64,000 nt of DNA from a virus, in the IMG/VR virus record IMGVR_UViG_3300042485_001470, positions 31,082 through 95,081 of that record; one strand, given 5' to 3'. Shown here one piece after another: positions 1-64,000 of the stretch. Numbering within the stretch: position 1 is the stretch's first letter; every line of letters begins with the position of its first letter. The notes beneath the pieces were generated by a model. It ran no database searches and was not told where the DNA came from. It saw nothing but the letters and a program-made list of their open reading frames with translations. The position numbers were made by a program, and so were the translations under genes.

Positions 1-471
1 TTCAACTCATTTTTTCAAGCAACTAGATTAGCAAATATACCAGCTGACCTTTTTGATTATTCACCAAATGCTACAACGTTTTCAAATACATTCGCATCGA
101 TATTAACATTGACAAGCGTACCAACTGGATTATTTGATAACGTACCTTCTGCAACTACATTTGCATCTTGTTTCTTTGCATGCACCGCACTTACTTCAGT
201 ACCATCAACATTGTTTGACCAAAATATAAACGCATCAAACTTTTCTGGTACTTTTAGAAATTGTAGAGCACTTACAAATGTATTACAATTTACAAATAAT
301 GTAAACGCATTGATTTTTAATAACTGCTATAATATGAGTTCTACAACAAATGCACTTACAGGCACAGCACCTGAATTATGGAATAGAACCCCAACACCTT
401 CTGGAACTGATTGTTTTAATAATTGTGTTAATTTAACAAATTTCGCAACAATACCTGCAAACTTTAAGTAA
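1..471 (+). CDS. 5'-truncated BspA-like leucine-rich-repeat protein (probable virion/adhesin protein)
   Basis: Frame open from base 1 (FNSFFQATRLANIPADLFDYS...). ~25-aa repeats LTSVPxxLFDxxxxATxFxxxFxxC. TAA at 469-471. Confidence 0.7.
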   Translation, partial: FNSFFQATRLANIPADLFDYSPNATTFSNTFASILTLTSVPTGLFDNVPSATTFASCFFACTALTSVPSTLFDQNINASNFSGTFRNCRALTNVLQFTNNVNALIFNNCYNMSSTTNALTGTAPELWNRTPTPSGTDCFNNCVNLTNFATIPANFK

Positions 472-472
472 T

Positions 473-916
473 ATGTATTTAAGAATTATAGATGAAACGA
501 TAAATTATCCTTATACTATTAAGGAATTGAGAGAAGCCTATCCTAATGTAAGTTTACCTGCTGAATTATCGGATGAAATGTTGGCAGATTGGGATGTGTA
601 TGTGGTTACTCCAACTACAATGCCAAATGATTATACAAAAAATATTACCGAAGGAACTCCTGTTTTGACGGATGGTGTATATTATCAAAATTGGATTCAA
701 ATAAATGCAACCGAATCTGAAATAAATTATAGATTAGAAAACCAATGGGAAGAAGTAAGAATAATTAGAAATGAATTACTTAAAGAATCTGATTGGACTC
801 AATTAAATGATATTTCTCAAACAATAAAAGATTTGTGGAGTACTTATAGACAAGAATTGAGAGATGTAACGAATCAGCAAAATCCGTTTAATATAGAATG
901 GCCTGTAAAACCCTAA
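473..916 (+). CDS. Tail fibre assembly chaperone-like protein
   Basis: C-terminal WEEVRIIRNELLKESDWTQL...W..YRQELRDV...IEWPVKP is the typical phage tail assembly chaperone signature. Confidence 0.7.
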   Translation: MYLRIIDETINYPYTIKELREAYPNVSLPAELSDEMLADWDVYVVTPTTMPNDYTKNITEGTPVLTDGVYYQNWIQINATESEINYRLENQWEEVRIIRNELLKESDWTQLNDISQTIKDLWSTYRQELRDVTNQQNPFNIEWPVKP

Positions 917-932
917 AAGATATGGAAGTTTA

Positions 933-940
933 TATTTATA
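933..940 (+). promoter_or_regulatory. Putative late promoter core TATTTATA
   Basis: Same octamer lies ~20-55 nt upstream of many structural operon starts in the window. Confidence 0.55.
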
Positions 941-965
941 CCTATAACAAAATAGTTAAGGTAAA

Positions 966-1247
966 ATGGTAATACACAATCCTATATTTTCGGGTTCTAT
1001 AATTCAAGATAGAAATAATGCTTTTGCGGATTTAAGTGGTTCGTTTACTGGTTCTTTAACTGGTTCATTTAAAGGTACAATTGATGTTCAACAAGCATCA
1101 TTTGCAAATTTAAGTATAACTAATAAATTATCGGTAAGTGGTTCTTTAATAATGACCGGTTCTATGAATTTGAATGCCGGTGGATATTTAGTAGATGGGG
1201 TGAATGTATTAGATTCAGCTATCGCATTTGCAATAGCGTTGGGATAA
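966..1247 (+). CDS. Small virion-associated protein, (S/T)GS-rich
   Basis: 93 aa, six (S/T)GS motifs, C-terminal AIAFAIALG, located in the tail-fibre cluster. Confidence 0.55.
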   Translation: MVIHNPIFSGSIIQDRNNAFADLSGSFTGSLTGSFKGTIDVQQASFANLSITNKLSVSGSLIMTGSMNLNAGGYLVDGVNVLDSAIAFAIALG

Positions 1248-1261
1248 AAAAATAAAAAAAA

Positions 1262-1594
1262 ATGGCAAACGCATTTAAAAATAGTATAGCAAGTTCAATT
1301 GGAACAACTGGTGTGCCGGTTTACACAACACCAGCAAATACATCAACAACGGTAATTGGTGTTGGTGTGGCAAACGTAAATACAAACAATATTTCGGTTA
1401 GTGTAATGGTGAGAGATGTATCTGCAAATAAAGTTGCATACGTTGTTAAAGATGCGTTGATAGTGCCTGGTAGTTCTAATGTGTTGGTTGGTGGTGAACA
1501 AAAGTTAGTTTTAGAAAGTGGAGATTTTCTTTCGGTAACATCATCATTAGCTAATTCGGCAGATGTAATTGTTTCGGTATTGGAGATAACATAA
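1262..1594 (+). CDS. Conserved T4-like virion/tail-associated protein
   Basis: 110-aa beta-rich protein (YTTPANTSTTVIG...KLVLESGD...VSVLEIT), immediately upstream of the fibre gene. Confidence 0.55.
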   Translation: MANAFKNSIASSIGTTGVPVYTTPANTSTTVIGVGVANVNTNNISVSVMVRDVSANKVAYVVKDALIVPGSSNVLVGGEQKLVLESGDFLSVTSSLANSADVIVSVLEIT

Positions 1595-1606
1595 AAGTTT
1601 TAATGA

Positions 1607-4600
1607 ATGGAATATTTGGGTAAAAGTCCTAATGGGTTAAATCAACTAAGTTCATCCTTAGTTGGTTTGTTTGTAAGTGGTAGTAATATAGCACAATTTT
1701 CATCAGCATCAGTAAATGTTGTTGGTAGTGTTACTGCTTCTGGAATACAAGCATACGAAATAGATTCTTTTGGAAACTTACCATTGGAAATAAAATCTAA
1801 TACTCAAATAACTGGGTCTTTAGCTGTATCATCTTCAATAACCGCATCTTTATTTAGAGGTGATGGTGCCGGATTGTTTAATATATCAGCCACATCTATT
1901 GGTGATATTGATAAAATAAAATCAGGTTCAGCAACTGCAATAATTTCACCAAATAAAGGGTTGGTAGTAAATGTACCAACTTCAATTGATGGTGTATTGG
2001 CAGTAAACGGAAATTCAAACATAACTGGTTCAGTTGTAATAAGCCAAAACTTAAATGTGGCTGGAAAAATTACAACAACTGAATTACATACAACATTTAT
2101 ATCATCTTCAGTAATATTCTCATCTGGTTCAAATAAATTTGGTGACAACGTTATTGATAGACAAGAAATAACTGGTTCTTTAAACGTAAGTGGTTCTATA
2201 TTTGTAGGCGGAAATACAATACCAACCGATAATACAACAAATGAGGTGTTGGTGTTGAATACTACAACTGGTAGAATTAGTAGAAGATTTGCAGCAGCAA
2301 CTTCTGGTACATCAGGAACTTCTGGCACATCAGGAACTTCTGGAACATCAGGAACTTCTGGAACATCAGGAACTTCTGGCACATCGGGAACTTCTGGAAC
2401 AAGCGGAACTTCTGGTACATCAGGAACTTCTGGTACATCAGGAACTTCTGGTACATCGGGAACTTCTGGTACATCGGGAACTTCTGGAACATCAGGAACT
2501 TCTGGTACAAGTGGAACATCGGGTTCTTCTGGTACTCGTGGAACAAGCGGAACTTCTGGAACATCAGGAACTTCTGGCACATCGGGAACTTCTGGTACAA
2601 GTGGTACATCTGGTTCTAGTGGAACAAGCGGAGCTAGTGGTAGTAGTGGTAGTAGTGGAACATCTGGAACTTCTGGCACAAGCGGTACATCTGGAACTTC
2701 GGGTATAAGTGGTAGTAGTGGAACGAGTGGAAGTAGTGGAACAAGTGGTTCTTCTGGAAGTAGTGGAACGAGTGGAAGTAGTGGAACAAGTGGTTCATCG
2801 GGAACTTCTGGTATAAGTGGTACATCAGGAACTTCTGGTATAAGTGGTACATCAGGAACTTCTGGTACATCGGGAATAAGTGGAAGTGCTGGTACGTCTG
2901 GTACAAGTGGTATAAGTGGTACATCGGGAACTTCTGGTACATCAGGAACAAGTGGAACATCGGGAACTTCTGGATTAACTGGAGCCGGTGGTGGTACTGG
3001 AAGTTCTGGTTCAAGTGGTTCTTCTGGAACTTCAGGAACATCTGGAACAAGCGGAACATCAGGAACTTCTGGGACTAGTGGTATAGGTGGAGCAAGTGGT
3101 ACTAGCGGAACATCAGGAACTTCTGGGACTAGTGGTACATCGGGTATAAATGGAAGTAGTGGAACATCCGGTACACGTGGAACTTCTGGTACAAGCGGAG
3201 CTAGTGGAACTGGTGGTACTTCTGGTACATCAGGAACTTCTGGGACTAGTGGTACATCTGGTACATCGGGTACTTCTGGTACTTCTGGTACTTCTGGTTC
3301 ACGTGGAACTTCTGGAACAAGTGGAGCCAGCGGAAGTGCAGGTTCATCGGGAACTTCTGGAACAAGTGGCACATCCGGAACTTCGGGTATAAGTGGTTCA
3401 TCGGGAACTTCTGGTACATCAGGAACTTCTGGTACATCAGGAACTTCTGGTAGTCGTGGTACAAGCGGAACTTCTGGCACAAGTGGAGTAAGTGGAAGTG
3501 CCGGTACAAGTGGTACTTCTGGTACAAGCGGAACATCGGGAACATCTGGAACATCGGGAACTTCTGGAACATCTGGAACTTCTGGAACATCTGGAACTTC
3601 TGGAACATCGGGAACTTCTGGAACATCAGGAGTAAGTGGTTCATCAGGAACTTCTGGTACAAGTGGAACATCGGGAACTTCTGGAACAAGCGGTACGTCT
3701 GGAACATCAGGAACTTCTGGAACAAGTGGTGTAAGTGGTTCATCGGGAACTTCTGGTACATCGGGAACAAGCGGTACATCAGGAACAAGCGGTACATCAG
3801 GAACAAGAGGAACTTCTGGTACAAGCGGAACTTCTGGTACGAGCGGAACATCCGGTACATCAGGAACATCTGGAACAAGTGGTTCATCTGGAACGCGTGG
3901 GACTTCTGGAACTTCTGGAACTTCTGGTACATCAGGAACTTCTGGAACAAGCGGAAGTAGTGGTTCATCTGGATTACTATCATTAACTGGTACAACTGAT
4001 AATGGTGTAATCACATTAAATGGAACTGCACCAAACGCAACTGTTGAAGCAAACTTAAAATTCGATGGTAGTACATTGACAGTAACGGGGGATGCTACAA
4101 TTAGTGGTAACTTAACTGTAAGTGGTACAACAACTACAATTAATACCGAAACAATCCTATTAGCGGATAATATTATAACTCTTAACTCAAACTTCACATC
4201 TGGAGCACCAACTGAAAATGCTGGTATCGAAGTTAGGAGAGGTTCATCTGCAACTGTACAATTTTATTGGGATGAAACCAATGATAGATGGTATGCAGAT
4301 AATACATTACAGGTTGTAGGCAACGTAATCCTTAGTGGTACAATAGATACTGGACAGGGAGCAACGGAAGTTCATTTAATGAATCAGAATCTTCGTACAA
4401 CTGATAACGTAACACATGCTACAATTACAGCAACAAATGGTGTAAGTGTAACTGGTGGAAACCTTTCAGTAAGTGCTGGTAATATAACTATAAGTGGTAC
4501 AATAGATACTGGACAAGGTGCAACCGAAGTTCATTTAATGAACCAAAACGTTAGAACTTCTGATAACGTACAATTTGCAACAGTAAACGCATCTAATTTT

Positions 4601-7600
4601 AGAGATGGTAATGGTGCATTCAACGTAAACTTAGGTAGTGGTGGTTCTGAAGGTAGAGGTTTAGTTGCTGGATATAGTGGTGGATGGTATGGTGGTATCG
4701 GGTATAACGTAAGACATACAGGTACATCTGGTACTTTAATAGCACCATTAACCGATACGGCAACATATCTTAATTTTAGTCAAGGATTTACTTTCTATAA
4801 TGACCAAACAACTACTGCTGGTAGAACTATTGGTTGGACTCAAATCGGTAGATTAGATAGTGCAGGTACATTTACAATTCCTGGTAACTTAGTTGCGGCA
4901 CAGGTAAATACTGGACAAGGTTTAACTGAAGTTCATTTAATGAACCAAAATGTTAGAACAACTGATAGTGTAACATTTGCTAATATAAGTGCTGCTAATA
5001 CAACTGTTAATAATTTAATTTTACCACAAAATCCGGTAGGAACAACTTATGGAAATGGTGTATCAACAACACCACCATATATGATTTCCCAAACCGTTGG
5101 TGATAATGATGGTTGGCGAATTTTTGGTGAAACATCTACAACAAATGCCGTAAGAATGGTATTTGAATTGATTGATGATATTGAAACTGCATTTACTGAC
5201 CAATGGGCGTTTAGAAATAAATTAACATACGGTGGTTATACTGCAAGAAATGAATTCCAAATATCAGGAGATGGAGATGCATTAGCTCGTACATCGATGA
5301 GGGCTCCAATTTTTTATGATAGTGATAATACTGGATATTATGGTAATTTTGCAGCAACATCCGAATTAAATGCCGCAAATCTATATGGAACTTGGGCTTG
5401 GAGAAATGGAGCACAACAAAACTTCTACACATCAGCTGGAAATTTAAGAGGATATATTCAGGCAACTGATACCGATGATGCACACTTCATTATAGCTACA
5501 TCCGGTGGTGAAGATATATCATTTAGAGATGGTGGACTGGCGGGATCTGTGAATATGGTAATTAGAGGAAATGGTACGGTTCAGGCATACGATGATTTCA
5601 GAGCACCAATATTCTATGATTCGGCAGATACAACATATAGAATTGATGCAAATGGCACATCTGTTGTTGATATAATGGAATTTGGTGGTGATATATCAAC
5701 TAACACTTCAAATGGTTCTAAAATGTTTGGTATGTTTATACCGGATGGTAAATATCAAACTCGTAATTGGCATGCTGGTGATGGTGGATATGTTTGGGGT
5801 GGAATGCAATATAGAACAGGATTATCGGATTCTCCAATTGGTTCATACGCACATAGCGGAAACTTTGCCGCTTGGGCAGGATGGAGACAAAACGGATGGG
5901 TGCCAATTGATAGAACAAAAACATATAAAGTTTCTGCTTGGATAAGAACAACATCTGGTAATCCATATTGCTATCTTTCATTTACGCAAGCTGGATTTGA
6001 TTATTCTCAACCTGATAATGGTGGTTGGGGACAACCTTATTATTGGAGTGGTGTGGCACCATCTTCTTGGACAGAATACACAATGACTATTGGACCTGCT
6101 GGGTCTGGAGCTCAATATACTTGGTATTCATACGCAAGATTCATGCAGTTAGGCTTCCTACATAACTATTTGTATAGTGGATATAGTGGAAATGCGGAAT
6201 TTGTAGGATTTAAAATTGAAGAAGTTGATAATACATTAGCTAATAATACTGTTGTATTAGGACCTATTTACGCAACTCAATTTATTGATAATAATGATGG
6301 TAGTTTCTTAGTTGACCCTAATGGTACTTCTAGACTTAGTGTTTTAACACTAACATCTACATTCAATTTACCAAACAACGCATTAGTATCAGTAAATAAT
6401 GAGCCGGATACTTGGGGTGCTAGATTTAGAACAACAACATCTACATCAAACTTAGGTTCGGCACTTAAAAATATTATTTGGACAGGTGGGGGTAGTTCCG
6501 AAGGTTTTGCAGTTTCTGGAGTAGGAACTGGTGGATATGCATTAGAAGTAAGAAATGATGGTATAGCTTGGGCTAGGAGTTCATTTAGAGCACCTGAAAT
6601 TTACGCTGACCGTTTTTATGATGATGATGGAACATTTGCATTTAGATTTGCACCAAATACTGGTGTATCTAGAGCGATAAACTTGGCAAGTAGTACATCA
6701 GACCCATCAAGTGTTGGTTCAGCATCTGGTATCACATCTGGACAAAGAAGTGATGGACAACCATACTATATGCTTTATGTACCATCTGCTTATAACAATG
6801 GATATAGTACACATACTCGTTTAAGATTAAATTGGCATACTGGTGTTGAAATAGGAGCTGACCCATCGTATGGTGGTACTAGATTCTTTAACGGAAACTT
6901 ACCAATTTACGGAAGTGAAATAATGTCAATCGGTGCTGGTGATTCTAATATAAGAATTACAAACACTTTATTTGTTCCGTATATTGCAGATAGAGACAAT
7001 ACGGCATTCTATCTAAACCCTGCTGATACGGGAAATTCTATTAATATAGCAGGTTCATTACGAGCAGCTAATTATAATAAACCGGCTATTATGTCTGTGT
7101 CAAGCGGAACATCTTCAGCTGGGGCATCATTTGGAATTCAACAAGAAACGGCTGAAGGTTGGACAGGTATATTTGTAGATTATGAACCATATACTGGATG
7201 GGGATTCTACCATGATAATCCAAACAACCTATTTTCGTTTACTTCTGAAGGTTCAACTGGGCAAATTCGTTCATTTACTGTACCATCGAGAGTAAGTGGT
7301 AATAGAACGGCTTATGAGAAACTTAGAATTGACCAAAATAATGGTGATATAATTGTTGGTAGAGATGGTTATGCACAATCATCATTTAGAGCACCAATAT
7401 TCTATGATAGTAACAACACAACATATTATATAGACCCTAATAGTAACTCTGTTATAAGAGGTAGATTGGATGTTCAGGCTGGACATGGTAATACAAATAT
7501 AAGATTAACTGCAATAGGTGGGGAGATGGGTTCTGGTGTACAATCTACTATGCAGTGGTGGGTATCTGAACCGGGTGTAACTTGGAACGATGGTGGTTTT

Positions 7601-9919
7601 GGATATAACGTACAAAACGATGGTGGTTCTCCTTCTGGATTTGGTAGATTGAATACGGGATTAGGACAGGCTTACATGAGATTCAGTACAGCTGGGCATT
7701 TATATTTTTATAACACAAATACTTCTGGTACTAGATATTCTACTATGGATATGTATGCTAGTAATTACATATATGTTCATAACTATTTAGAAGCAGGTAG
7801 TTCATTAAGAGCACCAATATTCTACGATAGTAATAATACTGGATTTTATACTGACCAAGCATCTACATCTCGATACAATGAGATAAGAGCTAACAAAATG
7901 CGTGCTGATACCAATGGTGCTATGAGTGATGACCAGGGTTGGTGGACGCATGACCCGTATGGATATGGGTGGGGTAAACCACATGGTTCATTCCGTACAT
8001 TGGAGGTATCTACATCTGGTAATTTCAGTACTGAACCAATGTTGTTCCGTATGCACCAGTGGGGTTCTGGAGCAGCAGAATTCTGGAAACCACAAGGTCT
8101 TACTCTTTTCTTGAGAGAAACTCCAATTGGTGGTAATATTAAGCACAGTAACTGGTTTACTCGTTTTTATGTACAAAGATACATTGAAACGGATGAATCA
8201 ATGAGAGCGCCAATTTTCTACGATAGTGATAATACTGGATATTATGTAGACCCTACCGGCGAAACAAACTGGCAAGGATTAACTTTATATGCAAAAAATA
8301 GAATTGGTTTAGCCGCTAAGGAGCAGTATAGAAGAAGTGATTACACTGGTGATACTAACCACTGGACTGGTGCTAGAGGATGGGGTACTACTTCATTCAA
8401 TGACCAAATGAACTGGGGTTCTGGTTGGGGTGATTCTTGGGGTAGTATTGGACAATCTCCTGGCGATACTTCTCATTATTTAACGGCACAAGTATATCAC
8501 TATTCTTATTCTGGAGTTGGATATGGGTGGCAATTAACTGGTGGTGTTACTGATTCATTGTGGTGGAGACATAGCTGGCCATCTAATAGCGGTTGGTTCA
8601 AAATCGCAATGTATGATAATAATGCATCAGCGGGTGGTGCGTTATGGGCAGGTATATTTTATGATTCAAATGATAGTGGATATTATTTAGACCCAAATAC
8701 TACATCAAATGCTGCATTAAGAATTAGAGGTGGTACATTACATGGACCTAACCCAAGTTGGGGAAAATATTTAGCAGTTGGTACAAACGGACATTGGACC
8801 GGTGGTTATGCTAGTGTTGCTGTAACCAATGGTAACCTTCACTTAGATTCTGAAGGTGGGTATGGTATGTACCTACAATGGTATGTTGGTGGTAGCACCT
8901 ATGTAAATGGTGATATACGTGCAAACATATTCTATGATTTGCAAAACACCTCATATTATTGTGACCCTACTGGATATTCTCAATTTAGTAGTGGTGAGTT
9001 TAACAACTATATGAGAGCAGCTCGTATAGACTTCATTGGTACGGGTGGTAACTCTGGACAAGGTACAAATGCATACTCTATCTTCCAAGAAGGTGGTGGA
9101 TGGGGTTATCCTTATCCGGATTTAAGAATTGCATACCATACTGGTATCAAATTAGGAGCAAACGGACCTTCTTATGAAGGAACAAGAGTTTACACCGATT
9201 ATGATATGAGTGATTTAGCAATCCAATTGTGTGGACCATCAAACTATTCATTTAAGTATAAATGGATGTGGACAAATGATACTGGATATTATTCTAGTGT
9301 AAATGGGGCACACTGGTATCCAAATAACATCACCTATGGTGCTTGGAGAATGGATGGTAATCGAAATGGTTGGTATGGACACGTAATTGATTCGGCGTAT
9401 TTACCTCACTATATGTGGGAGAGTGGTAATGGTGGAATATATTTACAAAATGCCGGAAGATGGGTATTATATCATTCATTGGGAAATAACTGTACCGGAT
9501 TGGGTACATCAGCAACATCTGGCGCATACGGTATATATGTAGATAAAGGTGTTTACACTACTGGAAACGTTGTAGCTTACTCCGATAGACGTGCAAAAGA
9601 AAATATTGTAACTATTGATGATGCATTAAGTAAATTAATGCAATTAAGAGGTGTTTATTACAATAGAATAAAAGATGAAGATAAAGTAAGACAATTGGGT
9701 GTAATTGCACAAGAAGTTAATGAGATAGTTCCTGAAGTAGTAACTTATGCAGAAGATGTTGATGAATACGGAGTTGCTTATGGTAATTTAGCTGGATTAT
9801 TTATAGAATCTATAAAAGACCAACAAGCAATTATTGATAAACAATCTGAAGAAATAAATTTATTAAAAGATGAATTACAAAAAATTAAAGATTTAATATT
9901 TAATACTAATAAAGGATAA
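1607..9919 (+). CDS. Giant tail fibre with Gly-X-Y stalk, repeated fibre modules and C-terminal peptidase S74 intramolecular chaperone
   Basis: 2770 aa. (GTS)n tract, ~10 RAPIFYDSxNxxYYxDP-like modules, C-terminal YSDRRAKENI...LRGVYY...GVIAQEV...VAYGNL plus coiled coil. Confidence 0.9.
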   Translation: MEYLGKSPNGLNQLSSSLVGLFVSGSNIAQFSSASVNVVGSVTASGIQAYEIDSFGNLPLEIKSNTQITGSLAVSSSITASLFRGDGAGLFNISATSIGDIDKIKSGSATAIISPNKGLVVNVPTSIDGVLAVNGNSNITGSVVISQNLNVAGKITTTELHTTFISSSVIFSSGSNKFGDNVIDRQEITGSLNVSGSIFVGGNTIPTDNTTNEVLVLNTTTGRISRRFAAATSGTSGTSGTSGTSGTSGTSGTSGTSGTSGTSGTSGTSGTSGTSGTSGTSGTSGTSGTSGTSGTSGTSGTSGTSGSSGTRGTSGTSGTSGTSGTSGTSGTSGTSGSSGTSGASGSSGSSGTSGTSGTSGTSGTSGISGSSGTSGSSGTSGSSGSSGTSGSSGTSGSSGTSGISGTSGTSGISGTSGTSGTSGISGSAGTSGTSGISGTSGTSGTSGTSGTSGTSGLTGAGGGTGSSGSSGSSGTSGTSGTSGTSGTSGTSGIGGASGTSGTSGTSGTSGTSGINGSSGTSGTRGTSGTSGASGTGGTSGTSGTSGTSGTSGTSGTSGTSGTSGSRGTSGTSGASGSAGSSGTSGTSGTSGTSGISGSSGTSGTSGTSGTSGTSGSRGTSGTSGTSGVSGSAGTSGTSGTSGTSGTSGTSGTSGTSGTSGTSGTSGTSGTSGTSGVSGSSGTSGTSGTSGTSGTSGTSGTSGTSGTSGVSGSSGTSGTSGTSGTSGTSGTSGTRGTSGTSGTSGTSGTSGTSGTSGTSGSSGTRGTSGTSGTSGTSGTSGTSGSSGSSGLLSLTGTTDNGVITLNGTAPNATVEANLKFDGSTLTVTGDATISGNLTVSGTTTTINTETILLADNIITLNSNFTSGAPTENAGIEVRRGSSATVQFYWDETNDRWYADNTLQVVGNVILSGTIDTGQGATEVHLMNQNLRTTDNVTHATITATNGVSVTGGNLSVSAGNITISGTIDTGQGATEVHLMNQNVRTSDNVQFATVNASNFRDGNGAFNVNLGSGGSEGRGLVAGYSGGWYGGIGYNVRHTGTSGTLIAPLTDTATYLNFSQGFTFYNDQTTTAGRTIGWTQIGRLDSAGTFTIPGNLVAAQVNTGQGLTEVHLMNQNVRTTDSVTFANISAANTTVNNLILPQNPVGTTYGNGVSTTPPYMISQTVGDNDGWRIFGETSTTNAVRMVFELIDDIETAFTDQWAFRNKLTYGGYTARNEFQISGDGDALARTSMRAPIFYDSDNTGYYGNFAATSELNAANLYGTWAWRNGAQQNFYTSAGNLRGYIQATDTDDAHFIIATSGGEDISFRDGGLAGSVNMVIRGNGTVQAYDDFRAPIFYDSADTTYRIDANGTSVVDIMEFGGDISTNTSNGSKMFGMFIPDGKYQTRNWHAGDGGYVWGGMQYRTGLSDSPIGSYAHSGNFAAWAGWRQNGWVPIDRTKTYKVSAWIRTTSGNPYCYLSFTQAGFDYSQPDNGGWGQPYYWSGVAPSSWTEYTMTIGPAGSGAQYTWYSYARFMQLGFLHNYLYSGYSGNAEFVGFKIEEVDNTLANNTVVLGPIYATQFIDNNDGSFLVDPNGTSRLSVLTLTSTFNLPNNALVSVNNEPDTWGARFRTTTSTSNLGSALKNIIWTGGGSSEGFAVSGVGTGGYALEVRNDGIAWARSSFRAPEIYADRFYDDDGTFAFRFAPNTGVSRAINLASSTSDPSSVGSASGITSGQRSDGQPYYMLYVPSAYNNGYSTHTRLRLNWHTGVEIGADPSYGGTRFFNGNLPIYGSEIMSIGAGDSNIRITNTLFVPYIADRDNTAFYLNPADTGNSINIAGSLRAANYNKPAIMSVSSGTSSAGASFGIQQETAEGWTGIFVDYEPYTGWGFYHDNPNNLFSFTSEGSTGQIRSFTVPSRVSGNRTAYEKLRIDQNNGDIIVGRDGYAQSSFRAPIFYDSNNTTYYIDPNSNSVIRGRLDVQAGHGNTNIRLTAIGGEMGSGVQSTMQWWVSEPGVTWNDGGFGYNVQNDGGSPSGFGRLNTGLGQAYMRFSTAGHLYFYNTNTSGTRYSTMDMYASNYIYVHNYLEAGSSLRAPIFYDSNNTGFYTDQASTSRYNEIRANKMRADTNGAMSDDQGWWTHDPYGYGWGKPHGSFRTLEVSTSGNFSTEPMLFRMHQWGSGAAEFWKPQGLTLFLRETPIGGNIKHSNWFTRFYVQRYIETDESMRAPIFYDSDNTGYYVDPTGETNWQGLTLYAKNRIGLAAKEQYRRSDYTGDTNHWTGARGWGTTSFNDQMNWGSGWGDSWGSIGQSPGDTSHYLTAQVYHYSYSGVGYGWQLTGGVTDSLWWRHSWPSNSGWFKIAMYDNNASAGGALWAGIFYDSNDSGYYLDPNTTSNAALRIRGGTLHGPNPSWGKYLAVGTNGHWTGGYASVAVTNGNLHLDSEGGYGMYLQWYVGGSTYVNGDIRANIFYDLQNTSYYCDPTGYSQFSSGEFNNYMRAARIDFIGTGGNSGQGTNAYSIFQEGGGWGYPYPDLRIAYHTGIKLGANGPSYEGTRVYTDYDMSDLAIQLCGPSNYSFKYKWMWTNDTGYYSSVNGAHWYPNNITYGAWRMDGNRNGWYGHVIDSAYLPHYMWESGNGGIYLQNAGRWVLYHSLGNNCTGLGTSATSGAYGIYVDKGVYTTGNVVAYSDRRAKENIVTIDDALSKLMQLRGVYYNRIKDEDKVRQLGVIAQEVNEIVPEVVTYAEDVDEYGVAYGNLAGLFIESIKDQQAIIDKQSEEINLLKDELQKIKDLIFNTNKG
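2300..3973 (+). repeat. 9-bp-period coding tandem repeat (Gly-Thr/Ser-Ser)n
   Basis: Gly codons at 2306 and 3971 are 1665 nt apart (185 x 9). Units such as ggaacttct, ggtacatca and ggaacaagt. Confidence 0.95.
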
Positions 9920-9922
9920 ATT

Positions 9923-10354
9923 ATGGCACTCTTAAGAGATTACGAACTACCAGGAACTGGATTAATTGCACCAAATGCATATCATGTTGTAACAAATGTA
10001 AAGGTTGAAAAACGAATGGCGGATTTCAAACCACCAGTAGATAATTCAAGACCAGACGGCCTTACTGTAATGAACAGAACTTTAGAAACAGCAGTTCATT
10101 GGAAATCTGGATATATTGCTGAAATAGCAGTAACGATTTGGAAAGATAAAGAGGCAAGAGATACTGACGCAAATCCAATTGGATTTATAGGAAAAAATCC
10201 ATCTGATAATAAATATGGCGTAAGTATTGGTACTGATGGTATGGACCATAAATGTGTATTTATTTTAGATGTGCCATCGGAATTAGACCATGTAGCACAA
10301 GCATATAGACATCTACTAACTACTGATTATTACAGTGGTTCTTTGGAAGTTTAA
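9923..10354 (+). CDS. Hypothetical tail-fibre-associated protein
   Basis: 143-aa ORF starting 3 nt after the fibre stop codon. Confidence 0.6.
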   Translation: MALLRDYELPGTGLIAPNAYHVVTNVKVEKRMADFKPPVDNSRPDGLTVMNRTLETAVHWKSGYIAEIAVTIWKDKEARDTDANPIGFIGKNPSDNKYGVSIGTDGMDHKCVFILDVPSELDHVAQAYRHLLTTDYYSGSLEV

Positions 10355-10369
10355 AAAATAAATTACATA

Positions 10370-10377
10370 TATTTATA
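10370..10377 (+). promoter_or_regulatory. Putative late promoter core TATTTATA
   Basis: Recurrent motif, 20 nt before ATG 10398. Confidence 0.5.
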
Positions 10378-10397
10378 GAATATAAAACAAAATTATT

Positions 10398-10799
10398 ATG
10401 GCATTAACATACGAATGGAAATTAACGGGTTTAAAAAAACAAAATGGTGAAAACTTAAATGATGTAGTTGTTGGTACAAATTGGAAGCTGACTGGCACAG
10501 ACGAAGATGGATACCAAGGAACATTTAATGGAGCAACACCATTTAGTATAAGTTCAGTAAATCCAACAAATTTTACAGAATATAATTCATTGACAGAAGA
10601 ACAAGTATTAGGTTGGGTAATGAATCATGTAAGTGGTTCATCTAACACAAATTACATGTCTCATATCAATGAAGTGATTTTAAGAGATATAAATTCTAAA
10701 AAATGGACTAGAATGGAAGTGATGGAAACCGATTTACCTTGGTCACCAACATCAGGAAGTTCAGTAACTCCAGAAATAAGTGGTTCGGCTCCTGTATAG
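10398..10799 (+). CDS. Conserved phage protein typically found beside tail fibres
   Basis: MALTYEWKLTGL...VV..W..TGTD...F.EY.SLTEEQVLGWV...LPW pattern. Confidence 0.6.
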   Translation: MALTYEWKLTGLKKQNGENLNDVVVGTNWKLTGTDEDGYQGTFNGATPFSISSVNPTNFTEYNSLTEEQVLGWVMNHVSGSSNTNYMSHINEVILRDINSKKWTRMEVMETDLPWSPTSGSSVTPEISGSAPV

Positions 10800-10826
10800 T
10801 AGAATAGTTAAATTTTAAACTTTATA

Positions 10827-10863
10827 AATATCCAAAGCATTATATTATGTTTTGGATATTTTT
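10827..10863 (+). terminator. Intrinsic terminator
   Basis: aatatccaaagcat / atgttttggatatt stem followed by Ts. Confidence 0.7.
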
Positions 10864-10867
10864 GTTA

Positions 10868-10875
10868 TATTTATA
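10868..10875 (+). promoter_or_regulatory. Putative late promoter core TATTTATA (tail sheath)
   Basis: Immediately after the terminator and upstream of the sheath gene. Confidence 0.55.
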
Positions 10876-10929
10876 TGTGTATTTCATAACTAGCAAATAC
10901 AAACTTAAAATACAAATTGTAGAAATAAA

Positions 10930-13257
10930 ATGGCAGAAAGAATCGTATCACCTGGCGTATTCACAAGAGAAAATGACCTTTCCTTCTTAGCGCAAGGAAT
11001 TGGTGAAATTGGAGCAGCATTTATAGGACCTTTTAAGCAAGGACCTGCATTTGTTCCAACTATTGTTAGAACGCAATCAGAGTTTGAAGAAATCTTCGGA
11101 ACTCCTGATGGAACTTATTATACTGAACACGCAGTACAAAACTATTTAAGAGAAGCTGGAACTGCTACCATCGTAAGAGTTGGTGGTATTGGTGGTTACA
11201 CCCAAGTTGCACCTTTAGGTATTTTTGCTTCTGGTTCATCTAACCAAAGTTTAGGTACTAAACTAATTGGAGTATTATATTCAACGCAAGTTGGAGATGA
11301 AGGTGTTGGATTTGCATCATCAACAATAGTTAGTAACGATGCAACCGATGGTTCATTTGTAATTAATACATTGGCTGCAGGTGTAAACGTATCTGCATCT
11401 ATTTTACCAACCGCTACTAACGATTTAGCAGATGTGTTTGGTGAATCTCCATTTGGTTCAAAGGCTGGTTATGCATACACTTACTTTGAAAATATTGCAG
11501 CTTTATATACTGGTTCTTTGGGAAACAATATTGTAGTATCTACTAATTCATTACCATCTCAAGTATATGGTGATATTAAAACTGCAAGAACTCCGTATGT
11601 TAAATCTCAATTAATTAGTGGTGAAAGATATGACCTTTTCCGTTTTGTAACTTTAGGACATGGTACATTATATAATACTAAATTTAAAATTGGTATCTCT
11701 AATGTAAAAGCAGCTGGTGAAGATGGTTCAACTGATTACGCAACATTTACTGTAACAGTTCGTTCATTTGTTGATACCGATAAGAGAAAGAGTGTTGTTG
11801 AAACATTTAACAATGTAAACTTAGACCCTGCTTCTCCAAACTATATTGCTAAAAGAATTGGTGATAGATGGAATGAAATTGCATCTGATGGAAAAATAAC
11901 TGAAAATGGTGATTATACAAACAGATCAAAATTTGTAAGAGTTGAAATGGCACAAAATAGTGTTGGAAATCCAATTTCAGCAGCACCATTTGGACATGGA
12001 GCATATATAAACCCAATTACAGCAGATAATGATTCGGAGGCACAACAAATACCAGCGGTAGTTTATCAAACTGGTTCTCTAGTTAATACATCATCATCTC
12101 CAATATATTTTAGTGGATTTGATTTTGAAACAATTGGAGTGGCCGATGATAATAAACAATATTTAAAACCAATTCCTGAAAGTGCACAAATTGGAGCAAA
12201 CCAAATATTTGCGTTTGATTCTAATGGTGGATTGAGCTTAGGAGCTCTTACAGGTTCTGCATCTACTGATATGGTTAAGAGACAATTCGTTCTTGGATTC
12301 CAAGAAGGTTTTGATGGATTGAACCCAACGGTAAAGGCTAATTTAGGTTTAGATATAGAAGCGGCAAACACACAAGGTTTCAACTGCGCAAATGCAGGAA
12401 CAACAGGTACACAGGCATACACTAAAGCAATTAACGCTATATCAAACGCAGATGAATATGATATTAACTTAGTTGTAACTCCTGGTATCATCCGTTCTTT
12501 ACACCCAACTATTACTAATAGAGTAATTGATATGGTTGAAGATAGACAAGATTGTTTCTATATTGCTGATTTTGTAGAAGCAGATGCATCTATAACTGAA
12601 GTAACTGAAAAAGCAAATGAAGTAGATTCTAACTATGTGGCAACATACTACCCTTGGATTAAGACGGTAGATGCTAATACAAACAAATTAATATCAGTTC
12701 CACCATCAGTATTGATGCCGGCTGTATTCGCTGCAAACGATAGATTGGCAGCTGAATGGTTCGCACCTGCTGGTTTAAATAGAGGTGGTATCATCGGAGC
12801 AGTTAGTGTATTGAATAGATTAACACACTCTGAAAGAGATACTCTTTATGAGAACAAAGTGAACCCAATCGCAGCATTCCCTGGACAAGGTATTGTAGCA
12901 TTTGGACAGAAGACATTGCAAGATAAGGCTTCAGCATTAGATAGAATCAACGTAAGAAGATTACTTATCACTGTTAAGAAGTTCATCGCTTCAACATCTC
13001 GTTTCTTAGTATTCGAACAAAATACTTCTACAACTAGAGGAAGATTCTTAAACACTGTAAACCCTTACTTAGAAGCAATTCAACAAAGACAAGGTTTATA
13101 CGCTTTCAGAGTTGTAATGGATGAGAGTAACAACACACCTGATGTAATTGATAGAAACATATTAGCAGGACAAATTTTCTTACAACCGGCTAAGACCGCT
13201 GAATTCATCGTAATTGATTTCAACATCTTACCAACTGGAGCAAGTTTTAACGCTTAA
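10930..13257 (+). CDS. Contractile tail sheath protein (T4 gp18-like)
   Basis: N-terminal SPGVFTRENDLS. C-terminal WFAPAGLNRG, NPIAAFPGQG, GQKTLQ, DRINVRRLL, FEQN, LQPAKTAEFI. Confidence 0.95.
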   Translation: MAERIVSPGVFTRENDLSFLAQGIGEIGAAFIGPFKQGPAFVPTIVRTQSEFEEIFGTPDGTYYTEHAVQNYLREAGTATIVRVGGIGGYTQVAPLGIFASGSSNQSLGTKLIGVLYSTQVGDEGVGFASSTIVSNDATDGSFVINTLAAGVNVSASILPTATNDLADVFGESPFGSKAGYAYTYFENIAALYTGSLGNNIVVSTNSLPSQVYGDIKTARTPYVKSQLISGERYDLFRFVTLGHGTLYNTKFKIGISNVKAAGEDGSTDYATFTVTVRSFVDTDKRKSVVETFNNVNLDPASPNYIAKRIGDRWNEIASDGKITENGDYTNRSKFVRVEMAQNSVGNPISAAPFGHGAYINPITADNDSEAQQIPAVVYQTGSLVNTSSSPIYFSGFDFETIGVADDNKQYLKPIPESAQIGANQIFAFDSNGGLSLGALTGSASTDMVKRQFVLGFQEGFDGLNPTVKANLGLDIEAANTQGFNCANAGTTGTQAYTKAINAISNADEYDINLVVTPGIIRSLHPTITNRVIDMVEDRQDCFYIADFVEADASITEVTEKANEVDSNYVATYYPWIKTVDANTNKLISVPPSVLMPAVFAANDRLAAEWFAPAGLNRGGIIGAVSVLNRLTHSERDTLYENKVNPIAAFPGQGIVAFGQKTLQDKASALDRINVRRLLITVKKFIASTSRFLVFEQNTSTTRGRFLNTVNPYLEAIQQRQGLYAFRVVMDESNNTPDVIDRNILAGQIFLQPAKTAEFIVIDFNILPTGASFNA

Positions 13258-13278
13258 TACGAATTTAAGGTAACTTGA

Positions 13279-13286
13279 TATTTATT
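13279..13286 (+). promoter_or_regulatory. Putative late promoter core (TATTTATT variant)
   Basis: 25 nt before the tail tube ATG. Confidence 0.45.
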
Positions 13287-13311
13287 AATATAAAAATAAA
13301 AGGATAATAAA

Positions 13312-13806
13312 ATGGCAGAAATACTAGAGTTTGATAAGATGTTCTATACGAACTTCGAACCTAAGATGAAAAATAGATATGTGATGGAAATGACAGATGT
13401 AGGCATTCCAGCATATATGGTTAAGGCGGCAGCTAGACCTTCAATTAACTTTGAACCCGTTGTGTTAGACCACATCAACATTAAAAGAAAGTTGCAAGGT
13501 AAGGGTGAGTGGCAAGATATTACCATTACATTATATGACCCGATTGTTCCATCTGGAGCACAAGCTGTAATGGAGTGGATACGTTTAGGACACGAATCTA
13601 TAACTGGTAGACGTGGATATGCAGATTTCTATAAAAAAGATATTGATTTCTATATGCTAGGTCCTGTTGGTGATAAAATCGAACAATGGAAACTAAAAGG
13701 TGCATTTATTGTATCTGCAAACTTTGGTGATGTTGCATTTGATTCAAATGAAGTAGCAACTATTGAATTAACATTGGCTTACGATTACGCTATACTTGAA
13801 TTCTAA
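13312..13806 (+). CDS. Tail tube protein (T4 gp19-like)
   Basis: Follows the sheath. Motifs FEPK..NR, W.DITITLYDP, YKKDI, W.L.GAF, LTLAYD. Confidence 0.9.
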   Translation: MAEILEFDKMFYTNFEPKMKNRYVMEMTDVGIPAYMVKAAARPSINFEPVVLDHINIKRKLQGKGEWQDITITLYDPIVPSGAQAVMEWIRLGHESITGRRGYADFYKKDIDFYMLGPVGDKIEQWKLKGAFIVSANFGDVAFDSNEVATIELTLAYDYAILEF

Positions 13807-13836
13807 AAATATTCCTTACGGAAGCTACCGAAGGAC

Positions 13837-13866
13837 AACCCTCATCAGAAATGGTGGGGGTTTTTT
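13837..13866 (+). terminator. Intrinsic terminator
   Basis: aaccctcatca-gaaa-tggtgggggtt stem-loop running into a T-run. Confidence 0.8.
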
Positions 13867-13890
13867 ATTTCCAATTTTTTAAAAACTATG

Positions 13891-13898
13891 TATTTATA
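13891..13898 (+). promoter_or_regulatory. Putative late promoter core TATTTATA
   Basis: After the terminator, 28 nt before ATG 13927. Confidence 0.55.
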
Positions 13899-13926
13899 TA
13901 TACAAACTTAAAAAAGATATAAAGTT

Positions 13927-14742
13927 ATGGCAGAAGTTAATATTGCACAACAAAATCCAACCCCTACACAGGTTGAAAAAGGTAAATTTGATTTTCCTAC
14001 AGAAGTAATCGAATTACCATCAAAAGGATTACTATATCCAGAAGGACATCCTCTTAGAAAAGGTACTTGTGAATTAAAGTATATGACAGCAAGAGAAGAA
14101 GATATTCTTGCAAATACAAACCTTATTAAGAAAGGTATTGTATTAGATAAATTGTTTGAATCAGTAGTTGTTGAACCGGGTGTTAATCCAAATGATATTT
14201 TTATTGGTGATAAAAACGCTATCCTAATGGCAACTCGTATTTTGGGATATGGGGCTGATTATCAAATAGAAATGACAGATAAATTTTCATCAGAAAAGCA
14301 AGCTGTTACTATTGATTTGGGTAAAGTACAAACTAAAGATTTTGATGAATCTATATTGAATCCAAAAAATAGATATAGTTTTAAGTTACCAACAATGGGT
14401 ACTCAACTTATTTTTAAATTATTAACACATGGTGATGAGCAAGAAATAACTAGAGAAGTACAAGCTTTAGAAAAATTAAATAAGAATTCAGGCGCTTCAT
14501 TTGATGTAACAACTCGTTTGAAATATATGATTGTTTCAGTTGATGGCAATGAAGATAGAGGTTTTGTAAACAGATGGATAACTAACTCATTCTTAGCAAA
14601 AGATACTAAAGCATTTAGAGCTTATGTTAAAGAATTATCACCTGATTTGGATATGAAATTCCAATTTACATCAGATGTTACTGGCGAGACGGAGGCGCTG
14701 GATATACCATTTGGGATTAACTTTTTTTACCCTTCCAACTGA
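13927..14742 (+). CDS. Baseplate hub assembly / tail assembly chaperone (gp26/gp51-like)
   Basis: ELPSKGLLY, KYMTAREEDIL, GDKNAI..ATRILGYG, C-terminal IPFGINFFYP. Lies between the tube and tape measure genes. Confidence 0.75.
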   Translation: MAEVNIAQQNPTPTQVEKGKFDFPTEVIELPSKGLLYPEGHPLRKGTCELKYMTAREEDILANTNLIKKGIVLDKLFESVVVEPGVNPNDIFIGDKNAILMATRILGYGADYQIEMTDKFSSEKQAVTIDLGKVQTKDFDESILNPKNRYSFKLPTMGTQLIFKLLTHGDEQEITREVQALEKLNKNSGASFDVTTRLKYMIVSVDGNEDRGFVNRWITNSFLAKDTKAFRAYVKELSPDLDMKFQFTSDVTGETEALDIPFGINFFYPSN

Positions 14743-14941
14743 TTATAAAATAATTCTTCATTCTCAAATTTGGGAAATGGTTCAATTTGGTAATGGATTT
14801 ACTTGGTCAGAGGTTTATCACATGCCATCATACCTTCGTAAATTTTATTTTAATAAGTTAATAGAACTTAAGAAAAAAGAAGCAGAAGAACATAAAAAGG
14901 CTCAGTCAAAAATGAAATCAAATAAAGTGAGGATACGTTAA
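14723..14941 (+). CDS. Tail assembly chaperone C-terminal extension, probably reached by a programmed frameshift
   Basis: The +1 frame reads FFTLPTDYKIILHSQIWEMVQFGNGFTWSEVYHMPSYLRKFYFNKL from the T7 run at 14722-14728. First in-frame ATG is internal. Confidence 0.6.
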   Translation, partial: FFTLPTDYKIILHSQIWEMVQFGNGFTWSEVYHMPSYLRKFYFNKLIELKKKEAEEHKKAQSKMKSNKVRIR

Positions 14942-14956
14942 TATCCTCACTTTTTT
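14924..14956 (+). terminator. Intrinsic terminator
   Basis: aaagtgaggata-cgttaa-tatcctcacttt followed by Ts. Confidence 0.75.
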
Positions 14957-14965
14957 ATTTGCCGA

Positions 14966-14973
14966 TATTTATA
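14966..14973 (+). promoter_or_regulatory. Putative late promoter core TATTTATA
   Basis: After the terminator, upstream of the tape measure operon. Confidence 0.55.
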
Positions 14974-14992
14974 CAATATAAACATTCTAATT

Positions 14993-15202
14993 ATGGAAAA
15001 TAATAAAAAACAAGTTAAAGAAGGTATATTCGATGCAGCTGATAAATTTGTAACTAAATTTTTTGATGGTTTGTCAAATGGAGCTGCTAATAGCATTATT
15101 AGAAAAGCTGAACAGGCTAAATTACCAAAAGAAGCAATCGATAGGATGAAAAAAATGGAAAAAGATGCAGAAGAATTTAGAAAATTTTTAGATTCTTTAT
15201 AA
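14993..15202 (+). CDS. Small hypothetical protein
   Basis: 69-aa helical ORF preceding the tape measure gene. Confidence 0.6.
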   Translation: MENNKKQVKEGIFDAADKFVTKFFDGLSNGAANSIIRKAEQAKLPKEAIDRMKKMEKDAEEFRKFLDSL

Positions 15203-15224
15203 TCTACATTAGATAATTTTATAA

Positions 15225-18020
15225 ATGGCAAAAGCAAAAAATACACAAAAGGGACAACAGCTAGAATTATTCCCTACACCCGCCGCAGCACCTGCTGCAC
15301 CTGCTGCTGCTGCGCAAGAACTTAAACTTTCTGAAAGAATTGCACAAAAAAGAGCAGAAATTAATAAATTACTAGAAAAGGGTGAAGAAATTACTGAAGC
15401 TGAATTAGAGTTAGTTAGAAAAGAAGAAATTGCTTTAGCAAAATTAGAAAAACAACAAAAGAAAGTATTAGAGGGTAGGCGTACCAATGAACAGAAACAA
15501 CTAGATATAAATTCAGCAGTAAAGGAAGAATTAGGTTCTCTGGCATCAATCAGTAAAGTATATGGCGGTTTAACAACAGCCCAATCAAATACTTTAACTA
15601 CACATCAAAAATCATTAACGGCGGTATTAGCACAAGAAAGCGCAACCCAAGAGCAATATGAATTTGCTCAAAATCATGTTGCGGAAATGTCAAAGATGTT
15701 TGCATTGCAACAGCAGCTTGCTCAATTGGGTCCTGAACAAGTAGCTGAACGAGAAGCAATAAATGCAAAAATTGACGTTCAGAATGATAAAATGGAGCAA
15801 TCTATTGCACATGCAAAGGGTATGGGTTATATAACCGAAGACCAAGCTAAGGCGATGAACGATGGACGAGTTGCTGCACTGAAAAACAACTCAATAGCGG
15901 AAAAGTATGCAACAATTAGTGCAGAGACAAAAGAAGTAATAGAGGGACAGATTCAGGCGTATGAAGCCATAAAAAAATCAATTAGGGGTGTAATTGGTAC
16001 TGTCAAATTACTTACTATGGGATGGGCAGGTGTTGCTAGAATAACATTGATGGGTGCTGGGGCAGCTATCTCAAAAGTAGGAAAAACAATCAGAGAGATG
16101 GGTGGGTACTTGGGGGGTGCAACTATATCTGCTACTGCGTTGGGAACTGTATTTGATTCCGCTAATGATGTTGCTAAGGGATTATCAGAAGAAATGGGTG
16201 GTTTGAATGATGTATCATTTCAAGCTCAACTCAATACAAACCTTATGGCCACTAATATGGGTATAAGTGGAACTGAAGCAGCAAAATTAACTGGTAATCT
16301 AGCTCGTTTAAATGGTAATAGTATTGAAACTGCACAAAACCTAGCAAATGGAGCCAAAGAAATGGCAAAAACTGCCGGAGTAGTCCCAGCAGCTGTAATG
16401 GCTGATATGGCAGCATCTGCTGAAGAATTTGCACTATTTGGTAAGGATGGTGGAAAGAATATGCAAGAAGCCGCAGTTCAAGCCGCTAAGATGGGTGTTA
16501 GTTTAAAAACTATGGGTGGCGTTGCCGATAACCTTTTAGATTTTGAAACTTCTATTAATAGTGAATTGGAATTGGGGGCAATGCTCGGTAAAAATATTAA
16601 TTTAGATAGAGCAAGGGCATTAGCATACGAAGGAGATATAGCAGGAGCTACTCAAGAAACATTGAATGCATTAGGTGGTGTTGATGAGTTTAATAAAATG
16701 GATTATTTCCAAAAGAAAAAAACAGCCGAATTATTAGGTACTTCCGTTGAAGAATTACAAAAAATGGTTACCCAACAGGAAGAAGCAGCAACATTAGGTG
16801 GGCAAATAGATGGAACATTCAATTCAATGACGGAAGGATTAACTGCATTAACAACAGGCCCTTTAGGTGGATTTGTTTCTGGGTTGAGTGGTGCAATTGG
16901 ACAAACATCGGAAATAGCAGGTAACTTTAAATCAGCTGGTGATTTTGCAAAAGAGACGTTTGGTAAAGCAAAAGATTTTTTTGGAGGAAAAAAACCTGAT
17001 GTACCTGACTTACCAAAAAATTCTACAGAATCAATAACAGATTCAGTTACATCATCTGGTGATTCTGGTGGTAAAGTATCAGGTCCTGGAGAAAAAGCTG
17101 GTGATGGTCTAAAAAGTTTAGCAGAAGGTTTAGAAAAAATGGGTACTACAAAAGTATTATTTGGTGCATTGAACTTAATACCAACTGCATTGGGTTTACT
17201 TCTTATGGTAGTTGGTATTCCATCATTAATGGCAATTGGTGCATTTGGTCTTAATGCTGGAATGGGATTACTATATCTTGCTGAAGGCTTAGAAAAAATG
17301 GGCACTACACAGGTATTATTTGGTGCATTGAATTTAATACCAACTGCATTAGGATTTGCTTTAATGACACTTGGTGTAATTGGATTAGCAGGTGTTGCAC
17401 TTTTAGGTGCACCAGCTGGGGCAGGATTAGTCGCATTAGGTAGTGGATTGGCATCATTTGGAGCAACGGCTGGGACTGTAGGATGGTTGGGAGTTGCCGT
17501 AATTTTGGCATTAGGAGCCGCTTTTACATTATTTGCATTTGGATTGAGTTTATTAGCACCATTAGTTGAATCAATTGGAAACGCAATTGGTAGTGTTGTA
17601 GAATCAATAGCAGCCGGTATTGTTATGATTGTTTCAAGTATAAGTGATTTATTGGTTAATGTATTACCATTACTTAATTTAGAAGCAGCGGCTGGAATTC
17701 TAGCGATGGCAGCTTCATTTACGGTATTAGCAGGTTCATTGGCATTGTTAAGCACTATGGGATTAGCAGCCATTCCTGTATTATTAGCGGTTGGTGCAGT
17801 TGGTGCAGTTGGAGCAAGTATATTTGGTGGTGGTGAAGAAGGAGCCGAAGGGGCTGATGGTGGTGGTGATAGAACTGGTGAGTTAATTGATGAGATAAAA
17901 GGATTGAGAGCAGATTTAATAGCTGGTAAAATAGCCGTAAATATAGATGGCCAAAAGGTTACTTCTAATGTAGGTAAAGTTGTATCTAGAATTAGTTCAA
18001 ATTCATACGCTAAAGTATAA
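15225..18020 (+). CDS. Tape measure protein
   Basis: 931 aa, Ala/Gly-rich and helical. LLDFETSINSELE..AMLGKNINLDRARALA motif, hydrophobic C-half with duplicated LAEGLEKMGTT.VLFGALNLIPTALG, canonical position. Confidence 0.85.
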   Translation: MAKAKNTQKGQQLELFPTPAAAPAAPAAAAQELKLSERIAQKRAEINKLLEKGEEITEAELELVRKEEIALAKLEKQQKKVLEGRRTNEQKQLDINSAVKEELGSLASISKVYGGLTTAQSNTLTTHQKSLTAVLAQESATQEQYEFAQNHVAEMSKMFALQQQLAQLGPEQVAEREAINAKIDVQNDKMEQSIAHAKGMGYITEDQAKAMNDGRVAALKNNSIAEKYATISAETKEVIEGQIQAYEAIKKSIRGVIGTVKLLTMGWAGVARITLMGAGAAISKVGKTIREMGGYLGGATISATALGTVFDSANDVAKGLSEEMGGLNDVSFQAQLNTNLMATNMGISGTEAAKLTGNLARLNGNSIETAQNLANGAKEMAKTAGVVPAAVMADMAASAEEFALFGKDGGKNMQEAAVQAAKMGVSLKTMGGVADNLLDFETSINSELELGAMLGKNINLDRARALAYEGDIAGATQETLNALGGVDEFNKMDYFQKKKTAELLGTSVEELQKMVTQQEEAATLGGQIDGTFNSMTEGLTALTTGPLGGFVSGLSGAIGQTSEIAGNFKSAGDFAKETFGKAKDFFGGKKPDVPDLPKNSTESITDSVTSSGDSGGKVSGPGEKAGDGLKSLAEGLEKMGTTKVLFGALNLIPTALGLLLMVVGIPSLMAIGAFGLNAGMGLLYLAEGLEKMGTTQVLFGALNLIPTALGFALMTLGVIGLAGVALLGAPAGAGLVALGSGLASFGATAGTVGWLGVAVILALGAAFTLFAFGLSLLAPLVESIGNAIGSVVESIAAGIVMIVSSISDLLVNVLPLLNLEAAAGILAMAASFTVLAGSLALLSTMGLAAIPVLLAVGAVGAVGASIFGGGEEGAEGADGGGDRTGELIDEIKGLRADLIAGKIAVNIDGQKVTSNVGKVVSRISSNSYAKV

Positions 18021-18022
18021 CG

Positions 18023-20506
18023 ATGGGAAAAAGTATTGAAGAATTATTTAAAACAAAACAATTGGTAGATGGTAAAACAGCTGCCGAAAAATACGAAATT
18101 CGTAATAGTAAAGATATAGAATTACGTGCATCTACGGGTGCTATGAATTTACCATTCAAAGGAGCACAAATACTAAGAAGAAATTTATCATCAAGAACAA
18201 GAGAAACCCGATTAGAAGAAGAAGTAACAGGATTAAGAATTATATCTAAGCTAGCAGGCCCTATTATATATGGTACTGATATTTTTAAATTAAGTACACA
18301 AAAAACTGAAATGGTTTCCGTAATGAAAGATTCGGTAAACCCAAACAATTCAGCAGATAGTGGTCTTTTGGGAAACGCATTTGAAAAGGGAAAAACAAAA
18401 GGATTAGAATTATTAAGTAAACTAGGCGTACAACTTCCACAAAAACTAATACCAACTCGTATATTTTTAAATAAGGAATTTAAAGCAGGTAAAGAGCCAG
18501 ATACTATGGCTACACTTGCTAAAATAAAAGGAGATGGTGCTGGTAATTTGGCTGGAAAGTTTTTAGCTCAAAATGCAAAAGGAACTCCTAAACAAATAGG
18601 TAACCAGGTATTAGGTGGTGGTATTGGTTTATTAAAAGGTGAAGTTAAGAAAAAATTATTTGGAGCACCAAAGCAAGGTGCACAAAATCTTGCCAAAAAA
18701 GGAGATACTGAAGTTCAATACGATAGTACTGCAAAATATTCCGATACTGTAAACCCAATTGATGAAGATTATTTCAAAAGAAATGACCTTTCATCTATAT
18801 TAGTGGCACAAGATACAAAAGAGAATGCTGACCAGGCTGTTAAAAAAAGAGTTGATGAAATAGTCCCTAAAGGAAAATCTATAAATGCTTCAAAAAATCC
18901 ATTTGCTAAGTTAGGTGAAAAAATTGGAGATATTAAAAAAGAAGGTGAGCAAAAATTATCACAAGCAAAAAAAGTAGGACAGCAAGAATTATCAGCTGGT
19001 AAAAAAGTTGGTGATACTAAAAGTGGAGGTTCATCTACTGGGGCGGATTCGATAATTAGATATTCTGATACTGTTGATGAAACACAGGATGATGCAAAAT
19101 TAAGAAATGACCTTTCTACTTTACTTCTATCAAAAAAACAAAAGGAAACAGAATCTCCTGATAATAAAAAGCAAATTGATGCAATAAAAGGTAATCTGGG
19201 GGCTTTAAATGTAAAGCAAAATCCATTCGCAAAATCATCAGATAAAGTTAAATCAGCAGATGGTGACACAAAAAATGGTTTACAATCTGGTAGAAAATTA
19301 GGACAGCAATCGATTGCAACTGGTAAAAAAATTGGTGAAACTGCTGATACGGCTGCTGGTGTAATTATATACTCTAATACCGTAGATGAAACACAGGATG
19401 ATGTAAAATTAAGAAATGATTTATCAACAAAATTACAAGCATTAATGCAAGCAAGTAGTGCAGTAACTGCCCAAGGGGGTACTATTTCTGGTCTATCAAG
19501 ATCCGATGTTACTCAAAATATGTATTCAACGAAAAAAAATAAAAGTACAAAACTGGGTAGAAAAGATGTACCATCGGTATCTTTAAAAACAAAATATGGT
19601 ATAGAAAGTTCAAATAAGTTAGATTTTTTAAATGAAAAAACAACATACACATCTGACCCCCTTAAACTAAGTGATGGTACGACATTAGATGACCATGATT
19701 TTATAGTACTTAAATTTAAATCAATAGCAACTGGAGAAGTGGCAAGTTTTAGAGCAACTGTAACTGGAATATCTGAAACAGTATCACCTTCATGGGATAG
19801 TGCAAAATTTATAGGTTCTCCGTTTAATTATTATACATACTCAAGTATAGAAAGAAGTGTAAGTTTTAATTTCAAAATGTATTCAACAACCCCTACACAA
19901 CATATAGCATGTTGGCAACGATTAAACTTTTTAACTGGTTTGACATATCCGCAAGGTTATTCGGGACCATACGCAACTCCTCCTTTTGTAGAATTTACAT
20001 TGGGTAGTCTTTATAAACGTAAAGCCACCTTTATTGAATCTTTATCATATACTATGGATGACAACGGAGGATGGGAAATAGGTAATACTTTAGGATTACT
20101 CAGTGAAAAAGTAAAAGTCAATGGTAAAGATGTTTCTATGAAAGATTATAAGTTACCAATGGTTGTAGATGTTTCAATAACTTTAAAAATATTGGAATCA
20201 AAAAGTACAACTGATAGTAAACAATTTTATGGATTTTCTAGATTGGGTGCAAATAATTCAGTTAAGCCAACGGATACTAAAGGAAACACATCAACTAATG
20301 CACAAAAATCAGGCGATGCAAATATATCAACGGACTCAACTAAAGTTGAATCATCAGAAACTATCAAACAAAGTAACGTAAAAAGTTTGAATAGTAAAGA
20401 AACTAATAAACAAACTGATAATAATTCTGCAATCCCTAGCTTCATAAAATTTGATGGTTATGGTGGTGGTGATTTTGGTGGCGGCGGAGCTGGTGATAGT
20501 TTTTAA
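18023..20506 (+). CDS. Baseplate/tail tube initiator-like protein with long repeated N-terminal region
   Basis: C-terminal FRATVTGISETVSPSW...YTYSSIERSVSFNF...LNFLTGLTYP...FIESLSY...WEI resembles tube-initiator (gp48/gp54-type) proteins. Confidence 0.65.
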   Translation: MGKSIEELFKTKQLVDGKTAAEKYEIRNSKDIELRASTGAMNLPFKGAQILRRNLSSRTRETRLEEEVTGLRIISKLAGPIIYGTDIFKLSTQKTEMVSVMKDSVNPNNSADSGLLGNAFEKGKTKGLELLSKLGVQLPQKLIPTRIFLNKEFKAGKEPDTMATLAKIKGDGAGNLAGKFLAQNAKGTPKQIGNQVLGGGIGLLKGEVKKKLFGAPKQGAQNLAKKGDTEVQYDSTAKYSDTVNPIDEDYFKRNDLSSILVAQDTKENADQAVKKRVDEIVPKGKSINASKNPFAKLGEKIGDIKKEGEQKLSQAKKVGQQELSAGKKVGDTKSGGSSTGADSIIRYSDTVDETQDDAKLRNDLSTLLLSKKQKETESPDNKKQIDAIKGNLGALNVKQNPFAKSSDKVKSADGDTKNGLQSGRKLGQQSIATGKKIGETADTAAGVIIYSNTVDETQDDVKLRNDLSTKLQALMQASSAVTAQGGTISGLSRSDVTQNMYSTKKNKSTKLGRKDVPSVSLKTKYGIESSNKLDFLNEKTTYTSDPLKLSDGTTLDDHDFIVLKFKSIATGEVASFRATVTGISETVSPSWDSAKFIGSPFNYYTYSSIERSVSFNFKMYSTTPTQHIACWQRLNFLTGLTYPQGYSGPYATPPFVEFTLGSLYKRKATFIESLSYTMDDNGGWEIGNTLGLLSEKVKVNGKDVSMKDYKLPMVVDVSITLKILESKSTTDSKQFYGFSRLGANNSVKPTDTKGNTSTNAQKSGDANISTDSTKVESSETIKQSNVKSLNSKETNKQTDNNSAIPSFIKFDGYGGGDFGGGGAGDSF

Positions 20507-20517
20507 ATATATTAATT

Positions 20518-20805
20518 ATGAGTAGATACGAAAATAATCCTATTAAAAAAACTTTTGATGGTAAAGAAGTATATAGAAGAAAAATATATCCAAATATTCC
20601 GTTAAAAGATACCGATGTATATGTAATGACGGAAACTGGTGACAGATTGGATACATTGGCATTTCAATATTATGAAGATTCATCATTATGGTGGATAATT
20701 GCCGCAGCAAATAATATACACGATGCCCCTATGGGATTGCAAGATGGTACTATACTAAGAATACCATTAAACTATATTCAAATAAACAGTAATTTTATAA
20801 AATAA
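20518..20805 (+). CDS. LysM/tail-X-like baseplate protein
   Basis: GDRLDTLAFQYYEDSSLWWIIAAANNI...G..LRIP. Confidence 0.8.
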   Translation: MSRYENNPIKKTFDGKEVYRRKIYPNIPLKDTDVYVMTETGDRLDTLAFQYYEDSSLWWIIAAANNIHDAPMGLQDGTILRIPLNYIQINSNFIK

Positions 20806-20808
20806 TTT

Positions 20809-23088
20809 ATGTCAAGTTTTCCTAATTTATCAAATTTAGCGGGTTATGTAAAATCTGCATTAGATAGAAGAATTGGTAATGTTCAAAATGTATCACAATT
20901 AAATGCTTGGGTTAGAGTATCTTCTGGTGTTGGTGGGGGACTTATGTTATTATCTAATCCCAATTTTGCATTATTTAGAGCAGCTGGTGAAGGTTCTATC
21001 TATGGGGATGGTAAATCAAGTGGTACTTTGGGAACTAGTTGGGGCGGTGCAGCAATTTATGCGGAAACAAGTGATTCTGGATTTAGACCTAAACCAAATA
21101 TTACATCAATCGAAATCGATGAGGGAGCTGGTACATTAAGTAGAAAAGCATCGTTTACCATAACATGCTACACTAAAGGACAATTGGATACTTTGTGTGA
21201 ATATTTTTTAGAACCGGGATATTCTATTTTTTTAGAATGGGGTTGGAATGTACCTGAATCACTAAAAGCATACAGTTCCACATTAAATTCTACTACGGTA
21301 GCAAATTTTCAAAGTTTTAAAAAAGTAAATGAAGCAAGAGCAAATTCAAAAGGTACTTATGATAACTATTTGGGATTTATAACCGGAGGCGGTATTTCAT
21401 CTAATGGGGATACTTATGAAATATCTGTTAAATGTACTGGATTCACAGAACTACCTGCATATTTTATGGGAGCCGATAATTCAGAAGATTCGGAAAATGA
21501 GGAAAAAATAACAGAACCAGAATATAGTACTGCACAAATATCAGCTGAAACTAATTTGGGTAAAAAAAGATTTATGATGGCTTTTAATAGATTGCCATCG
21601 AATAGAAGAACTACTAGAGTATCATCTCTAATAGTAAACCCATTGGTAGCAAACCCTTCTAATTTTATAAATGTTGATGAAACTGTAAAGGCAAAAGTAA
21701 ATGAATGTGTTGGTGGAACTGAATTGCTTGGAATATCAATAAATGATGAAGAAGCAAATGTAGGTGGAGTGACTCAAGAATTCCCATCAGGAACGGAAAT
21801 TATAAAAGATGAATCCTTTATACGATTTGGTACTTTAATGGAAATACTTAATCAAATTGGTATGGAAGGGTTTATGATAGGTGGGAAGGTAATAAAAACC
21901 ACAATAAACACAAAAACCACAGTTTGTTGTGCATTTCCAAAAATATTTAGTACTGATAAGAAAAAACTATTTATACCAAATAAAACCGCTCCTTTATTCG
22001 ATTTAGTTAAAGCAGCAAATAGTCCAACTGATAATGGTGTAAGTGATGCGGCAACAGATGATTGTTCTGTAGTTAATGTAAATGATTCAGCCAATCTAAT
22101 TATGTTTCCAGCAGCAGGAACGATAGCAAATGGTATTGCTAATGGTAAGGTTGTTGTTAGTAATAAAATAGATGGTTCATTTGAAGCATTGACTAAACCA
22201 AATGGGCAGTGGGGGTTTTTGGATGACCTTTATGTAAATTTAGATTTTGCAAAAGGGGTATTAGAAACCAAAAACTTTTCTATAAGAAATGCATTATATC
22301 AAATATTAAATGGAATGTCAGCAGCGGCTGGAGGTCTATGGGATTTTCAAATAATGTCTGATGAGGATGATACAGAATTAAGAGTTGTTGATATGAATTT
22401 AACACCAACTGGTGTACAAGAGCCATATCAATTTATATTGGCTGGAGTTAATTCTATTTTTATAGATGCATCATTGGATATGGATATTAGTGGTGCAAAG
22501 ATGAATCAAATAATTGGTAATAGATTAGGACAGACAATTAATGGAAGTCAAAAAGATGTTAAATCAAAAGATAAAAAAGGACTATTTACCAATAAAGATG
22601 ACCAAATTTTAAAAGAAATAAAAAAAAGGGAAGAACCACCTCCACCAAAAGATGCTACGCCACCTGAAGGTCCTACTGATGATGAACTTGAAGAAGCAAA
22701 AATCAAAAACTTACAATTGTTTTTAGATAAAATTGGATTGATGCCTAGACCACATCTTGATGATAAATACCCATTTGAGGCAGACTTGAAAAAAAGTGTG
22801 TTTACAGTCGCATATAATGACCAAGCAGTTTTTGAATTTTTCAAAAATCAAAACGATAAAAAGGCAGTACAAACTGAACCAGGTGGAGTTGGACCTATTA
22901 TGCCAATTAAATTTACATTTACAATACATGGATTGAGTGGTATTAAGAGAGGTGATAAATTTAAAGTATTGGGATTACCTAAAAATTATGAATCAACTGG
23001 GTTTTTTCAAGTAACATCCGTTAAACATACGATAACCGATATGTTATGGAAAACTGATATAGAAGGAAGCTTTAGACAATCAAGATAA
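20809..23088 (+). CDS. Baseplate hub-like protein
   Basis: RPKPNITSIEI...RKASFTI.C...FLEPGYSIFLEWGW, C-terminal FTIHGLSGIK.GD.F...FQVTSVKH.I...W.T.IEG. Baseplate context. Confidence 0.65.
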   Translation: MSSFPNLSNLAGYVKSALDRRIGNVQNVSQLNAWVRVSSGVGGGLMLLSNPNFALFRAAGEGSIYGDGKSSGTLGTSWGGAAIYAETSDSGFRPKPNITSIEIDEGAGTLSRKASFTITCYTKGQLDTLCEYFLEPGYSIFLEWGWNVPESLKAYSSTLNSTTVANFQSFKKVNEARANSKGTYDNYLGFITGGGISSNGDTYEISVKCTGFTELPAYFMGADNSEDSENEEKITEPEYSTAQISAETNLGKKRFMMAFNRLPSNRRTTRVSSLIVNPLVANPSNFINVDETVKAKVNECVGGTELLGISINDEEANVGGVTQEFPSGTEIIKDESFIRFGTLMEILNQIGMEGFMIGGKVIKTTINTKTTVCCAFPKIFSTDKKKLFIPNKTAPLFDLVKAANSPTDNGVSDAATDDCSVVNVNDSANLIMFPAAGTIANGIANGKVVVSNKIDGSFEALTKPNGQWGFLDDLYVNLDFAKGVLETKNFSIRNALYQILNGMSAAAGGLWDFQIMSDEDDTELRVVDMNLTPTGVQEPYQFILAGVNSIFIDASLDMDISGAKMNQIIGNRLGQTINGSQKDVKSKDKKGLFTNKDDQILKEIKKREEPPPPKDATPPEGPTDDELEEAKIKNLQLFLDKIGLMPRPHLDDKYPFEADLKKSVFTVAYNDQAVFEFFKNQNDKKAVQTEPGGVGPIMPIKFTFTIHGLSGIKRGDKFKVLGLPKNYESTGFFQVTSVKHTITDMLWKTDIEGSFRQSR

Positions 23089-23089
23089 T

Positions 23090-23461
23090 ATGTTAGATAT
23101 TAACCGATATAAAAAAATAAATAGTCCTGATGTACTTTATGATAGTATAAAGATAAAAACTCATGTGGCAACACCAACCCAAACCGATTATAAAAGAGGG
23201 TATATTACAAGATATTTCATACAAAAAGCAAATGATACCGAATCAGCTATATATGAAGTTGATTATATAGGGTTTAGTAAATTTATAGACAACCCATTTT
23301 ATACACATGTAAATTTAAATTGGAGAATAATTGGTACTGATGAACAAATAAAAGATTCAAATTTTAAAGCAATACGTTTATTAACTCCAAAAATACCAAA
23401 ACTTCAACTATATCTTCCAAACTTATTGCAGTTTAAGCAAAAAAATGATTTGGAAGTTTAA
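23090..23461 (+). CDS. Conserved baseplate-region protein
   Basis: PT.TDYKRGYITRYFIQK...W.I.G motif. Last gene of the tail operon. Confidence 0.55.
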   Translation: MLDINRYKKINSPDVLYDSIKIKTHVATPTQTDYKRGYITRYFIQKANDTESAIYEVDYIGFSKFIDNPFYTHVNLNWRIIGTDEQIKDSNFKAIRLLTPKIPKLQLYLPNLLQFKQKNDLEV

Positions 23462-23480
23462 TTATTTTTTTGTATATTTG
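23449..23480 (+). promoter_or_regulatory. Bacteroidota-type promoter (-33 TTTG / -7 TATATTTG) for tmRNA
   Basis: TTTG 23449-52, 20-nt spacer, TATATTTG 23473-80. A late-type TATTTAT follows at 23481. Confidence 0.7.
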
Positions 23481-23493
23481 TATTTATCAATAT

Positions 23494-23879
23494 GGGGGTG
23501 ACTCGGAATTGATTACAATGAGAATTGTAGTATCACATGTAGTGGGATGGTTCTCCAACCACTTTAATCTCGGAATCAACAAATAAACGCAGAAGAATTA
23601 TCTTCTTGGACCTTCGAAGATGCTATGGCATTCGTAGGTGCTGATTACGCTGTAGCAGCCTAATCAAACTCGGGTCGGTGCACATATAACCTAGGAACAG
23701 AAGTGTTTACAAAGGCTTTATTCGTTGAGCCCAAATCAATGAATTGGTGGAAACGCTGAACTAACCATTCGGCCCCAATTATTTTGGAAAGTGAATAAGA
23801 TTAAACTTTATCCTAAACATGTGAGACGTTGGTATTATGGTTACTTTGTAAGACATGGGTTCGAATCCCATCACCTCCA
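23494..23879 (+). ncRNA. ssrA: tmRNA (transfer-messenger RNA)
   Basis: 5' GGGGGTG pairs with 3' CACCTCC-A, giving the G3:U70 Ala identity pair. T-arm atggg-ttcgaat-cccat. Long-range helices tcacatgt/acatgtga and ttacaa/ttgtaa. Internal tag ORF ends YAVAA-stop. Confidence 0.93.
23589..23663 (+). other. tmRNA tag reading frame AEELSSWTFEDAMAFVGADYAVAA*
   Basis: Resume codon GCA preceded by aaaTAAAC (U at -5, A at -4). 24 codons to TAA. Confidence 0.8.
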
Positions 23880-23883
23880 CAAC

Positions 23884-23921
23884 AATCCCGAACTATTATT
23901 TGGTAGTTTGGGATTTTTTTT
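23884..23921 (+). terminator. tmRNA terminator (overlaps the next promoter)
   Basis: aatcccgaacta / tagtttgggatt stem plus T-run. Confidence 0.75.
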
Positions 23922-23930
23922 GTATATTTG
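23899..23930 (+). promoter_or_regulatory. Bacteroidota-type promoter for PolA-like gene
   Basis: TTTG-N20-TATATTTG. Confidence 0.7.
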
Positions 23931-23935
23931 TGAAT

Positions 23936-25216
23936 ATGAAAATTGTTGAGTCTATTGGCGAATTGAACGAATTGAAAGTTTTGTTGGAAACCGAAGTATC
24001 CATTTGGTATCCAATATGGGTAGATAATGATAAGCACCCACAAAACACTCATATATCGTTCGTATTCGTTAGAACCTTATCGGACAAGTACATACTACCA
24101 CAACAACATACAGACGCTGTATCGCTATCTAATGAACAAATAGAAAGTGTGTTGAATACTGCCGGTGAAAAATGGGTTTTCCAAAAGAAAAAGCTACTAC
24201 AATCTTTTACAAATGTAAGGGAAGGCTTGAATGATGTTGATACCGCTCACTTCTTAAAGACCGGTGAACCAATAGATTACTCTCAACCACTACAACACTT
24301 AGTAGCTCCCCTTTTACATAGGGGTTACAAAGAAGACATCATTCAATCTATTCCCATTCTTAAACTTGCGGAAGCAATAGAACCACAATTACTAAAACAT
24401 ACAAATCAAAAGAGTAAAACTTATAATTGGTATAACGATATATTCTTACCTACCCTTTCAGATATTGAACGATTTGGGATTCGGGTCGATGGAAAAAAAT
24501 TTATTGATAGATGGCCTCAAGCCTATAAGCAATTAAAAGGAGATTGTGTGTTTACGGAATACAATCCATTTACGGTGACAGGTAGACCATCCAATAGACA
24601 TGGTGGTGTGAATTATGCCGCCCTCAATAAAACCGATGGTAGTAGAGATGTGTTCGTTTCCGATGGGATATTTCTACAAATGGATTATAACGCATATCAC
24701 CCCCGTCTAATCGCTAAGTTGGTTAAGTTCGATGCGCCGGATGGTAATATGCACCAATGGTTAGCCGAACAATATGGTTGTAGTGTGGATGAATCGAAGG
24801 GAATTACGTTCCAATTACTTTATGGTGGTATCGATGATGAGTTCCGCCAAATCCCATACTTTGATAAAGTGGCTGATTATATAGATGAGTTGTGGATTGA
24901 AACACAAAGAAGGGGATACTTACAAACACCACATAGAGAGATACCCCTAAGTTGGATAGAACAACCAAATGCTCAAAAAGTATTTAACTATCTACTACAA
25001 GCGGTAGAAACTGAAATGAATATTGATAAGATGATGAAGATATTAGAATGTATTAAGGGAAGTGGTATTGAGTTTTCCCTATACACATACGATTCATTTC
25101 TTTTTGATGTTCCTGTTGATGTTGATAAAGGGCTTATTAAGAAATTGAAAGAAATAATCGAAGAAGGGGGGTTTCCTATCAAAGCTAGTTGGGGAAAAAC
25201 TTACGGAAAACTCTAA
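23936..25216 (+). CDS. Divergent family A DNA polymerase-like protein
   Basis: TVTGRPSN, motif A MDYNAYHPRL, motif B SKGITFQLLYGG, motif C YTYDSFLFD. Start moved to ATG 23936 because the 23855 start lies inside the tmRNA. Confidence 0.8.
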   Translation: MKIVESIGELNELKVLLETEVSIWYPIWVDNDKHPQNTHISFVFVRTLSDKYILPQQHTDAVSLSNEQIESVLNTAGEKWVFQKKKLLQSFTNVREGLNDVDTAHFLKTGEPIDYSQPLQHLVAPLLHRGYKEDIIQSIPILKLAEAIEPQLLKHTNQKSKTYNWYNDIFLPTLSDIERFGIRVDGKKFIDRWPQAYKQLKGDCVFTEYNPFTVTGRPSNRHGGVNYAALNKTDGSRDVFVSDGIFLQMDYNAYHPRLIAKLVKFDAPDGNMHQWLAEQYGCSVDESKGITFQLLYGGIDDEFRQIPYFDKVADYIDELWIETQRRGYLQTPHREIPLSWIEQPNAQKVFNYLLQAVETEMNIDKMMKILECIKGSGIEFSLYTYDSFLFDVPVDVDKGLIKKLKEIIEEGGFPIKASWGKTYGKL

Positions 25217-25222
25217 AGAATA

Positions 25223-25230
25223 TATTTATA
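25223..25230 (+). promoter_or_regulatory. Putative late promoter core TATTTATA
   Basis: 25 nt before the nuclease ATG. Confidence 0.5.
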
Positions 25231-25255
25231 CTATATACAAAAATAGTGTCATAAT

Positions 25256-25858
25256 ATGAAAAAAATCAGTACCCTTATCGGTTTCCTACTTGTTTCTTTA
25301 ATTTCGTTTGGGCAAGATGTTAGAATTAAAAACGAAGTATTTGAAGTTCTTTATTCACAATCATTAGAACAACCTTTAGTAATTAAATATCGTTCAACTA
25401 ATAGACCTACAAATGTGAACAGAGGTACTATGGATTTTTACAAAGAACCAAACATTAAAACATCAGATGCGGAAGATTACGCTAAAAATATATACGATAA
25501 AGGACATGGTGCACCAGCTGCAACATTCTCTGATAATATGGTAAACCTAAAACAAACATTCTCATACTTAAATTGTATAATGCAAGACCAATACCTTAAT
25601 AGAGGTGAGTGGAGATTGTTAGAAGAACAAATCCGTAAATGGGATGATACTGAAAATATAACTGTACTAATAAAAACATTCTTTGATACTCCAGTAAAAA
25701 GAGTGGCAACTGGAGCAGCAATTCCATCTTACTTACAAAAACACATCTATTTTGAAACACAAAAGAAATGGAGATGTTATGTATTTCTAAATCAAAAACC
25801 AAAATTTCATTGGGATGAATTAGAAATGATATGCGAAGCTGAAGACCACAAATTTTAA
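25256..25858 (+). CDS. DNA/RNA non-specific endonuclease (NucA/Serratia type) with signal peptide
   Basis: YDKGHGAPAA (DRGH-type), TFSYLNC..Q...LNRGEWRLLEEQIR. N-terminus MKKISTLIGFLLVSLISFG-Q. Confidence 0.85.
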   Translation: MKKISTLIGFLLVSLISFGQDVRIKNEVFEVLYSQSLEQPLVIKYRSTNRPTNVNRGTMDFYKEPNIKTSDAEDYAKNIYDKGHGAPAATFSDNMVNLKQTFSYLNCIMQDQYLNRGEWRLLEEQIRKWDDTENITVLIKTFFDTPVKRVATGAAIPSYLQKHIYFETQKKWRCYVFLNQKPKFHWDELEMICEAEDHKF

Positions 25859-28800
25859 TGAATATGAATTTATCTGAATTAATAAACGAAATACTATCCG
25901 AATGGGCATATAGAGTTGAAAATGGTATGCCTGACCCAAAGAACCCAACCCATTTAAAGGAGTTGGGTATTGTACTTTCTGAAATGGGATTATCTCATAT
26001 CAAAGATACATTGGTTGAAAACCTTTTGGTGGAAACGGGAAAAACTCCACAAAAAGTTGTTGAAGCTGAAAAGGGTAACTTTACAAATCCTGCTCTTAAT
26101 AAATCTATTAAGTATAAAAATGATAAAGGTGAAGATAAGGAAGGATTGGTTGGTAACCTGTTAAGATTACCAAAAGAGCATCCTGGTAGAAAAGCAGCGG
26201 AAGCAACATTACCTGCCGATGGTACGCCGGAAAGAGATTCTATTAATAAAGATTTGGGTGGGGAAGGTCAACCTAAAAAGCCTGAAGATGGAAAGGGCAA
26301 AGAAGGTGGAGAATCAGGTGGTGGAGAAGATGAAAAAATGAAACAAGCGGCGGCAATGTTTGACCCAAAAGTAGACCCAGCTATGGCTGCTAGAATGAAT
26401 AAAGAAAAAGAAGTTCAAGCTCAATTAGCAAAAGATGCTGAAGCACAAAACGAACCACCCCCAACTCCAAAAAACCAAACAACAAACAAACAATTAGCAA
26501 AAGCAGCTGGATTTGATAATGTTGGTAGTTGGTATAATGACCTTAATAAGAAAGCAATGTCTGATGATCCTGAAGTGGCATCAAAGGCGGAAAAAGATTT
26601 AGATACATACGAAAAAAATAAAGTAAAAGATGCTCAATCAACTGATGATTTTAATCCAATAGATAGTAAGGATGTAGCAAAAGAAATGCCACAAGCTGAC
26701 CCAGAAACATTTGGAGGAGATAGTGATATACCGGATGGTATAGAACCTGAACAATTGCAAAAATTCAATACTGATATTAGTAAAGTAGCACAGCAAGTAG
26801 CTGATGCAAAGGCTAAAGGAGAACCAGCACCAAACATTAACTTATGTGATGTGACTGTTCCTGGTACTAACTTATATTGTGATGATAATTTGGGTATTCC
26901 AAGAGACCAAATGCCACAATTCAAAGGTACTGCTCAACCTGGTAGTAGAGCAGCTGGAATGGATGTGGATGCAAGTGGTGAGGTAGACACTGAACCTGTA
27001 TTCAAAGAAATGTTAAAAGAGAAAGGTATTAAGACATTACAAACGGAAATACCTGCTGATAAATTAAAAGCAACTCAGCAAGATTTAGTTGGTGCAAAAG
27101 TAGTTGGTATGATGGGTGTTTTAAAAGACCCAAATCACCCAGCTTTTGAAAAAATTACCGCACCAATATATGTGAGTAGGGATGGTCACGTAATTGATGG
27201 ACATCACCGTTGGGCGGCAATCGTAGCTCATAATGCAGCAAATCCAGACAATCAAATACCAATGAAAACAACGGTATTGGATATGGATATTAAAGATGCA
27301 ATTCCAATGGCGAATAAGTTTGCAGAAGATATGGGTATTGCGGCTAAGAAAGCAGATGCAAATAAAGAAGCACCAACCGAACAACCATCAGAACCAGCAA
27401 AAAGAGAACCTGCCAATAATGATCCTGAATCTAAAGCACAGCAATTTAAAGGAAAATCATCTGGTGAAAATATCCAAACAATGGAAATGGAAGGTGGTGG
27501 ATTCGTATATGGAACGAAGCACGGAAACACCGCAATGGTTGATGATATATTAGATGATGTTAAATCTAAAATACCAAAAGAAAGATGGAAGGATGTTGTA
27601 TTCGTAGGTGAGGGAGGTGCAACTGGTGATAGTGGTGAAGTGGAATTTAACGATGAAATGGATTACGCAGCTCCAAAGTTCAAAGAAATGGGTGCTGGTG
27701 TGGATACATGGGATGGTGATGATATGGATGTACATAATGACCAATCTAAATTATACCAAAAGCAAAAAGAAAAAACTGGATTTAACGATTCTCAAGTTAA
27801 AGCTGGTAACTGGGCTAGTATGATTGGGCAGGGAGAAGGTACTGATACAATGTCACCAAACGATTATTTAGATGATGAAGGTAAACAATTCTTAAGTGAT
27901 GCTGCAAAAGAGGCTGGATTCCCACCAATAGAAAATTGGAATGAACCAACCGAACAGGATAAAGATACTCTTTATAGATTATCATTCCCAGAAGATAATG
28001 GTGATAAACCAACAAAGATAAATGATATTCAAGTTGCATTTAATGATGCAAGAGATGAAAATTTAATTGAAAAGAATAAAGAACTAACTGCACAGGGTAA
28101 AATACCTATTACGATTGCAGGTGAGAGTCATGTTGACTTAGTCGATAAAATGACAAGAAAACAAAAAGGAGCATCAAGCGAAAAATTACCTGAACCAGAA
28201 GCCCCATCAGAAGAAGATGGTGGTGTTGTATATAGTGTGGGTGGTGGATATTATTCGGATAAGCCTGATGGGCCTGCACAATATGTGGCAACTGAAAATG
28301 TAATTCAAAAAGTATTAATTGAAGGTGATATTAATTTTTCTTATTTATTGTTTGAAGCAGCAGTAACTAAAAAAACTTCTAAAGGTAAGGTTGTAAAATT
28401 AAGAACAATCAAACCAAAAGACCAAAATAAAGCAACTGCAGCAGCTGCGGCAGCAAAACCACAGCCACCTGCTAAAATTGTACCACCGGGAGTAAAACAA
28501 AAACCACCGGTTATCGCACCACCAGAGGTAAAACCAAAATCACAAGCACCTGCTAAAATTGTACCTCCTGGTGTAAAACCAAAGGCATCAGTTCCACCTC
28601 CACCACCGCCTCCACCGCCGCCACTTCCTAAGAAGAAAGCAGGAGCTGTGCCACCTCCACCGCCACCTCCGCCACCAACGGTGAAGAAAGCAGGAGCTGT
28701 GCCACCGCCACCGCCACCACTTCCTACGAAAAAAGCAGGAGCTGTGCCGCCTCCACCGCCACCTCCGCCACCAACGGCGAAGAAAGCAGGAGCTGTACCA

Positions 28801-31800
28801 CCTCCACCGCCACCTCCTCCGCCGCCACTTCCTAAGAAGAAAGCAGGAGCTGTACCTCCTCCACCGCCACCTCCGCCACCTCCACCGCTTCCTAAAAAAG
28901 CAGGAGATAAAAGTGGTTGGGATGGATATGAAGAACCTGAATGGATAAAAAATGCTCCAAAAGGTTGGGATGATGATGCGGTTAAAAATAAGAGTGCTTG
29001 GGGTGATGAACCAATGCAAGAACCTGATTGGATGAAAGGTGGTTCTTCGTGGGATAAAAAGCCAATGCCTAAAGGTGAAACTCCACCTCCTGGTACTAAA
29101 AAAGCTGGAGCAATTCCACCACCGCCTCCACCGCCTCCACCGGGAGCTAAGAGTGCAAATAATAACGAAAATATACCACCAACCGATAAACAAGCAAATG
29201 AACAAATAGCTCAAGAAAGAAAAGGTTTAACTCATGAGGAAAATCAAGTTTATGAATTCTTAGAAGGAATGCCTGAAGAGCAAAGGGCAGAGGCAATTCA
29301 AAAAGCATTGGATGATAGAAGTTTGTTGCAAAAAGGATTGCAAGATACAATGGTAGGCGGTTGGTTTAAGAAGAAAGGGAAAATGTTGTCTAATGTATAT
29401 GATGGAATAAAGCAATGGTATAAAACAGGTAAAGTTGGTACTACTAAAGATTGTAGTGGTGCACCAGCTGGACCTCATGCAAATAAGAATGAAAATATAA
29501 AAGAAGATTCACAAAATAGACAAGACTATTTAGCATCTTTAGATAAGACGGGTAAAAAGAAAAAGAAAGCTGATGATAGTGATTGTATGGATGTGCATGT
29601 TGAGGACTATCAAAAAAGAGATAAAGATGGTAACTTAATGTACAAAAAAGAACCTGTATATGAAAGTGGAGAAAAACCAGACCCAAAAAACTTTGGACCA
29701 GATGGTGCATATTTCGGTGGGTTGGGAACTGGATACATAGGTCCTAGAAAAACTGGAACTGAATATGGTAATGCTTCTAAAGAAGATGCATTTAAAGCAA
29801 GTGAATTAGATTCTAAAACAGGATACTTTAAGAGAGATGGAAAATACTATGGTGTAGATGGTGAGGAAGTAAATGCGAAAGGACAAAAATTAGATGCAGA
29901 GGGTAATACAACACAAAAGACAGAAAGATGTTTCTTTTGTTTTCCTCCGGGAAAAAAGGTCCCAGTTACGCAAAAAGTTGCTGATTTGGAAGATGGTTTA
30001 ACCGCTGAACAAAAACATGCAGCTCATCATTCGGAACATGCTCAACATGAAAGAAAGCATGCGATGTGGCATTTAGGAATAGAAGCTTCATTGATAGTTG
30101 GTGGTGCATTAGCTGGCCCTATGATATTAGCTAAGATGGGAGTCGGTGGAGCAGCTGCTGGAGCTGGTTCGCATGGTGTAGCACAAGCAACTTCACAAGC
30201 CGCAACAGCCGCAGCTGAACATCACGGAGCATCTGCATTTGCAGCACACGTTTTAAAAGATTTTGGAAAGCATGCATTAGCAGAAACATTAGGAGTAACG
30301 AACCCTTATGCAGCAGCAGGGAGTGGGTTGGCAGCAAGTGCAGTTACTGGTGGTGTATTAGAATCATTTTGGAAAGATGTAGAAAAGTATAATTTATTAT
30401 CGGAAGATATTGATGGAGAAATGGATGAGAATAAAGGTAAAGATTTCTTAGAAAAAATTATGGTATTGATGATGGAGAAAATGAAAACTTACAAAATGAC
30501 TCCTCAGCAAAAGTTGGAAAGTATAAGAAAGTATAAATTTGAAAAAGCTGAAAACGAAAAGAAAAAACAAAAACAAGATAAATTAAAAGATTTGGCTAAT
30601 TTACTAAAAGAAAAAACAGCAAAGTCAAAACAAAATTCTATAAATCATTTTGTTGAATTTGCAGCTAAACGATTAAATTTAAAAGAAACTCCAAAAATTA
30701 ATTTAATGAGTGGAAATGAATTTAAAAATGAATTGGCAGCTTTGGGTGGGTATGACCCTTCTTCAAAAGAAATATTTGTTGCAACCGAAGGAAGATTGAC
30801 AGCTGATATTTTAAGAACTATTGCACATGAAATGGTACATAGAAAGCAAGAAGAAAAAGGATTCCTTAAGAACATTGATAAAGATGGTTCAGCTGGGTCT
30901 AAAATAGAAAATCAAGCCAATTCAATTGCTGGAATTTTGATGAGAGAATATGGTAAGATAAACAAACAAATCTATAACGAAAATACAAAAAAACAATTAG
31001 AATTAGTAAGTAATTTATTATTAGAGAAGGTTAATCGTTTTATTGATGAGGCTAAACCAAAGAAAGATGATCCTGATGTAAAATATATAGATGGAAAAGG
31101 AAAAGAACATACAATCAAATTTTCATCAGCAATTAAGTATGATGAAAAACATCCTGCTTATATAGCAGCTATGAAATTAAAAGATACTGGAGATAACTCA
31201 AATGATACCCAAACTGTTCAAGGTGCAGGATTGTTTGATGACCCAGAATATCAAAAAAGAATGGGAGCTGAAGTACCACCAACACAAACAACACCAACTG
31301 ATTCAGAAGAAAATCCGGAAGGATTGTATGACCCTAATGATAAATTACAATCGGCAGTTGTTGATGCAAAAAATCCAAAAGAATTATTTTCCGCATTAGA
31401 TGAATTAGGTAAAGATGAGGAAGATATAATGTTGGATAAGGTTAAAGCTGGGGCAGGTGGTCCTGTTGCATCAACTGGTGAAACTCTTTGTACTGAAGCT
31501 CAAACTAATATGATACAAGGTAGATATAATCCGAAGGAAGTTAGGAGTTCTACGGAATATAAAGCCGAATTGGCAAGTGTTAGAAATGTAATGAGTGGTA
31601 CTGATAAGAGAGCAAAAACTGCTCTTACTAAGGAATTGGATAATATTTGTGACAAAATGGGGTATTATAAAGAAGATGGTAACCCTGATTATGAATTAGC
31701 AATGGCTATGAAAGCCGAAGCAGATTTGTATATTAAACAAAATTTACCAGCTTTCAAAAAAACAAATGTAGCAAAAACTAAATTTAAAAAAGAAGAAGAT

Positions 31801-33201
31801 ATGGTAAGTTGGATGAAAGCATCATTCTATTCATCATATTCTTTAATAAATAATGGACCTGCTGATTGGGATAGAAAAAAGGGTAATGGTAGAGTAATGA
31901 AAGCTAATCCAAGAACACAAGGAGCTACAAAGCAAGTTTTATTAGATGGTTTAAAAAACGCAAAAACTCCTGAAGAAAAGGCTCATTATGAAAATCAATT
32001 AAAAGTTTGGAGTAAATTTAAAGGTTATCACGATACGTTTTTGGTTTACAAAAATGATAAAGGATTGGTTTCAGTATTTCATATATCAAATAAAAAAAGT
32101 GATGAGTTAGATGACCCTCAAAATAATACAACTCCTGAAACTAGACTTGCTAACTATATGGCAGCAGCTAGAGAAGCTAATTTAAGTCCTAAAGCAGCTA
32201 AAGCGGTAGCTAACGCACAATCAGTAGCTATGGCAGGTTCTGCTGATAATGATAATATTGCAAAGGGTGCTTGGAATGAAGTAGAAGATGTAAACTTAAT
32301 AACATCATTAGCCGGTAGATTACCTGCTAGAGGTCAAACTGATGTTAAAGATGAATATTATACTGATTTGAAAGGTGATAAATTAGTTAAAGATTGGTAT
32401 AAAAAGAAATATGGTAAAGATAAGTGGGAAGCAAAATGGAAGGCAGCAAAACCAAATGAAGTAATTGGAGTAGTGATGCAAATTGCAGAAGCACAAGATG
32501 ATATTTCAAAACTATCAGGAAACTTTACTAAATTTATGTTAAAGCAAGGTCAATTAGCACAAAGTGTATTTGCAAAAGCTCAATCTGGTATGAATGCAAA
32601 ACAAATTTCTCAAAGCTTTAACGGAATATATTCACCAAAAGAAATACAAGCTATTCTTGATAGTGAAACAATGAAAATGTTAGCTGATAAAAAAGCACAA
32701 CATGCTGCTGGTTTAGAAGGTGTACATAAAGGATTTATTACATCACTACATAAAGCAGATGGTACAAAGCCTGGTCATAGTGGTAAAAACGGACCTGCTG
32801 TTGAAACCTACGTTGCTGGTACGTTAAAAGCATTACATATTGATACCTACGTTACTAACTTTGATGAAAATATTGAGATTGAAATGGGTGGAGTTGGATG
32901 TAAACCTATTGATGTTAGGGGATGTATGGCTAGCCTATCTGGATTTAAGGGAGATATAACAACCCCAGAAGGAAGGGCGGCATTAAATACACATTTGGCC
33001 GAAAACGTAAAAGTAGATGCTGATTCAGATGCGGTATATCTTATTGGTAGTGATGGTAAGACTAGAACTTATTTAGCAAGTGATACTTGGAGACAGGCTG
33101 GTTCATCTAAAAAAATAGCAACTGGTTTTGGTAGTAATTTAAGAAAATGTTTAAAAAAGGCAGTTGGAAGTAGATTATCTAAAAAGAAAGCTAAAAAGTA
33201 G
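25858..33201 (+). CDS. 2447-aa multidomain protein (putative internal head/ejection polyprotein) with ParB/Srx-like domain, poly-Pro tract, hydrophobic segment and HExxH domain
   Basis: LKATQ...PIYVSRDGHVIDGHHRWAA, KKAGAVP(n) repeats, LRTIAHEMVHRKQ. ATG overlaps the nuclease TAA. Confidence 0.7.
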   Translation: MNMNLSELINEILSEWAYRVENGMPDPKNPTHLKELGIVLSEMGLSHIKDTLVENLLVETGKTPQKVVEAEKGNFTNPALNKSIKYKNDKGEDKEGLVGNLLRLPKEHPGRKAAEATLPADGTPERDSINKDLGGEGQPKKPEDGKGKEGGESGGGEDEKMKQAAAMFDPKVDPAMAARMNKEKEVQAQLAKDAEAQNEPPPTPKNQTTNKQLAKAAGFDNVGSWYNDLNKKAMSDDPEVASKAEKDLDTYEKNKVKDAQSTDDFNPIDSKDVAKEMPQADPETFGGDSDIPDGIEPEQLQKFNTDISKVAQQVADAKAKGEPAPNINLCDVTVPGTNLYCDDNLGIPRDQMPQFKGTAQPGSRAAGMDVDASGEVDTEPVFKEMLKEKGIKTLQTEIPADKLKATQQDLVGAKVVGMMGVLKDPNHPAFEKITAPIYVSRDGHVIDGHHRWAAIVAHNAANPDNQIPMKTTVLDMDIKDAIPMANKFAEDMGIAAKKADANKEAPTEQPSEPAKREPANNDPESKAQQFKGKSSGENIQTMEMEGGGFVYGTKHGNTAMVDDILDDVKSKIPKERWKDVVFVGEGGATGDSGEVEFNDEMDYAAPKFKEMGAGVDTWDGDDMDVHNDQSKLYQKQKEKTGFNDSQVKAGNWASMIGQGEGTDTMSPNDYLDDEGKQFLSDAAKEAGFPPIENWNEPTEQDKDTLYRLSFPEDNGDKPTKINDIQVAFNDARDENLIEKNKELTAQGKIPITIAGESHVDLVDKMTRKQKGASSEKLPEPEAPSEEDGGVVYSVGGGYYSDKPDGPAQYVATENVIQKVLIEGDINFSYLLFEAAVTKKTSKGKVVKLRTIKPKDQNKATAAAAAAKPQPPAKIVPPGVKQKPPVIAPPEVKPKSQAPAKIVPPGVKPKASVPPPPPPPPPPLPKKKAGAVPPPPPPPPPTVKKAGAVPPPPPPLPTKKAGAVPPPPPPPPPTAKKAGAVPPPPPPPPPPLPKKKAGAVPPPPPPPPPPPLPKKAGDKSGWDGYEEPEWIKNAPKGWDDDAVKNKSAWGDEPMQEPDWMKGGSSWDKKPMPKGETPPPGTKKAGAIPPPPPPPPPGAKSANNNENIPPTDKQANEQIAQERKGLTHEENQVYEFLEGMPEEQRAEAIQKALDDRSLLQKGLQDTMVGGWFKKKGKMLSNVYDGIKQWYKTGKVGTTKDCSGAPAGPHANKNENIKEDSQNRQDYLASLDKTGKKKKKADDSDCMDVHVEDYQKRDKDGNLMYKKEPVYESGEKPDPKNFGPDGAYFGGLGTGYIGPRKTGTEYGNASKEDAFKASELDSKTGYFKRDGKYYGVDGEEVNAKGQKLDAEGNTTQKTERCFFCFPPGKKVPVTQKVADLEDGLTAEQKHAAHHSEHAQHERKHAMWHLGIEASLIVGGALAGPMILAKMGVGGAAAGAGSHGVAQATSQAATAAAEHHGASAFAAHVLKDFGKHALAETLGVTNPYAAAGSGLAASAVTGGVLESFWKDVEKYNLLSEDIDGEMDENKGKDFLEKIMVLMMEKMKTYKMTPQQKLESIRKYKFEKAENEKKKQKQDKLKDLANLLKEKTAKSKQNSINHFVEFAAKRLNLKETPKINLMSGNEFKNELAALGGYDPSSKEIFVATEGRLTADILRTIAHEMVHRKQEEKGFLKNIDKDGSAGSKIENQANSIAGILMREYGKINKQIYNENTKKQLELVSNLLLEKVNRFIDEAKPKKDDPDVKYIDGKGKEHTIKFSSAIKYDEKHPAYIAAMKLKDTGDNSNDTQTVQGAGLFDDPEYQKRMGAEVPPTQTTPTDSEENPEGLYDPNDKLQSAVVDAKNPKELFSALDELGKDEEDIMLDKVKAGAGGPVASTGETLCTEAQTNMIQGRYNPKEVRSSTEYKAELASVRNVMSGTDKRAKTALTKELDNICDKMGYYKEDGNPDYELAMAMKAEADLYIKQNLPAFKKTNVAKTKFKKEEDMVSWMKASFYSSYSLINNGPADWDRKKGNGRVMKANPRTQGATKQVLLDGLKNAKTPEEKAHYENQLKVWSKFKGYHDTFLVYKNDKGLVSVFHISNKKSDELDDPQNNTTPETRLANYMAAAREANLSPKAAKAVANAQSVAMAGSADNDNIAKGAWNEVEDVNLITSLAGRLPARGQTDVKDEYYTDLKGDKLVKDWYKKKYGKDKWEAKWKAAKPNEVIGVVMQIAEAQDDISKLSGNFTKFMLKQGQLAQSVFAKAQSGMNAKQISQSFNGIYSPKEIQAILDSETMKMLADKKAQHAAGLEGVHKGFITSLHKADGTKPGHSGKNGPAVETYVAGTLKALHIDTYVTNFDENIEIEMGGVGCKPIDVRGCMASLSGFKGDITTPEGRAALNTHLAENVKVDADSDAVYLIGSDGKTRTYLASDTWRQAGSSKKIATGFGSNLRKCLKKAVGSRLSKKKAKK
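28588..28902 (+). repeat. Tandem poly-proline coding repeat (KKAGAVPPPPPP...)
   Basis: About six units with aagaaagcaggagctgt linkers and ccn runs. A further copy lies near 29098-29142. Confidence 0.9.
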
Positions 33202-33229
33202 TGAAAATACCCTTTGATTCCATTTTTCA

Positions 33230-33237
33230 TATTTATA
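33230..33237 (+). promoter_or_regulatory. Putative late promoter core TATTTATA
   Basis: 22 nt before ATG 33260, heading the operon that contains the endolysin. Confidence 0.5.
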
Positions 33238-33259
33238 TGTGATAAAACAAGAACAGAGG

Positions 33260-33691
33260 ATGAAGACACAATTACTTTGTACATTTACAACAAAAGGAGA
33301 GTTACAAAACACTCTACAACAAATTAGAGAAACGTATCATATAGTGTATAATTACATTTATATTTTACAAAATAAATCTAATTTGGATGAGTTGTTTATA
33401 ACGTACAATATAGATACAGCGTTCCAACCGGCAACTCCGTTGGAAAATACTATTTTAATACATAGAAAGAAAGAGTCTAATACACTTTATACTATTAACG
33501 CCTTAAACGAATTGGTTAAGGAAGAAAATGGTGGTGTGTTGGACACTTCTTTTGTCATTAATTGGCAGAAGTTTAAAAATTCAATCATACTAACAAATGC
33601 GGAAGGTACTAAAAAAATTCAGACAAGAGTTTTTGAAGTAATGTCATTTGGTGAGGCTGAAACAAATAACAATAAAAATAGTGAGGGATAA
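33260..33691 (+). CDS. Conserved hypothetical phage protein
   Basis: MKTQLLCTF...TILIHRKKESNTLYTINALN. ATG 33260 preferred over GTG 33239. Confidence 0.7.
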   Translation: MKTQLLCTFTTKGELQNTLQQIRETYHIVYNYIYILQNKSNLDELFITYNIDTAFQPATPLENTILIHRKKESNTLYTINALNELVKEENGGVLDTSFVINWQKFKNSIILTNAEGTKKIQTRVFEVMSFGEAETNNNKNSEG

Positions 33692-33698
33692 TTAAAAA

Positions 33699-34100
33699 AT
33701 GTTTATACCAAATCATTTACATTTACTTGTAAAAGGATACATAAAAACCCCACCACAAACCGAAAACGTATTAAACGAATGGTTTAGACAATTAGTTACT
33801 AAGGTAGGAATGAAAGTGGTAGCAGGACCTACATCGGTTTATGTAAATGAGCCAGGCAACGAAGGAATAACTGGAACAGTAACATTAGCAACATCGCATG
33901 CTAGTATTCATGTTTGGGATAATGAAACCCCAGCTATGTTTCAATTTGATTTATATAGTTGTTCGGATTTTACACCAACACAAGTATTAGACCATATTGA
34001 TGAATGGTTTGAATTAAATGACGCCTATTGGCAATTTATAGATAGAAACGGAAGTACCTTTGAATTAGTAAATTCTGGGCATTTCACAAAAAACAAATAA
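33699..34100 (+). CDS. speD: Pyruvoyl-dependent S-adenosylmethionine decarboxylase-like proenzyme
   Basis: H.HLLV, GITGTVTLATSHASIHVW (autocleavage SH motif), FDLYSC. Confidence 0.8.
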   Translation: MFIPNHLHLLVKGYIKTPPQTENVLNEWFRQLVTKVGMKVVAGPTSVYVNEPGNEGITGTVTLATSHASIHVWDNETPAMFQFDLYSCSDFTPTQVLDHIDEWFELNDAYWQFIDRNGSTFELVNSGHFTKNK

Positions 34101-34116
34101 TTTAAATACTAACATT

Positions 34117-34953
34117 ATGATACTTAAAAAAGGAGACAACAACGAAAATGTTAAGTTGATGCAACAAAAGCTTGGTATTGAGCCGGCTGTAACTAATTTT
34201 GGACCTAAAACCGAAGCAGCTGTAAAAGAATGGCAGGCAAAAAATGGTTTAGTTGCGGATGGTATAGTAGGACCGGCAACTTGGGCAAAGATAATGGGAG
34301 AATCAACTCCAGTACCAACAGCACCAGTTCAACCTGTGGCAAATGTTGGTGGATTGAAATTGGATAAATTGAGAGGACATATTCCTGATGCAGTTATCCA
34401 AATGATTCCTGATACTGCAGCTAAGTTCCAAATTAATACTCCATTAAGATTAGCACACTTCTTAGCACAATGCGGACATGAGAGTGGTGGATTTAGAGTA
34501 ACACAAGAAAACTTAAACTATTCAGCTAAAGGATTGGCTGGTATCTTTAAGAAATATTTCCCAACTGAAGCGGCGGCAGCACCTTATGCTAGAAACCCAC
34601 AAAAGATTGCAAACAAAGTGTATGCAAATCGTATGGCAAATGGTTCGGAAGCAAGTGGTGATGGCTACAAATTCAGAGGTAGAGGATATATCCAATTAAC
34701 AGGTAGAGATAACTACACTCAATTCGGTAAAGCAATTGGCGAAGATATAGCATCAAATCCTGATAAGGTATCATCTCAATACGCATTATTATCAGCAGCT
34801 TGGTTCTGGTCTAAAAACGGATTGAACAAATTAGCAGATGGTGGTGCAACTGATACTACTGTAACATCTATTACTAAAAGAGTAAATGGTGGTACTATTG
34901 GATTAGCTGACAGAATTAAACATTTCAAAGAATACTATCATTTACTAGCGTAA
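34117..34953 (+). CDS. Endolysin: peptidoglycan-binding domain + GH19 catalytic domain
   Basis: FGPKTEAAVKEWQAKNGLVADGIVGPATW, HFLAQCGHESGGF, FRGRGYIQLTGRDNY, ITKRVNGG. Confidence 0.92.
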   Translation: MILKKGDNNENVKLMQQKLGIEPAVTNFGPKTEAAVKEWQAKNGLVADGIVGPATWAKIMGESTPVPTAPVQPVANVGGLKLDKLRGHIPDAVIQMIPDTAAKFQINTPLRLAHFLAQCGHESGGFRVTQENLNYSAKGLAGIFKKYFPTEAAAAPYARNPQKIANKVYANRMANGSEASGDGYKFRGRGYIQLTGRDNYTQFGKAIGEDIASNPDKVSSQYALLSAAWFWSKNGLNKLADGGATDTTVTSITKRVNGGTIGLADRIKHFKEYYHLLA

Positions 34954-34955
34954 AA

Positions 34956-34989
34956 TTTGGTAATCTAAATAAAAATTCGTATATTTATA
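34956..34989 (+). promoter_or_regulatory. Hybrid promoter: TTTG-N20-TATATTTA overlapping late TATTTATA
   Basis: TTTG 34956-59, TATATTTA 34980-87, TATTTATA 34982-89. Confidence 0.55.
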
Positions 34990-35007
34990 GGATATAACAT
35001 TATAAAC

Positions 35008-35985
35008 ATGGCAAACATAAGTTTAAAAAGATTATTAAAGGAAGCCGAAGATTTTAAGGCAAGAAGTAAGGAAACTGGAAAGTTGGTACACTTCAAGTCA
35101 AAAGATGCATATCAAGCTGCATTAAAAGCTGGTTCTCATGAAGACCCTAAAGCTGAAAAAGATAAAACTCCTAAAGCATCTGCAAAACCAAATGATATGT
35201 TTGGTGGCGATTATGCAAAAGATAGAGGTGGTGAACCTAAATCAGATGGTATGGAGACTGTTAAATCAATCGCAGCAAGTACTGGTTTAAGAGCTCAAGC
35301 AGTAGCAGGTTGGGCTGATGAGAATGGTGTAAACCTTTCAAAAGTATCAGATGCATTAAACTCTAAAAAGCTAAAACCAATGGATTTTATGACAGCCGTT
35401 AGTGGTAATCCTGGTAACAAATATGCAAAAGATATAATTGCAAAGTATTCTCAAAATGGAGGTGAAGCTCCAAAAGCTGACGTTAAAACAATTATCAAAA
35501 ATTTATTAAAAACAGCAGATAAAGAATTTAAAGGAGTTTACAAATTAAAAGATATTGCGGATGACCTTAATATAGATGATACTGATGGCGCGGATGGTAA
35601 CATGCTACAAGTAAGAATAGATAGAGGAGAAGATGGTACATATATTCAGACTGATGAAACCGAAGGAGTTATTGTATTTAATGATGGCTCTCAATACAAA
35701 CTACACCATGTTGAAGATGGTCCTATACCTGTAACAAGGATTGATGGTAATGCACCTAAATCGGATGCATCGGTGGATGGACAAACTGATGATGAATTAT
35801 ACGATGCTTTATATGATATGGGATATGATTTCGGAGAACTTGGTAGTGATGATTTTGATGAAGAAGGATTTGCGGATGCAGCGATGAGTTTAGGTTATCG
35901 ATATGATGACAAAAATAAAGTATGGAATCACAGAGATAAAATGAAAGAAAGTTCAACAAAACTAACATCAATGATTAAAAAATAA
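35008..35985 (+). CDS. Hypothetical protein, probable internal head protein
   Basis: N-terminal ISLKRLLKE leader, acidic C-terminal domain, late-type motif upstream. Confidence 0.55.
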   Translation: MANISLKRLLKEAEDFKARSKETGKLVHFKSKDAYQAALKAGSHEDPKAEKDKTPKASAKPNDMFGGDYAKDRGGEPKSDGMETVKSIAASTGLRAQAVAGWADENGVNLSKVSDALNSKKLKPMDFMTAVSGNPGNKYAKDIIAKYSQNGGEAPKADVKTIIKNLLKTADKEFKGVYKLKDIADDLNIDDTDGADGNMLQVRIDRGEDGTYIQTDETEGVIVFNDGSQYKLHHVEDGPIPVTRIDGNAPKSDASVDGQTDDELYDALYDMGYDFGELGSDDFDEEGFADAAMSLGYRYDDKNKVWNHRDKMKESSTKLTSMIKK

Positions 35986-35987
35986 AC

Positions 35988-36019
35988 AAAAGGGAGAAAC
36001 TAAAAATTCTCCCTTTTTT
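35988..36019 (+). terminator. Intrinsic terminator
   Basis: aaaagggagaa / ttctccctttt stem with T-run. Confidence 0.8.
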
Positions 36020-36020
36020 A

Positions 36021-36052
36021 TTTGGTATACTCGACTATTTTTCGTATATTTG
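36021..36052 (+). promoter_or_regulatory. Bacteroidota-type promoter P1 of replication operon
   Basis: TTTG-N20-TATATTTG. Confidence 0.75.
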
Positions 36053-36111
36053 TGTATATCCACAATCATATATAAATGGTAATAGCTCTAAAAAATATAC
36101 CTCAAAAAACA

Positions 36112-36143
36112 TTTGGAATTATGAGAAATTTGTCGTATATTTG
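36112..36143 (+). promoter_or_regulatory. Bacteroidota-type promoter P2 of replication operon
   Basis: TTTG-N20-TATATTTG. A late-like TATTTATT follows at 36155. Confidence 0.7.
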
Positions 36144-36232
36144 TATTTCTATTATATTTATTAATGTAACGGAGGTGTAGGAAAGACACCAAAATAAAAC
36201 CATAAAACTTAAACTCTTAAAACTTAAAAGAC

Positions 36233-37057
36233 ATGGCTATTAACTTAGACGCAATTAAGAGCAGACTTAACAAACTGCAAAACACCCAAAGAACAACTGT
36301 AGAACTTTGGAAGCCAGCACCAGGCAAACACACAATCAGATTGGTGCCTTACAAATTCAATAAAGAAAATCCTTTTATTGAACTTTATTTTCACTACAAC
36401 ATTAACAACAAATCTTACTTATCTCCGATGAGTTTTGGTAGACCCGACCCTATTGTTGAGTTTGCTGATAAACTTAAAAGAATGGGTGACAAGGAAGATT
36501 GGAAAGCTGCAAAAAAGATGGAGCCGAAACTTAGAACTTTCGTACCAGTATTGGTAAGAGGTGAAGAAGGTGAAGGTGTTCGTTTTTGGGGCTTTGGAAA
36601 AACTGTATATCAAGAAATTCTTGGTTATATGGCAGATCCTGATTATGGTGATATTACAGACCCAAATGAAGGTAGAGATATTACTGTTGAAGTAGTATCG
36701 GCTGAAGACAGTGGTACTTCTTACCCTGTAACAACTATCCGTGTTAAACCAAAGGAAACTCCAATGGCAACTTCAAAAGAAGAAACGGATAAGTTTCTAA
36801 ATTCCCAAAAGGAAATTACTGAACTTTATTCAGAATTAACTTATGCAGAATTGAAAAATGTATTAGAAGGTTGGTTAAATCCATCTGGAACTTCTGATGA
36901 TGAGGTATCGGCATCTGCGCAAACCCTATCATCAACGGCTAAAGATGAAGATGAAGCTCCATTCGATACAACTCCATCAAAACCAGCAACACCCGCAGCA
37001 GCACCTAAGAAAGTTGATGATGTGGCAGCAGCTTTTGATGACCTTTTCAATTCATAA
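36233..37057 (+). CDS. Single-stranded DNA-binding protein (T4 gp32-like)
   Basis: WKP..GKHTIRLVP, NPFIELYFHY, WGFGKTVYQE, DYGDITDP.EGRD, acidic C-terminus AFDDLF. Confidence 0.85.
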   Translation: MAINLDAIKSRLNKLQNTQRTTVELWKPAPGKHTIRLVPYKFNKENPFIELYFHYNINNKSYLSPMSFGRPDPIVEFADKLKRMGDKEDWKAAKKMEPKLRTFVPVLVRGEEGEGVRFWGFGKTVYQEILGYMADPDYGDITDPNEGRDITVEVVSAEDSGTSYPVTTIRVKPKETPMATSKEETDKFLNSQKEITELYSELTYAELKNVLEGWLNPSGTSDDEVSASAQTLSSTAKDEDEAPFDTTPSKPATPAAAPKKVDDVAAAFDDLFNS

Positions 37058-37071
37058 AATAATAAGTTAAT

Positions 37072-38193
37072 ATGGCGAAAGCAACTAAGGAAGTGGACTT
37101 AGCAGAAGTGCTAGCGGACTCCCTAAACAAACAAGCGAAAGACCAAAAGGTAGCATTCTTTTTGGACAACAATGACTCCCCTACAAACGTAGAAGGTTGG
37201 GTATCAACTGGAGCATCAATGTTGGATGTGGCAATCTCTAATAGACCTTATGGAGGTTTGCCTGTTGGTAGAATTACCGAAATTACTGGATTAGAACAAA
37301 GTGGTAAATCATTAGTATCAGCTCACTTACTTGCCGAAACTCAAAAGTTGGGTGGTATAGCTGTATTGATTGACACGGAGAATGCAGTAAGTAGAGAATT
37401 CTTAGAAGCCATTGGAGTAGATACAACCAAATTACTTTATGTAGCAGCTGAGACTGTTGAACAATGTTTTGAATATACTGAAACGATTATCGAAAAGGTA
37501 AGAGTTGCATCGAAAGATAAGTATGTAACAATTGTTGTGGATTCAGTAGCAGCAGCATCAACTGAAAAGGAGATGGAAGCTGATTATGGTAAGGATGGTT
37601 ACGCTACGGATAAAGCAATTATCATTTCCAAAGCAATGCGTAAAATCACAAATCTTATTGGTAGACAGAAAATCACTTTGGTTTTCACAAACCAATTAAG
37701 ACAAAAGATGAACGCAATGCCATTCTCTGACCCTTGGACAACTTCTGGTGGTAAAGCAATAGCTTTCCATGCATCAGTTCGTTTAAGATTAAAGAGTATG
37801 GGAACGATTAAGGCGAAAGAAAATGGTAACGATAGAATCGTAGGTATTAAAGTTCGTTGTCAGGTAGTAAAGAATAGGATGGGACCTCCGTTACGTTCCG
37901 CCGATTTCGATATCTTCTTTGACAGAGGGATTGATAACTATGGAGCTTGGTTGGGAATGATGAAAGAAAATGGAATCGTAAAACAAAGTGGTGCATGGTA
38001 TGAATATACTGATATTGATACTGGTGAAATCATTAAGTTTCAGGCGAAAGATTTTCCTTCTACATTGGAAAACAATCAGGAAGTAAAAGAGCAAATCTAT
38101 AAAAGGATTTGTGAAGGTACAATTTTACAATACAAAAAAGATTCACTTGATACTGATAATTTGGTGACAGATTCAGAAGTAATAGGTGATTAA
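37072..38193 (+). CDS. recA: RecA/UvsX recombinase
   Basis: GGLPVGRITEITGLEQSGKS, IDTENA, VVDSVAA, TNQLR, TSGGKAI.FHASVR, KNRMGPP. Confidence 0.95.
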   Translation: MAKATKEVDLAEVLADSLNKQAKDQKVAFFLDNNDSPTNVEGWVSTGASMLDVAISNRPYGGLPVGRITEITGLEQSGKSLVSAHLLAETQKLGGIAVLIDTENAVSREFLEAIGVDTTKLLYVAAETVEQCFEYTETIIEKVRVASKDKYVTIVVDSVAAASTEKEMEADYGKDGYATDKAIIISKAMRKITNLIGRQKITLVFTNQLRQKMNAMPFSDPWTTSGGKAIAFHASVRLRLKSMGTIKAKENGNDRIVGIKVRCQVVKNRMGPPLRSADFDIFFDRGIDNYGAWLGMMKENGIVKQSGAWYEYTDIDTGEIIKFQAKDFPSTLENNQEVKEQIYKRICEGTILQYKKDSLDTDNLVTDSEVIGD

Positions 38194-38210
38194 TAAAGGT
38201 TACAAAAAAT

Positions 38211-39254
38211 ATGAAAGAACTATACAAAAAATTACTCAATGAAGTTGAGACAGAACATGAATCAAACGCCCAAAGGGTAAGGAATGGTAGAGTTCTTATC
38301 ATAGATGGACTCAATACCTTCATCCGTAGTTGGACAACCAATCCTACAATGAATGAGGATGGTGACCACACAGGTGGAGTTATTGGTTCATTGAATTCAA
38401 TCGGATATCAAATCCGTCAATTCAATCCTACTAGAGTTATCCTTACTTTTGATGGTAAGGGTGGCTCTAAAGGTAGGAAAGAATTATTTGAAGGCTATAA
38501 AGCTGATAGAGGTAAGAATCGTTTTAGGGTTAATCGTCAATACCCTGAAATGATGAGTGAAGAAGATGAGCAGGTTTCAATGAAAAGACAATTTGTGTGG
38601 TTAGTAGACTTGTTAGATAGTTTACCAATTACTACAATGATATATGATGGTATTGAAGCAGATGATGTTATCGGACATATTGCTAAGCATGTGCTTGGTG
38701 AAGAAGATGAATGTTATATTGTTTCTACCGATAAAGATTTTTTACAATTAGTGGATGAGAAAACTCTTGTTTATTCACCAACTAAAAAGAAACTTTACAA
38801 TAGAGAACTGGTTAAGGAGGAATGGGGAATATATCCGCAAAATCTTTTACTATTCAGAACATTGGATGGGGATAATTCAGATAATGTGCCTGGCGTAAAA
38901 GGATGTGGATTAAAGACAGTTCTTAAAAGATTTCCTGAATTATCGGAAGATAGAGAAATAACTTTTGATGAATTATTTCAAATATGTGAAGATAAAAGGA
39001 AAGAGGCTAAAATCTATGAAGATATACTTGCAGCCAAAGATGATGTTCTAAGAAATAGACAAATCATGCAATTGCAAGAACCACATATCAATACAAATAC
39101 AAAGTTGAAAATCAATGACCGTTTTGCCGAACCAAACAAAAGGTTTGATAAAATGGAATTCATCAAAGCCGCTATGAAGTATAAAATTCTTCAAAATTGG
39201 AAAGACATAAACGATTGGCTTAAATCAACTTATACAAATATAATAGTAAAATAA
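38211..39254 (+). CDS. 5'-3' exonuclease / flap endonuclease (T4 RNase H-like)
   Basis: LIIDGLN, FDGKGG, YKADR, EADDVIG, STDKDFLQL, GDNSDNVPGVKGCG.KT. Confidence 0.92.
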   Translation: MKELYKKLLNEVETEHESNAQRVRNGRVLIIDGLNTFIRSWTTNPTMNEDGDHTGGVIGSLNSIGYQIRQFNPTRVILTFDGKGGSKGRKELFEGYKADRGKNRFRVNRQYPEMMSEEDEQVSMKRQFVWLVDLLDSLPITTMIYDGIEADDVIGHIAKHVLGEEDECYIVSTDKDFLQLVDEKTLVYSPTKKKLYNRELVKEEWGIYPQNLLLFRTLDGDNSDNVPGVKGCGLKTVLKRFPELSEDREITFDELFQICEDKRKEAKIYEDILAAKDDVLRNRQIMQLQEPHINTNTKLKINDRFAEPNKRFDKMEFIKAAMKYKILQNWKDINDWLKSTYTNIIVK

Positions 39255-39286
39255 TTTGGTGGACTCACTAAATTATCGTATATTTG
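39255..39286 (+). promoter_or_regulatory. Bacteroidota-type promoter for helicase
   Basis: TTTG-N20-TATATTTG. Confidence 0.7.
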
Positions 39287-39305
39287 TAGAACTTTAAAAC
39301 ATAAA

Positions 39306-40697
39306 ATGCAGAGCGAAGATACATTATCAAAATACGGGCAATCATTTCAAACTAAAGTAGTAGCTGCCATCCTAAGTGATGATAGAATGCTAGATACTTT
39401 GGGTGATGTGATTCACAAAAAATTCTTTGAATCTGAAGCAAACAAATGGATTGTGGAAGAAGTGGTAGTATATTATAGTGAATATCATAGATTACCATCA
39501 TTGGATGTATTTAAGGTACAAGTATCTAAAGTTGATAACCCAGCATTACAAAAAACAATAGTAGCACAATTAAAAGAAGTTTATCAAAGTATTGGGGGTT
39601 TGGACCTACAATATATTAAAGATGAATTTACCGCATTTTGTATTAATCAAAACTTAAAGAATGTAATCGTACAATCAATCGATTTACTAAAATCAGGCAA
39701 CTATGATAAAATCAAAGAGTTGGTTGATAAGGCATTGAAGGTTGGTGTTGATGCTGATTTAGGTATGGATTACTTAACCGATTTCGAAGAACGTTATGAT
39801 GAAACTTCTAGAGATACGGTAGCAACTGATTGGGATTGTATTAATGAATTGATGAATGGTGGTTTGGGGCCAGGTGAATTAGGAGTTGTAGTTGCACCAT
39901 CTGGTGTTGGTAAGACTTGGGTTTTAGCAGCATTGGGAGCAGCAGCTGTAAAAGCTGGAAAGATTGTAGCTCACTATACATTAGAACTTTCACAAGGGTA
40001 TGTTGGATTAAGATATGATACTGTGTTTACACATATTGCATCATCTGATTTATCACAAAGGAGAGATGAAGTATTGGATAAAGTAAAGAGATTAAAAGGT
40101 AAACTTAAAATCAAATACTATCCACCTAAAGGAGCATCATCCAAAACAATTCAAGCTCACTTAGAAAAAATGATAGCAGCCGGTAATAAGCCCGATTTAG
40201 TAATTGTGGATTATGCTGATTTGTTGTTATCACATTCAAACAAAACCGATAGTACATACGCTGAGCAAGGTGGGGTGTATATTGATTTAAGAGGAATGAG
40301 TGGTGAGTTAGGAATTCCAATTTGGACAGCATCACAAACAAATCGTTCAGCAATTGATTCCGAAGTTATTGAAGCTGATAAGATTGCAGATAGTTACGCT
40401 AAAGTAATGAACGCTGACTTTATTATGAGTTTAAGTAGAAAGGCAAAGGATAAGTTGAACAATACGGCTAGAGTACATATTATGAAAAATCGATTTGGAC
40501 AGGATGGTATAACCTTCCCAGCTAAAATGGATACAACACATGGTAATTTAGAAGTATATACTGCATCATCCTCCGATGGTATCATAGCATCTAAAGAAAG
40601 TGCTAGTGGTGCCGAAATGGAGAAGCAAATGTTACACAAAAAATATATGGATACAATAGTAGGTAGTAAAGCACCTATGGTATCTGGATTAGGTTAA
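39306..40697 (+). CDS. Replicative DnaB-like helicase (T4 gp41-like)
   Basis: Walker A APSGVGKT, YTLEL, IVDYADLL, WTASQTNR, MKNRFG. Confidence 0.92.
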   Translation: MQSEDTLSKYGQSFQTKVVAAILSDDRMLDTLGDVIHKKFFESEANKWIVEEVVVYYSEYHRLPSLDVFKVQVSKVDNPALQKTIVAQLKEVYQSIGGLDLQYIKDEFTAFCINQNLKNVIVQSIDLLKSGNYDKIKELVDKALKVGVDADLGMDYLTDFEERYDETSRDTVATDWDCINELMNGGLGPGELGVVVAPSGVGKTWVLAALGAAAVKAGKIVAHYTLELSQGYVGLRYDTVFTHIASSDLSQRRDEVLDKVKRLKGKLKIKYYPPKGASSKTIQAHLEKMIAAGNKPDLVIVDYADLLLSHSNKTDSTYAEQGGVYIDLRGMSGELGIPIWTASQTNRSAIDSEVIEADKIADSYAKVMNADFIMSLSRKAKDKLNNTARVHIMKNRFGQDGITFPAKMDTTHGNLEVYTASSSDGIIASKESASGAEMEKQMLHKKYMDTIVGSKAPMVSGLG

Positions 40698-40719
40698 ATA
40701 ACAATTAAAAACAAAAACT

Positions 40720-40893
40720 ATGAACAGTCAAGAACTATTCGAACAAATGAAGACTCTTTTCACAACATTTGAAACAGAGCACAACGGAACTAAAAAAGTA
40801 AACAAATCAAGAGCTAGAAAAGCTATCGGTGATTTGAAGAAATTAATCACTGCGTATAGACAAACATCTACCGCAGAGCAAAAAGCAGCATAA
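40720..40893 (+). CDS. Histone H1-like (Hc1-type) small basic nucleoid protein
   Basis: Not in the ORF track (57 aa): MNSQELFEQMKTLFTTFETEHNGTKKVNKSRARKAIGDLKKLITAYRQTSTAEQKAA. Has an RARK...L.K....R motif and is followed by a terminator. Confidence 0.7.
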   Translation: MNSQELFEQMKTLFTTFETEHNGTKKVNKSRARKAIGDLKKLITAYRQTSTAEQKAA

Positions 40894-40899
40894 TATGAT

Positions 40900-40921
40900 A
40901 GGGGAGGTAACTCTCCCCTTT
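40900..40921 (+). terminator. Intrinsic terminator
   Basis: aggggag-gtaact-ctcccct stem with a short T tract. Confidence 0.6.
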
Positions 40922-41053
40922 CTATATGTTATAATAGACATTGATTAAACCACACAAAAATATTGAAAAATATTTGTAATTTATCAAAGGTTTGTGAGTA
41001 TATATTGTATTTATATTCACCCCTCAAATAACTTACAAAAACCAAATTACGCT

Positions 41054-42067
41054 ATGAGCAAATTATTTACGGATAGAATTCCCTACAAACCATTTGAATA
41101 CCCAGACTACTACAATGAAGGTTGGTTGAAACAAATGCAGGCATTTTGGTTACATACTGAAATACCAATGCAAGGGGATGTGAAGGATTGGAATGAAAAC
41201 TTAACAAAAGAAGAAAAACACTTAGTTGGTAATATACTATTAGGATTTGCTCAAACGGAATGTGCAGTATCGGATTATTGGACTGGTATGGTTACTAAAT
41301 GGTTTCCAAAGCATGAGATTAGACAAATGGCAATGGCATTTGGTTCGCAAGAAACAATCCATTCAGTTGCATATTCATATCTTAATGAAACATTAGGATT
41401 GGATGATTTCGCAGGTTTCCTACATGATGAAACAATGAAGGAAAGATTTGAATTACTAACAAACACAACTGCAGATTGGACTCCTAAAGATTTACAAACA
41501 AATCATACGGCTAGAGTTGAGGTTGCTCGTTCACTTGCTATCTTTTCGGCATTTGCGGAAGGTGTGGCATTATATTCTTCATTTGCTGTATTATATTCGT
41601 TTCAAATGAGAAACCTATTGAAAGGAATTGGACAACAAATGAAGTGGAGTGTTAGAGATGAATCCCTACACTCAAAGATGGGTTGTCAATTATTCAGACA
41701 CATGTGTGATGAGTTTCCTGAATTGTTAGAGGAAGCTAAAGCTGATATCTACAAAGCAGCTGAAATGATTAGAGATTTAGAACACAAATTTATTGATAAG
41801 ATTTTTGAAATGGGTGATTTAGAGAATCTTAAAAAGAATGACCTAAAAGAATTTATTACAAAAAGAGTTAATGAAAAATTAGGAGAATTAGGATATAACC
41901 CAATTAAAGGTGGAGATGACTACTTTGAGTTTAACGAAAAGAAAGCATCTGAATTAGATTGGTTCTATCATCTTACAGGTGGTGTAACTCATACTGATTT
42001 CTTCGCTATGAGACCTACTGATTATAGTAAGGCTGGTGAAGGTGAAAATTGGGATAATATATTTTAA
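41054..42067 (+). CDS. nrdB: Class I ribonucleotide reductase beta subunit
   Basis: KPFEYP, FWLHTE, QTECAV, ETIHSVAY, AEGV, RDESLH, DFFAMRPTDY. ATG 41054 preferred. Confidence 0.93.
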   Translation: MSKLFTDRIPYKPFEYPDYYNEGWLKQMQAFWLHTEIPMQGDVKDWNENLTKEEKHLVGNILLGFAQTECAVSDYWTGMVTKWFPKHEIRQMAMAFGSQETIHSVAYSYLNETLGLDDFAGFLHDETMKERFELLTNTTADWTPKDLQTNHTARVEVARSLAIFSAFAEGVALYSSFAVLYSFQMRNLLKGIGQQMKWSVRDESLHSKMGCQLFRHMCDEFPELLEEAKADIYKAAEMIRDLEHKFIDKIFEMGDLENLKKNDLKEFITKRVNEKLGELGYNPIKGGDDYFEFNEKKASELDWFYHLTGGVTHTDFFAMRPTDYSKAGEGENWDNIF

Positions 42068-42076
42068 AAATAATTT

Positions 42077-43858
42077 ATGAAAAATTACGGAGAAGAAAAT
42101 GGATGGGAAGTAGATGTTGATTTCCCATCTTGGGGTAATAATGAGATATATGTAAAAACTATATCTAAAACATATTTGCAGGCAGGAGAAAAACCAAAAG
42201 ATGCATATTGGAGAGTTGCTACGGCAGTTGCTAAAAGATTGGATAAACCACAATTAGCAACAAAGTTCTTTGATTACATTTGGAAAGGTTGGCTGTGTTT
42301 AGCAACGCCGGTACTATCAAACACAGGTACGGATAGAGGTTTACCAATCTCTTGTTTTGGTATCGATGTAGGTGATAGTATCTATGAGATTGGTTCTAAG
42401 AATTTAGAATTAATGTTGTTAGCAAAGCATGGTGGTGGTGTTGGTATTGGTATCAATATGATTAGACCTGCTGGTAGTAAAATTACTGGTAATGGTACAT
42501 CGGATGGTATTGTCCCATTTGCCAAAATCTATGATTCAACTATCCTAGCTACAAATCAGGGTTCAGTTCGTAGAGGAGCAGCATCGGTGAACATTAAAAT
42601 TGAACACAAAGATTTTGAAGATTTCTTAGAGATTAGAGAACCTAAAGGCGATGTGAATAGACAATCACTTAACTTACATCAATGTGTTGTAGTTAGTGAT
42701 AGATTTATGAAGAAGTTAGAAGAAGGTGATAGTGAATCACGTAGAAAATGGGGTAAGTTACTTCAGAAAAGAAAAGCAACTGGCGAACCTTATATTATGT
42801 ACAAAGGAAATGTAAACAAAGCAAATCCTGAAATGTATAAGAAGAACGGATTAAAAGTTCACATGACTAATATATGTTCTGAAATCGTTTTACATACTGA
42901 TGAGCAACATTCATTCGTTTGTTGTTTAAGTTCTTTGAACTTAGCAAAATACGATGAGTGGAAAGATACTGATTTAGTTTATACATCTACTATCTTCTTA
43001 GATGGTGTATTAGAAGAATTCTTACAAAGAGCTAAGAATATGAAAGGGTTTGAGAATTCAGTTCGTTCAGCAGAAAGAGGTAGAGCATTAGGATTAGGAG
43101 TATTGGGATGGCACACTTACTTACAACAAAAAGGATTGCCATTTGAAGGATTGCAAGCACAATTTGAAACCCGTAAGATTTTCTCTCAATTAAAGATTGA
43201 ATCTGAAAGAGCAAGTAGAGATTTAGCAAACGAATATGGTGAACCACTATGGTGTAAAGAAAGTGGATTCCGTAATACTCACCTAAGAGCAGTAGCACCT
43301 ACGGTATCAAACTCTAAGTTGAGTGGTAACGTAAGTAGTGGTATTGAACCTTGGGCAGCTAATGTATTTACGGAACAAACATCAAAGGGAACATTCATTA
43401 GAAAGAACCCTGAATTGGAAAGAGTGCTTCGTAAAGTAGGTAAAAATACTAAAGAAGTATGGGATAAGATTCTAGCAGATGGTGGTTCGGTGCAAGATTT
43501 ACATTTCTTAGATGAGTGGTGTTTCTTAGATGGTAAATTAGTTGAATGTTCGGAGGTTACCGAAGAATCACATAAAGGTAGATGTAATTCAGTTAAGGAT
43601 GTATTTAAAACATTTAAAGAAATTAACCAATTGGATTTAGTAAGACAAGCTGGTATAAGACAACAATATATAGACCAAGCAGTTTCTCTAAACTTAGCAT
43701 TCCCTGCAACTGCAGAACCAAAGTGGATTAATCAAATTCACATGGAAGCTTGGAAGCAAGGTGTTAAAACACTTTACTATATGAGAACCGAATCAGTATT
43801 GAGAGGTGATATAGCAGCAAAGGCAATGGATGAAACTTGTGTAAGTTGTGAAGGATAA
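42077..43858 (+). CDS. nrdA: Class I ribonucleotide reductase alpha subunit (no ATP cone)
   Basis: PISCF, TNICSEI, VCCLSSLN, VAPTVSNS, TLYYMR, C-terminal CVSCEG. Confidence 0.95.
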   Translation: MKNYGEENGWEVDVDFPSWGNNEIYVKTISKTYLQAGEKPKDAYWRVATAVAKRLDKPQLATKFFDYIWKGWLCLATPVLSNTGTDRGLPISCFGIDVGDSIYEIGSKNLELMLLAKHGGGVGIGINMIRPAGSKITGNGTSDGIVPFAKIYDSTILATNQGSVRRGAASVNIKIEHKDFEDFLEIREPKGDVNRQSLNLHQCVVVSDRFMKKLEEGDSESRRKWGKLLQKRKATGEPYIMYKGNVNKANPEMYKKNGLKVHMTNICSEIVLHTDEQHSFVCCLSSLNLAKYDEWKDTDLVYTSTIFLDGVLEEFLQRAKNMKGFENSVRSAERGRALGLGVLGWHTYLQQKGLPFEGLQAQFETRKIFSQLKIESERASRDLANEYGEPLWCKESGFRNTHLRAVAPTVSNSKLSGNVSSGIEPWAANVFTEQTSKGTFIRKNPELERVLRKVGKNTKEVWDKILADGGSVQDLHFLDEWCFLDGKLVECSEVTEESHKGRCNSVKDVFKTFKEINQLDLVRQAGIRQQYIDQAVSLNLAFPATAEPKWINQIHMEAWKQGVKTLYYMRTESVLRGDIAAKAMDETCVSCEG

Positions 43859-43878
43859 AAAAATAAAACAAAAAGAAT

Positions 43879-44142
43879 ATGTTAGAAGTAAAAAGATTTT
43901 CAGCAGTATGGTGTGGTCCGTGTAGAGCATTGGCACCTTTAATGGAAGGTATTAAAAGTGAACATTCGGATGTGGTTTTTGAAACAATAGATGTAGATAC
44001 AGACCACGAACAGGCATCTCAATTTGCAATACGTTCAGTACCAACTGTTGTATTTGTAAAAGATGGAGTTGAAGTTGATAGATTGATTGGGGTAAACGCA
44101 AAGTTGGCTTACGAAAATAAAATCAACGAACATAAAGTATAA
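43879..44142 (+). CDS. trxA: Thioredoxin
   Basis: WCGPC active site and IRSVPT. Confidence 0.92.
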   Translation: MLEVKRFSAVWCGPCRALAPLMEGIKSEHSDVVFETIDVDTDHEQASQFAIRSVPTVVFVKDGVEVDRLIGVNAKLAYENKINEHKV

Positions 44143-44161
44143 ATAAATTAATAAAGGTTAC

Positions 44162-44365
44162 ATGGCTATTTTAAGAGGGCAAACTCATCCTGCCGCGAAG
44201 TTGACAGATGAGCAAGTTCTAAACATCAGAAGATTATGGAGTATGGGCCACCGAAATTTAAAGGTGATTGCCCGTAACAACAAAGTTTCACCTGCCAATG
44301 TAATGAAGATAGTTCAACGTAAAACTTGGGCACATCTAAATGAATTTTGGAGTGGAAGCTTATGA
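44162..44365 (+). CDS. Small HTH DNA-binding protein resembling the C-terminal domain of HNH homing endonucleases
   Basis: RGQTHPAAKLTDEQVLNIR...IARNNKVS...KIVQRKTWAH. Stop overlaps the next ATG (ATGA). Confidence 0.6.
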   Translation: MAILRGQTHPAAKLTDEQVLNIRRLWSMGHRNLKVIARNNKVSPANVMKIVQRKTWAHLNEFWSGSL

Positions 44366-45135
44366 AAGTAGAAGGTAAACAATACTGCGATATCTCTAAA
44401 TTTTCTATTAGAGAAATTAACAAAAACATCGCAAAGGATATCATTGTCAATAACCATTATAGTGGGATATGGACGAAGGTATCCTATGCGTTGGGATTGT
44501 TTTACATATCCGATGATGAGCATAATTTTTTTAGTGGTGTAAACGAACAATTGGTTGGAGTTGCCTGTTATGGTGACCCGGTTGGTAGAAATGCAGGTGC
44601 ATCAATTTCCGAATTACTTCCTAGAGATGGTGTATTAGAATTGACCCGTTTATTTGTATTTGATGGATATGGTACTAACATTGAGAGTTGGTTCGTTGGA
44701 CAATCTTTCGAATGGTTAAGAACTAATGTACCTCGTATTAAAGCCCTAATATCCTATTCAGACCCAAACGCTGGGCACTTAGGTACGGTATATCAAGCTA
44801 CCAATTGGATATATCAGGGTAACAAAATTAGATGGTCGGATAGTTGGAGTTTTAAGTGGAGTGAGGATGATGAATGGCATCATTCTCGGACATCTTATGT
44901 GAAGTACGGAACGAATGACCCAAAGATAATTCAGACAATGGTTACAAGCCCATTCTGGATTAAAAGAGAACCCCGTAAGCACCGATATGTGTATATTCTA
45001 ACCAAAGATAAGAAGGAACGCAAAGCCCTCTTAAAATCGCTTAAACATGAGGTATTCCCATACCCAAAAGTAGAATTAGATATTATTGATGAAATCCATA
45101 AAATGGACCCAATAGATTTGGTAGTCTCAGGATAA
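44362..45135 (+). CDS. Mom-like GNAT DNA (adenine) modification protein, paralog 1
   Basis: NHYS, LELTRL, NIESWFVGQ, LISYSDPNAGHLGTVYQATNWIYQG, KHRYVY. Start at ATG 44362 matches the paralog N-terminus. Confidence 0.8.
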   Translation: MKVEGKQYCDISKFSIREINKNIAKDIIVNNHYSGIWTKVSYALGLFYISDDEHNFFSGVNEQLVGVACYGDPVGRNAGASISELLPRDGVLELTRLFVFDGYGTNIESWFVGQSFEWLRTNVPRIKALISYSDPNAGHLGTVYQATNWIYQGNKIRWSDSWSFKWSEDDEWHHSRTSYVKYGTNDPKIIQTMVTSPFWIKREPRKHRYVYILTKDKKERKALLKSLKHEVFPYPKVELDIIDEIHKMDPIDLVVSG

Positions 45136-45148
45136 TTTCGTATATTTG
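45117..45148 (+). promoter_or_regulatory. Bacteroidota-type promoter
   Basis: TTTG-N20-TATATTTG, 7 nt before ATG 45156. Confidence 0.7.
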
Positions 45149-45155
45149 TAATAAT

Positions 45156-45425
45156 ATGGCAGTATCTAAGAATCCATCCGAAAAACCTCGAAAGTTTGAA
45201 ATTGTTTACAAAGATGATGATGGCAGTGAATCTATATGGAAATATGATTTAGATAAATTTCCAAATGGACCTATATCAGTTGAGAACAAATTTCCTGCTG
45301 GGTATGATAAGATGATGAAGAAGCAACAAAAAGAAGCTAAGTTATCTAAATCACTTTCCGTATTAGAAAAAGCTAAAAAGGTTAAGAAGGAAGGTAAAAC
45401 ATTAGATAATAAAAACTATTGGTAA
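45156..45425 (+). CDS. Small basic hypothetical protein
   Basis: 89-aa Lys-rich ORF between the two Mom-like genes. Confidence 0.65.
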   Translation: MAVSKNPSEKPRKFEIVYKDDDGSESIWKYDLDKFPNGPISVENKFPAGYDKMMKKQQKEAKLSKSLSVLEKAKKVKKEGKTLDNKNYW

Positions 45426-45428
45426 AAT

Positions 45429-46229
45429 ATGAAAGTAGAAGGTAAACAATATTGTGATGTATCTAAAGTGTATGTTGCACCAATAGCAAAATCAATTGCC
45501 AAAGATATAATCGTAAAGAAACACTATACGCATGCTTGGACAGCTTGTAGATACGCAATCGGAATATATTACAAATCAGAAGATGCTAATACATTCGATG
45601 GTGATAAACTTATAGGTTGTTTAATCTATGGTTTTCCTGTTGGAGCAAAAGCATCCACTTCTATTTGTGAAGGATTAACCAAAGATAACATTTTAGAATT
45701 GACACGATTGTATTGTGATGATGGGTATGGTTCTAATATCGAAAGTTATGCATTAGGGCAATCTTTCAAATGGTTAAAAGAAAACGATAAAGCAATTAAA
45801 GTATTACTATCATACGCCGATAATGGACAAGCTCACTTAGGAGGAATATATCAGGCTACCAATTGGATTTATCAAGGATTATCTACGGATATTGCATTGA
45901 TGCCAAATTGGGGTATATCATTACACAAAGACCCATATCAATGGATTCATAGTAGAACTGTGTTTTCAATGTGGGGTAGTGGCAACTTAGCACACTTACA
46001 AATGGAAATCGGTAAGCAAGGATATAAAGAGTTTTGGAGAAGGGAAGAACCACCAAAGCATAGATATGTTCAGATACTTGCGCAAGATAAAAAAGAAAAG
46101 AAGGATTTGATGAAACGATTGAAGCACGAAATCAGACCTTATCCAAAAGATACCGCATCATACAATACCGAAGTGGTACATCACCTAACTACATACGAAG
46201 CACCTGAAGGGGCTGAAAACTTTTGGTAA
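45429..46229 (+). CDS. Mom-like GNAT DNA (adenine) modification protein, paralog 2
   Basis: KHYT, LELTRL, NIESYALGQ, LLSYADNGQAHLGGIYQATNWIYQG, KHRYV. Confidence 0.8.
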   Translation: MKVEGKQYCDVSKVYVAPIAKSIAKDIIVKKHYTHAWTACRYAIGIYYKSEDANTFDGDKLIGCLIYGFPVGAKASTSICEGLTKDNILELTRLYCDDGYGSNIESYALGQSFKWLKENDKAIKVLLSYADNGQAHLGGIYQATNWIYQGLSTDIALMPNWGISLHKDPYQWIHSRTVFSMWGSGNLAHLQMEIGKQGYKEFWRREEPPKHRYVQILAQDKKEKKDLMKRLKHEIRPYPKDTASYNTEVVHHLTTYEAPEGAENFW

Positions 46230-46233
46230 TATG

Positions 46234-46258
46234 TAACTCATTGATACTCAATCAGTTA
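46234..46258. repeat. Imperfect palindrome TAACTCATTGA-TAC-TCAATCAGTTA
   Basis: 11-bp arms with one mismatch, just upstream of the promoter at 46278. Confidence 0.7.
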
Positions 46259-46277
46259 GAAAAAAGTACTCAAAATG

Positions 46278-46309
46278 CTTGGTAGTTTCAGTTATTTTTC
46301 GTATATTTG
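46278..46309 (+). promoter_or_regulatory. Bacteroidota-type promoter driving the nuclease-GT-GT-PolB operon
   Basis: CTTG-N20-TATATTTG. Confidence 0.7.
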
Positions 46310-46347
46310 TATATAAACAAAATTTAAAACCATAAAACACATAAAAA

Positions 46348-48210
46348 ATGTCACAACACTTAAACAAAGAAGCAAAGGCACTTATTGAAGAACTTATCGC
46401 ATTCTTTGAGCATCCCATAAACAAAAGAATATTCATTTCAAGTCTTGAAGATATAAGACCCTTATATAGAGGACATGCATCTTATAAAAATTTAGTTGCA
46501 CACATATTTAATTCCTCTTGGAATAGGCATCCTAATTTTGATAACCCATCTGTTAGAGCTAGTAAGTTAGGATATGTGATGAGGCTAGGTACGGGACTTG
46601 CATCAATAAACCAAATACCAATCAGTTTTTTAATAGATACAGTATCACCTATTAAAAATTTCTTATTAAAAGATAGAGGGCATATTTTGGAAATAACTTG
46701 TTGTTTATATAATGAGAAAATGTGGAAAACTTCCGAACTTGAAGAAATTGTAATAAATGAAATAAAATATTTAGAAGCAGCTCAGAATAAAACATCCGAT
46801 AGAATAAAGGCTCTCCAAATATTATCAGATGTTAAAAACTTCATTAAACAAACTGATAGTGAAATGATGAGTTCCGGAATTGTTGATAAAACAAAAAGAC
46901 TTGTATCGTTGCAAGAAATATGTGATTCGGTTCCTGATTTTAATTTTAATTTAAATAAAACTGATTTATCAATTGAAGTTAAAAAAGAAAGTATTCCTAC
47001 CCATATTAGAGAAATCCTTCAAATTAACAATATCAATAATAAGTGGATGGATGCTCAATTAGCTTGGCTTAATTTTTGGGCATATTGTTTTGATAAAGAT
47101 AATAACTCGGAATATATAGATTCTAAGTTGGAATATGAAAAACTAATATCTTTGTTTGAGCAAGACAGTACATTTAATGGTGATTATGATAAAAAGAGTA
47201 ACTATCCATTGATGGCTAATTCTATTACAGACTATTGTAAAAAGTTAAGTGAGGGTTCTATTATAGTTCCATTGAGTTTAGTATCAATTGATGCTAGTAC
47301 ACAAACATTAGACGATGTTGCATCTAAATTAGAAAAAGAAACGGAATCGGCATTAACATCGCAATATAAAAATTTGTATGATTTAAAAATTACAAAAAAA
47401 CAATTTGAGAAATATAAATCAGAATATAAAGCTATTATAGAGCAACCACATTGGAAAACTTTAAAAGATAAAATTGATAAATTAGTAAAAAAATACACAT
47501 CTCCAAATAGGGATTTGGAAAATTTAAAACACACTAATATTTTACATATAAGTTATGGTGGTGCTGCTCTCATCGCATGTAGACGTTTAATAATAAGCAA
47601 GGGTAACAAAGGTAGAACATCACCTGCTCATATTGAAAGAATAGTTAAAGATTTTTGCAATAATTTACACAAAAGAATTGAATCGATTTGTGAAGCCGGT
47701 ACATATTTTCCTGGAGTTGCTAAGAAATCATCCGCACGTGTTATCTATACAATAGGGTATGTTTACGATGAAATGATGAAGCAAAGTACATCGGATATTA
47801 AAATGACAGAGCAAGAAGTATATGAATATCTATTGGAAGATATTAAACAGCACTTAAATGGACAGACAAAATTTAGTGTTGTTAAACTTACATTACCTAA
47901 CTACAATGGTGATACTTTGGAAACAACACAAATAGATTTCGAAGATTTGCAACGAAGTAGAGCCGGTTTTGATTTGGGCCACAAACTTCAAACAACTGGA
48001 GATTTTACAATTGATAATTGTTTTATTCAGGAAAAACATCATAACAGGTCATATCATAATGTTGACCACATTACCGATACGATTGGGTATTGGAAGTGGT
48101 ACTCTAAAGTAAACCTTGAAATTGTTAATAATAAAAAAGACTATTTTATTAATAACGATATGATAGATGTTGTAGCAGACGCTAAAAAACTAAATGAAAG
48201 ATTTAATTAA
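46348..48210 (+). CDS. 620-aa protein: possible degenerate DUF262/GmrS-like N-terminus and C-terminal HNH-like nuclease
   Basis: C-terminal FDLGH...G.FTIDN..IQEKHHNR fits the HNH betabetaalpha motif. N-terminal WNR...IPI...LLKDRGHIL loosely parallels DUF262 YQR/PIP/DGQQRL. Confidence 0.45.
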   Translation: MSQHLNKEAKALIEELIAFFEHPINKRIFISSLEDIRPLYRGHASYKNLVAHIFNSSWNRHPNFDNPSVRASKLGYVMRLGTGLASINQIPISFLIDTVSPIKNFLLKDRGHILEITCCLYNEKMWKTSELEEIVINEIKYLEAAQNKTSDRIKALQILSDVKNFIKQTDSEMMSSGIVDKTKRLVSLQEICDSVPDFNFNLNKTDLSIEVKKESIPTHIREILQINNINNKWMDAQLAWLNFWAYCFDKDNNSEYIDSKLEYEKLISLFEQDSTFNGDYDKKSNYPLMANSITDYCKKLSEGSIIVPLSLVSIDASTQTLDDVASKLEKETESALTSQYKNLYDLKITKKQFEKYKSEYKAIIEQPHWKTLKDKIDKLVKKYTSPNRDLENLKHTNILHISYGGAALIACRRLIISKGNKGRTSPAHIERIVKDFCNNLHKRIESICEAGTYFPGVAKKSSARVIYTIGYVYDEMMKQSTSDIKMTEQEVYEYLLEDIKQHLNGQTKFSVVKLTLPNYNGDTLETTQIDFEDLQRSRAGFDLGHKLQTTGDFTIDNCFIQEKHHNRSYHNVDHITDTIGYWKWYSKVNLEIVNNKKDYFINNDMIDVVADAKKLNERFN

Positions 48211-48509
48211 TGAAATTTGATAAAACAAAAAGTGAAATAGTATATCATACTCCATCATTTAAAGATGGTTGGATTACTGTTATTGCCGAAGAATGTAAAG
48301 CAAATAATCAAAGAATGGTATTAATAATACCAACTTGTAAAAAATATTCATATCAAATCAATAAATCGTTTTCTATTTTAGGGGATGATTTATTGATATA
48401 TGAAATGGCGATGGGAATGGGTGTAGTGTTAGAATCCCGAGCAAAGAAATATGTAGAATATCATAAAAATAGTAAACTATATGAAAAAAATCCATTTTTT
48501 AAGTATTGA
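48210..48509 (+). CDS. Hypothetical protein
   Basis: 99 aa, TAATG-coupled to the upstream gene and overlapping the downstream GT. Confidence 0.55.
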   Translation: MKFDKTKSEIVYHTPSFKDGWITVIAEECKANNQRMVLIIPTCKKYSYQINKSFSILGDDLLIYEMAMGMGVVLESRAKKYVEYHKNSKLYEKNPFFKY

Positions 48510-49230
48510 GACGGATATACATTCTAACATAGAAAAAGATTTAATTGAAAGTACTAGAATTAATAGTATTGACTTGAATATAATTGGTAGAGGGTATAAA
48601 TGGCAAGGATTCGTTACTAAGTTTAAAATCTTAAAAGAATACCTTCCTACAATTGAAGCTGATTTGGTTTGTTTAACGGATTCGCGTGACGTATTATATA
48701 TGTCAGATTCTAAAACAATTTATAATACATTTATAAAAAAATTCGATAAAGATTCTATTGTATTTAATGGAGAAACTAATTGTTTTCCAGAAAAAGATTT
48801 TGCACCATTACATCCGCATCAAAATAAAAAATATAAATATTTGAACTCTGGTTGTGTAATTGGTAGCAAAAAATTATTAATTGAAGTAGTTGATAAGTGC
48901 TTGGAGTTGTATGAAACTTGTAAAATAAATGATGACCAATATCTACTTCAACAAATATTTTTAAGTGGAGAATATGGTGATAGATTTACTATTGATTATA
49001 ATTGTGAGATATTCCAATGTATTTGGGATGAGGAATATGGTAGAAGTAATAATTTTGATTTAGTATATTCTAAGGAAGAAATCTTTAATAGATTAACTGA
49101 TACATACCCATTAATATTTCATTATCCCGGCCCAACGTGTACCGGTTCTCAGGTTTGGAAAATTCTTAATAGAAGATATTATAAAATTTCAAACGATTCG
49201 TATTACAAACAAAAGAAAAATAAAAAATAA
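48481..49230 (+). CDS. GT-A glycosyltransferase resembling the PLOD/LH3 GT domain
   Basis: W.G..TK..IL..YL, V.LTDSRDV, F.GETNCFP, YLNSG..IG, DDQ, IDYNCEIFQ, FHYPG. Confidence 0.75.
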   Translation: MKKIHFLSIETDIHSNIEKDLIESTRINSIDLNIIGRGYKWQGFVTKFKILKEYLPTIEADLVCLTDSRDVLYMSDSKTIYNTFIKKFDKDSIVFNGETNCFPEKDFAPLHPHQNKKYKYLNSGCVIGSKKLLIEVVDKCLELYETCKINDDQYLLQQIFLSGEYGDRFTIDYNCEIFQCIWDEEYGRSNNFDLVYSKEEIFNRLTDTYPLIFHYPGPTCTGSQVWKILNRRYYKISNDSYYKQKKNKK

Positions 49231-50343
49231 ATGAAAGTATTAGTAATTCCAAATTACACAAACTTTGGCTCTAACAAAGATATAAATAGAGATTCATTTT
49301 TGCTTGTATTTAAAGCATTTTTAGATAACACTAAAATCGGTAAGGAGTGGGAATTTGTATTACCGTATCCAGATATGAATAACCATCCTGGCATTATTAA
49401 TCAATTCGAATATCCGAATGTATCACTTCGTAGGATGGACAGTTTAGATTGCTTTCCCCCTAAAATGAGAGTAGATTATCCGTATAAGTTTTTTAGTAGA
49501 CTAGTTGAAAAAGAACAATTCAATTTAATATGGTCACATTTACCTGAATGGACCCATGAATATAAAATTACTCGTATCTATAATAAGACTCAACCTATTA
49601 TCGGTTACTGCCATTGGTGGGAAATAAAAGATAATGGTGCACGAGATGATAATTCATTTTGGCGAAATATTAGAGGTATGTTGGATATGAAAGTATGTGG
49701 GGTAAACTCCCAATGGGTTAAAGATTTAGTTCTTAAAAGAGCAGCTGAAGATTTTCAACCTCATATTATTGAAAAGTTAGATGCAATTATTCAACCTTGG
49801 TATTTGGGTACGGATGAATTTGTAGAACCAGCCGCATATAAAAAGAAAACAATTGTATTCAATCATAGAGAAGGAATCTATACAGGTTCAGAGTGGTTCT
49901 TTGAAACTATGGATGAACTATGGAATGAAAGACAGGACTTTGAAGTATGGACTAGTTTAAAGGATATGAAAAAACCATACACAAAATATATTGGACATGC
50001 TGATAGAAGTGTATATATGAATCAATTATCACAAGCACATTTTGGTGTAGGGTGTTTCCAAACATATTCTGCTTGGAGTATGAGTACAACTGATGGACTT
50101 AGTAGGGGTGTACCATATCTATTACCAAATGGATTGTGTTATCCTGAAATGGTTGGTAAAGATTATCCACTTCTTTACGATGGTAAAGCTGAGTTTAAAG
50201 AAAAGGTAATTGGTTTATTGGATGAAACAATTGAAAGACCTGATGTAAGTGCTATTGCCAACGCATTACTATGGGAAAACTCATTAAAGAGTTGGGATAT
50301 TGAAAACAATTTTATTAATATGGCAAGAACATTTATAGATTAA
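49231..50343 (+). CDS. GT-B (GT4-like) glycosyltransferase adjacent to DNA polymerase
   Basis: IWSHLPE, YCHW, IVFNHR, WSMSTTDGLSRGVPYLLP...YPEM (GT-B nucleotide-sugar binding region). Confidence 0.65.
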   Translation: MKVLVIPNYTNFGSNKDINRDSFLLVFKAFLDNTKIGKEWEFVLPYPDMNNHPGIINQFEYPNVSLRRMDSLDCFPPKMRVDYPYKFFSRLVEKEQFNLIWSHLPEWTHEYKITRIYNKTQPIIGYCHWWEIKDNGARDDNSFWRNIRGMLDMKVCGVNSQWVKDLVLKRAAEDFQPHIIEKLDAIIQPWYLGTDEFVEPAAYKKKTIVFNHREGIYTGSEWFFETMDELWNERQDFEVWTSLKDMKKPYTKYIGHADRSVYMNQLSQAHFGVGCFQTYSAWSMSTTDGLSRGVPYLLPNGLCYPEMVGKDYPLLYDGKAEFKEKVIGLLDETIERPDVSAIANALLWENSLKSWDIENNFINMARTFID

Positions 50344-50344
50344 T

Positions 50345-52867
50345 ATGTATCAAAACTGTTATTATCAAAGAGAGAAGAATTTAGTACACATTTGGGATGA
50401 TAAATTAGGTTATCGTTCATTTCCATATACAAGATATGCGTATGAAAGGAGCCAAAACGGAGAATATACTTCTTTGTATGGTGATAAGCTTAGTAAGATT
50501 TTCAAATTTAAAAAAGATGATCCTGATTTATTTGAATCGGATGTACCCGAAACCACTCGTATATTAGTAGATGGTTATACCGATTCGGATATTCCATCGG
50601 AAGGGCATGTTATCCTTACATACGATATTGAGTGTGAGATGGATAGTGGTTTGCCTGATGTTGAGAAAGCGGAGAACGAACTTACAGCCATAGGTTTGCA
50701 CGATTCCGCAACTGACCATTATTGGGTTCTTATTATGGACAAAGATGGTAAGATGCAGGAAAGTAATAATGGTAATCGTAGTGTTATTCCTTTTAGAGAT
50801 GAGAGGGATATGTGTATGAAGTATCTTTCATTATACGAATATATCAATCCTACAATTGTAACGGGATGGAACATTGATTACTTCGATACTCCGTACCTAT
50901 ACAATCGTATTAAAAGAATATTGGGTGTTAAACATGCTAATAGATTATCACCTATTGGAGAATGTTTCTGGTCACCATATCGTAAAAGATTCTTTATGGC
51001 TGGTGTATCTTATTTAGATTACATTGGATTGTATAAATCTTACACTTATGTTGAGTTGGATAACTATCGTTTGGATACGGTAGCTATGAAAGAATTGGGT
51101 AGAGGTAAGGTAGAATATGCTGGTAACTTAGATGAGTTATTTAAAACCGATATTGAAAAGTTTATTGAGTATAACTTGGTAGACGTACAATTGGTGGTTG
51201 ACATGGAACGTAAATTACAATTCGTAGATTTGTGTAGAGGTATCTGCCACGCCGGACATGTACCCTATGAAGATTTTGTTTATTCATCTAAATTCTTAGA
51301 AGGTGCGATGTTATGTTACCTTAAAAGACAGAACATTGTAGCACCAAACAAACCTGCCGATAGACAAGAGATGATGCAGGCATTGAGAGATAATGAGCAA
51401 GAGAAATTCATTGGAGCTTATGTGAAGGCACCTATTGTTGGTAAATATGATTGGATATATGACTTGGATTTAACTTCACTATATCCATCAATCATTATGA
51501 CTACAAACATTTCACCAGAAACTAAAGTAGCTAAGATTAGTAATTGGGATGCACAAAAGTTTATGAAGGGTGAGATTGATACTTTTAATATTGGTGAGAA
51601 AACTATTACAAAAGAAAACCTTAGAAAGTTATTAGATGAAAGTAAATATGCAGTATCATCTAATGGTGTATTATATACAACGGATAAAGTAGGTTGTATT
51701 CCAGCTATCTTAGATTTATGGTTTGACCAAAGGGTTGAGTTTCGTAAGTTAGAGAAAAAATATGGTGAAGCTGGAGATAAAGAAAAATATGCATTCTATA
51801 AGAAAAGGCAGTTGGTTCAAAAGATTTTGTTGAACTCCTTATATGGAGTATTAGGATTACCTGCGTTTCGTTTCTATGATGTTGATAACGCTGAGGCCGT
51901 AACCCTAACAGGTCAGACGGTAATTAAATCTACTGCGGAAATGGTAAACATTAAATACAATAAAGAGTTAGGTAAGAAAGGTGAAGATTATAATATCTAC
52001 ATCGATACGGATTCGGTATTCTTTTCAGCAGTTCCATTGTTAGACCATAGATATCCTGAATGGAGAGCTGAAGATGATAAGGAAATTGCATTAAAGGTAG
52101 ATGCTATTGCTGGTGAAACGCAAGATTACCTAAATAGTTTCTATGATGTATTAGCAGAAAGAGTATTTAATGTAGCAAAAGAAAAACATAGATTCCAAAT
52201 CAAAAAAGAATTCGTAAGTAGAAGTGGTATTTGGATTGCTAAGAAAAGATACGCTCAATGGATTATTGCGGAGAATGGAATCCCAACCGATAGATTGGAT
52301 GTTAAGGGATTGGACGTAGTTCGGTCATCATATCCAGCAGAATTCCGTAAGTTTATGAGTGAGATTCTGATTTCAATTCTAAGAGGTGATGGTGAGATGA
52401 CATTAACTGATAGAATTTATGATTTCAAAAAATCGTTATCTACTATGAATGTTGTTAGTATAGCTAAGAACTCTGCAGTAAAAGAAATATCAAAATACAT
52501 TCCAAAGAAGAAAGATAATAGAGCAATGTTCCAATTTAATAGTGGAACTCCAGCGCACGTTAAAGCAGCAATTGCACATAATCAATTGTTGGTTCACTTC
52601 AAATGCGCAGCTAAGCACGCTCCTATGAGAGATGGTGATAAGATTAAGTGGGTATATTTAAAGCAAAATCCATTTGGATTAGATGCTGTTGGTTTCAAAG
52701 GACATGATGATCCTGAAGAAATAATGGACTTGGTGAGGACGTATATCGATTATGATAAAATCTTCGAAAGGGAATTATTGAAGAAACTGGAGGACTTCTA
52801 TGGGGCTTTGGGCTGGGGTGCAGTACTTTCCTCACAAAAAACCGCTGAACAATTCTTTTCTTTCTAA
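50345..52867 (+). CDS. Family B DNA polymerase
   Basis: Exo motifs YDIEC, GWNIDYFD, YNLVDV. Pol motifs DLDLTSLYPS, KILLNSLYG, YIDTDS, KKRY, KGLDVVRS. Confidence 0.96.
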   Translation: MYQNCYYQREKNLVHIWDDKLGYRSFPYTRYAYERSQNGEYTSLYGDKLSKIFKFKKDDPDLFESDVPETTRILVDGYTDSDIPSEGHVILTYDIECEMDSGLPDVEKAENELTAIGLHDSATDHYWVLIMDKDGKMQESNNGNRSVIPFRDERDMCMKYLSLYEYINPTIVTGWNIDYFDTPYLYNRIKRILGVKHANRLSPIGECFWSPYRKRFFMAGVSYLDYIGLYKSYTYVELDNYRLDTVAMKELGRGKVEYAGNLDELFKTDIEKFIEYNLVDVQLVVDMERKLQFVDLCRGICHAGHVPYEDFVYSSKFLEGAMLCYLKRQNIVAPNKPADRQEMMQALRDNEQEKFIGAYVKAPIVGKYDWIYDLDLTSLYPSIIMTTNISPETKVAKISNWDAQKFMKGEIDTFNIGEKTITKENLRKLLDESKYAVSSNGVLYTTDKVGCIPAILDLWFDQRVEFRKLEKKYGEAGDKEKYAFYKKRQLVQKILLNSLYGVLGLPAFRFYDVDNAEAVTLTGQTVIKSTAEMVNIKYNKELGKKGEDYNIYIDTDSVFFSAVPLLDHRYPEWRAEDDKEIALKVDAIAGETQDYLNSFYDVLAERVFNVAKEKHRFQIKKEFVSRSGIWIAKKRYAQWIIAENGIPTDRLDVKGLDVVRSSYPAEFRKFMSEILISILRGDGEMTLTDRIYDFKKSLSTMNVVSIAKNSAVKEISKYIPKKKDNRAMFQFNSGTPAHVKAAIAHNQLLVHFKCAAKHAPMRDGDKIKWVYLKQNPFGLDAVGFKGHDDPEEIMDLVRTYIDYDKIFERELLKKLEDFYGALGWGAVLSSQKTAEQFFSF

Positions 52868-52871
52868 AAGA

Positions 52872-52903
52872 TTTGGTGGTTTCAGGTATTTTTCGTATAT
52901 TTG
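52872..52903 (+). promoter_or_regulatory. Bacteroidota-type promoter
   Basis: TTTG-N20-TATATTTG. Confidence 0.75.
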
Positions 52904-52942
52904 TGTATTATAAACTTTAAATAAATTAAAACTAAATTCGTT

Positions 52943-53638
52943 ATGAACAAAAGTAAATTCGATGGCTTTATCAATCGTTACAACCTTGGCGGTGAGATTG
53001 AATCCGTTATGATTAAATCTGATGATAGTAATCTATCTGTAAGAATGATTTCCGATGACAAAACCTTATTAGGTGATGTTACTGTGGTAGAAGGTGATTT
53101 CCCTAATGGTGAATTCGGTATCTATACTACATCTCAATTGAAAGGATTATTGAGTGTGTTAGATGAGGCAATTTCAGTTGAAGAAGTGACTGGAGCAGTT
53201 AAGTTCTCTGATAAAGGAACTAAGGTACAATATATGTTAGCAGCACCATCGGTGATTCCTGCAGTACCTGATTTGAAAGCATTACCACCATTTGATGTGG
53301 AGGTAACATTGAATGATGACTTTATTAATAAGTTCATCAAATCTAAAGGAGCGTTATCTGATGCAGATACATTCACATTCACTTCTAAAGCTGGTAAATC
53401 TGAAATAATTTTAGGTTATTCTTCAATCAACTCAAATAGAATCTCTATTGATGTTGCTACCAATTCAACCGAAGATATTGAACCAATTGCATTTTCTGCA
53501 AAGTATTTGAAAGCTATCTTAATGGCTAACAAAGGTTCTAAATCTTCTTCATTGAAAATCTCATCTAAGGGATTATCACACGTATCATTTGTTGATGGAG
53601 ATTACACTTCAAACTATTACTTAGTAGAAATTAAATAA
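52943..53638 (+). CDS. Sliding clamp (gp45/PCNA-like)
   Basis: 231 aa, FGIYTTSQL..LL, FSAKYLKAIL, KISSKGL, NYYLV. Sits between PolB and the clamp loader. Confidence 0.75.
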   Translation: MNKSKFDGFINRYNLGGEIESVMIKSDDSNLSVRMISDDKTLLGDVTVVEGDFPNGEFGIYTTSQLKGLLSVLDEAISVEEVTGAVKFSDKGTKVQYMLAAPSVIPAVPDLKALPPFDVEVTLNDDFINKFIKSKGALSDADTFTFTSKAGKSEIILGYSSINSNRISIDVATNSTEDIEPIAFSAKYLKAILMANKGSKSSSLKISSKGLSHVSFVDGDYTSNYYLVEIK

Positions 53639-53643
53639 TTATT

Positions 53644-54855
53644 ATGAGCTTTTGGGAAACTGAACCACAAAAACCTGTCTTTGACTTTGAATCTGAAAAG
53701 AGAAAGTTAATAGAAAATATGGACTATCTGATGACAATGTCTGTGCAAGAACAAACACTATACAAAAAGTGGGTGGAATTGCAAGAACCATCAATGATTC
53801 AGGCTAAAGCCCAAATCGCATCGTATTATGACTCTCAATGGAAACCAACTGATATCAACAATAAGGAGCTAACGATAAAAGAAATTGAATCGTTAGACCC
53901 TTACGTTGAGATTGTGGAAGACCCTAAAGAATCTACTAAATGGGCAGCGGTAAGACGTATGATTCATACAATGGATTTTACAGCAAACCCTGGCCGTAAT
54001 GTAAAGATTAATGTAAAGGATAGAGTAAGTGGAAAACTATTAGGACAGATTTCATTAGCATCCGATGTAACAGCTATGGCAGTTAGAGATAACTTCATTG
54101 GTTGGACTAAGGATAATAAGTTTGTTGATGGTAAGTTGAACAATACTACTATTGCCTCTACTATTGTATGTACTCAGCCATTAGGATACAATTTCTTAGG
54201 TGGTAAGTTAATCGCTATGATGACAACTACGCCGGAGGTTAGAGCATATTGGAAAGAGAAGTATAAGAACGTATTGATTGCAGTAGGTACAACATCCCTT
54301 TACGGAATTCATTCACAATACAATGGTATTCCTTTATTTAAAACACTTGGAGAATCTGCTGGTAAAATCAGTATGAAGCCGGATGATAAATTCTATGACC
54401 CTTGGCATCAATGGATTAAGGAAAATCATTCAGAGTGGTATGATGAAAACATTACTAGAGAAAGAGCTCGTAATGGTGCTAATATGGGATACGAAGCTAA
54501 TGGACCTGTTAGTGGTATCAAACAAAAGATATTAGGAAAAATTTTCAAAGAGTGTAGTATTAAAGCTAACGAATACCATCATGGATTTAAAAGAGGTGTG
54601 TATATGGCTATGATGTATGAGAACGGATGTGAATTCCTTCGTAACGAAATCACCGAAGATAAATTAATCATCAAAGATAAATTTAAGCAAGGTACTGAAT
54701 ACATTAACAAATGGTGGAAGAAACACGCAATCAGTAGATATACAAAACTGCATGATGAAGGAAGGATTAAACCCGAACACTTATTCTACATAGATGCTAT
54801 TGGAATTAGTTGGGAAGAAATGAAAGCTAAATACCTATCAGAAGTAGGAAGATAA
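53644..54855 (+). CDS. DUF4338 / Druantia DruA-like protein
   Basis: PGRN..I.V.D..SGKLLG.ISLAS, RDNFIGW, QPLGYNFLGGKLIAM, WKEKY, TTSLYG..SQYN, LGESAG. Confidence 0.7.
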   Translation: MSFWETEPQKPVFDFESEKRKLIENMDYLMTMSVQEQTLYKKWVELQEPSMIQAKAQIASYYDSQWKPTDINNKELTIKEIESLDPYVEIVEDPKESTKWAAVRRMIHTMDFTANPGRNVKINVKDRVSGKLLGQISLASDVTAMAVRDNFIGWTKDNKFVDGKLNNTTIASTIVCTQPLGYNFLGGKLIAMMTTTPEVRAYWKEKYKNVLIAVGTTSLYGIHSQYNGIPLFKTLGESAGKISMKPDDKFYDPWHQWIKENHSEWYDENITRERARNGANMGYEANGPVSGIKQKILGKIFKECSIKANEYHHGFKRGVYMAMMYENGCEFLRNEITEDKLIIKDKFKQGTEYINKWWKKHAISRYTKLHDEGRIKPEHLFYIDAIGISWEEMKAKYLSEVGR

Positions 54856-54866
54856 AAAATAAAATT

Positions 54867-55223
54867 ATGGCAAAAACTAAAAAAACAAAAAAAGAAGAAG
54901 TGATTGAATTTAAATCACCAGAGGTTACTCTATCACAAAAAAAGTATGAAGAATGTGAGTGGTGTTTTCAATTTGATGAAGATGAACCACAAATATTTGC
55001 TTGGACAGATAATGAATCGGATAAAAATGAAGACCCTAAAGTAATTTTTACAATTACAAATGTTGAGAATTCATATATAACTTTTCAGAATGGAAAGACT
55101 GGTAAAGTATTTAAACTATTTGCTAGAGAACTTACAAATGAAGGCATAGAATTGAGAAATAAACAAAAAGAATCTTTTAAAACTATTACAAATGCAAGTG
55201 AAAATAAAGAGGCTGAAGCCTAA
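54867..55223 (+). CDS. Hypothetical protein
   Basis: 118-aa ORF within the operon. Confidence 0.6.
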   Translation: MAKTKKTKKEEVIEFKSPEVTLSQKKYEECEWCFQFDEDEPQIFAWTDNESDKNEDPKVIFTITNVENSYITFQNGKTGKVFKLFARELTNEGIELRNKQKESFKTITNASENKEAEA

Positions 55224-55656
55224 TGCAGTAATTCCTACTTACGCTAAAGAAGGTGATGCTGGTATGGATTTAGTAGCAACGGAAATCATTAAAGATACAC
55301 CTGAACAAATTACATACGGAACTGGTATTGCGATGGAAATTAGAGATGGTTTTGTAGGATTGGTATTTCCTCGTTCATCAATCCGAAAGACTGGTTTACA
55401 ATTAAGTAATTCGGTTGGAGTTATTGATAGTGGGTATAGGGGAGAACTTCAAGCTACTTTTAACAAAGTGTTTGGTGGAGAACGTATGTATGATGAAACA
55501 AAAAATACGGAAGATACATCAAATAATTTCTATAAAGTAGGTGATAGAATTGCACAAATTATGATTATCCCACATCCACAAATTGAGTTTGATGAAGTAG
55601 ATGAACTTTCAGATTCAGAAAGAGGTGAAGGTGGATTTGGTTCAACTGGAAAATAA
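55192..55656 (+). CDS. dut: Trimeric dUTPase
   Basis: DAGMDL, PRSSI, GVIDSGYRGE, GDRIAQ, RGEGGFGSTG. Confidence 0.95.
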   Translation: MQVKIKRLKPNAVIPTYAKEGDAGMDLVATEIIKDTPEQITYGTGIAMEIRDGFVGLVFPRSSIRKTGLQLSNSVGVIDSGYRGELQATFNKVFGGERMYDETKNTEDTSNNFYKVGDRIAQIMIIPHPQIEFDEVDELSDSERGEGGFGSTGK

Positions 55657-55666
55657 AAAATAAAAT

Positions 55667-56608
55667 ATGTTTATAGAACAAACGGAAGAAAAAGTAAATA
55701 ATAATTTATGGGTAGAGAAATATCGCCCATCAAAGCTTGAGGATTATGTAGGTAACGAACATCTAAAATCAAAAGTAGAAGGTTACTTAGAAACAGGCGA
55801 AATTCCACATTTACTTTTGTATGGAAAGGCCGGTACTGGTAAAACTACATTAGCAAAGTTAATTATAAAATCAATTGAATGTGATTATATGATTATCAAC
55901 GCATCTTCGGAAAACAATGTGGATACGGTAAGAAATAAGGTAACTAACTTTGCATCTTCAATGGGATTCAAGCCATTTAAGATTATTATATTGGATGAGT
56001 TTGATTATATGACTCACAACGCACAAGCTATCTTAAGAAACTTAATGGAAACGTTTAGTGCGCATTGTAGATTCATCTTAACTTGTAATTATGTTGAGAA
56101 AGTAATTGACCCGATTCAAAGTAGATGTCAATCATTTCAGATTGTACCTCCAACTAAAAAAGATGTTGCAATGCAAATTAGTAAAATCTTAAAGAATGAG
56201 GATATTGAATTTGAAATTAAGGATTTAGTTCCAATCATTGATGCGGCCTATCCCGATATTCGTAAGATTATCAATACTTGTCAATTAAACTCAAACAAAG
56301 GTAAGTTGAAAGTGGATGTACAAAATCTATTAGAGAATGATTACAAAAATAAAATTGTGGATATCTTAAAATCTTCGGATGATAAGAGAAACAAATATAT
56401 GAAAGTAAGACAGGCTCTTATTGATTCTAAAGTTACGGATTTTACTGATTTATATACAATGTTATATAATAAAGTAGATGAGTATGGTGGAGAAAACACT
56501 TCTAATGTAATCTTACTATTAGGAGATGGTGTAAGTAAATCAGCAGTAGCAATCGATAAAGAAATTATCGCAGCAGCTACATTAATTCAAATTTTAAATA
56601 TTATATAA
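55667..56608 (+). CDS. Clamp loader AAA+ subunit (gp44/RFC-like)
   Basis: WVEKYRP, GKAGTGKTT, ILDEFD, CNY, IQSRC, PDIRKIIN. Confidence 0.93.
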   Translation: MFIEQTEEKVNNNLWVEKYRPSKLEDYVGNEHLKSKVEGYLETGEIPHLLLYGKAGTGKTTLAKLIIKSIECDYMIINASSENNVDTVRNKVTNFASSMGFKPFKIIILDEFDYMTHNAQAILRNLMETFSAHCRFILTCNYVEKVIDPIQSRCQSFQIVPPTKKDVAMQISKILKNEDIEFEIKDLVPIIDAAYPDIRKIINTCQLNSNKGKLKVDVQNLLENDYKNKIVDILKSSDDKRNKYMKVRQALIDSKVTDFTDLYTMLYNKVDEYGGENTSNVILLLGDGVSKSAVAIDKEIIAAATLIQILNII

Positions 56609-56871
56609 TGGCAAACATTTTAGGAGCAGGTGGGCAACCAATTGGAGAAAGAGAAGAAGTTAAACTCGAATTAGATAAAACCGAACCAATTGCATGTAAA
56701 AAATGCGGTGGTGAGATTTTCGTACAAGGTTTTGGATTCCGTAGAATTTCTAAGTTATTAACTGGAAAACCAAAAGATGAAACATTACCAGTAGAATTAT
56801 TCCTATGTGGAGATTGTGGTGAAGTTCTTAATGAATTATTACCAGCTGGATTAAAAATAGAAGAAAACTAA
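56608..56871 (+). CDS. Zn-ribbon protein
   Basis: CKKCG...CGDCG. Confidence 0.7.
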   Translation: MANILGAGGQPIGEREEVKLELDKTEPIACKKCGGEIFVQGFGFRRISKLLTGKPKDETLPVELFLCGDCGEVLNELLPAGLKIEEN

Positions 56872-56873
56872 TT

Positions 56874-57323
56874 ATGGCGAAAACATTATTCGACCACTTA
56901 AACGCAATTACTGATAAGAAAGACCCAAAGTATTGGGATTCATTGGAAGAAAGTGATAAGAAAACTTGGAGTAACTATATGATACTCCGTTTTCTTTCAA
57001 TGAAACCTGAATGGGTTGAACTTGTTGCCGATATACAACCTTACTTACAAGAGGCTCCTCCTAAAGCAATGTATTTGGCATTGATAGGTTTGATTCCAAA
57101 GACAAGAGCATTTCTGAAATATATGAAACCAGCTTCATCTGAAAAGTATGAAGATTGGATTGTTAAATTGGTAGCTCAATTCTATGAGGTATCTGAAACT
57201 GAATCAGAAGATTACCTTAAAATCCTTTATGAAACTACCAGCGGTAAGATGCATATTAAGGAAATTGCAGAGAATTATGGTACTGACCCTAAGCAAATTA
57301 CTAAGTTAAAACTCAAAGTTTAA
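56874..57323 (+). CDS. Clamp loader small subunit-like protein (gp62-like)
   Basis: LFDHLNAI..KK, WSNYMILRFLSM, LVAQFYEVS..E..DY. Adjacent to the gp44-like gene. Confidence 0.6.
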   Translation: MAKTLFDHLNAITDKKDPKYWDSLEESDKKTWSNYMILRFLSMKPEWVELVADIQPYLQEAPPKAMYLALIGLIPKTRAFLKYMKPASSEKYEDWIVKLVAQFYEVSETESEDYLKILYETTSGKMHIKEIAENYGTDPKQITKLKLKV

Positions 57324-57355
57324 TTTGGTTTACTCGGGTATTTTTCGTATCTTTA
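57324..57355 (+). promoter_or_regulatory. Bacteroidota-type promoter (TATCTTTA variant)
   Basis: TTTG-N20-TATCTTTA. Confidence 0.55.
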
Positions 57356-57372
57356 TACAATAAAACAACATA

Positions 57373-58242
57373 ATGGCTAAAGTATCATTTTCACAATATA
57401 GTATGTGGAGTTCATGTCCACAACAATACAAATTAAACTACATAGATAAATTGGGTGAGAGTTCTGGTAACATCCACACAATCTTTGGAACTGGGATGCA
57501 CGAAACAATACAACATTACCTTTCGGTTATGTATGGTGTTTCTAAAAAGCAAGCAGATGAAATTAATTTAGATAAACTTCTTTTAGAAAAAATGAAAGAT
57601 GCTTTTACTAAGGAGAAAGATTCTCTTAGTGAAGGAACTCCTTGTACTCAAATAGAGTTGGAAGAATTTTATGGAGATGGTAGACGAATATTAGCATGGC
57701 TTACAAAGAACATGCAAAAGTTTTATTCAAAATCCGGCTATGAATTAGTTGGTATTGAAATTCCTTTGAACGCTAAAATCAAAGAAGGTGTAAACTTCAT
57801 TGGATTTATTGATATTGTATTAAGAGATATGGCTGAGAACTCAATCATCATCATTGACCTTAAGACTTCAACAATGGGTTGGAATCAATATCAAAAGGCG
57901 GATAAGTTTAAGAATGCACAAATACTACTTTATAAGAAATATTATTCAGAATTATTTAATATTCCATTACAAAAGATTAGAGTAGAATATCAAATCATGC
58001 GTAGAAAACTTCCTGAAGATTCTGCGTTTCCAATTCCTTATGTATCTAAACACATTCCTGCAAATGGTGCACCATCCGTTACAAAAGTATATGATGAGTT
58101 TGTAGAATTCGTTAATACGGTATTTAATGATGACGGTACATTTAAGGATATTCCCTTTCCAAAAGTACCAGGTACTGCTAAAAAGAATTGTAAGTGGTGT
58201 GAGTTTATGAGTAGGGGTATTTGTGATGGGAAGGCTTCCTAA
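57373..58242 (+). CDS. PD-(D/E)XK exonuclease, Cas4/AddB-like with Fe-S cysteines
   Basis: SCP.QY, FG...HE, GFIDIV, IDLKT, Q..LY, C-terminal CKWC...C. Confidence 0.8.
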   Translation: MAKVSFSQYSMWSSCPQQYKLNYIDKLGESSGNIHTIFGTGMHETIQHYLSVMYGVSKKQADEINLDKLLLEKMKDAFTKEKDSLSEGTPCTQIELEEFYGDGRRILAWLTKNMQKFYSKSGYELVGIEIPLNAKIKEGVNFIGFIDIVLRDMAENSIIIIDLKTSTMGWNQYQKADKFKNAQILLYKKYYSELFNIPLQKIRVEYQIMRRKLPEDSAFPIPYVSKHIPANGAPSVTKVYDEFVEFVNTVFNDDGTFKDIPFPKVPGTAKKNCKWCEFMSRGICDGKAS

Positions 58243-58318
58243 AAAAACTTTATAAAAATCATTGTTTTTTTACTTTTGTATATACTTATATATACAAATA
58301 TATTAAATATACAAAACA

Positions 58319-58519
58319 ATGATTCAAGAAAACACAAAACTTACAACTGTGAAGATATTGAAAGATGTGTATTCATCATTTAAAAAAGTTTCCTTTGATT
58401 CTGATGTAACATTACAAAAGCTGGTAAATAGAACAGTTGAAAGATATGTTAAAGATGAAGATTTTAGAAAAGAAATGAATGAGTACTTACAACTACAAAT
58501 ATCAGGTTCACAATTTTAA
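58319..58519 (+). CDS. Small ribbon-helix-helix-like protein
   Basis: LTTVKI.KDVY..FK....TLQKLVNR. Preceded by TACTTATA at 58283, a variant of the late motif. Confidence 0.55.
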   Translation: MIQENTKLTTVKILKDVYSSFKKVSFDSDVTLQKLVNRTVERYVKDEDFRKEMNEYLQLQISGSQF

Positions 58520-58533
58520 TGAAAAAATAAGTT

Positions 58534-59919
58534 ATGGCAAAAAAGAAAAAAATCCTATTACTATCAGATGATTTAAGAATGGCAAGTGGTATCGCCACAA
58601 TGTCAAAAGAGTTAGTATTAGGTACTGTACACAAATATGATTGGTTTCAAGTAGGAGCCGCAATTAATCACCCTGAAGCTGGTAAGATTTTAGATTTAAG
58701 CGAAGATATCCAAAAGAACTATGGAGTAGAAGATGCTTCTCTAAAGATACTTCCTTGGAATGGTTATGGTAACGCAGATTTGATTAGACAACTAATCAAT
58801 ACTGAACAACCTGATGCCATCTTACACTTTACTGACCCTCGTTATTGGACATGGTTGTATGATATCGAACATGAAATCAGACAAAATGTTCCAATCCTTT
58901 TCTACGCAATTTGGGATGATTTACCAGACCCATTATATAATCGTAACTACTATGAGAGTTGTGATTGGATTGGTTGTATCTCTCGTCAAACCTATGGTAT
59001 CATTAAAAGATTATCAGCATTGGATACTAAACCAACTTGGAAACCTAAGAAGGATTGGCAAGTTGATTATGTACCACATGGTATTAATACTAACATTTAC
59101 AAACCGGAAGAAGTACCTGCTGAATATCGTAAAGAAATTTTAGGTGGTAATGAGTATGATTTTGTTTTATATTGGAGTAATCGTAATATCAGAAGAAAAC
59201 AACCTGCAGATGTTATCGTAGCATTTAAAAAGTTTTGTGATAAGATTGGTAAAGAAAAAGCAGATAAGGTTTGTTTGGTAATGCATACACAACCTGTTGA
59301 TGAAAACGGAACTGATTTACCTGCAGTAATTGAAACAATGGCACCTGACTGTAATATCATATTTTCTGAAAAGAGAAGATTGCAAAATGAATTGAATTGG
59401 AATTATAATATAGCAGATGCAACAATCAATATTGCTAACAACGAAGGATTTGGATTAGCAACTGCGGAATCAGTAATGGCTGGAACTCCAATTATTGTAA
59501 ACGTAACTGGTGGATTGCAAGACCAATGTGGATTTGAAGTTGATGGTAAGATGCTAACTGCAGATGATTACATTAAGATTGGTTCACTTCACCAATGGAG
59601 AGAGTGGGAAGGAAAAGCTAAACCTGGTCCTTGGGCATTGCCTGTATGGAGTAGAGCATTAGCATTAGCAGGTTCAGTTCCGACACCTTATATTTGGGAT
59701 GATAGAGTTGATATAGAGGATGTTGCAGAAGCAATTGAGAAAATGTACAACACACCAAAAGAAGTCCGTAAAGCAAACGCATTGATAGGTAGAGAGGCAT
59801 TCATTGGTGAGATGGGATTAACACATACAAATATGTGTCAGCAATTAGAAAACGGAATCGAATCGGTTTTTGAAAATTGGAAACCAAGAGAAAGATTCGA
59901 AGTATTTAAAATTAAATAA
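58534..59919 (+). CDS. GT4-family glycosyltransferase
   Basis: KILLLSDD...SG, YVPHGI, NRNIRRKQ, NEGFGLATAESVMAGTPII...TGGLQDQ. Confidence 0.88.
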   Translation: MAKKKKILLLSDDLRMASGIATMSKELVLGTVHKYDWFQVGAAINHPEAGKILDLSEDIQKNYGVEDASLKILPWNGYGNADLIRQLINTEQPDAILHFTDPRYWTWLYDIEHEIRQNVPILFYAIWDDLPDPLYNRNYYESCDWIGCISRQTYGIIKRLSALDTKPTWKPKKDWQVDYVPHGINTNIYKPEEVPAEYRKEILGGNEYDFVLYWSNRNIRRKQPADVIVAFKKFCDKIGKEKADKVCLVMHTQPVDENGTDLPAVIETMAPDCNIIFSEKRRLQNELNWNYNIADATINIANNEGFGLATAESVMAGTPIIVNVTGGLQDQCGFEVDGKMLTADDYIKIGSLHQWREWEGKAKPGPWALPVWSRALALAGSVPTPYIWDDRVDIEDVAEAIEKMYNTPKEVRKANALIGREAFIGEMGLTHTNMCQQLENGIESVFENWKPRERFEVFKIK

Positions 59920-59928
59920 GTTATATAA

Positions 59929-61218
59929 ATGAAACCAACATTAGTATTTCAAGGACCTATATTTACACGTAGTGGTTATGGAGACCATTGTAGAGATTTA
60001 ATGAAATCCCTACGCAAGATGGATAAATATGATATACAAATTATTCCTTTAAGATGGGGTAACACTCCACAAAATCAAGTTAGTGGGCAGGATGAATTTG
60101 GTAGATGGATGTTAGATAGAGTCATCGGACAAATTGAGCAAAAGCCCGATGTGTTTATGCAAGTTTCAGTAGCAAACGAATTCGAACCAAAAGGACACTA
60201 TAATATTGGTGTAACTGCTGGTGTGGAAACTACAATAGCACCAAAAGATTTTATTGATGGTTCTAATAAAATGGACTTGATTATTGTACCATCTAACTTC
60301 ACAAAACAAAATTTGGGTGGAACTGTATATCAACAAAAAGACCAAGCAACTGGGCAGATTGTTGGTGAGATTAAGGTAACTAAACCAATAGAAGTTTTGT
60401 TAGAGGGTGTTGATACTGAAATATTTTCTAAGGGTAGTGGTAAAGATGTATTAGCCAATGTAAAAGAAGATTTTAACTTTCTAATTGTAGGACATTGGTT
60501 GAAGGGTTCGTTAGGACAAGATAGAAAAGATATTGGTATGGCAATTAAAACATTTGCTACGGTATTCCAATATCTACCAAAAGATAAAAGACCAGGACTT
60601 ATTGTTAAAACATCGCATGCTGGGTTTAGTGTAATTGATAGAGAAGCAACAAGACAAAAAATAGATGATGTATTGAAATCATTTGGAGATAAATGTCCAT
60701 CGGTATATTTGATACATGGTGATATGGAAGAAACCGATATGAGTAATTTATACCATCATCCTAAAGTTAAAGCAATGATTTCATTTGCTAAAGGTGAGGG
60801 ATATGGTAGGCCTATGGCTGAGTTTACTTTGACAGGTAAACCAATCATAGCTAGTGGTTGGAGTGGACAAATGGATTTCTTACCAACAGAGCATGCAGTT
60901 TTATTGGAAGGTAGTTTAACTGCGGTAGATGAATCGGCAGCTGACCAGTTTTGTATGAAAGAAGCACAATGGTTTACTGTAAATTACTCAAATGCAGCAA
61001 ATAAGATTTATGATGTATATAACAAATATGATTCTTATTTAGAGAAATCAAAAGGATTAAGAGAGAATACTTTGAAACACTTTACTTTGGATAATATGCA
61101 TGATAAGTTTACCCAACTAATGGATACTTATGTAAAGAAACAACCTCAATATGTTCCATTTAACGCACCAAAAGTAAATGCATCTAAAATGCAAATACCT
61201 AAGTTAAATAAAATTTAG
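59929..61218 (+). CDS. GT4-family glycosyltransferase
   Basis: TRSGYG.H.R, EGVD, DRKD, KGEGYGRPMAEF...GKPIIASGWSG.MDF. Confidence 0.88.
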   Translation: MKPTLVFQGPIFTRSGYGDHCRDLMKSLRKMDKYDIQIIPLRWGNTPQNQVSGQDEFGRWMLDRVIGQIEQKPDVFMQVSVANEFEPKGHYNIGVTAGVETTIAPKDFIDGSNKMDLIIVPSNFTKQNLGGTVYQQKDQATGQIVGEIKVTKPIEVLLEGVDTEIFSKGSGKDVLANVKEDFNFLIVGHWLKGSLGQDRKDIGMAIKTFATVFQYLPKDKRPGLIVKTSHAGFSVIDREATRQKIDDVLKSFGDKCPSVYLIHGDMEETDMSNLYHHPKVKAMISFAKGEGYGRPMAEFTLTGKPIIASGWSGQMDFLPTEHAVLLEGSLTAVDESAADQFCMKEAQWFTVNYSNAANKIYDVYNKYDSYLEKSKGLRENTLKHFTLDNMHDKFTQLMDTYVKKQPQYVPFNAPKVNASKMQIPKLNKI

Positions 61219-61220
61219 AA

Positions 61221-61805
61221 ATGGCTAATGCAACCCTATATAAAAGATACATAAAAAAGCAAGTATCTGCGGTTAAAACAAGTTTAAAAACAAGAAACAT
61301 TTACAAAATCGAATCATACGAATATGTAGATGGAACTAAGAAAATTTTTAGAGGACCGGAGGCTAGTTTAGTATTTTTAGTAGGTATTTCACCTGATAAA
61401 AAATTATCATGTGTTAAGTTCAGCGAAGCAAATCCTGATATATTCTTCAGATGGCTTAAGGGGTTATTTAAGCCATCTGTAACTTGTAAGCAAATAAAAG
61501 AAGCTATTGGAAGTGAGGAATTTGAAACCTTATTAATTGAAGATACCAATAAGGGTGGGGCAATATTTTCAAAATTAAAATCAGACTCTTTATACAAAAA
61601 AGACCCATCGGTATTTAGAACATATAATGTAAAGGGTATAAAATCAATTTCATATTTATATTTGGATGATGATTATTTAATAACCAAACTACTCAAATTG
61701 AAATGTTTTGATGATGCCGATTTGAACCAAGATGGTATTGTGACAGAGGAGGAAATTCAAATTTACGAAAAGAGTACTGGAGAAAAGTACAAACCATCAA
61801 TATAA
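61221..61805 (+). CDS. Hypothetical protein with C-terminal EF-hand-like loop
   Basis: 194 aa, DLNQDGIVTEEE near the C-terminus. Confidence 0.6.
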   Translation: MANATLYKRYIKKQVSAVKTSLKTRNIYKIESYEYVDGTKKIFRGPEASLVFLVGISPDKKLSCVKFSEANPDIFFRWLKGLFKPSVTCKQIKEAIGSEEFETLLIEDTNKGGAIFSKLKSDSLYKKDPSVFRTYNVKGIKSISYLYLDDDYLITKLLKLKCFDDADLNQDGIVTEEEIQIYEKSTGEKYKPSI

Positions 61806-61832
61806 TTTATTAACTATTCTTTATTCCTTGAA

Positions 61833-61840
61833 TATTTATA
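61833..61840 (+). promoter_or_regulatory. Putative late promoter core TATTTATA
   Basis: Upstream of the virion protein ATG at 61881. Confidence 0.5.
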
Positions 61841-61880
61841 TTTACTTGTATAATAAAAGAACCTCACAAGTAAAGATAAA

Positions 61881-64000
61881 ATGGCAATAATTAAAAGACT
61901 CATAAAGGGAGCTCCCATCACAGCGCTGGAGATGGATGCAAATCTAACCGAATTGGAAAATATATCCAGTTCATTCGGAGCTGTTTCAGCATCAGTATCT
62001 AACCTATCAACATTACAAGGAACACTTAGTGGACAATTTACTGGAAGTGCATTGATTTCTGGTAGTTTAAAATTTGATAATATAGATGCAGACCCATCTA
62101 CATCGGTAGTATTGGTATATAACGCATCAACTAAAAAAATAGGAACTAATACCGTTGGAGGTGTGAGTAGTTCTGGAACGGCTGGTTCTGCTGGAACAAG
62201 TGGAACTGGTGGAACTGCTGGTACGGCTGGTACATCTGGTACAAATGCACCTGGCTTAACATCTGGAACGGCTGGTACATCTGGTTCATCTGGAACTAGT
62301 GGTATAAACGGCACATCTGGTTCGTCTGGCACATCTGGTTCGTCTGGTACATCTGGTTCATCTGGCACATCTGGTTCATCCGGTACTGCTGGAACTACTG
62401 GTTCAAGTGGTACATCCATTGATTCAAATATAACAAATAGATTGATGCAAACAACTGCATCATTAAATACATTTACTGGTTCTATTAGAGGTGAGGTAAA
62501 TGGATTGGAAGCATATACGGCATCTTTAAAAGCAACAACTTTAATTTCTGGAGCAGCACAAATTTCAGCATTGGGATTTGGTGTTGGTGGTGGTGGGGAT
62601 TCTTTCCCATATAGTGGTTCTGCTATTATTAGTGGTTCTTTAATTGTGACTGGTTCAGTTTTCTCAACAAATATAGTTTCTGGTGCAAGAGGATTGAGTA
62701 CAGCCGGCCCATTAACAGCATCTCTTAGAGAAGGTTATGTTTGGGTTGGTGGTGATACTAATCAAAACAATCGTCAAATAGCAACATCATCGTTGGGTGG
62801 TGCTGGTGGTACTATTAGTGTGATACGAGGAGTAAACAATTATACCTCTGTTGATACTTTAGAAATGAGTGCTAATTTTAGTGTAACCAATTTAGGTGGT
62901 GGTAATTTATCAATTGATGTAGTTGGTGGAGGTGGAGGTAGTGGTACTTCTGGTTCGTCTGGTTCTTCTGGATTCCCAGGTACATCAGGTACAACTGGTT
63001 CGTCTGGTTCATCTGGTTCGTCTGGGCAACCCGGTCAAGGTGGTTCATCTGGTACATCTGGTACAAATGGTTCAAACGGTACGGCTGGTACAACGGGTTC
63101 AAATGGAGTTAGTGGTACATCTGGAACATCTGGAGTTGGTGGTAGTAATGGTACAGCTGGTACAGCAGGAACATCTGGTACTACAACACAAATAGGAGTT
63201 AGAGATGGGGGTGGTATAAGTGCAGTATATAATGTAAACGATATATCATTTAGTGGTAGTGTAATACTAACACCATCTGGTTCAAATGGAGTTGTAGTGA
63301 CTCTGACAGGAGGTAATGCATCTGGATTCTCATCGGCATCTTTTGAGGGTTGGATAACAGGTTCGGCTCAAATATTAGATGCTGGATTTGTACAATCTTC
63401 TTCTGGTATTTTTAAAGATTTTATAGTAACACAATCAATGGTAAGAGATTGGAGTGTTGTTAATAACGGAAATGATGGATATGTATTTTTACCAACAAAT
63501 GACCCAACTTTAGAAAGAGGTGAAGATGTAGATATATGGGTTCAGCATGGTGATACAATTATATTTAATGTAGTAGCAGCATCGCATCCTTTTTACCTAA
63601 AAACATCAGTAACAACTGGAACAGGTCAACAGGTTACTGGTGTAACAAACAATGGAGCAACCGGTGGTACGGTACGATATAATACATCTGGCTCGGTTCC
63701 TGGTACAACAATTTTCTATTGTAGTTCAGCAAATTCTAACTTAAGTGGACCTATCTATATTAAAGAAAGACAAAGAAGAACTGAATTCAAAGATGGTAGA
63801 ATAATACATACCGGTTCTATGTGGGTTGATGGTGGTGTGGTTGTAACTGGTTCAATTTGGTTTAGTGGTTCACTTTACCAAAATGGAGTTCCATTTGTAG
63901 GTGGTGGAGGTGGTGGACCATTTGCACAAACAGCTTCATACTATTCAGCAAATGGTGATGTATTTGTAACTGGTTCATTTAGAGTTAGTGGTTCAATCAC
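61881..64000 (+). CDS. 3'-truncated Gly/Ser/Thr-rich virion fibre protein with Gly-X-Y tracts and a cupredoxin-like domain
   Basis: Not in the ORF track. ATG 61881 (MAIIKRLIKGAPITALEMDANL...) stays open to the window end. GTS/GSS tracts at ~62170-62418 and ~62940-63185, HPFYLK...FYC at ~63585-63722. Confidence 0.8.
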   Translation, partial: MAIIKRLIKGAPITALEMDANLTELENISSSFGAVSASVSNLSTLQGTLSGQFTGSALISGSLKFDNIDADPSTSVVLVYNASTKKIGTNTVGGVSSSGTAGSAGTSGTGGTAGTAGTSGTNAPGLTSGTAGTSGSSGTSGINGTSGSSGTSGSSGTSGSSGTSGSSGTAGTTGSSGTSIDSNITNRLMQTTASLNTFTGSIRGEVNGLEAYTASLKATTLISGAAQISALGFGVGGGGDSFPYSGSAIISGSLIVTGSVFSTNIVSGARGLSTAGPLTASLREGYVWVGGDTNQNNRQIATSSLGGAGGTISVIRGVNNYTSVDTLEMSANFSVTNLGGGNLSIDVVGGGGGSGTSGSSGSSGFPGTSGTTGSSGSSGSSGQPGQGGSSGTSGTNGSNGTAGTTGSNGVSGTSGTSGVGGSNGTAGTAGTSGTTTQIGVRDGGGISAVYNVNDISFSGSVILTPSGSNGVVVTLTGGNASGFSSASFEGWITGSAQILDAGFVQSSSGIFKDFIVTQSMVRDWSVVNNGNDGYVFLPTNDPTLERGEDVDIWVQHGDTIIFNVVAASHPFYLKTSVTTGTGQQVTGVTNNGATGGTVRYNTSGSVPGTTIFYCSSANSNLSGPIYIKERQRRTEFKDGRIIHTGSMWVDGGVVVTGSIWFSGSLYQNGVPFVGGGGGGPFAQTASYYSANGDVFVTGSFRVSGSI

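Follow-up and report, generated by a model that had tools for sequence, protein, structure and literature searches.

Tandem Mom paralogs, a GT-B glycosyltransferase and a swappable gene slot in the replisome cluster of an uncultured T4-like phage

Results

Gene order and promoters

The DNA analysed here, a stretch of 64,000 nucleotides that we call the window, derives from an abundant uncultured T4-like water phage and carries, within its replisome cluster, a pair of Mom-family genes and an operon that joins a GT-B glycosyltransferase to a family B DNA polymerase (PolB). All features given below with coordinates lie on the plus strand. The locus opens with a 67-aa helix-turn-helix-like protein (44162..44365), recognized from its ORF and translation and by tblastn in relatives; it is matched in most related loci with sufficient upstream sequence, always directly before MomA, and its stop codon overlaps the MomA start (ATGA). 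MomA (44362..45135) begins at a conserved ATG at 44362, the listed ORF starting at a TTG at 44347, and is followed by an 89-aa basic protein (45156..45425), found in closer relatives only, and by MomB (45429..46229). The operon then encodes a 620-aa orphan protein (46348..48210), a 99-aa protein (48210..48509), a PLOD/LH3-type GT-A (48481..49230), the GT4-like GT-B (49231..50343) and, as its last gene, PolB (50345..52867; PF00136, PF03104, PHROG 262 at E = 1e-182). Downstream lie the sliding clamp (52943..53638; PHROG 223, E = 5e-16) and a DruA-family (DUF4338) gene (53644..54855), with a dUTPase beyond it.

Profile searches confirmed the PolB, clamp, DruA-like and dUTPase calls of the initial annotation, and the ORF coordinates bear out its statement that the genes from the 620-aa one to PolB follow each other without gaps, as they either overlap or are at most 1 nt apart. 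Its promoter at 46278 is likewise supported: TTGGTA-17-TATATT at 46279-46307 is part of a longer motif, TTTGGTA...TCGTATATTTGTA, of which 10 intergenic copies lie on the plus strand, and the core yields 18 matches against 1.4 expected. One copy (46279..46311) heads the operon that runs from the 620-aa gene to PolB; others precede the 89-aa ORF and MomB (45118..45150) and the clamp and DruA-like genes (52870..52905).

The order MomA-MomB-[slot]-GT-B-PolB-clamp-DruA is conserved over ~80 related IMG/VR loci and is retained down to ~55% GT-B identity. MomB lies at most 5 kb upstream of GT-B in 57 of 59 loci, and the DruA-like gene lies downstream of GT-B in all 61 loci with enough flank, counts that partly reflect shared descent because the loci compared are relatives. 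Mel-JY01, the closest cultured relative, is missing Mom, DruA and GT-B together and has a separate glycosyltransferase cluster of its own. This comparison of gene neighbourhoods, proposed at the outset as a check, found the Mom pair, GT-B and the replisome genes deeply conserved, and the 620-aa gene and the 99-aa/GT-A pair optional.

The Mom pair

Two Mom-like genes had been proposed, and both are confirmed. MomA matches PF25680 at E = 1.2e-43, PHROG 1384 and PDB 8bv8 (E = 3.7e-11), and MomB matches PF25680 at E = 3.5e-44 and the same structure of Mu Mom at E = 4.2e-6; the Pfam scores of the two (149.6 and 151.3 bits) stand far above the cut-off of 27.1. Aligned to Mu Mom, MomA retains equivalents of H58-Y59, R111, S124, D149 and Y159. 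The catalytic Arg and Ser (R111 and S124) are kept in MomB as well, and the equivalents of H58-Y59, R111, S124 and Y159 are invariant across 16 diverse MomA and MomB sequences from both paralog lineages. R151, which is essential in Mu Mom (PMC13219725, the source for Mu Mom chemistry and essential residues), is not retained, being N in MomA and G in MomB in an alignment to 8bv8 that is uncertain in that loop. Among the 16 aligned sequences the segment after YQG differs between the MomA and MomB lineages, and a C-terminal x-F-W is invariant in MomB of every relative examined. MomA and MomB are old paralogs of Mom.

Both paralogs carry an insertion at the place of the HTH-like DNA-binding insert of Mu Mom, and the small ORF that overlaps the MomA start recalls the overlap of com with mom in Mu, although this ORF is HTH-like and not a Com-type zinc finger. 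Whereas Mu has its mom gene in the late operon of a transposable phage, the phage described here has two ancient tandem paralogs with differing inserts in a lytic T4-like replisome cluster. Because their DNA-contacting insertions differ, MomA and MomB would most likely attach an aminoacyl-derived adduct to adenine in two distinct sequence contexts, or act on two targets. To our knowledge, the chemistry of Mom, from aminoacyl-tRNA to DNA, was not worked out until 2026, and then for one enzyme only.

The glycosyltransferases

The PLOD-like label first given to GT-A holds: the protein matches PF25342 at E = 1.1e-27 (97.3 bits against a cut-off of 27), PDB 9dyt (R699) at 2e-16 and LH3 in the PDB at 1e-7. 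It is found in a minority of related loci only, and the 99-aa protein always accompanies it, so that the two form a cassette that may add a second sugar. GT-B is part of the conserved core, directly upstream of PolB. Two Rossmann-like domains in GT-B topology span its whole length, a full-length GT4-type fold that upholds the earlier GT-B call. In sequence, it matches no Pfam GT family (Glycos_transf_1, Glyco_trans_4) at E <= 0.01, and its profile matches no PDB sequence.

GT-B, a phage-only enzyme whose gene is transcribed together with PolB under a promoter of its own, most likely adds a sugar. We prefer DNA as its target, possibly the adduct made by Mom, because no hydroxymethyl-pyrimidine pathway was found. 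The thymidylate-synthase family (ThyA, PF00303) has no match in the 95-kb record, in line with the initial claim that a hydroxymethylase was missing, and none in a relative that is 97% complete; a canonical ThyA with a high score is present in four other relatives. A TET/JBP search gave no match, but its control matched nowhere either. T-even hydroxymethylcytosine glucosylation (alpha/beta-GT) and the arabinosyl-5-hydroxycytosine phages HY126 and RB69 (PMC13326640) offer the nearest parallels: there, too, a T4-like phage has an enzyme of the GT-B fold, and the optional second glycosyltransferase found here could extend the sugar. Our locus differs from both systems in that a ThyA-family hydroxymethylase was not found and in that GT-B is no closer to DNA glycosyltransferases than to many GT4 enzymes.

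Action of GT-B or GT-A on DNA is something that we infer, and a serious, if less probable, alternative is that only the Mom pair modifies DNA, the glycosyltransferases acting on host envelope or polysaccharide, on a small metabolite or on a phage or host protein, with their place in the PolB operon reflecting merely early or middle expression. Among solved structures, those closest to GT-B belong to GT4 enzymes that act on small molecules and lipids (MshA, BshA, sucrose-phosphate synthase, PimA/B and WaaG); the DNA glycosyltransferases known from phages are no nearer to it than other GT4 enzymes, that of HY126 coming eleventh among the structural matches. Such a role would also suit a GT-A of the protein-hydroxylysine (PLOD/R699) type, the missing acceptor-making enzyme (by the ThyA search of the 95-kb record and the 97%-complete relative), a GT-B homolog of 55% identity in a small unrelated phage contig without Mom or DruA, and the interpretation of cyanophage GT clusters as polysaccharide-modifying (PMC7824862). 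However, GT-B adjoins PolB, DruA or the slot gene in at least four gene arrangements, down to ~40% identity, and Mel-JY01 lacks GT-B, Mom and DruA as a set yet keeps its separate GT cluster, both of which argue against this alternative.

A variable slot between MomB and GT-B

Across the ~80 related loci, the position between MomB and GT-B is occupied by the 620-aa family, by a ~505-aa or a ~398-aa family or by homing endonucleases (GIY-YIG/NUMOD3), or it is empty; in several relatives a 7-nt gap replaces the 620-aa gene and the 99-aa/GT-A pair. The three large families are mutually unrelated. The 620-aa allele is 52–54% identical to its relatives' allele where the flanking genes are 83–98% identical, and only 52% identical where MomB, the 99-aa ORF and GT-A are 94–98% identical. 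The 620-aa gene and the 99-aa/GT-A pair are thus optional, swappable cargo and not fixed members. A matched restriction-modification pair, as envisaged in the initial annotation, is unlikely because the nuclease-like alleles vary independently of near-identical Mom and GT neighbours.

The slot might instead be viewed as a plasticity hotspot for selfish or defence-type cargo, the 620-aa gene being functionally unconnected to Mom and the glycosyltransferases. We hold this to be less probable than our own reading. It would fit a place that is taken by three large families without relation to one another, by GIY-YIG/NUMOD3 genes or by nothing, the exchange of alleles between near-identical flanks, and two loci in which the 620-aa family lies beside an AAA_5 ATPase and the clamp without an adjoining GT-B. 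Against this view, the slot gene stays directly upstream of GT-B in a rearranged locus (RecA-FEN-[658 aa]-GT-B) whose Mom genes lie ~18 kb away, a distant lineage has DruA-[617 aa]-GT-B as a tight trio, and the 620-aa gene shares a promoter with GT-B and PolB in a gap-free run.

The 620-aa protein

The current occupant of the slot resembles a nuclease by motif order only. It and 27 relatives have no sequence match in Pfam, PHROG, PADLOC or the PDB, and neither GmrSD_N/DUF262 nor HNH/DUF1524 matches at E <= 1 in the 28 family members or 10 distant ones, so the DUF262-like/HNH label given at first has motif order alone behind it. The family is narrow (7 close matches, 45 profile matches) and its fold model poor (pLDDT 51.5). 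In length, and in having four short motifs in similar order, the protein recalls GmrSD, BrxU and SspE-type DUF262-HNH enzymes, and the ~505-aa slot family, to which hhalign finds it to have no relation, carries LQR..W, DGQHR and EGDH...N, among them canonical DGQHR and HNH motifs, with weak Pfam HNH matches. Unlike those enzymes, the 620-aa family matches neither domain profile and lacks the DGQQR motif, which is replaced by DRGH, its invariant motif being D-x-G (KDRGH here); the putative HNH His is kept by only part of its members. N59-R60, D109-G111, N227 and W233 do not vary even between members that have diverged widely, and so point to a conserved active or binding site, and N566-R567 is invariant in the closer subfamily.

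We therefore speak of a putative nuclease, and it stays putative because there is no DUF262/HNH profile match and the HNH His is present in only 15 of 28 members. We read the protein, tentatively, as a diverged nuclease of GmrSD-like layout, used against hosts or rival phages, its gene being dispensable cargo and no matched partner of the modification. That it is no nuclease at all, but a DNA-binding or anti-defence protein (a decoy or inhibitor) with a remnant ParB-like/HNH layout, seems to us quite unlikely. The DRGH sequence, the replacement of the His by Q, R, K or E in 13 of 28 aligned members and the failure to find a nuclease profile or fold match speak for such a protein, whereas the invariant residues, the family with intact DGQHR and HNH motifs in the same slot and an Atlas feature search that returned restriction-enzyme and HNH clusters at 0.85, a lead only, favour the putative nuclease.

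The DruA-like gene

The last gene of the conserved order matches PF14236 at 5.3e-19 (68.9 bits against a cut-off of 27), with a match in 14 of 14 relatives, as well as PADLOC DruA (6e-16) and PHROG 19197. This match well above threshold is shared with type I Druantia DruA, but the DruB–DruE partners were not found here: the clamp and dUTPase flank the gene, and a regional PADLOC scan returned DruA models only. DruA-like genes are common in replisome clusters of Kyanoviridae cyanophages (for the Kyanoviridae genes, Phold preprint, 10.1101/2025.08.05.668817) and pelagiphages, and the location here is that seen in Synechococcus and Pelagibacter phages. A Mom-protein search had no Synechococcus or Pelagibacter phage among the matches named. 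The gene is not specific to the Mom module because it is present in these cyanophage and pelagiphage clusters, for which no Mom matches were named. It is a replisome-cluster gene common to other marine T4-like phages, and certain lineages keep it in linkage with GT-B and the slot gene; in some relatives it stands directly beside both, unlike in Kyanoviridae or Druantia.

Discussion

Gene identities, folds, the promoter motif, synteny and slot turnover are demonstrated, and every substrate and activity is one that we infer. Our reading, tentative and held at slightly less than an even chance, is of a conserved DNA-modification island within replication operons, made of the Mom pair and of a GT-B that possibly adds a sugar, beside a swappable conflict gene. 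The locus probably marks a DNA decoration that is yet to be described. Of the modification-plus-nuclease system first proposed, the conserved, co-transcribed Mom/GT-B/replisome neighbourhood stands, with a nuclease-like gene between the Mom genes and GT-B; the DruA-like gene drops out as a specific member of the module.

The closest precedent for the idea is found in jumbo phages, in which Mom domains are fused to restriction-fold endonucleases (Iyer et al. 2021, PMC7824862), momylation shielding phage DNA while the linked nuclease attacks host or rival DNA; single phages that carry several Mom paralogs are known as well. In contrast, the nuclease-like gene described here is separate and optional, belongs to another, unclassified family and is exchanged independently of Mom, and a glycosyltransferase stands between it and PolB.

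A more ambitious version, which we consider clearly improbable, posits an undescribed base, an adenine with a Mom aminoacyl or carbamoylmethyl adduct that GT-B glycosylates and GT-A extends in some strains, with the slot nuclease reading own or rival marks and the DruA-family protein taking part in the same chemistry. The last point, if true, would give Druantia DruA a function. In any case, the DruA-family link provides a way to approach a defence protein that is so far unexplained.

What makes the locus worth pursuing is the combination of two diverged Mom genes with a private glycosyltransferase in the polymerase operon, where a hydroxymethyl-pyrimidine pathway was not found. A sugar on DNA, if true, would represent a new class of purine hypermodification and a source of new DNA-modifying enzymes and modification-sensing nucleases, and the swappable slot is a natural experiment in phage–phage or phage–host conflict. 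Should the glycosyltransferases act elsewhere, the finding shrinks to something ordinary, a tandem Mom pair and a plasticity hotspot. The clade itself is abundant in metagenomes, where the DruA-like gene has more than 3000 homologs and GT-B has 366.

Conserved Mom and glycosyltransferase core in the replisome operons

The IMG/VR virus record is 95 kb long, with an estimated completeness of 53%, and the window covers its final 64 kb; the nearest cultured phage is Microcystis phage Mel-JY01 (PolB identity 51.5%). A T4-type replication cluster surrounds the plus-strand region from MomA (44362..45135) to the DruA-like gene (53644..54855), with RecA, a flap endonuclease, a DnaB-like helicase, both ribonucleotide reductase (RNR) subunits and thioredoxin in its first part, and then PolB (50345..52867), the sliding clamp (52943..53638), dUTPase, the clamp loader and a PD-(D/E)XK nuclease. 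The ORF layout of the initial annotation agrees with the ORF calls, including a gap-free run in which the genes spanning 46348-52867 overlap or lie at most 1 nt apart, and profile matches confirmed the PolB, clamp and DruA-family identities.

Scanning IMG/VR with an alignment of the GT-B glycosyltransferase (49231..50343) gave 80 loci, which we scored by tblastn with the window's proteins. The order o67-MomA-(o89)-MomB-(slot)-GT-B-PolB-clamp-DruA is conserved down to ~55% GT-B identity; here, o67 and o89 are 67-aa and 89-aa ORFs ahead of MomA and MomB (45429..46229), and the slot is the space between MomB and GT-B. Among loci with enough flank, 57 of 59 have MomB <5 kb upstream of GT-B and 61 of 61 have DruA downstream, counts that are drawn from relatives and do not represent independent events. 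One subclade has DruA directly after GT-B, ahead of PolB. Mel-JY01, by contrast, is without Mom, DruA and GT-B, and joint retention at this divergence, set against joint absence in this outgroup, is informative all the same. The conserved core is MomA, MomB and GT-B, with the DruA-like gene nearby, within the replisome operons. Co-occurrence across related phages, proposed as a check on a single modification and nuclease system, holds for these four genes, whereas the 620-aa gene is optional, as is the 99-aa/GT-A pair.

The promoter predicted ahead of the run from the 620-aa gene to PolB scores weakly on a generic scan (9/12 at 46279-46307), yet it belongs to a repeated phage motif. The site is part of a longer motif, TTTGGTA-spacer-TCGTATATTTGTA, whose core has 18 matches in the window, where 1.4 would be expected by chance. 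There are ten clean copies, all intergenic and on the plus, coding strand, at 23469, 23919, 34976, 36041, 36132, 39275, 45137, 46298, 52892 and 57344. We read the transcription units as one ending in o67-MomA, P(45137)-o89-MomB, P(46298)-620aa-99aa-GT-A-GT-B-PolB, and P(52892)-clamp-DruA and onward.

Two Mom lineages

Both Mom-like assignments stand, with PF25680 matches at E values of 1.2e-43 and 3.5e-44 and matches of both proteins to PHROG 1384. Mom of phage Mu uses Gly-tRNA as the donor of a glycine that it attaches to adenine N6 in double-stranded DNA, and rearrangement of this adduct yields carbamoylmethyl-adenine. The enzyme requires R111, S124 and R151 as essential residues as well as an HTH-like insertion, with H58, Y59 and Y159 also important (PMC13219725). 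Compared with Mu Mom, MomA and MomB both retain the H-Y pair, Arg, Ser and Tyr, and Asp is retained in MomA and most MomB sequences, but at the R151 position MomA has N and MomB has G. In the alignment, each lineage is conserved throughout the phage clade, and most of the difference between the two falls in the stretch following YQG, the site of the DNA-contacting insert in Mu Mom. From these patterns, we infer that MomA and MomB would both be active enzymes, differing in DNA context or target.

The HTH-like o67 overlaps the MomA start (ATGA) and recurs directly ahead of MomA among related loci. A Com-like role for it was considered and rejected, as it has no Cys zinc-finger pattern. The MomB C-terminus (46221-46229) is x-F-W in every relative examined, that of PolB (52857-52867) is always FF(S/A/G/D)F, and the window's 89-aa ORF ends in N-Y-W; the three could be clamp-docking tails.

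A variable slot upstream of GT-B

In several relatives, the slot is only 7 nt. In other loci, its occupant belongs to one of three large families that are unrelated to each other, namely the 620-aa type (~590-680 aa; 46348..48210 in the window), a ~505-aa family and a ~398-aa family, and some loci further carry small ORFs or a GIY-YIG/NUMOD3 homing endonuclease, the latter in two relatives (L049:1075-1965 and L052:6367-7296). The 99-aa ORF and the PLOD-like GT-A, whose assignment is borne out by matches to PF25342 (1.1e-27) and to the solved structure of mimivirus R699 (2e-16), make up a cassette of their own, which is optional and present in a minority of loci, with a diverged 109-aa plus 229-aa version in others. 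This pair, like the 620-aa gene, is a swappable accessory.

The 620-aa protein had been labeled DUF262-like/HNH, a label that could not be confirmed: the protein and 37 relatives gave no relevant Pfam, PHROG, PADLOC or PDB profile match. For the family (28 + 10 members), Pfam at lenient thresholds yielded scattered chance matches only, and PDB profile searches with three alignments returned nothing meaningful; against cultured phages, neither megablast nor tblastn found a match to the protein. An AlphaFold2 model built from eight sequences was poor (pLDDT 51.5), and a wide VIA structure search with it gave helical-bundle matches only. Classical DUF262 and HNH signatures are carried by the ~505-aa slot family (LQR..W, DGQHR, TNIGEPW and EGDH..GN..NL..N.RKS, with the His and last Asn invariant), which Pfam matches weakly (HNH 0.0037; GmrSD_N 0.82). 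The 620-aa family has motifs in the same order (N-R, D-x-G, N..N.W and G-H/DN/HNR), and the protein Atlas places the 620-aa protein near restriction-enzyme and HNH clusters at 0.85, as a lead only. Because hhalign finds no relation between the two families (probability 0.3%), the 'HNH' His is present in just 15 of 28 members and the Atlas offers only a lead, we read the 620-aa protein, by analogy, as probably a much diverged nuclease and do not place it among the GmrSD proteins.

A matched lock-and-key restriction-modification pair fares poorly against the comparative data. In the related locus L005, MomB, the 99-aa ORF and GT-A are 97%, 98% and 94% identical to those of the window and the 620-aa protein only 52%; 620-aa alleles have been swapped between near-identical flanks. 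The slot gene is also sometimes absent while Mom, GT-B and DruA remain, and both allele exchange and absence count against such a pair. A positional tie to GT-B does recur. One genome keeps a 620-aa-family member immediately upstream of GT-B though its Moms are ~18 kb distant, and another locus (L113) has the same pair. A distant lineage related to pelagiphage-like contigs has a tight DruA-(617 aa)-GT-B trio (slot-family proteins of 605-617 aa and GT-Bs of 447-450 aa; L114:5784-10200 and L110:5770-10164); Mom was not found on these 31-46 kb contig fragments. In two further loci, the neighbors of the family are the clamp and an AAA_5 ATPase, with no GT-B. The 620-aa gene is carried as cargo in the replisome cluster, preferentially ahead of GT-B, and, being dispensable, cannot be the maker of GT-B's substrate. 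Around the trio, L114 has a peptide deformylase upstream, and both contigs have a weak HD-domain protein just downstream.

Possible acceptors for GT-B

The usual hydroxymethyl-pyrimidine acceptor is unlikely, since the ThyA family is missing from the 95-kb record and from a 97%-complete relative, and four other complete relatives each encode a ThyA that is canonical and high-scoring, and no ThyX. A search for TET/JBP gave no match, a result that carries no information since the control itself matched nowhere. Should GT-B use DNA as its substrate, the obvious candidate acceptor would be the Mom adduct. In structure, GT-B has as its neighbors GT4 enzymes for small molecules and lipids; the DNA arabinosyltransferase of phage HY126, SP-15 glycosyltransferases and a 'DNA alpha-glucosyltransferase' are among the matches, and none stands out. 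A small contig of an unrelated phage likewise encodes a GT-B, with 55% identity.

Mom, several Mom paralogs per phage, and the idea that Mom and a nuclease together form a restriction-modification-like system carried by phages have been published (PMC7824862); we found no literature linking Mom to a glycosyltransferase. We consider a new sugar-bearing adenine modification possible, though rather unlikely; heterologous expression would test it directly. Overall, what the initial annotation observed was largely right, the 620-aa label excepted, and its interpretation was right in part, with the restriction-modification pair unsupported.

The DruA-like gene and surrounding features

The DruA-like assignment held (PF14236, 5.3e-19; PADLOC DruA, 6e-16), but the gene is not specific to the module. 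Homologs occur in Pelagibacter phages Mosig and HTVC008M and in many Synechococcus T4-like phages, where they lie between clamp-loader genes and regA/PolB; T4-like cyanophage examples are Synechococcus phage S-CAM9 (6677-7828) and PQ898602.1 (134000-134773). DruA-like structures in Synechococcus phages have already been noted (Phold preprint 10.1101/2025.08.05.668817). A Mom-protein search of cultured phages listed no Synechococcus or Pelagibacter phage. One GenBank record labels such a cyanophage gene 'methylcarbamoylase mom', and the Atlas feature places the DruA-like protein at 0.83 to GNAT-phage-like, a lead. With only these two points as its basis, DruA as a third Mom-like GNAT was not adopted: hhalign against Mom gave a probability of 0.9%, from shallow alignments. 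The best 120 of 3196 metagenomic homologs are all 94-99% identical and mostly in separate 90% clusters, which indicates a phage population that is microdiverse and very abundant; with all listed homologs at least 94% identical, no deeper profile could be built.

Elsewhere in the window, giant ORFs of 2770 aa (1607-9919) and 2447 aa (25858-33201), both on the plus strand, lie 5' of the replication cluster. A phage-encoded tmRNA (23494-23880, plus strand), with a tag peptide ending in ...YAVAA, is flanked by motif copies just 5' of the gene (23469) and just past its end (23919). In the subclade L064-L072, the RNR genes are 30-40% identical to those of the window and the adjoining replication genes 70-80%, which suggests that the RNR was swapped for a different one.
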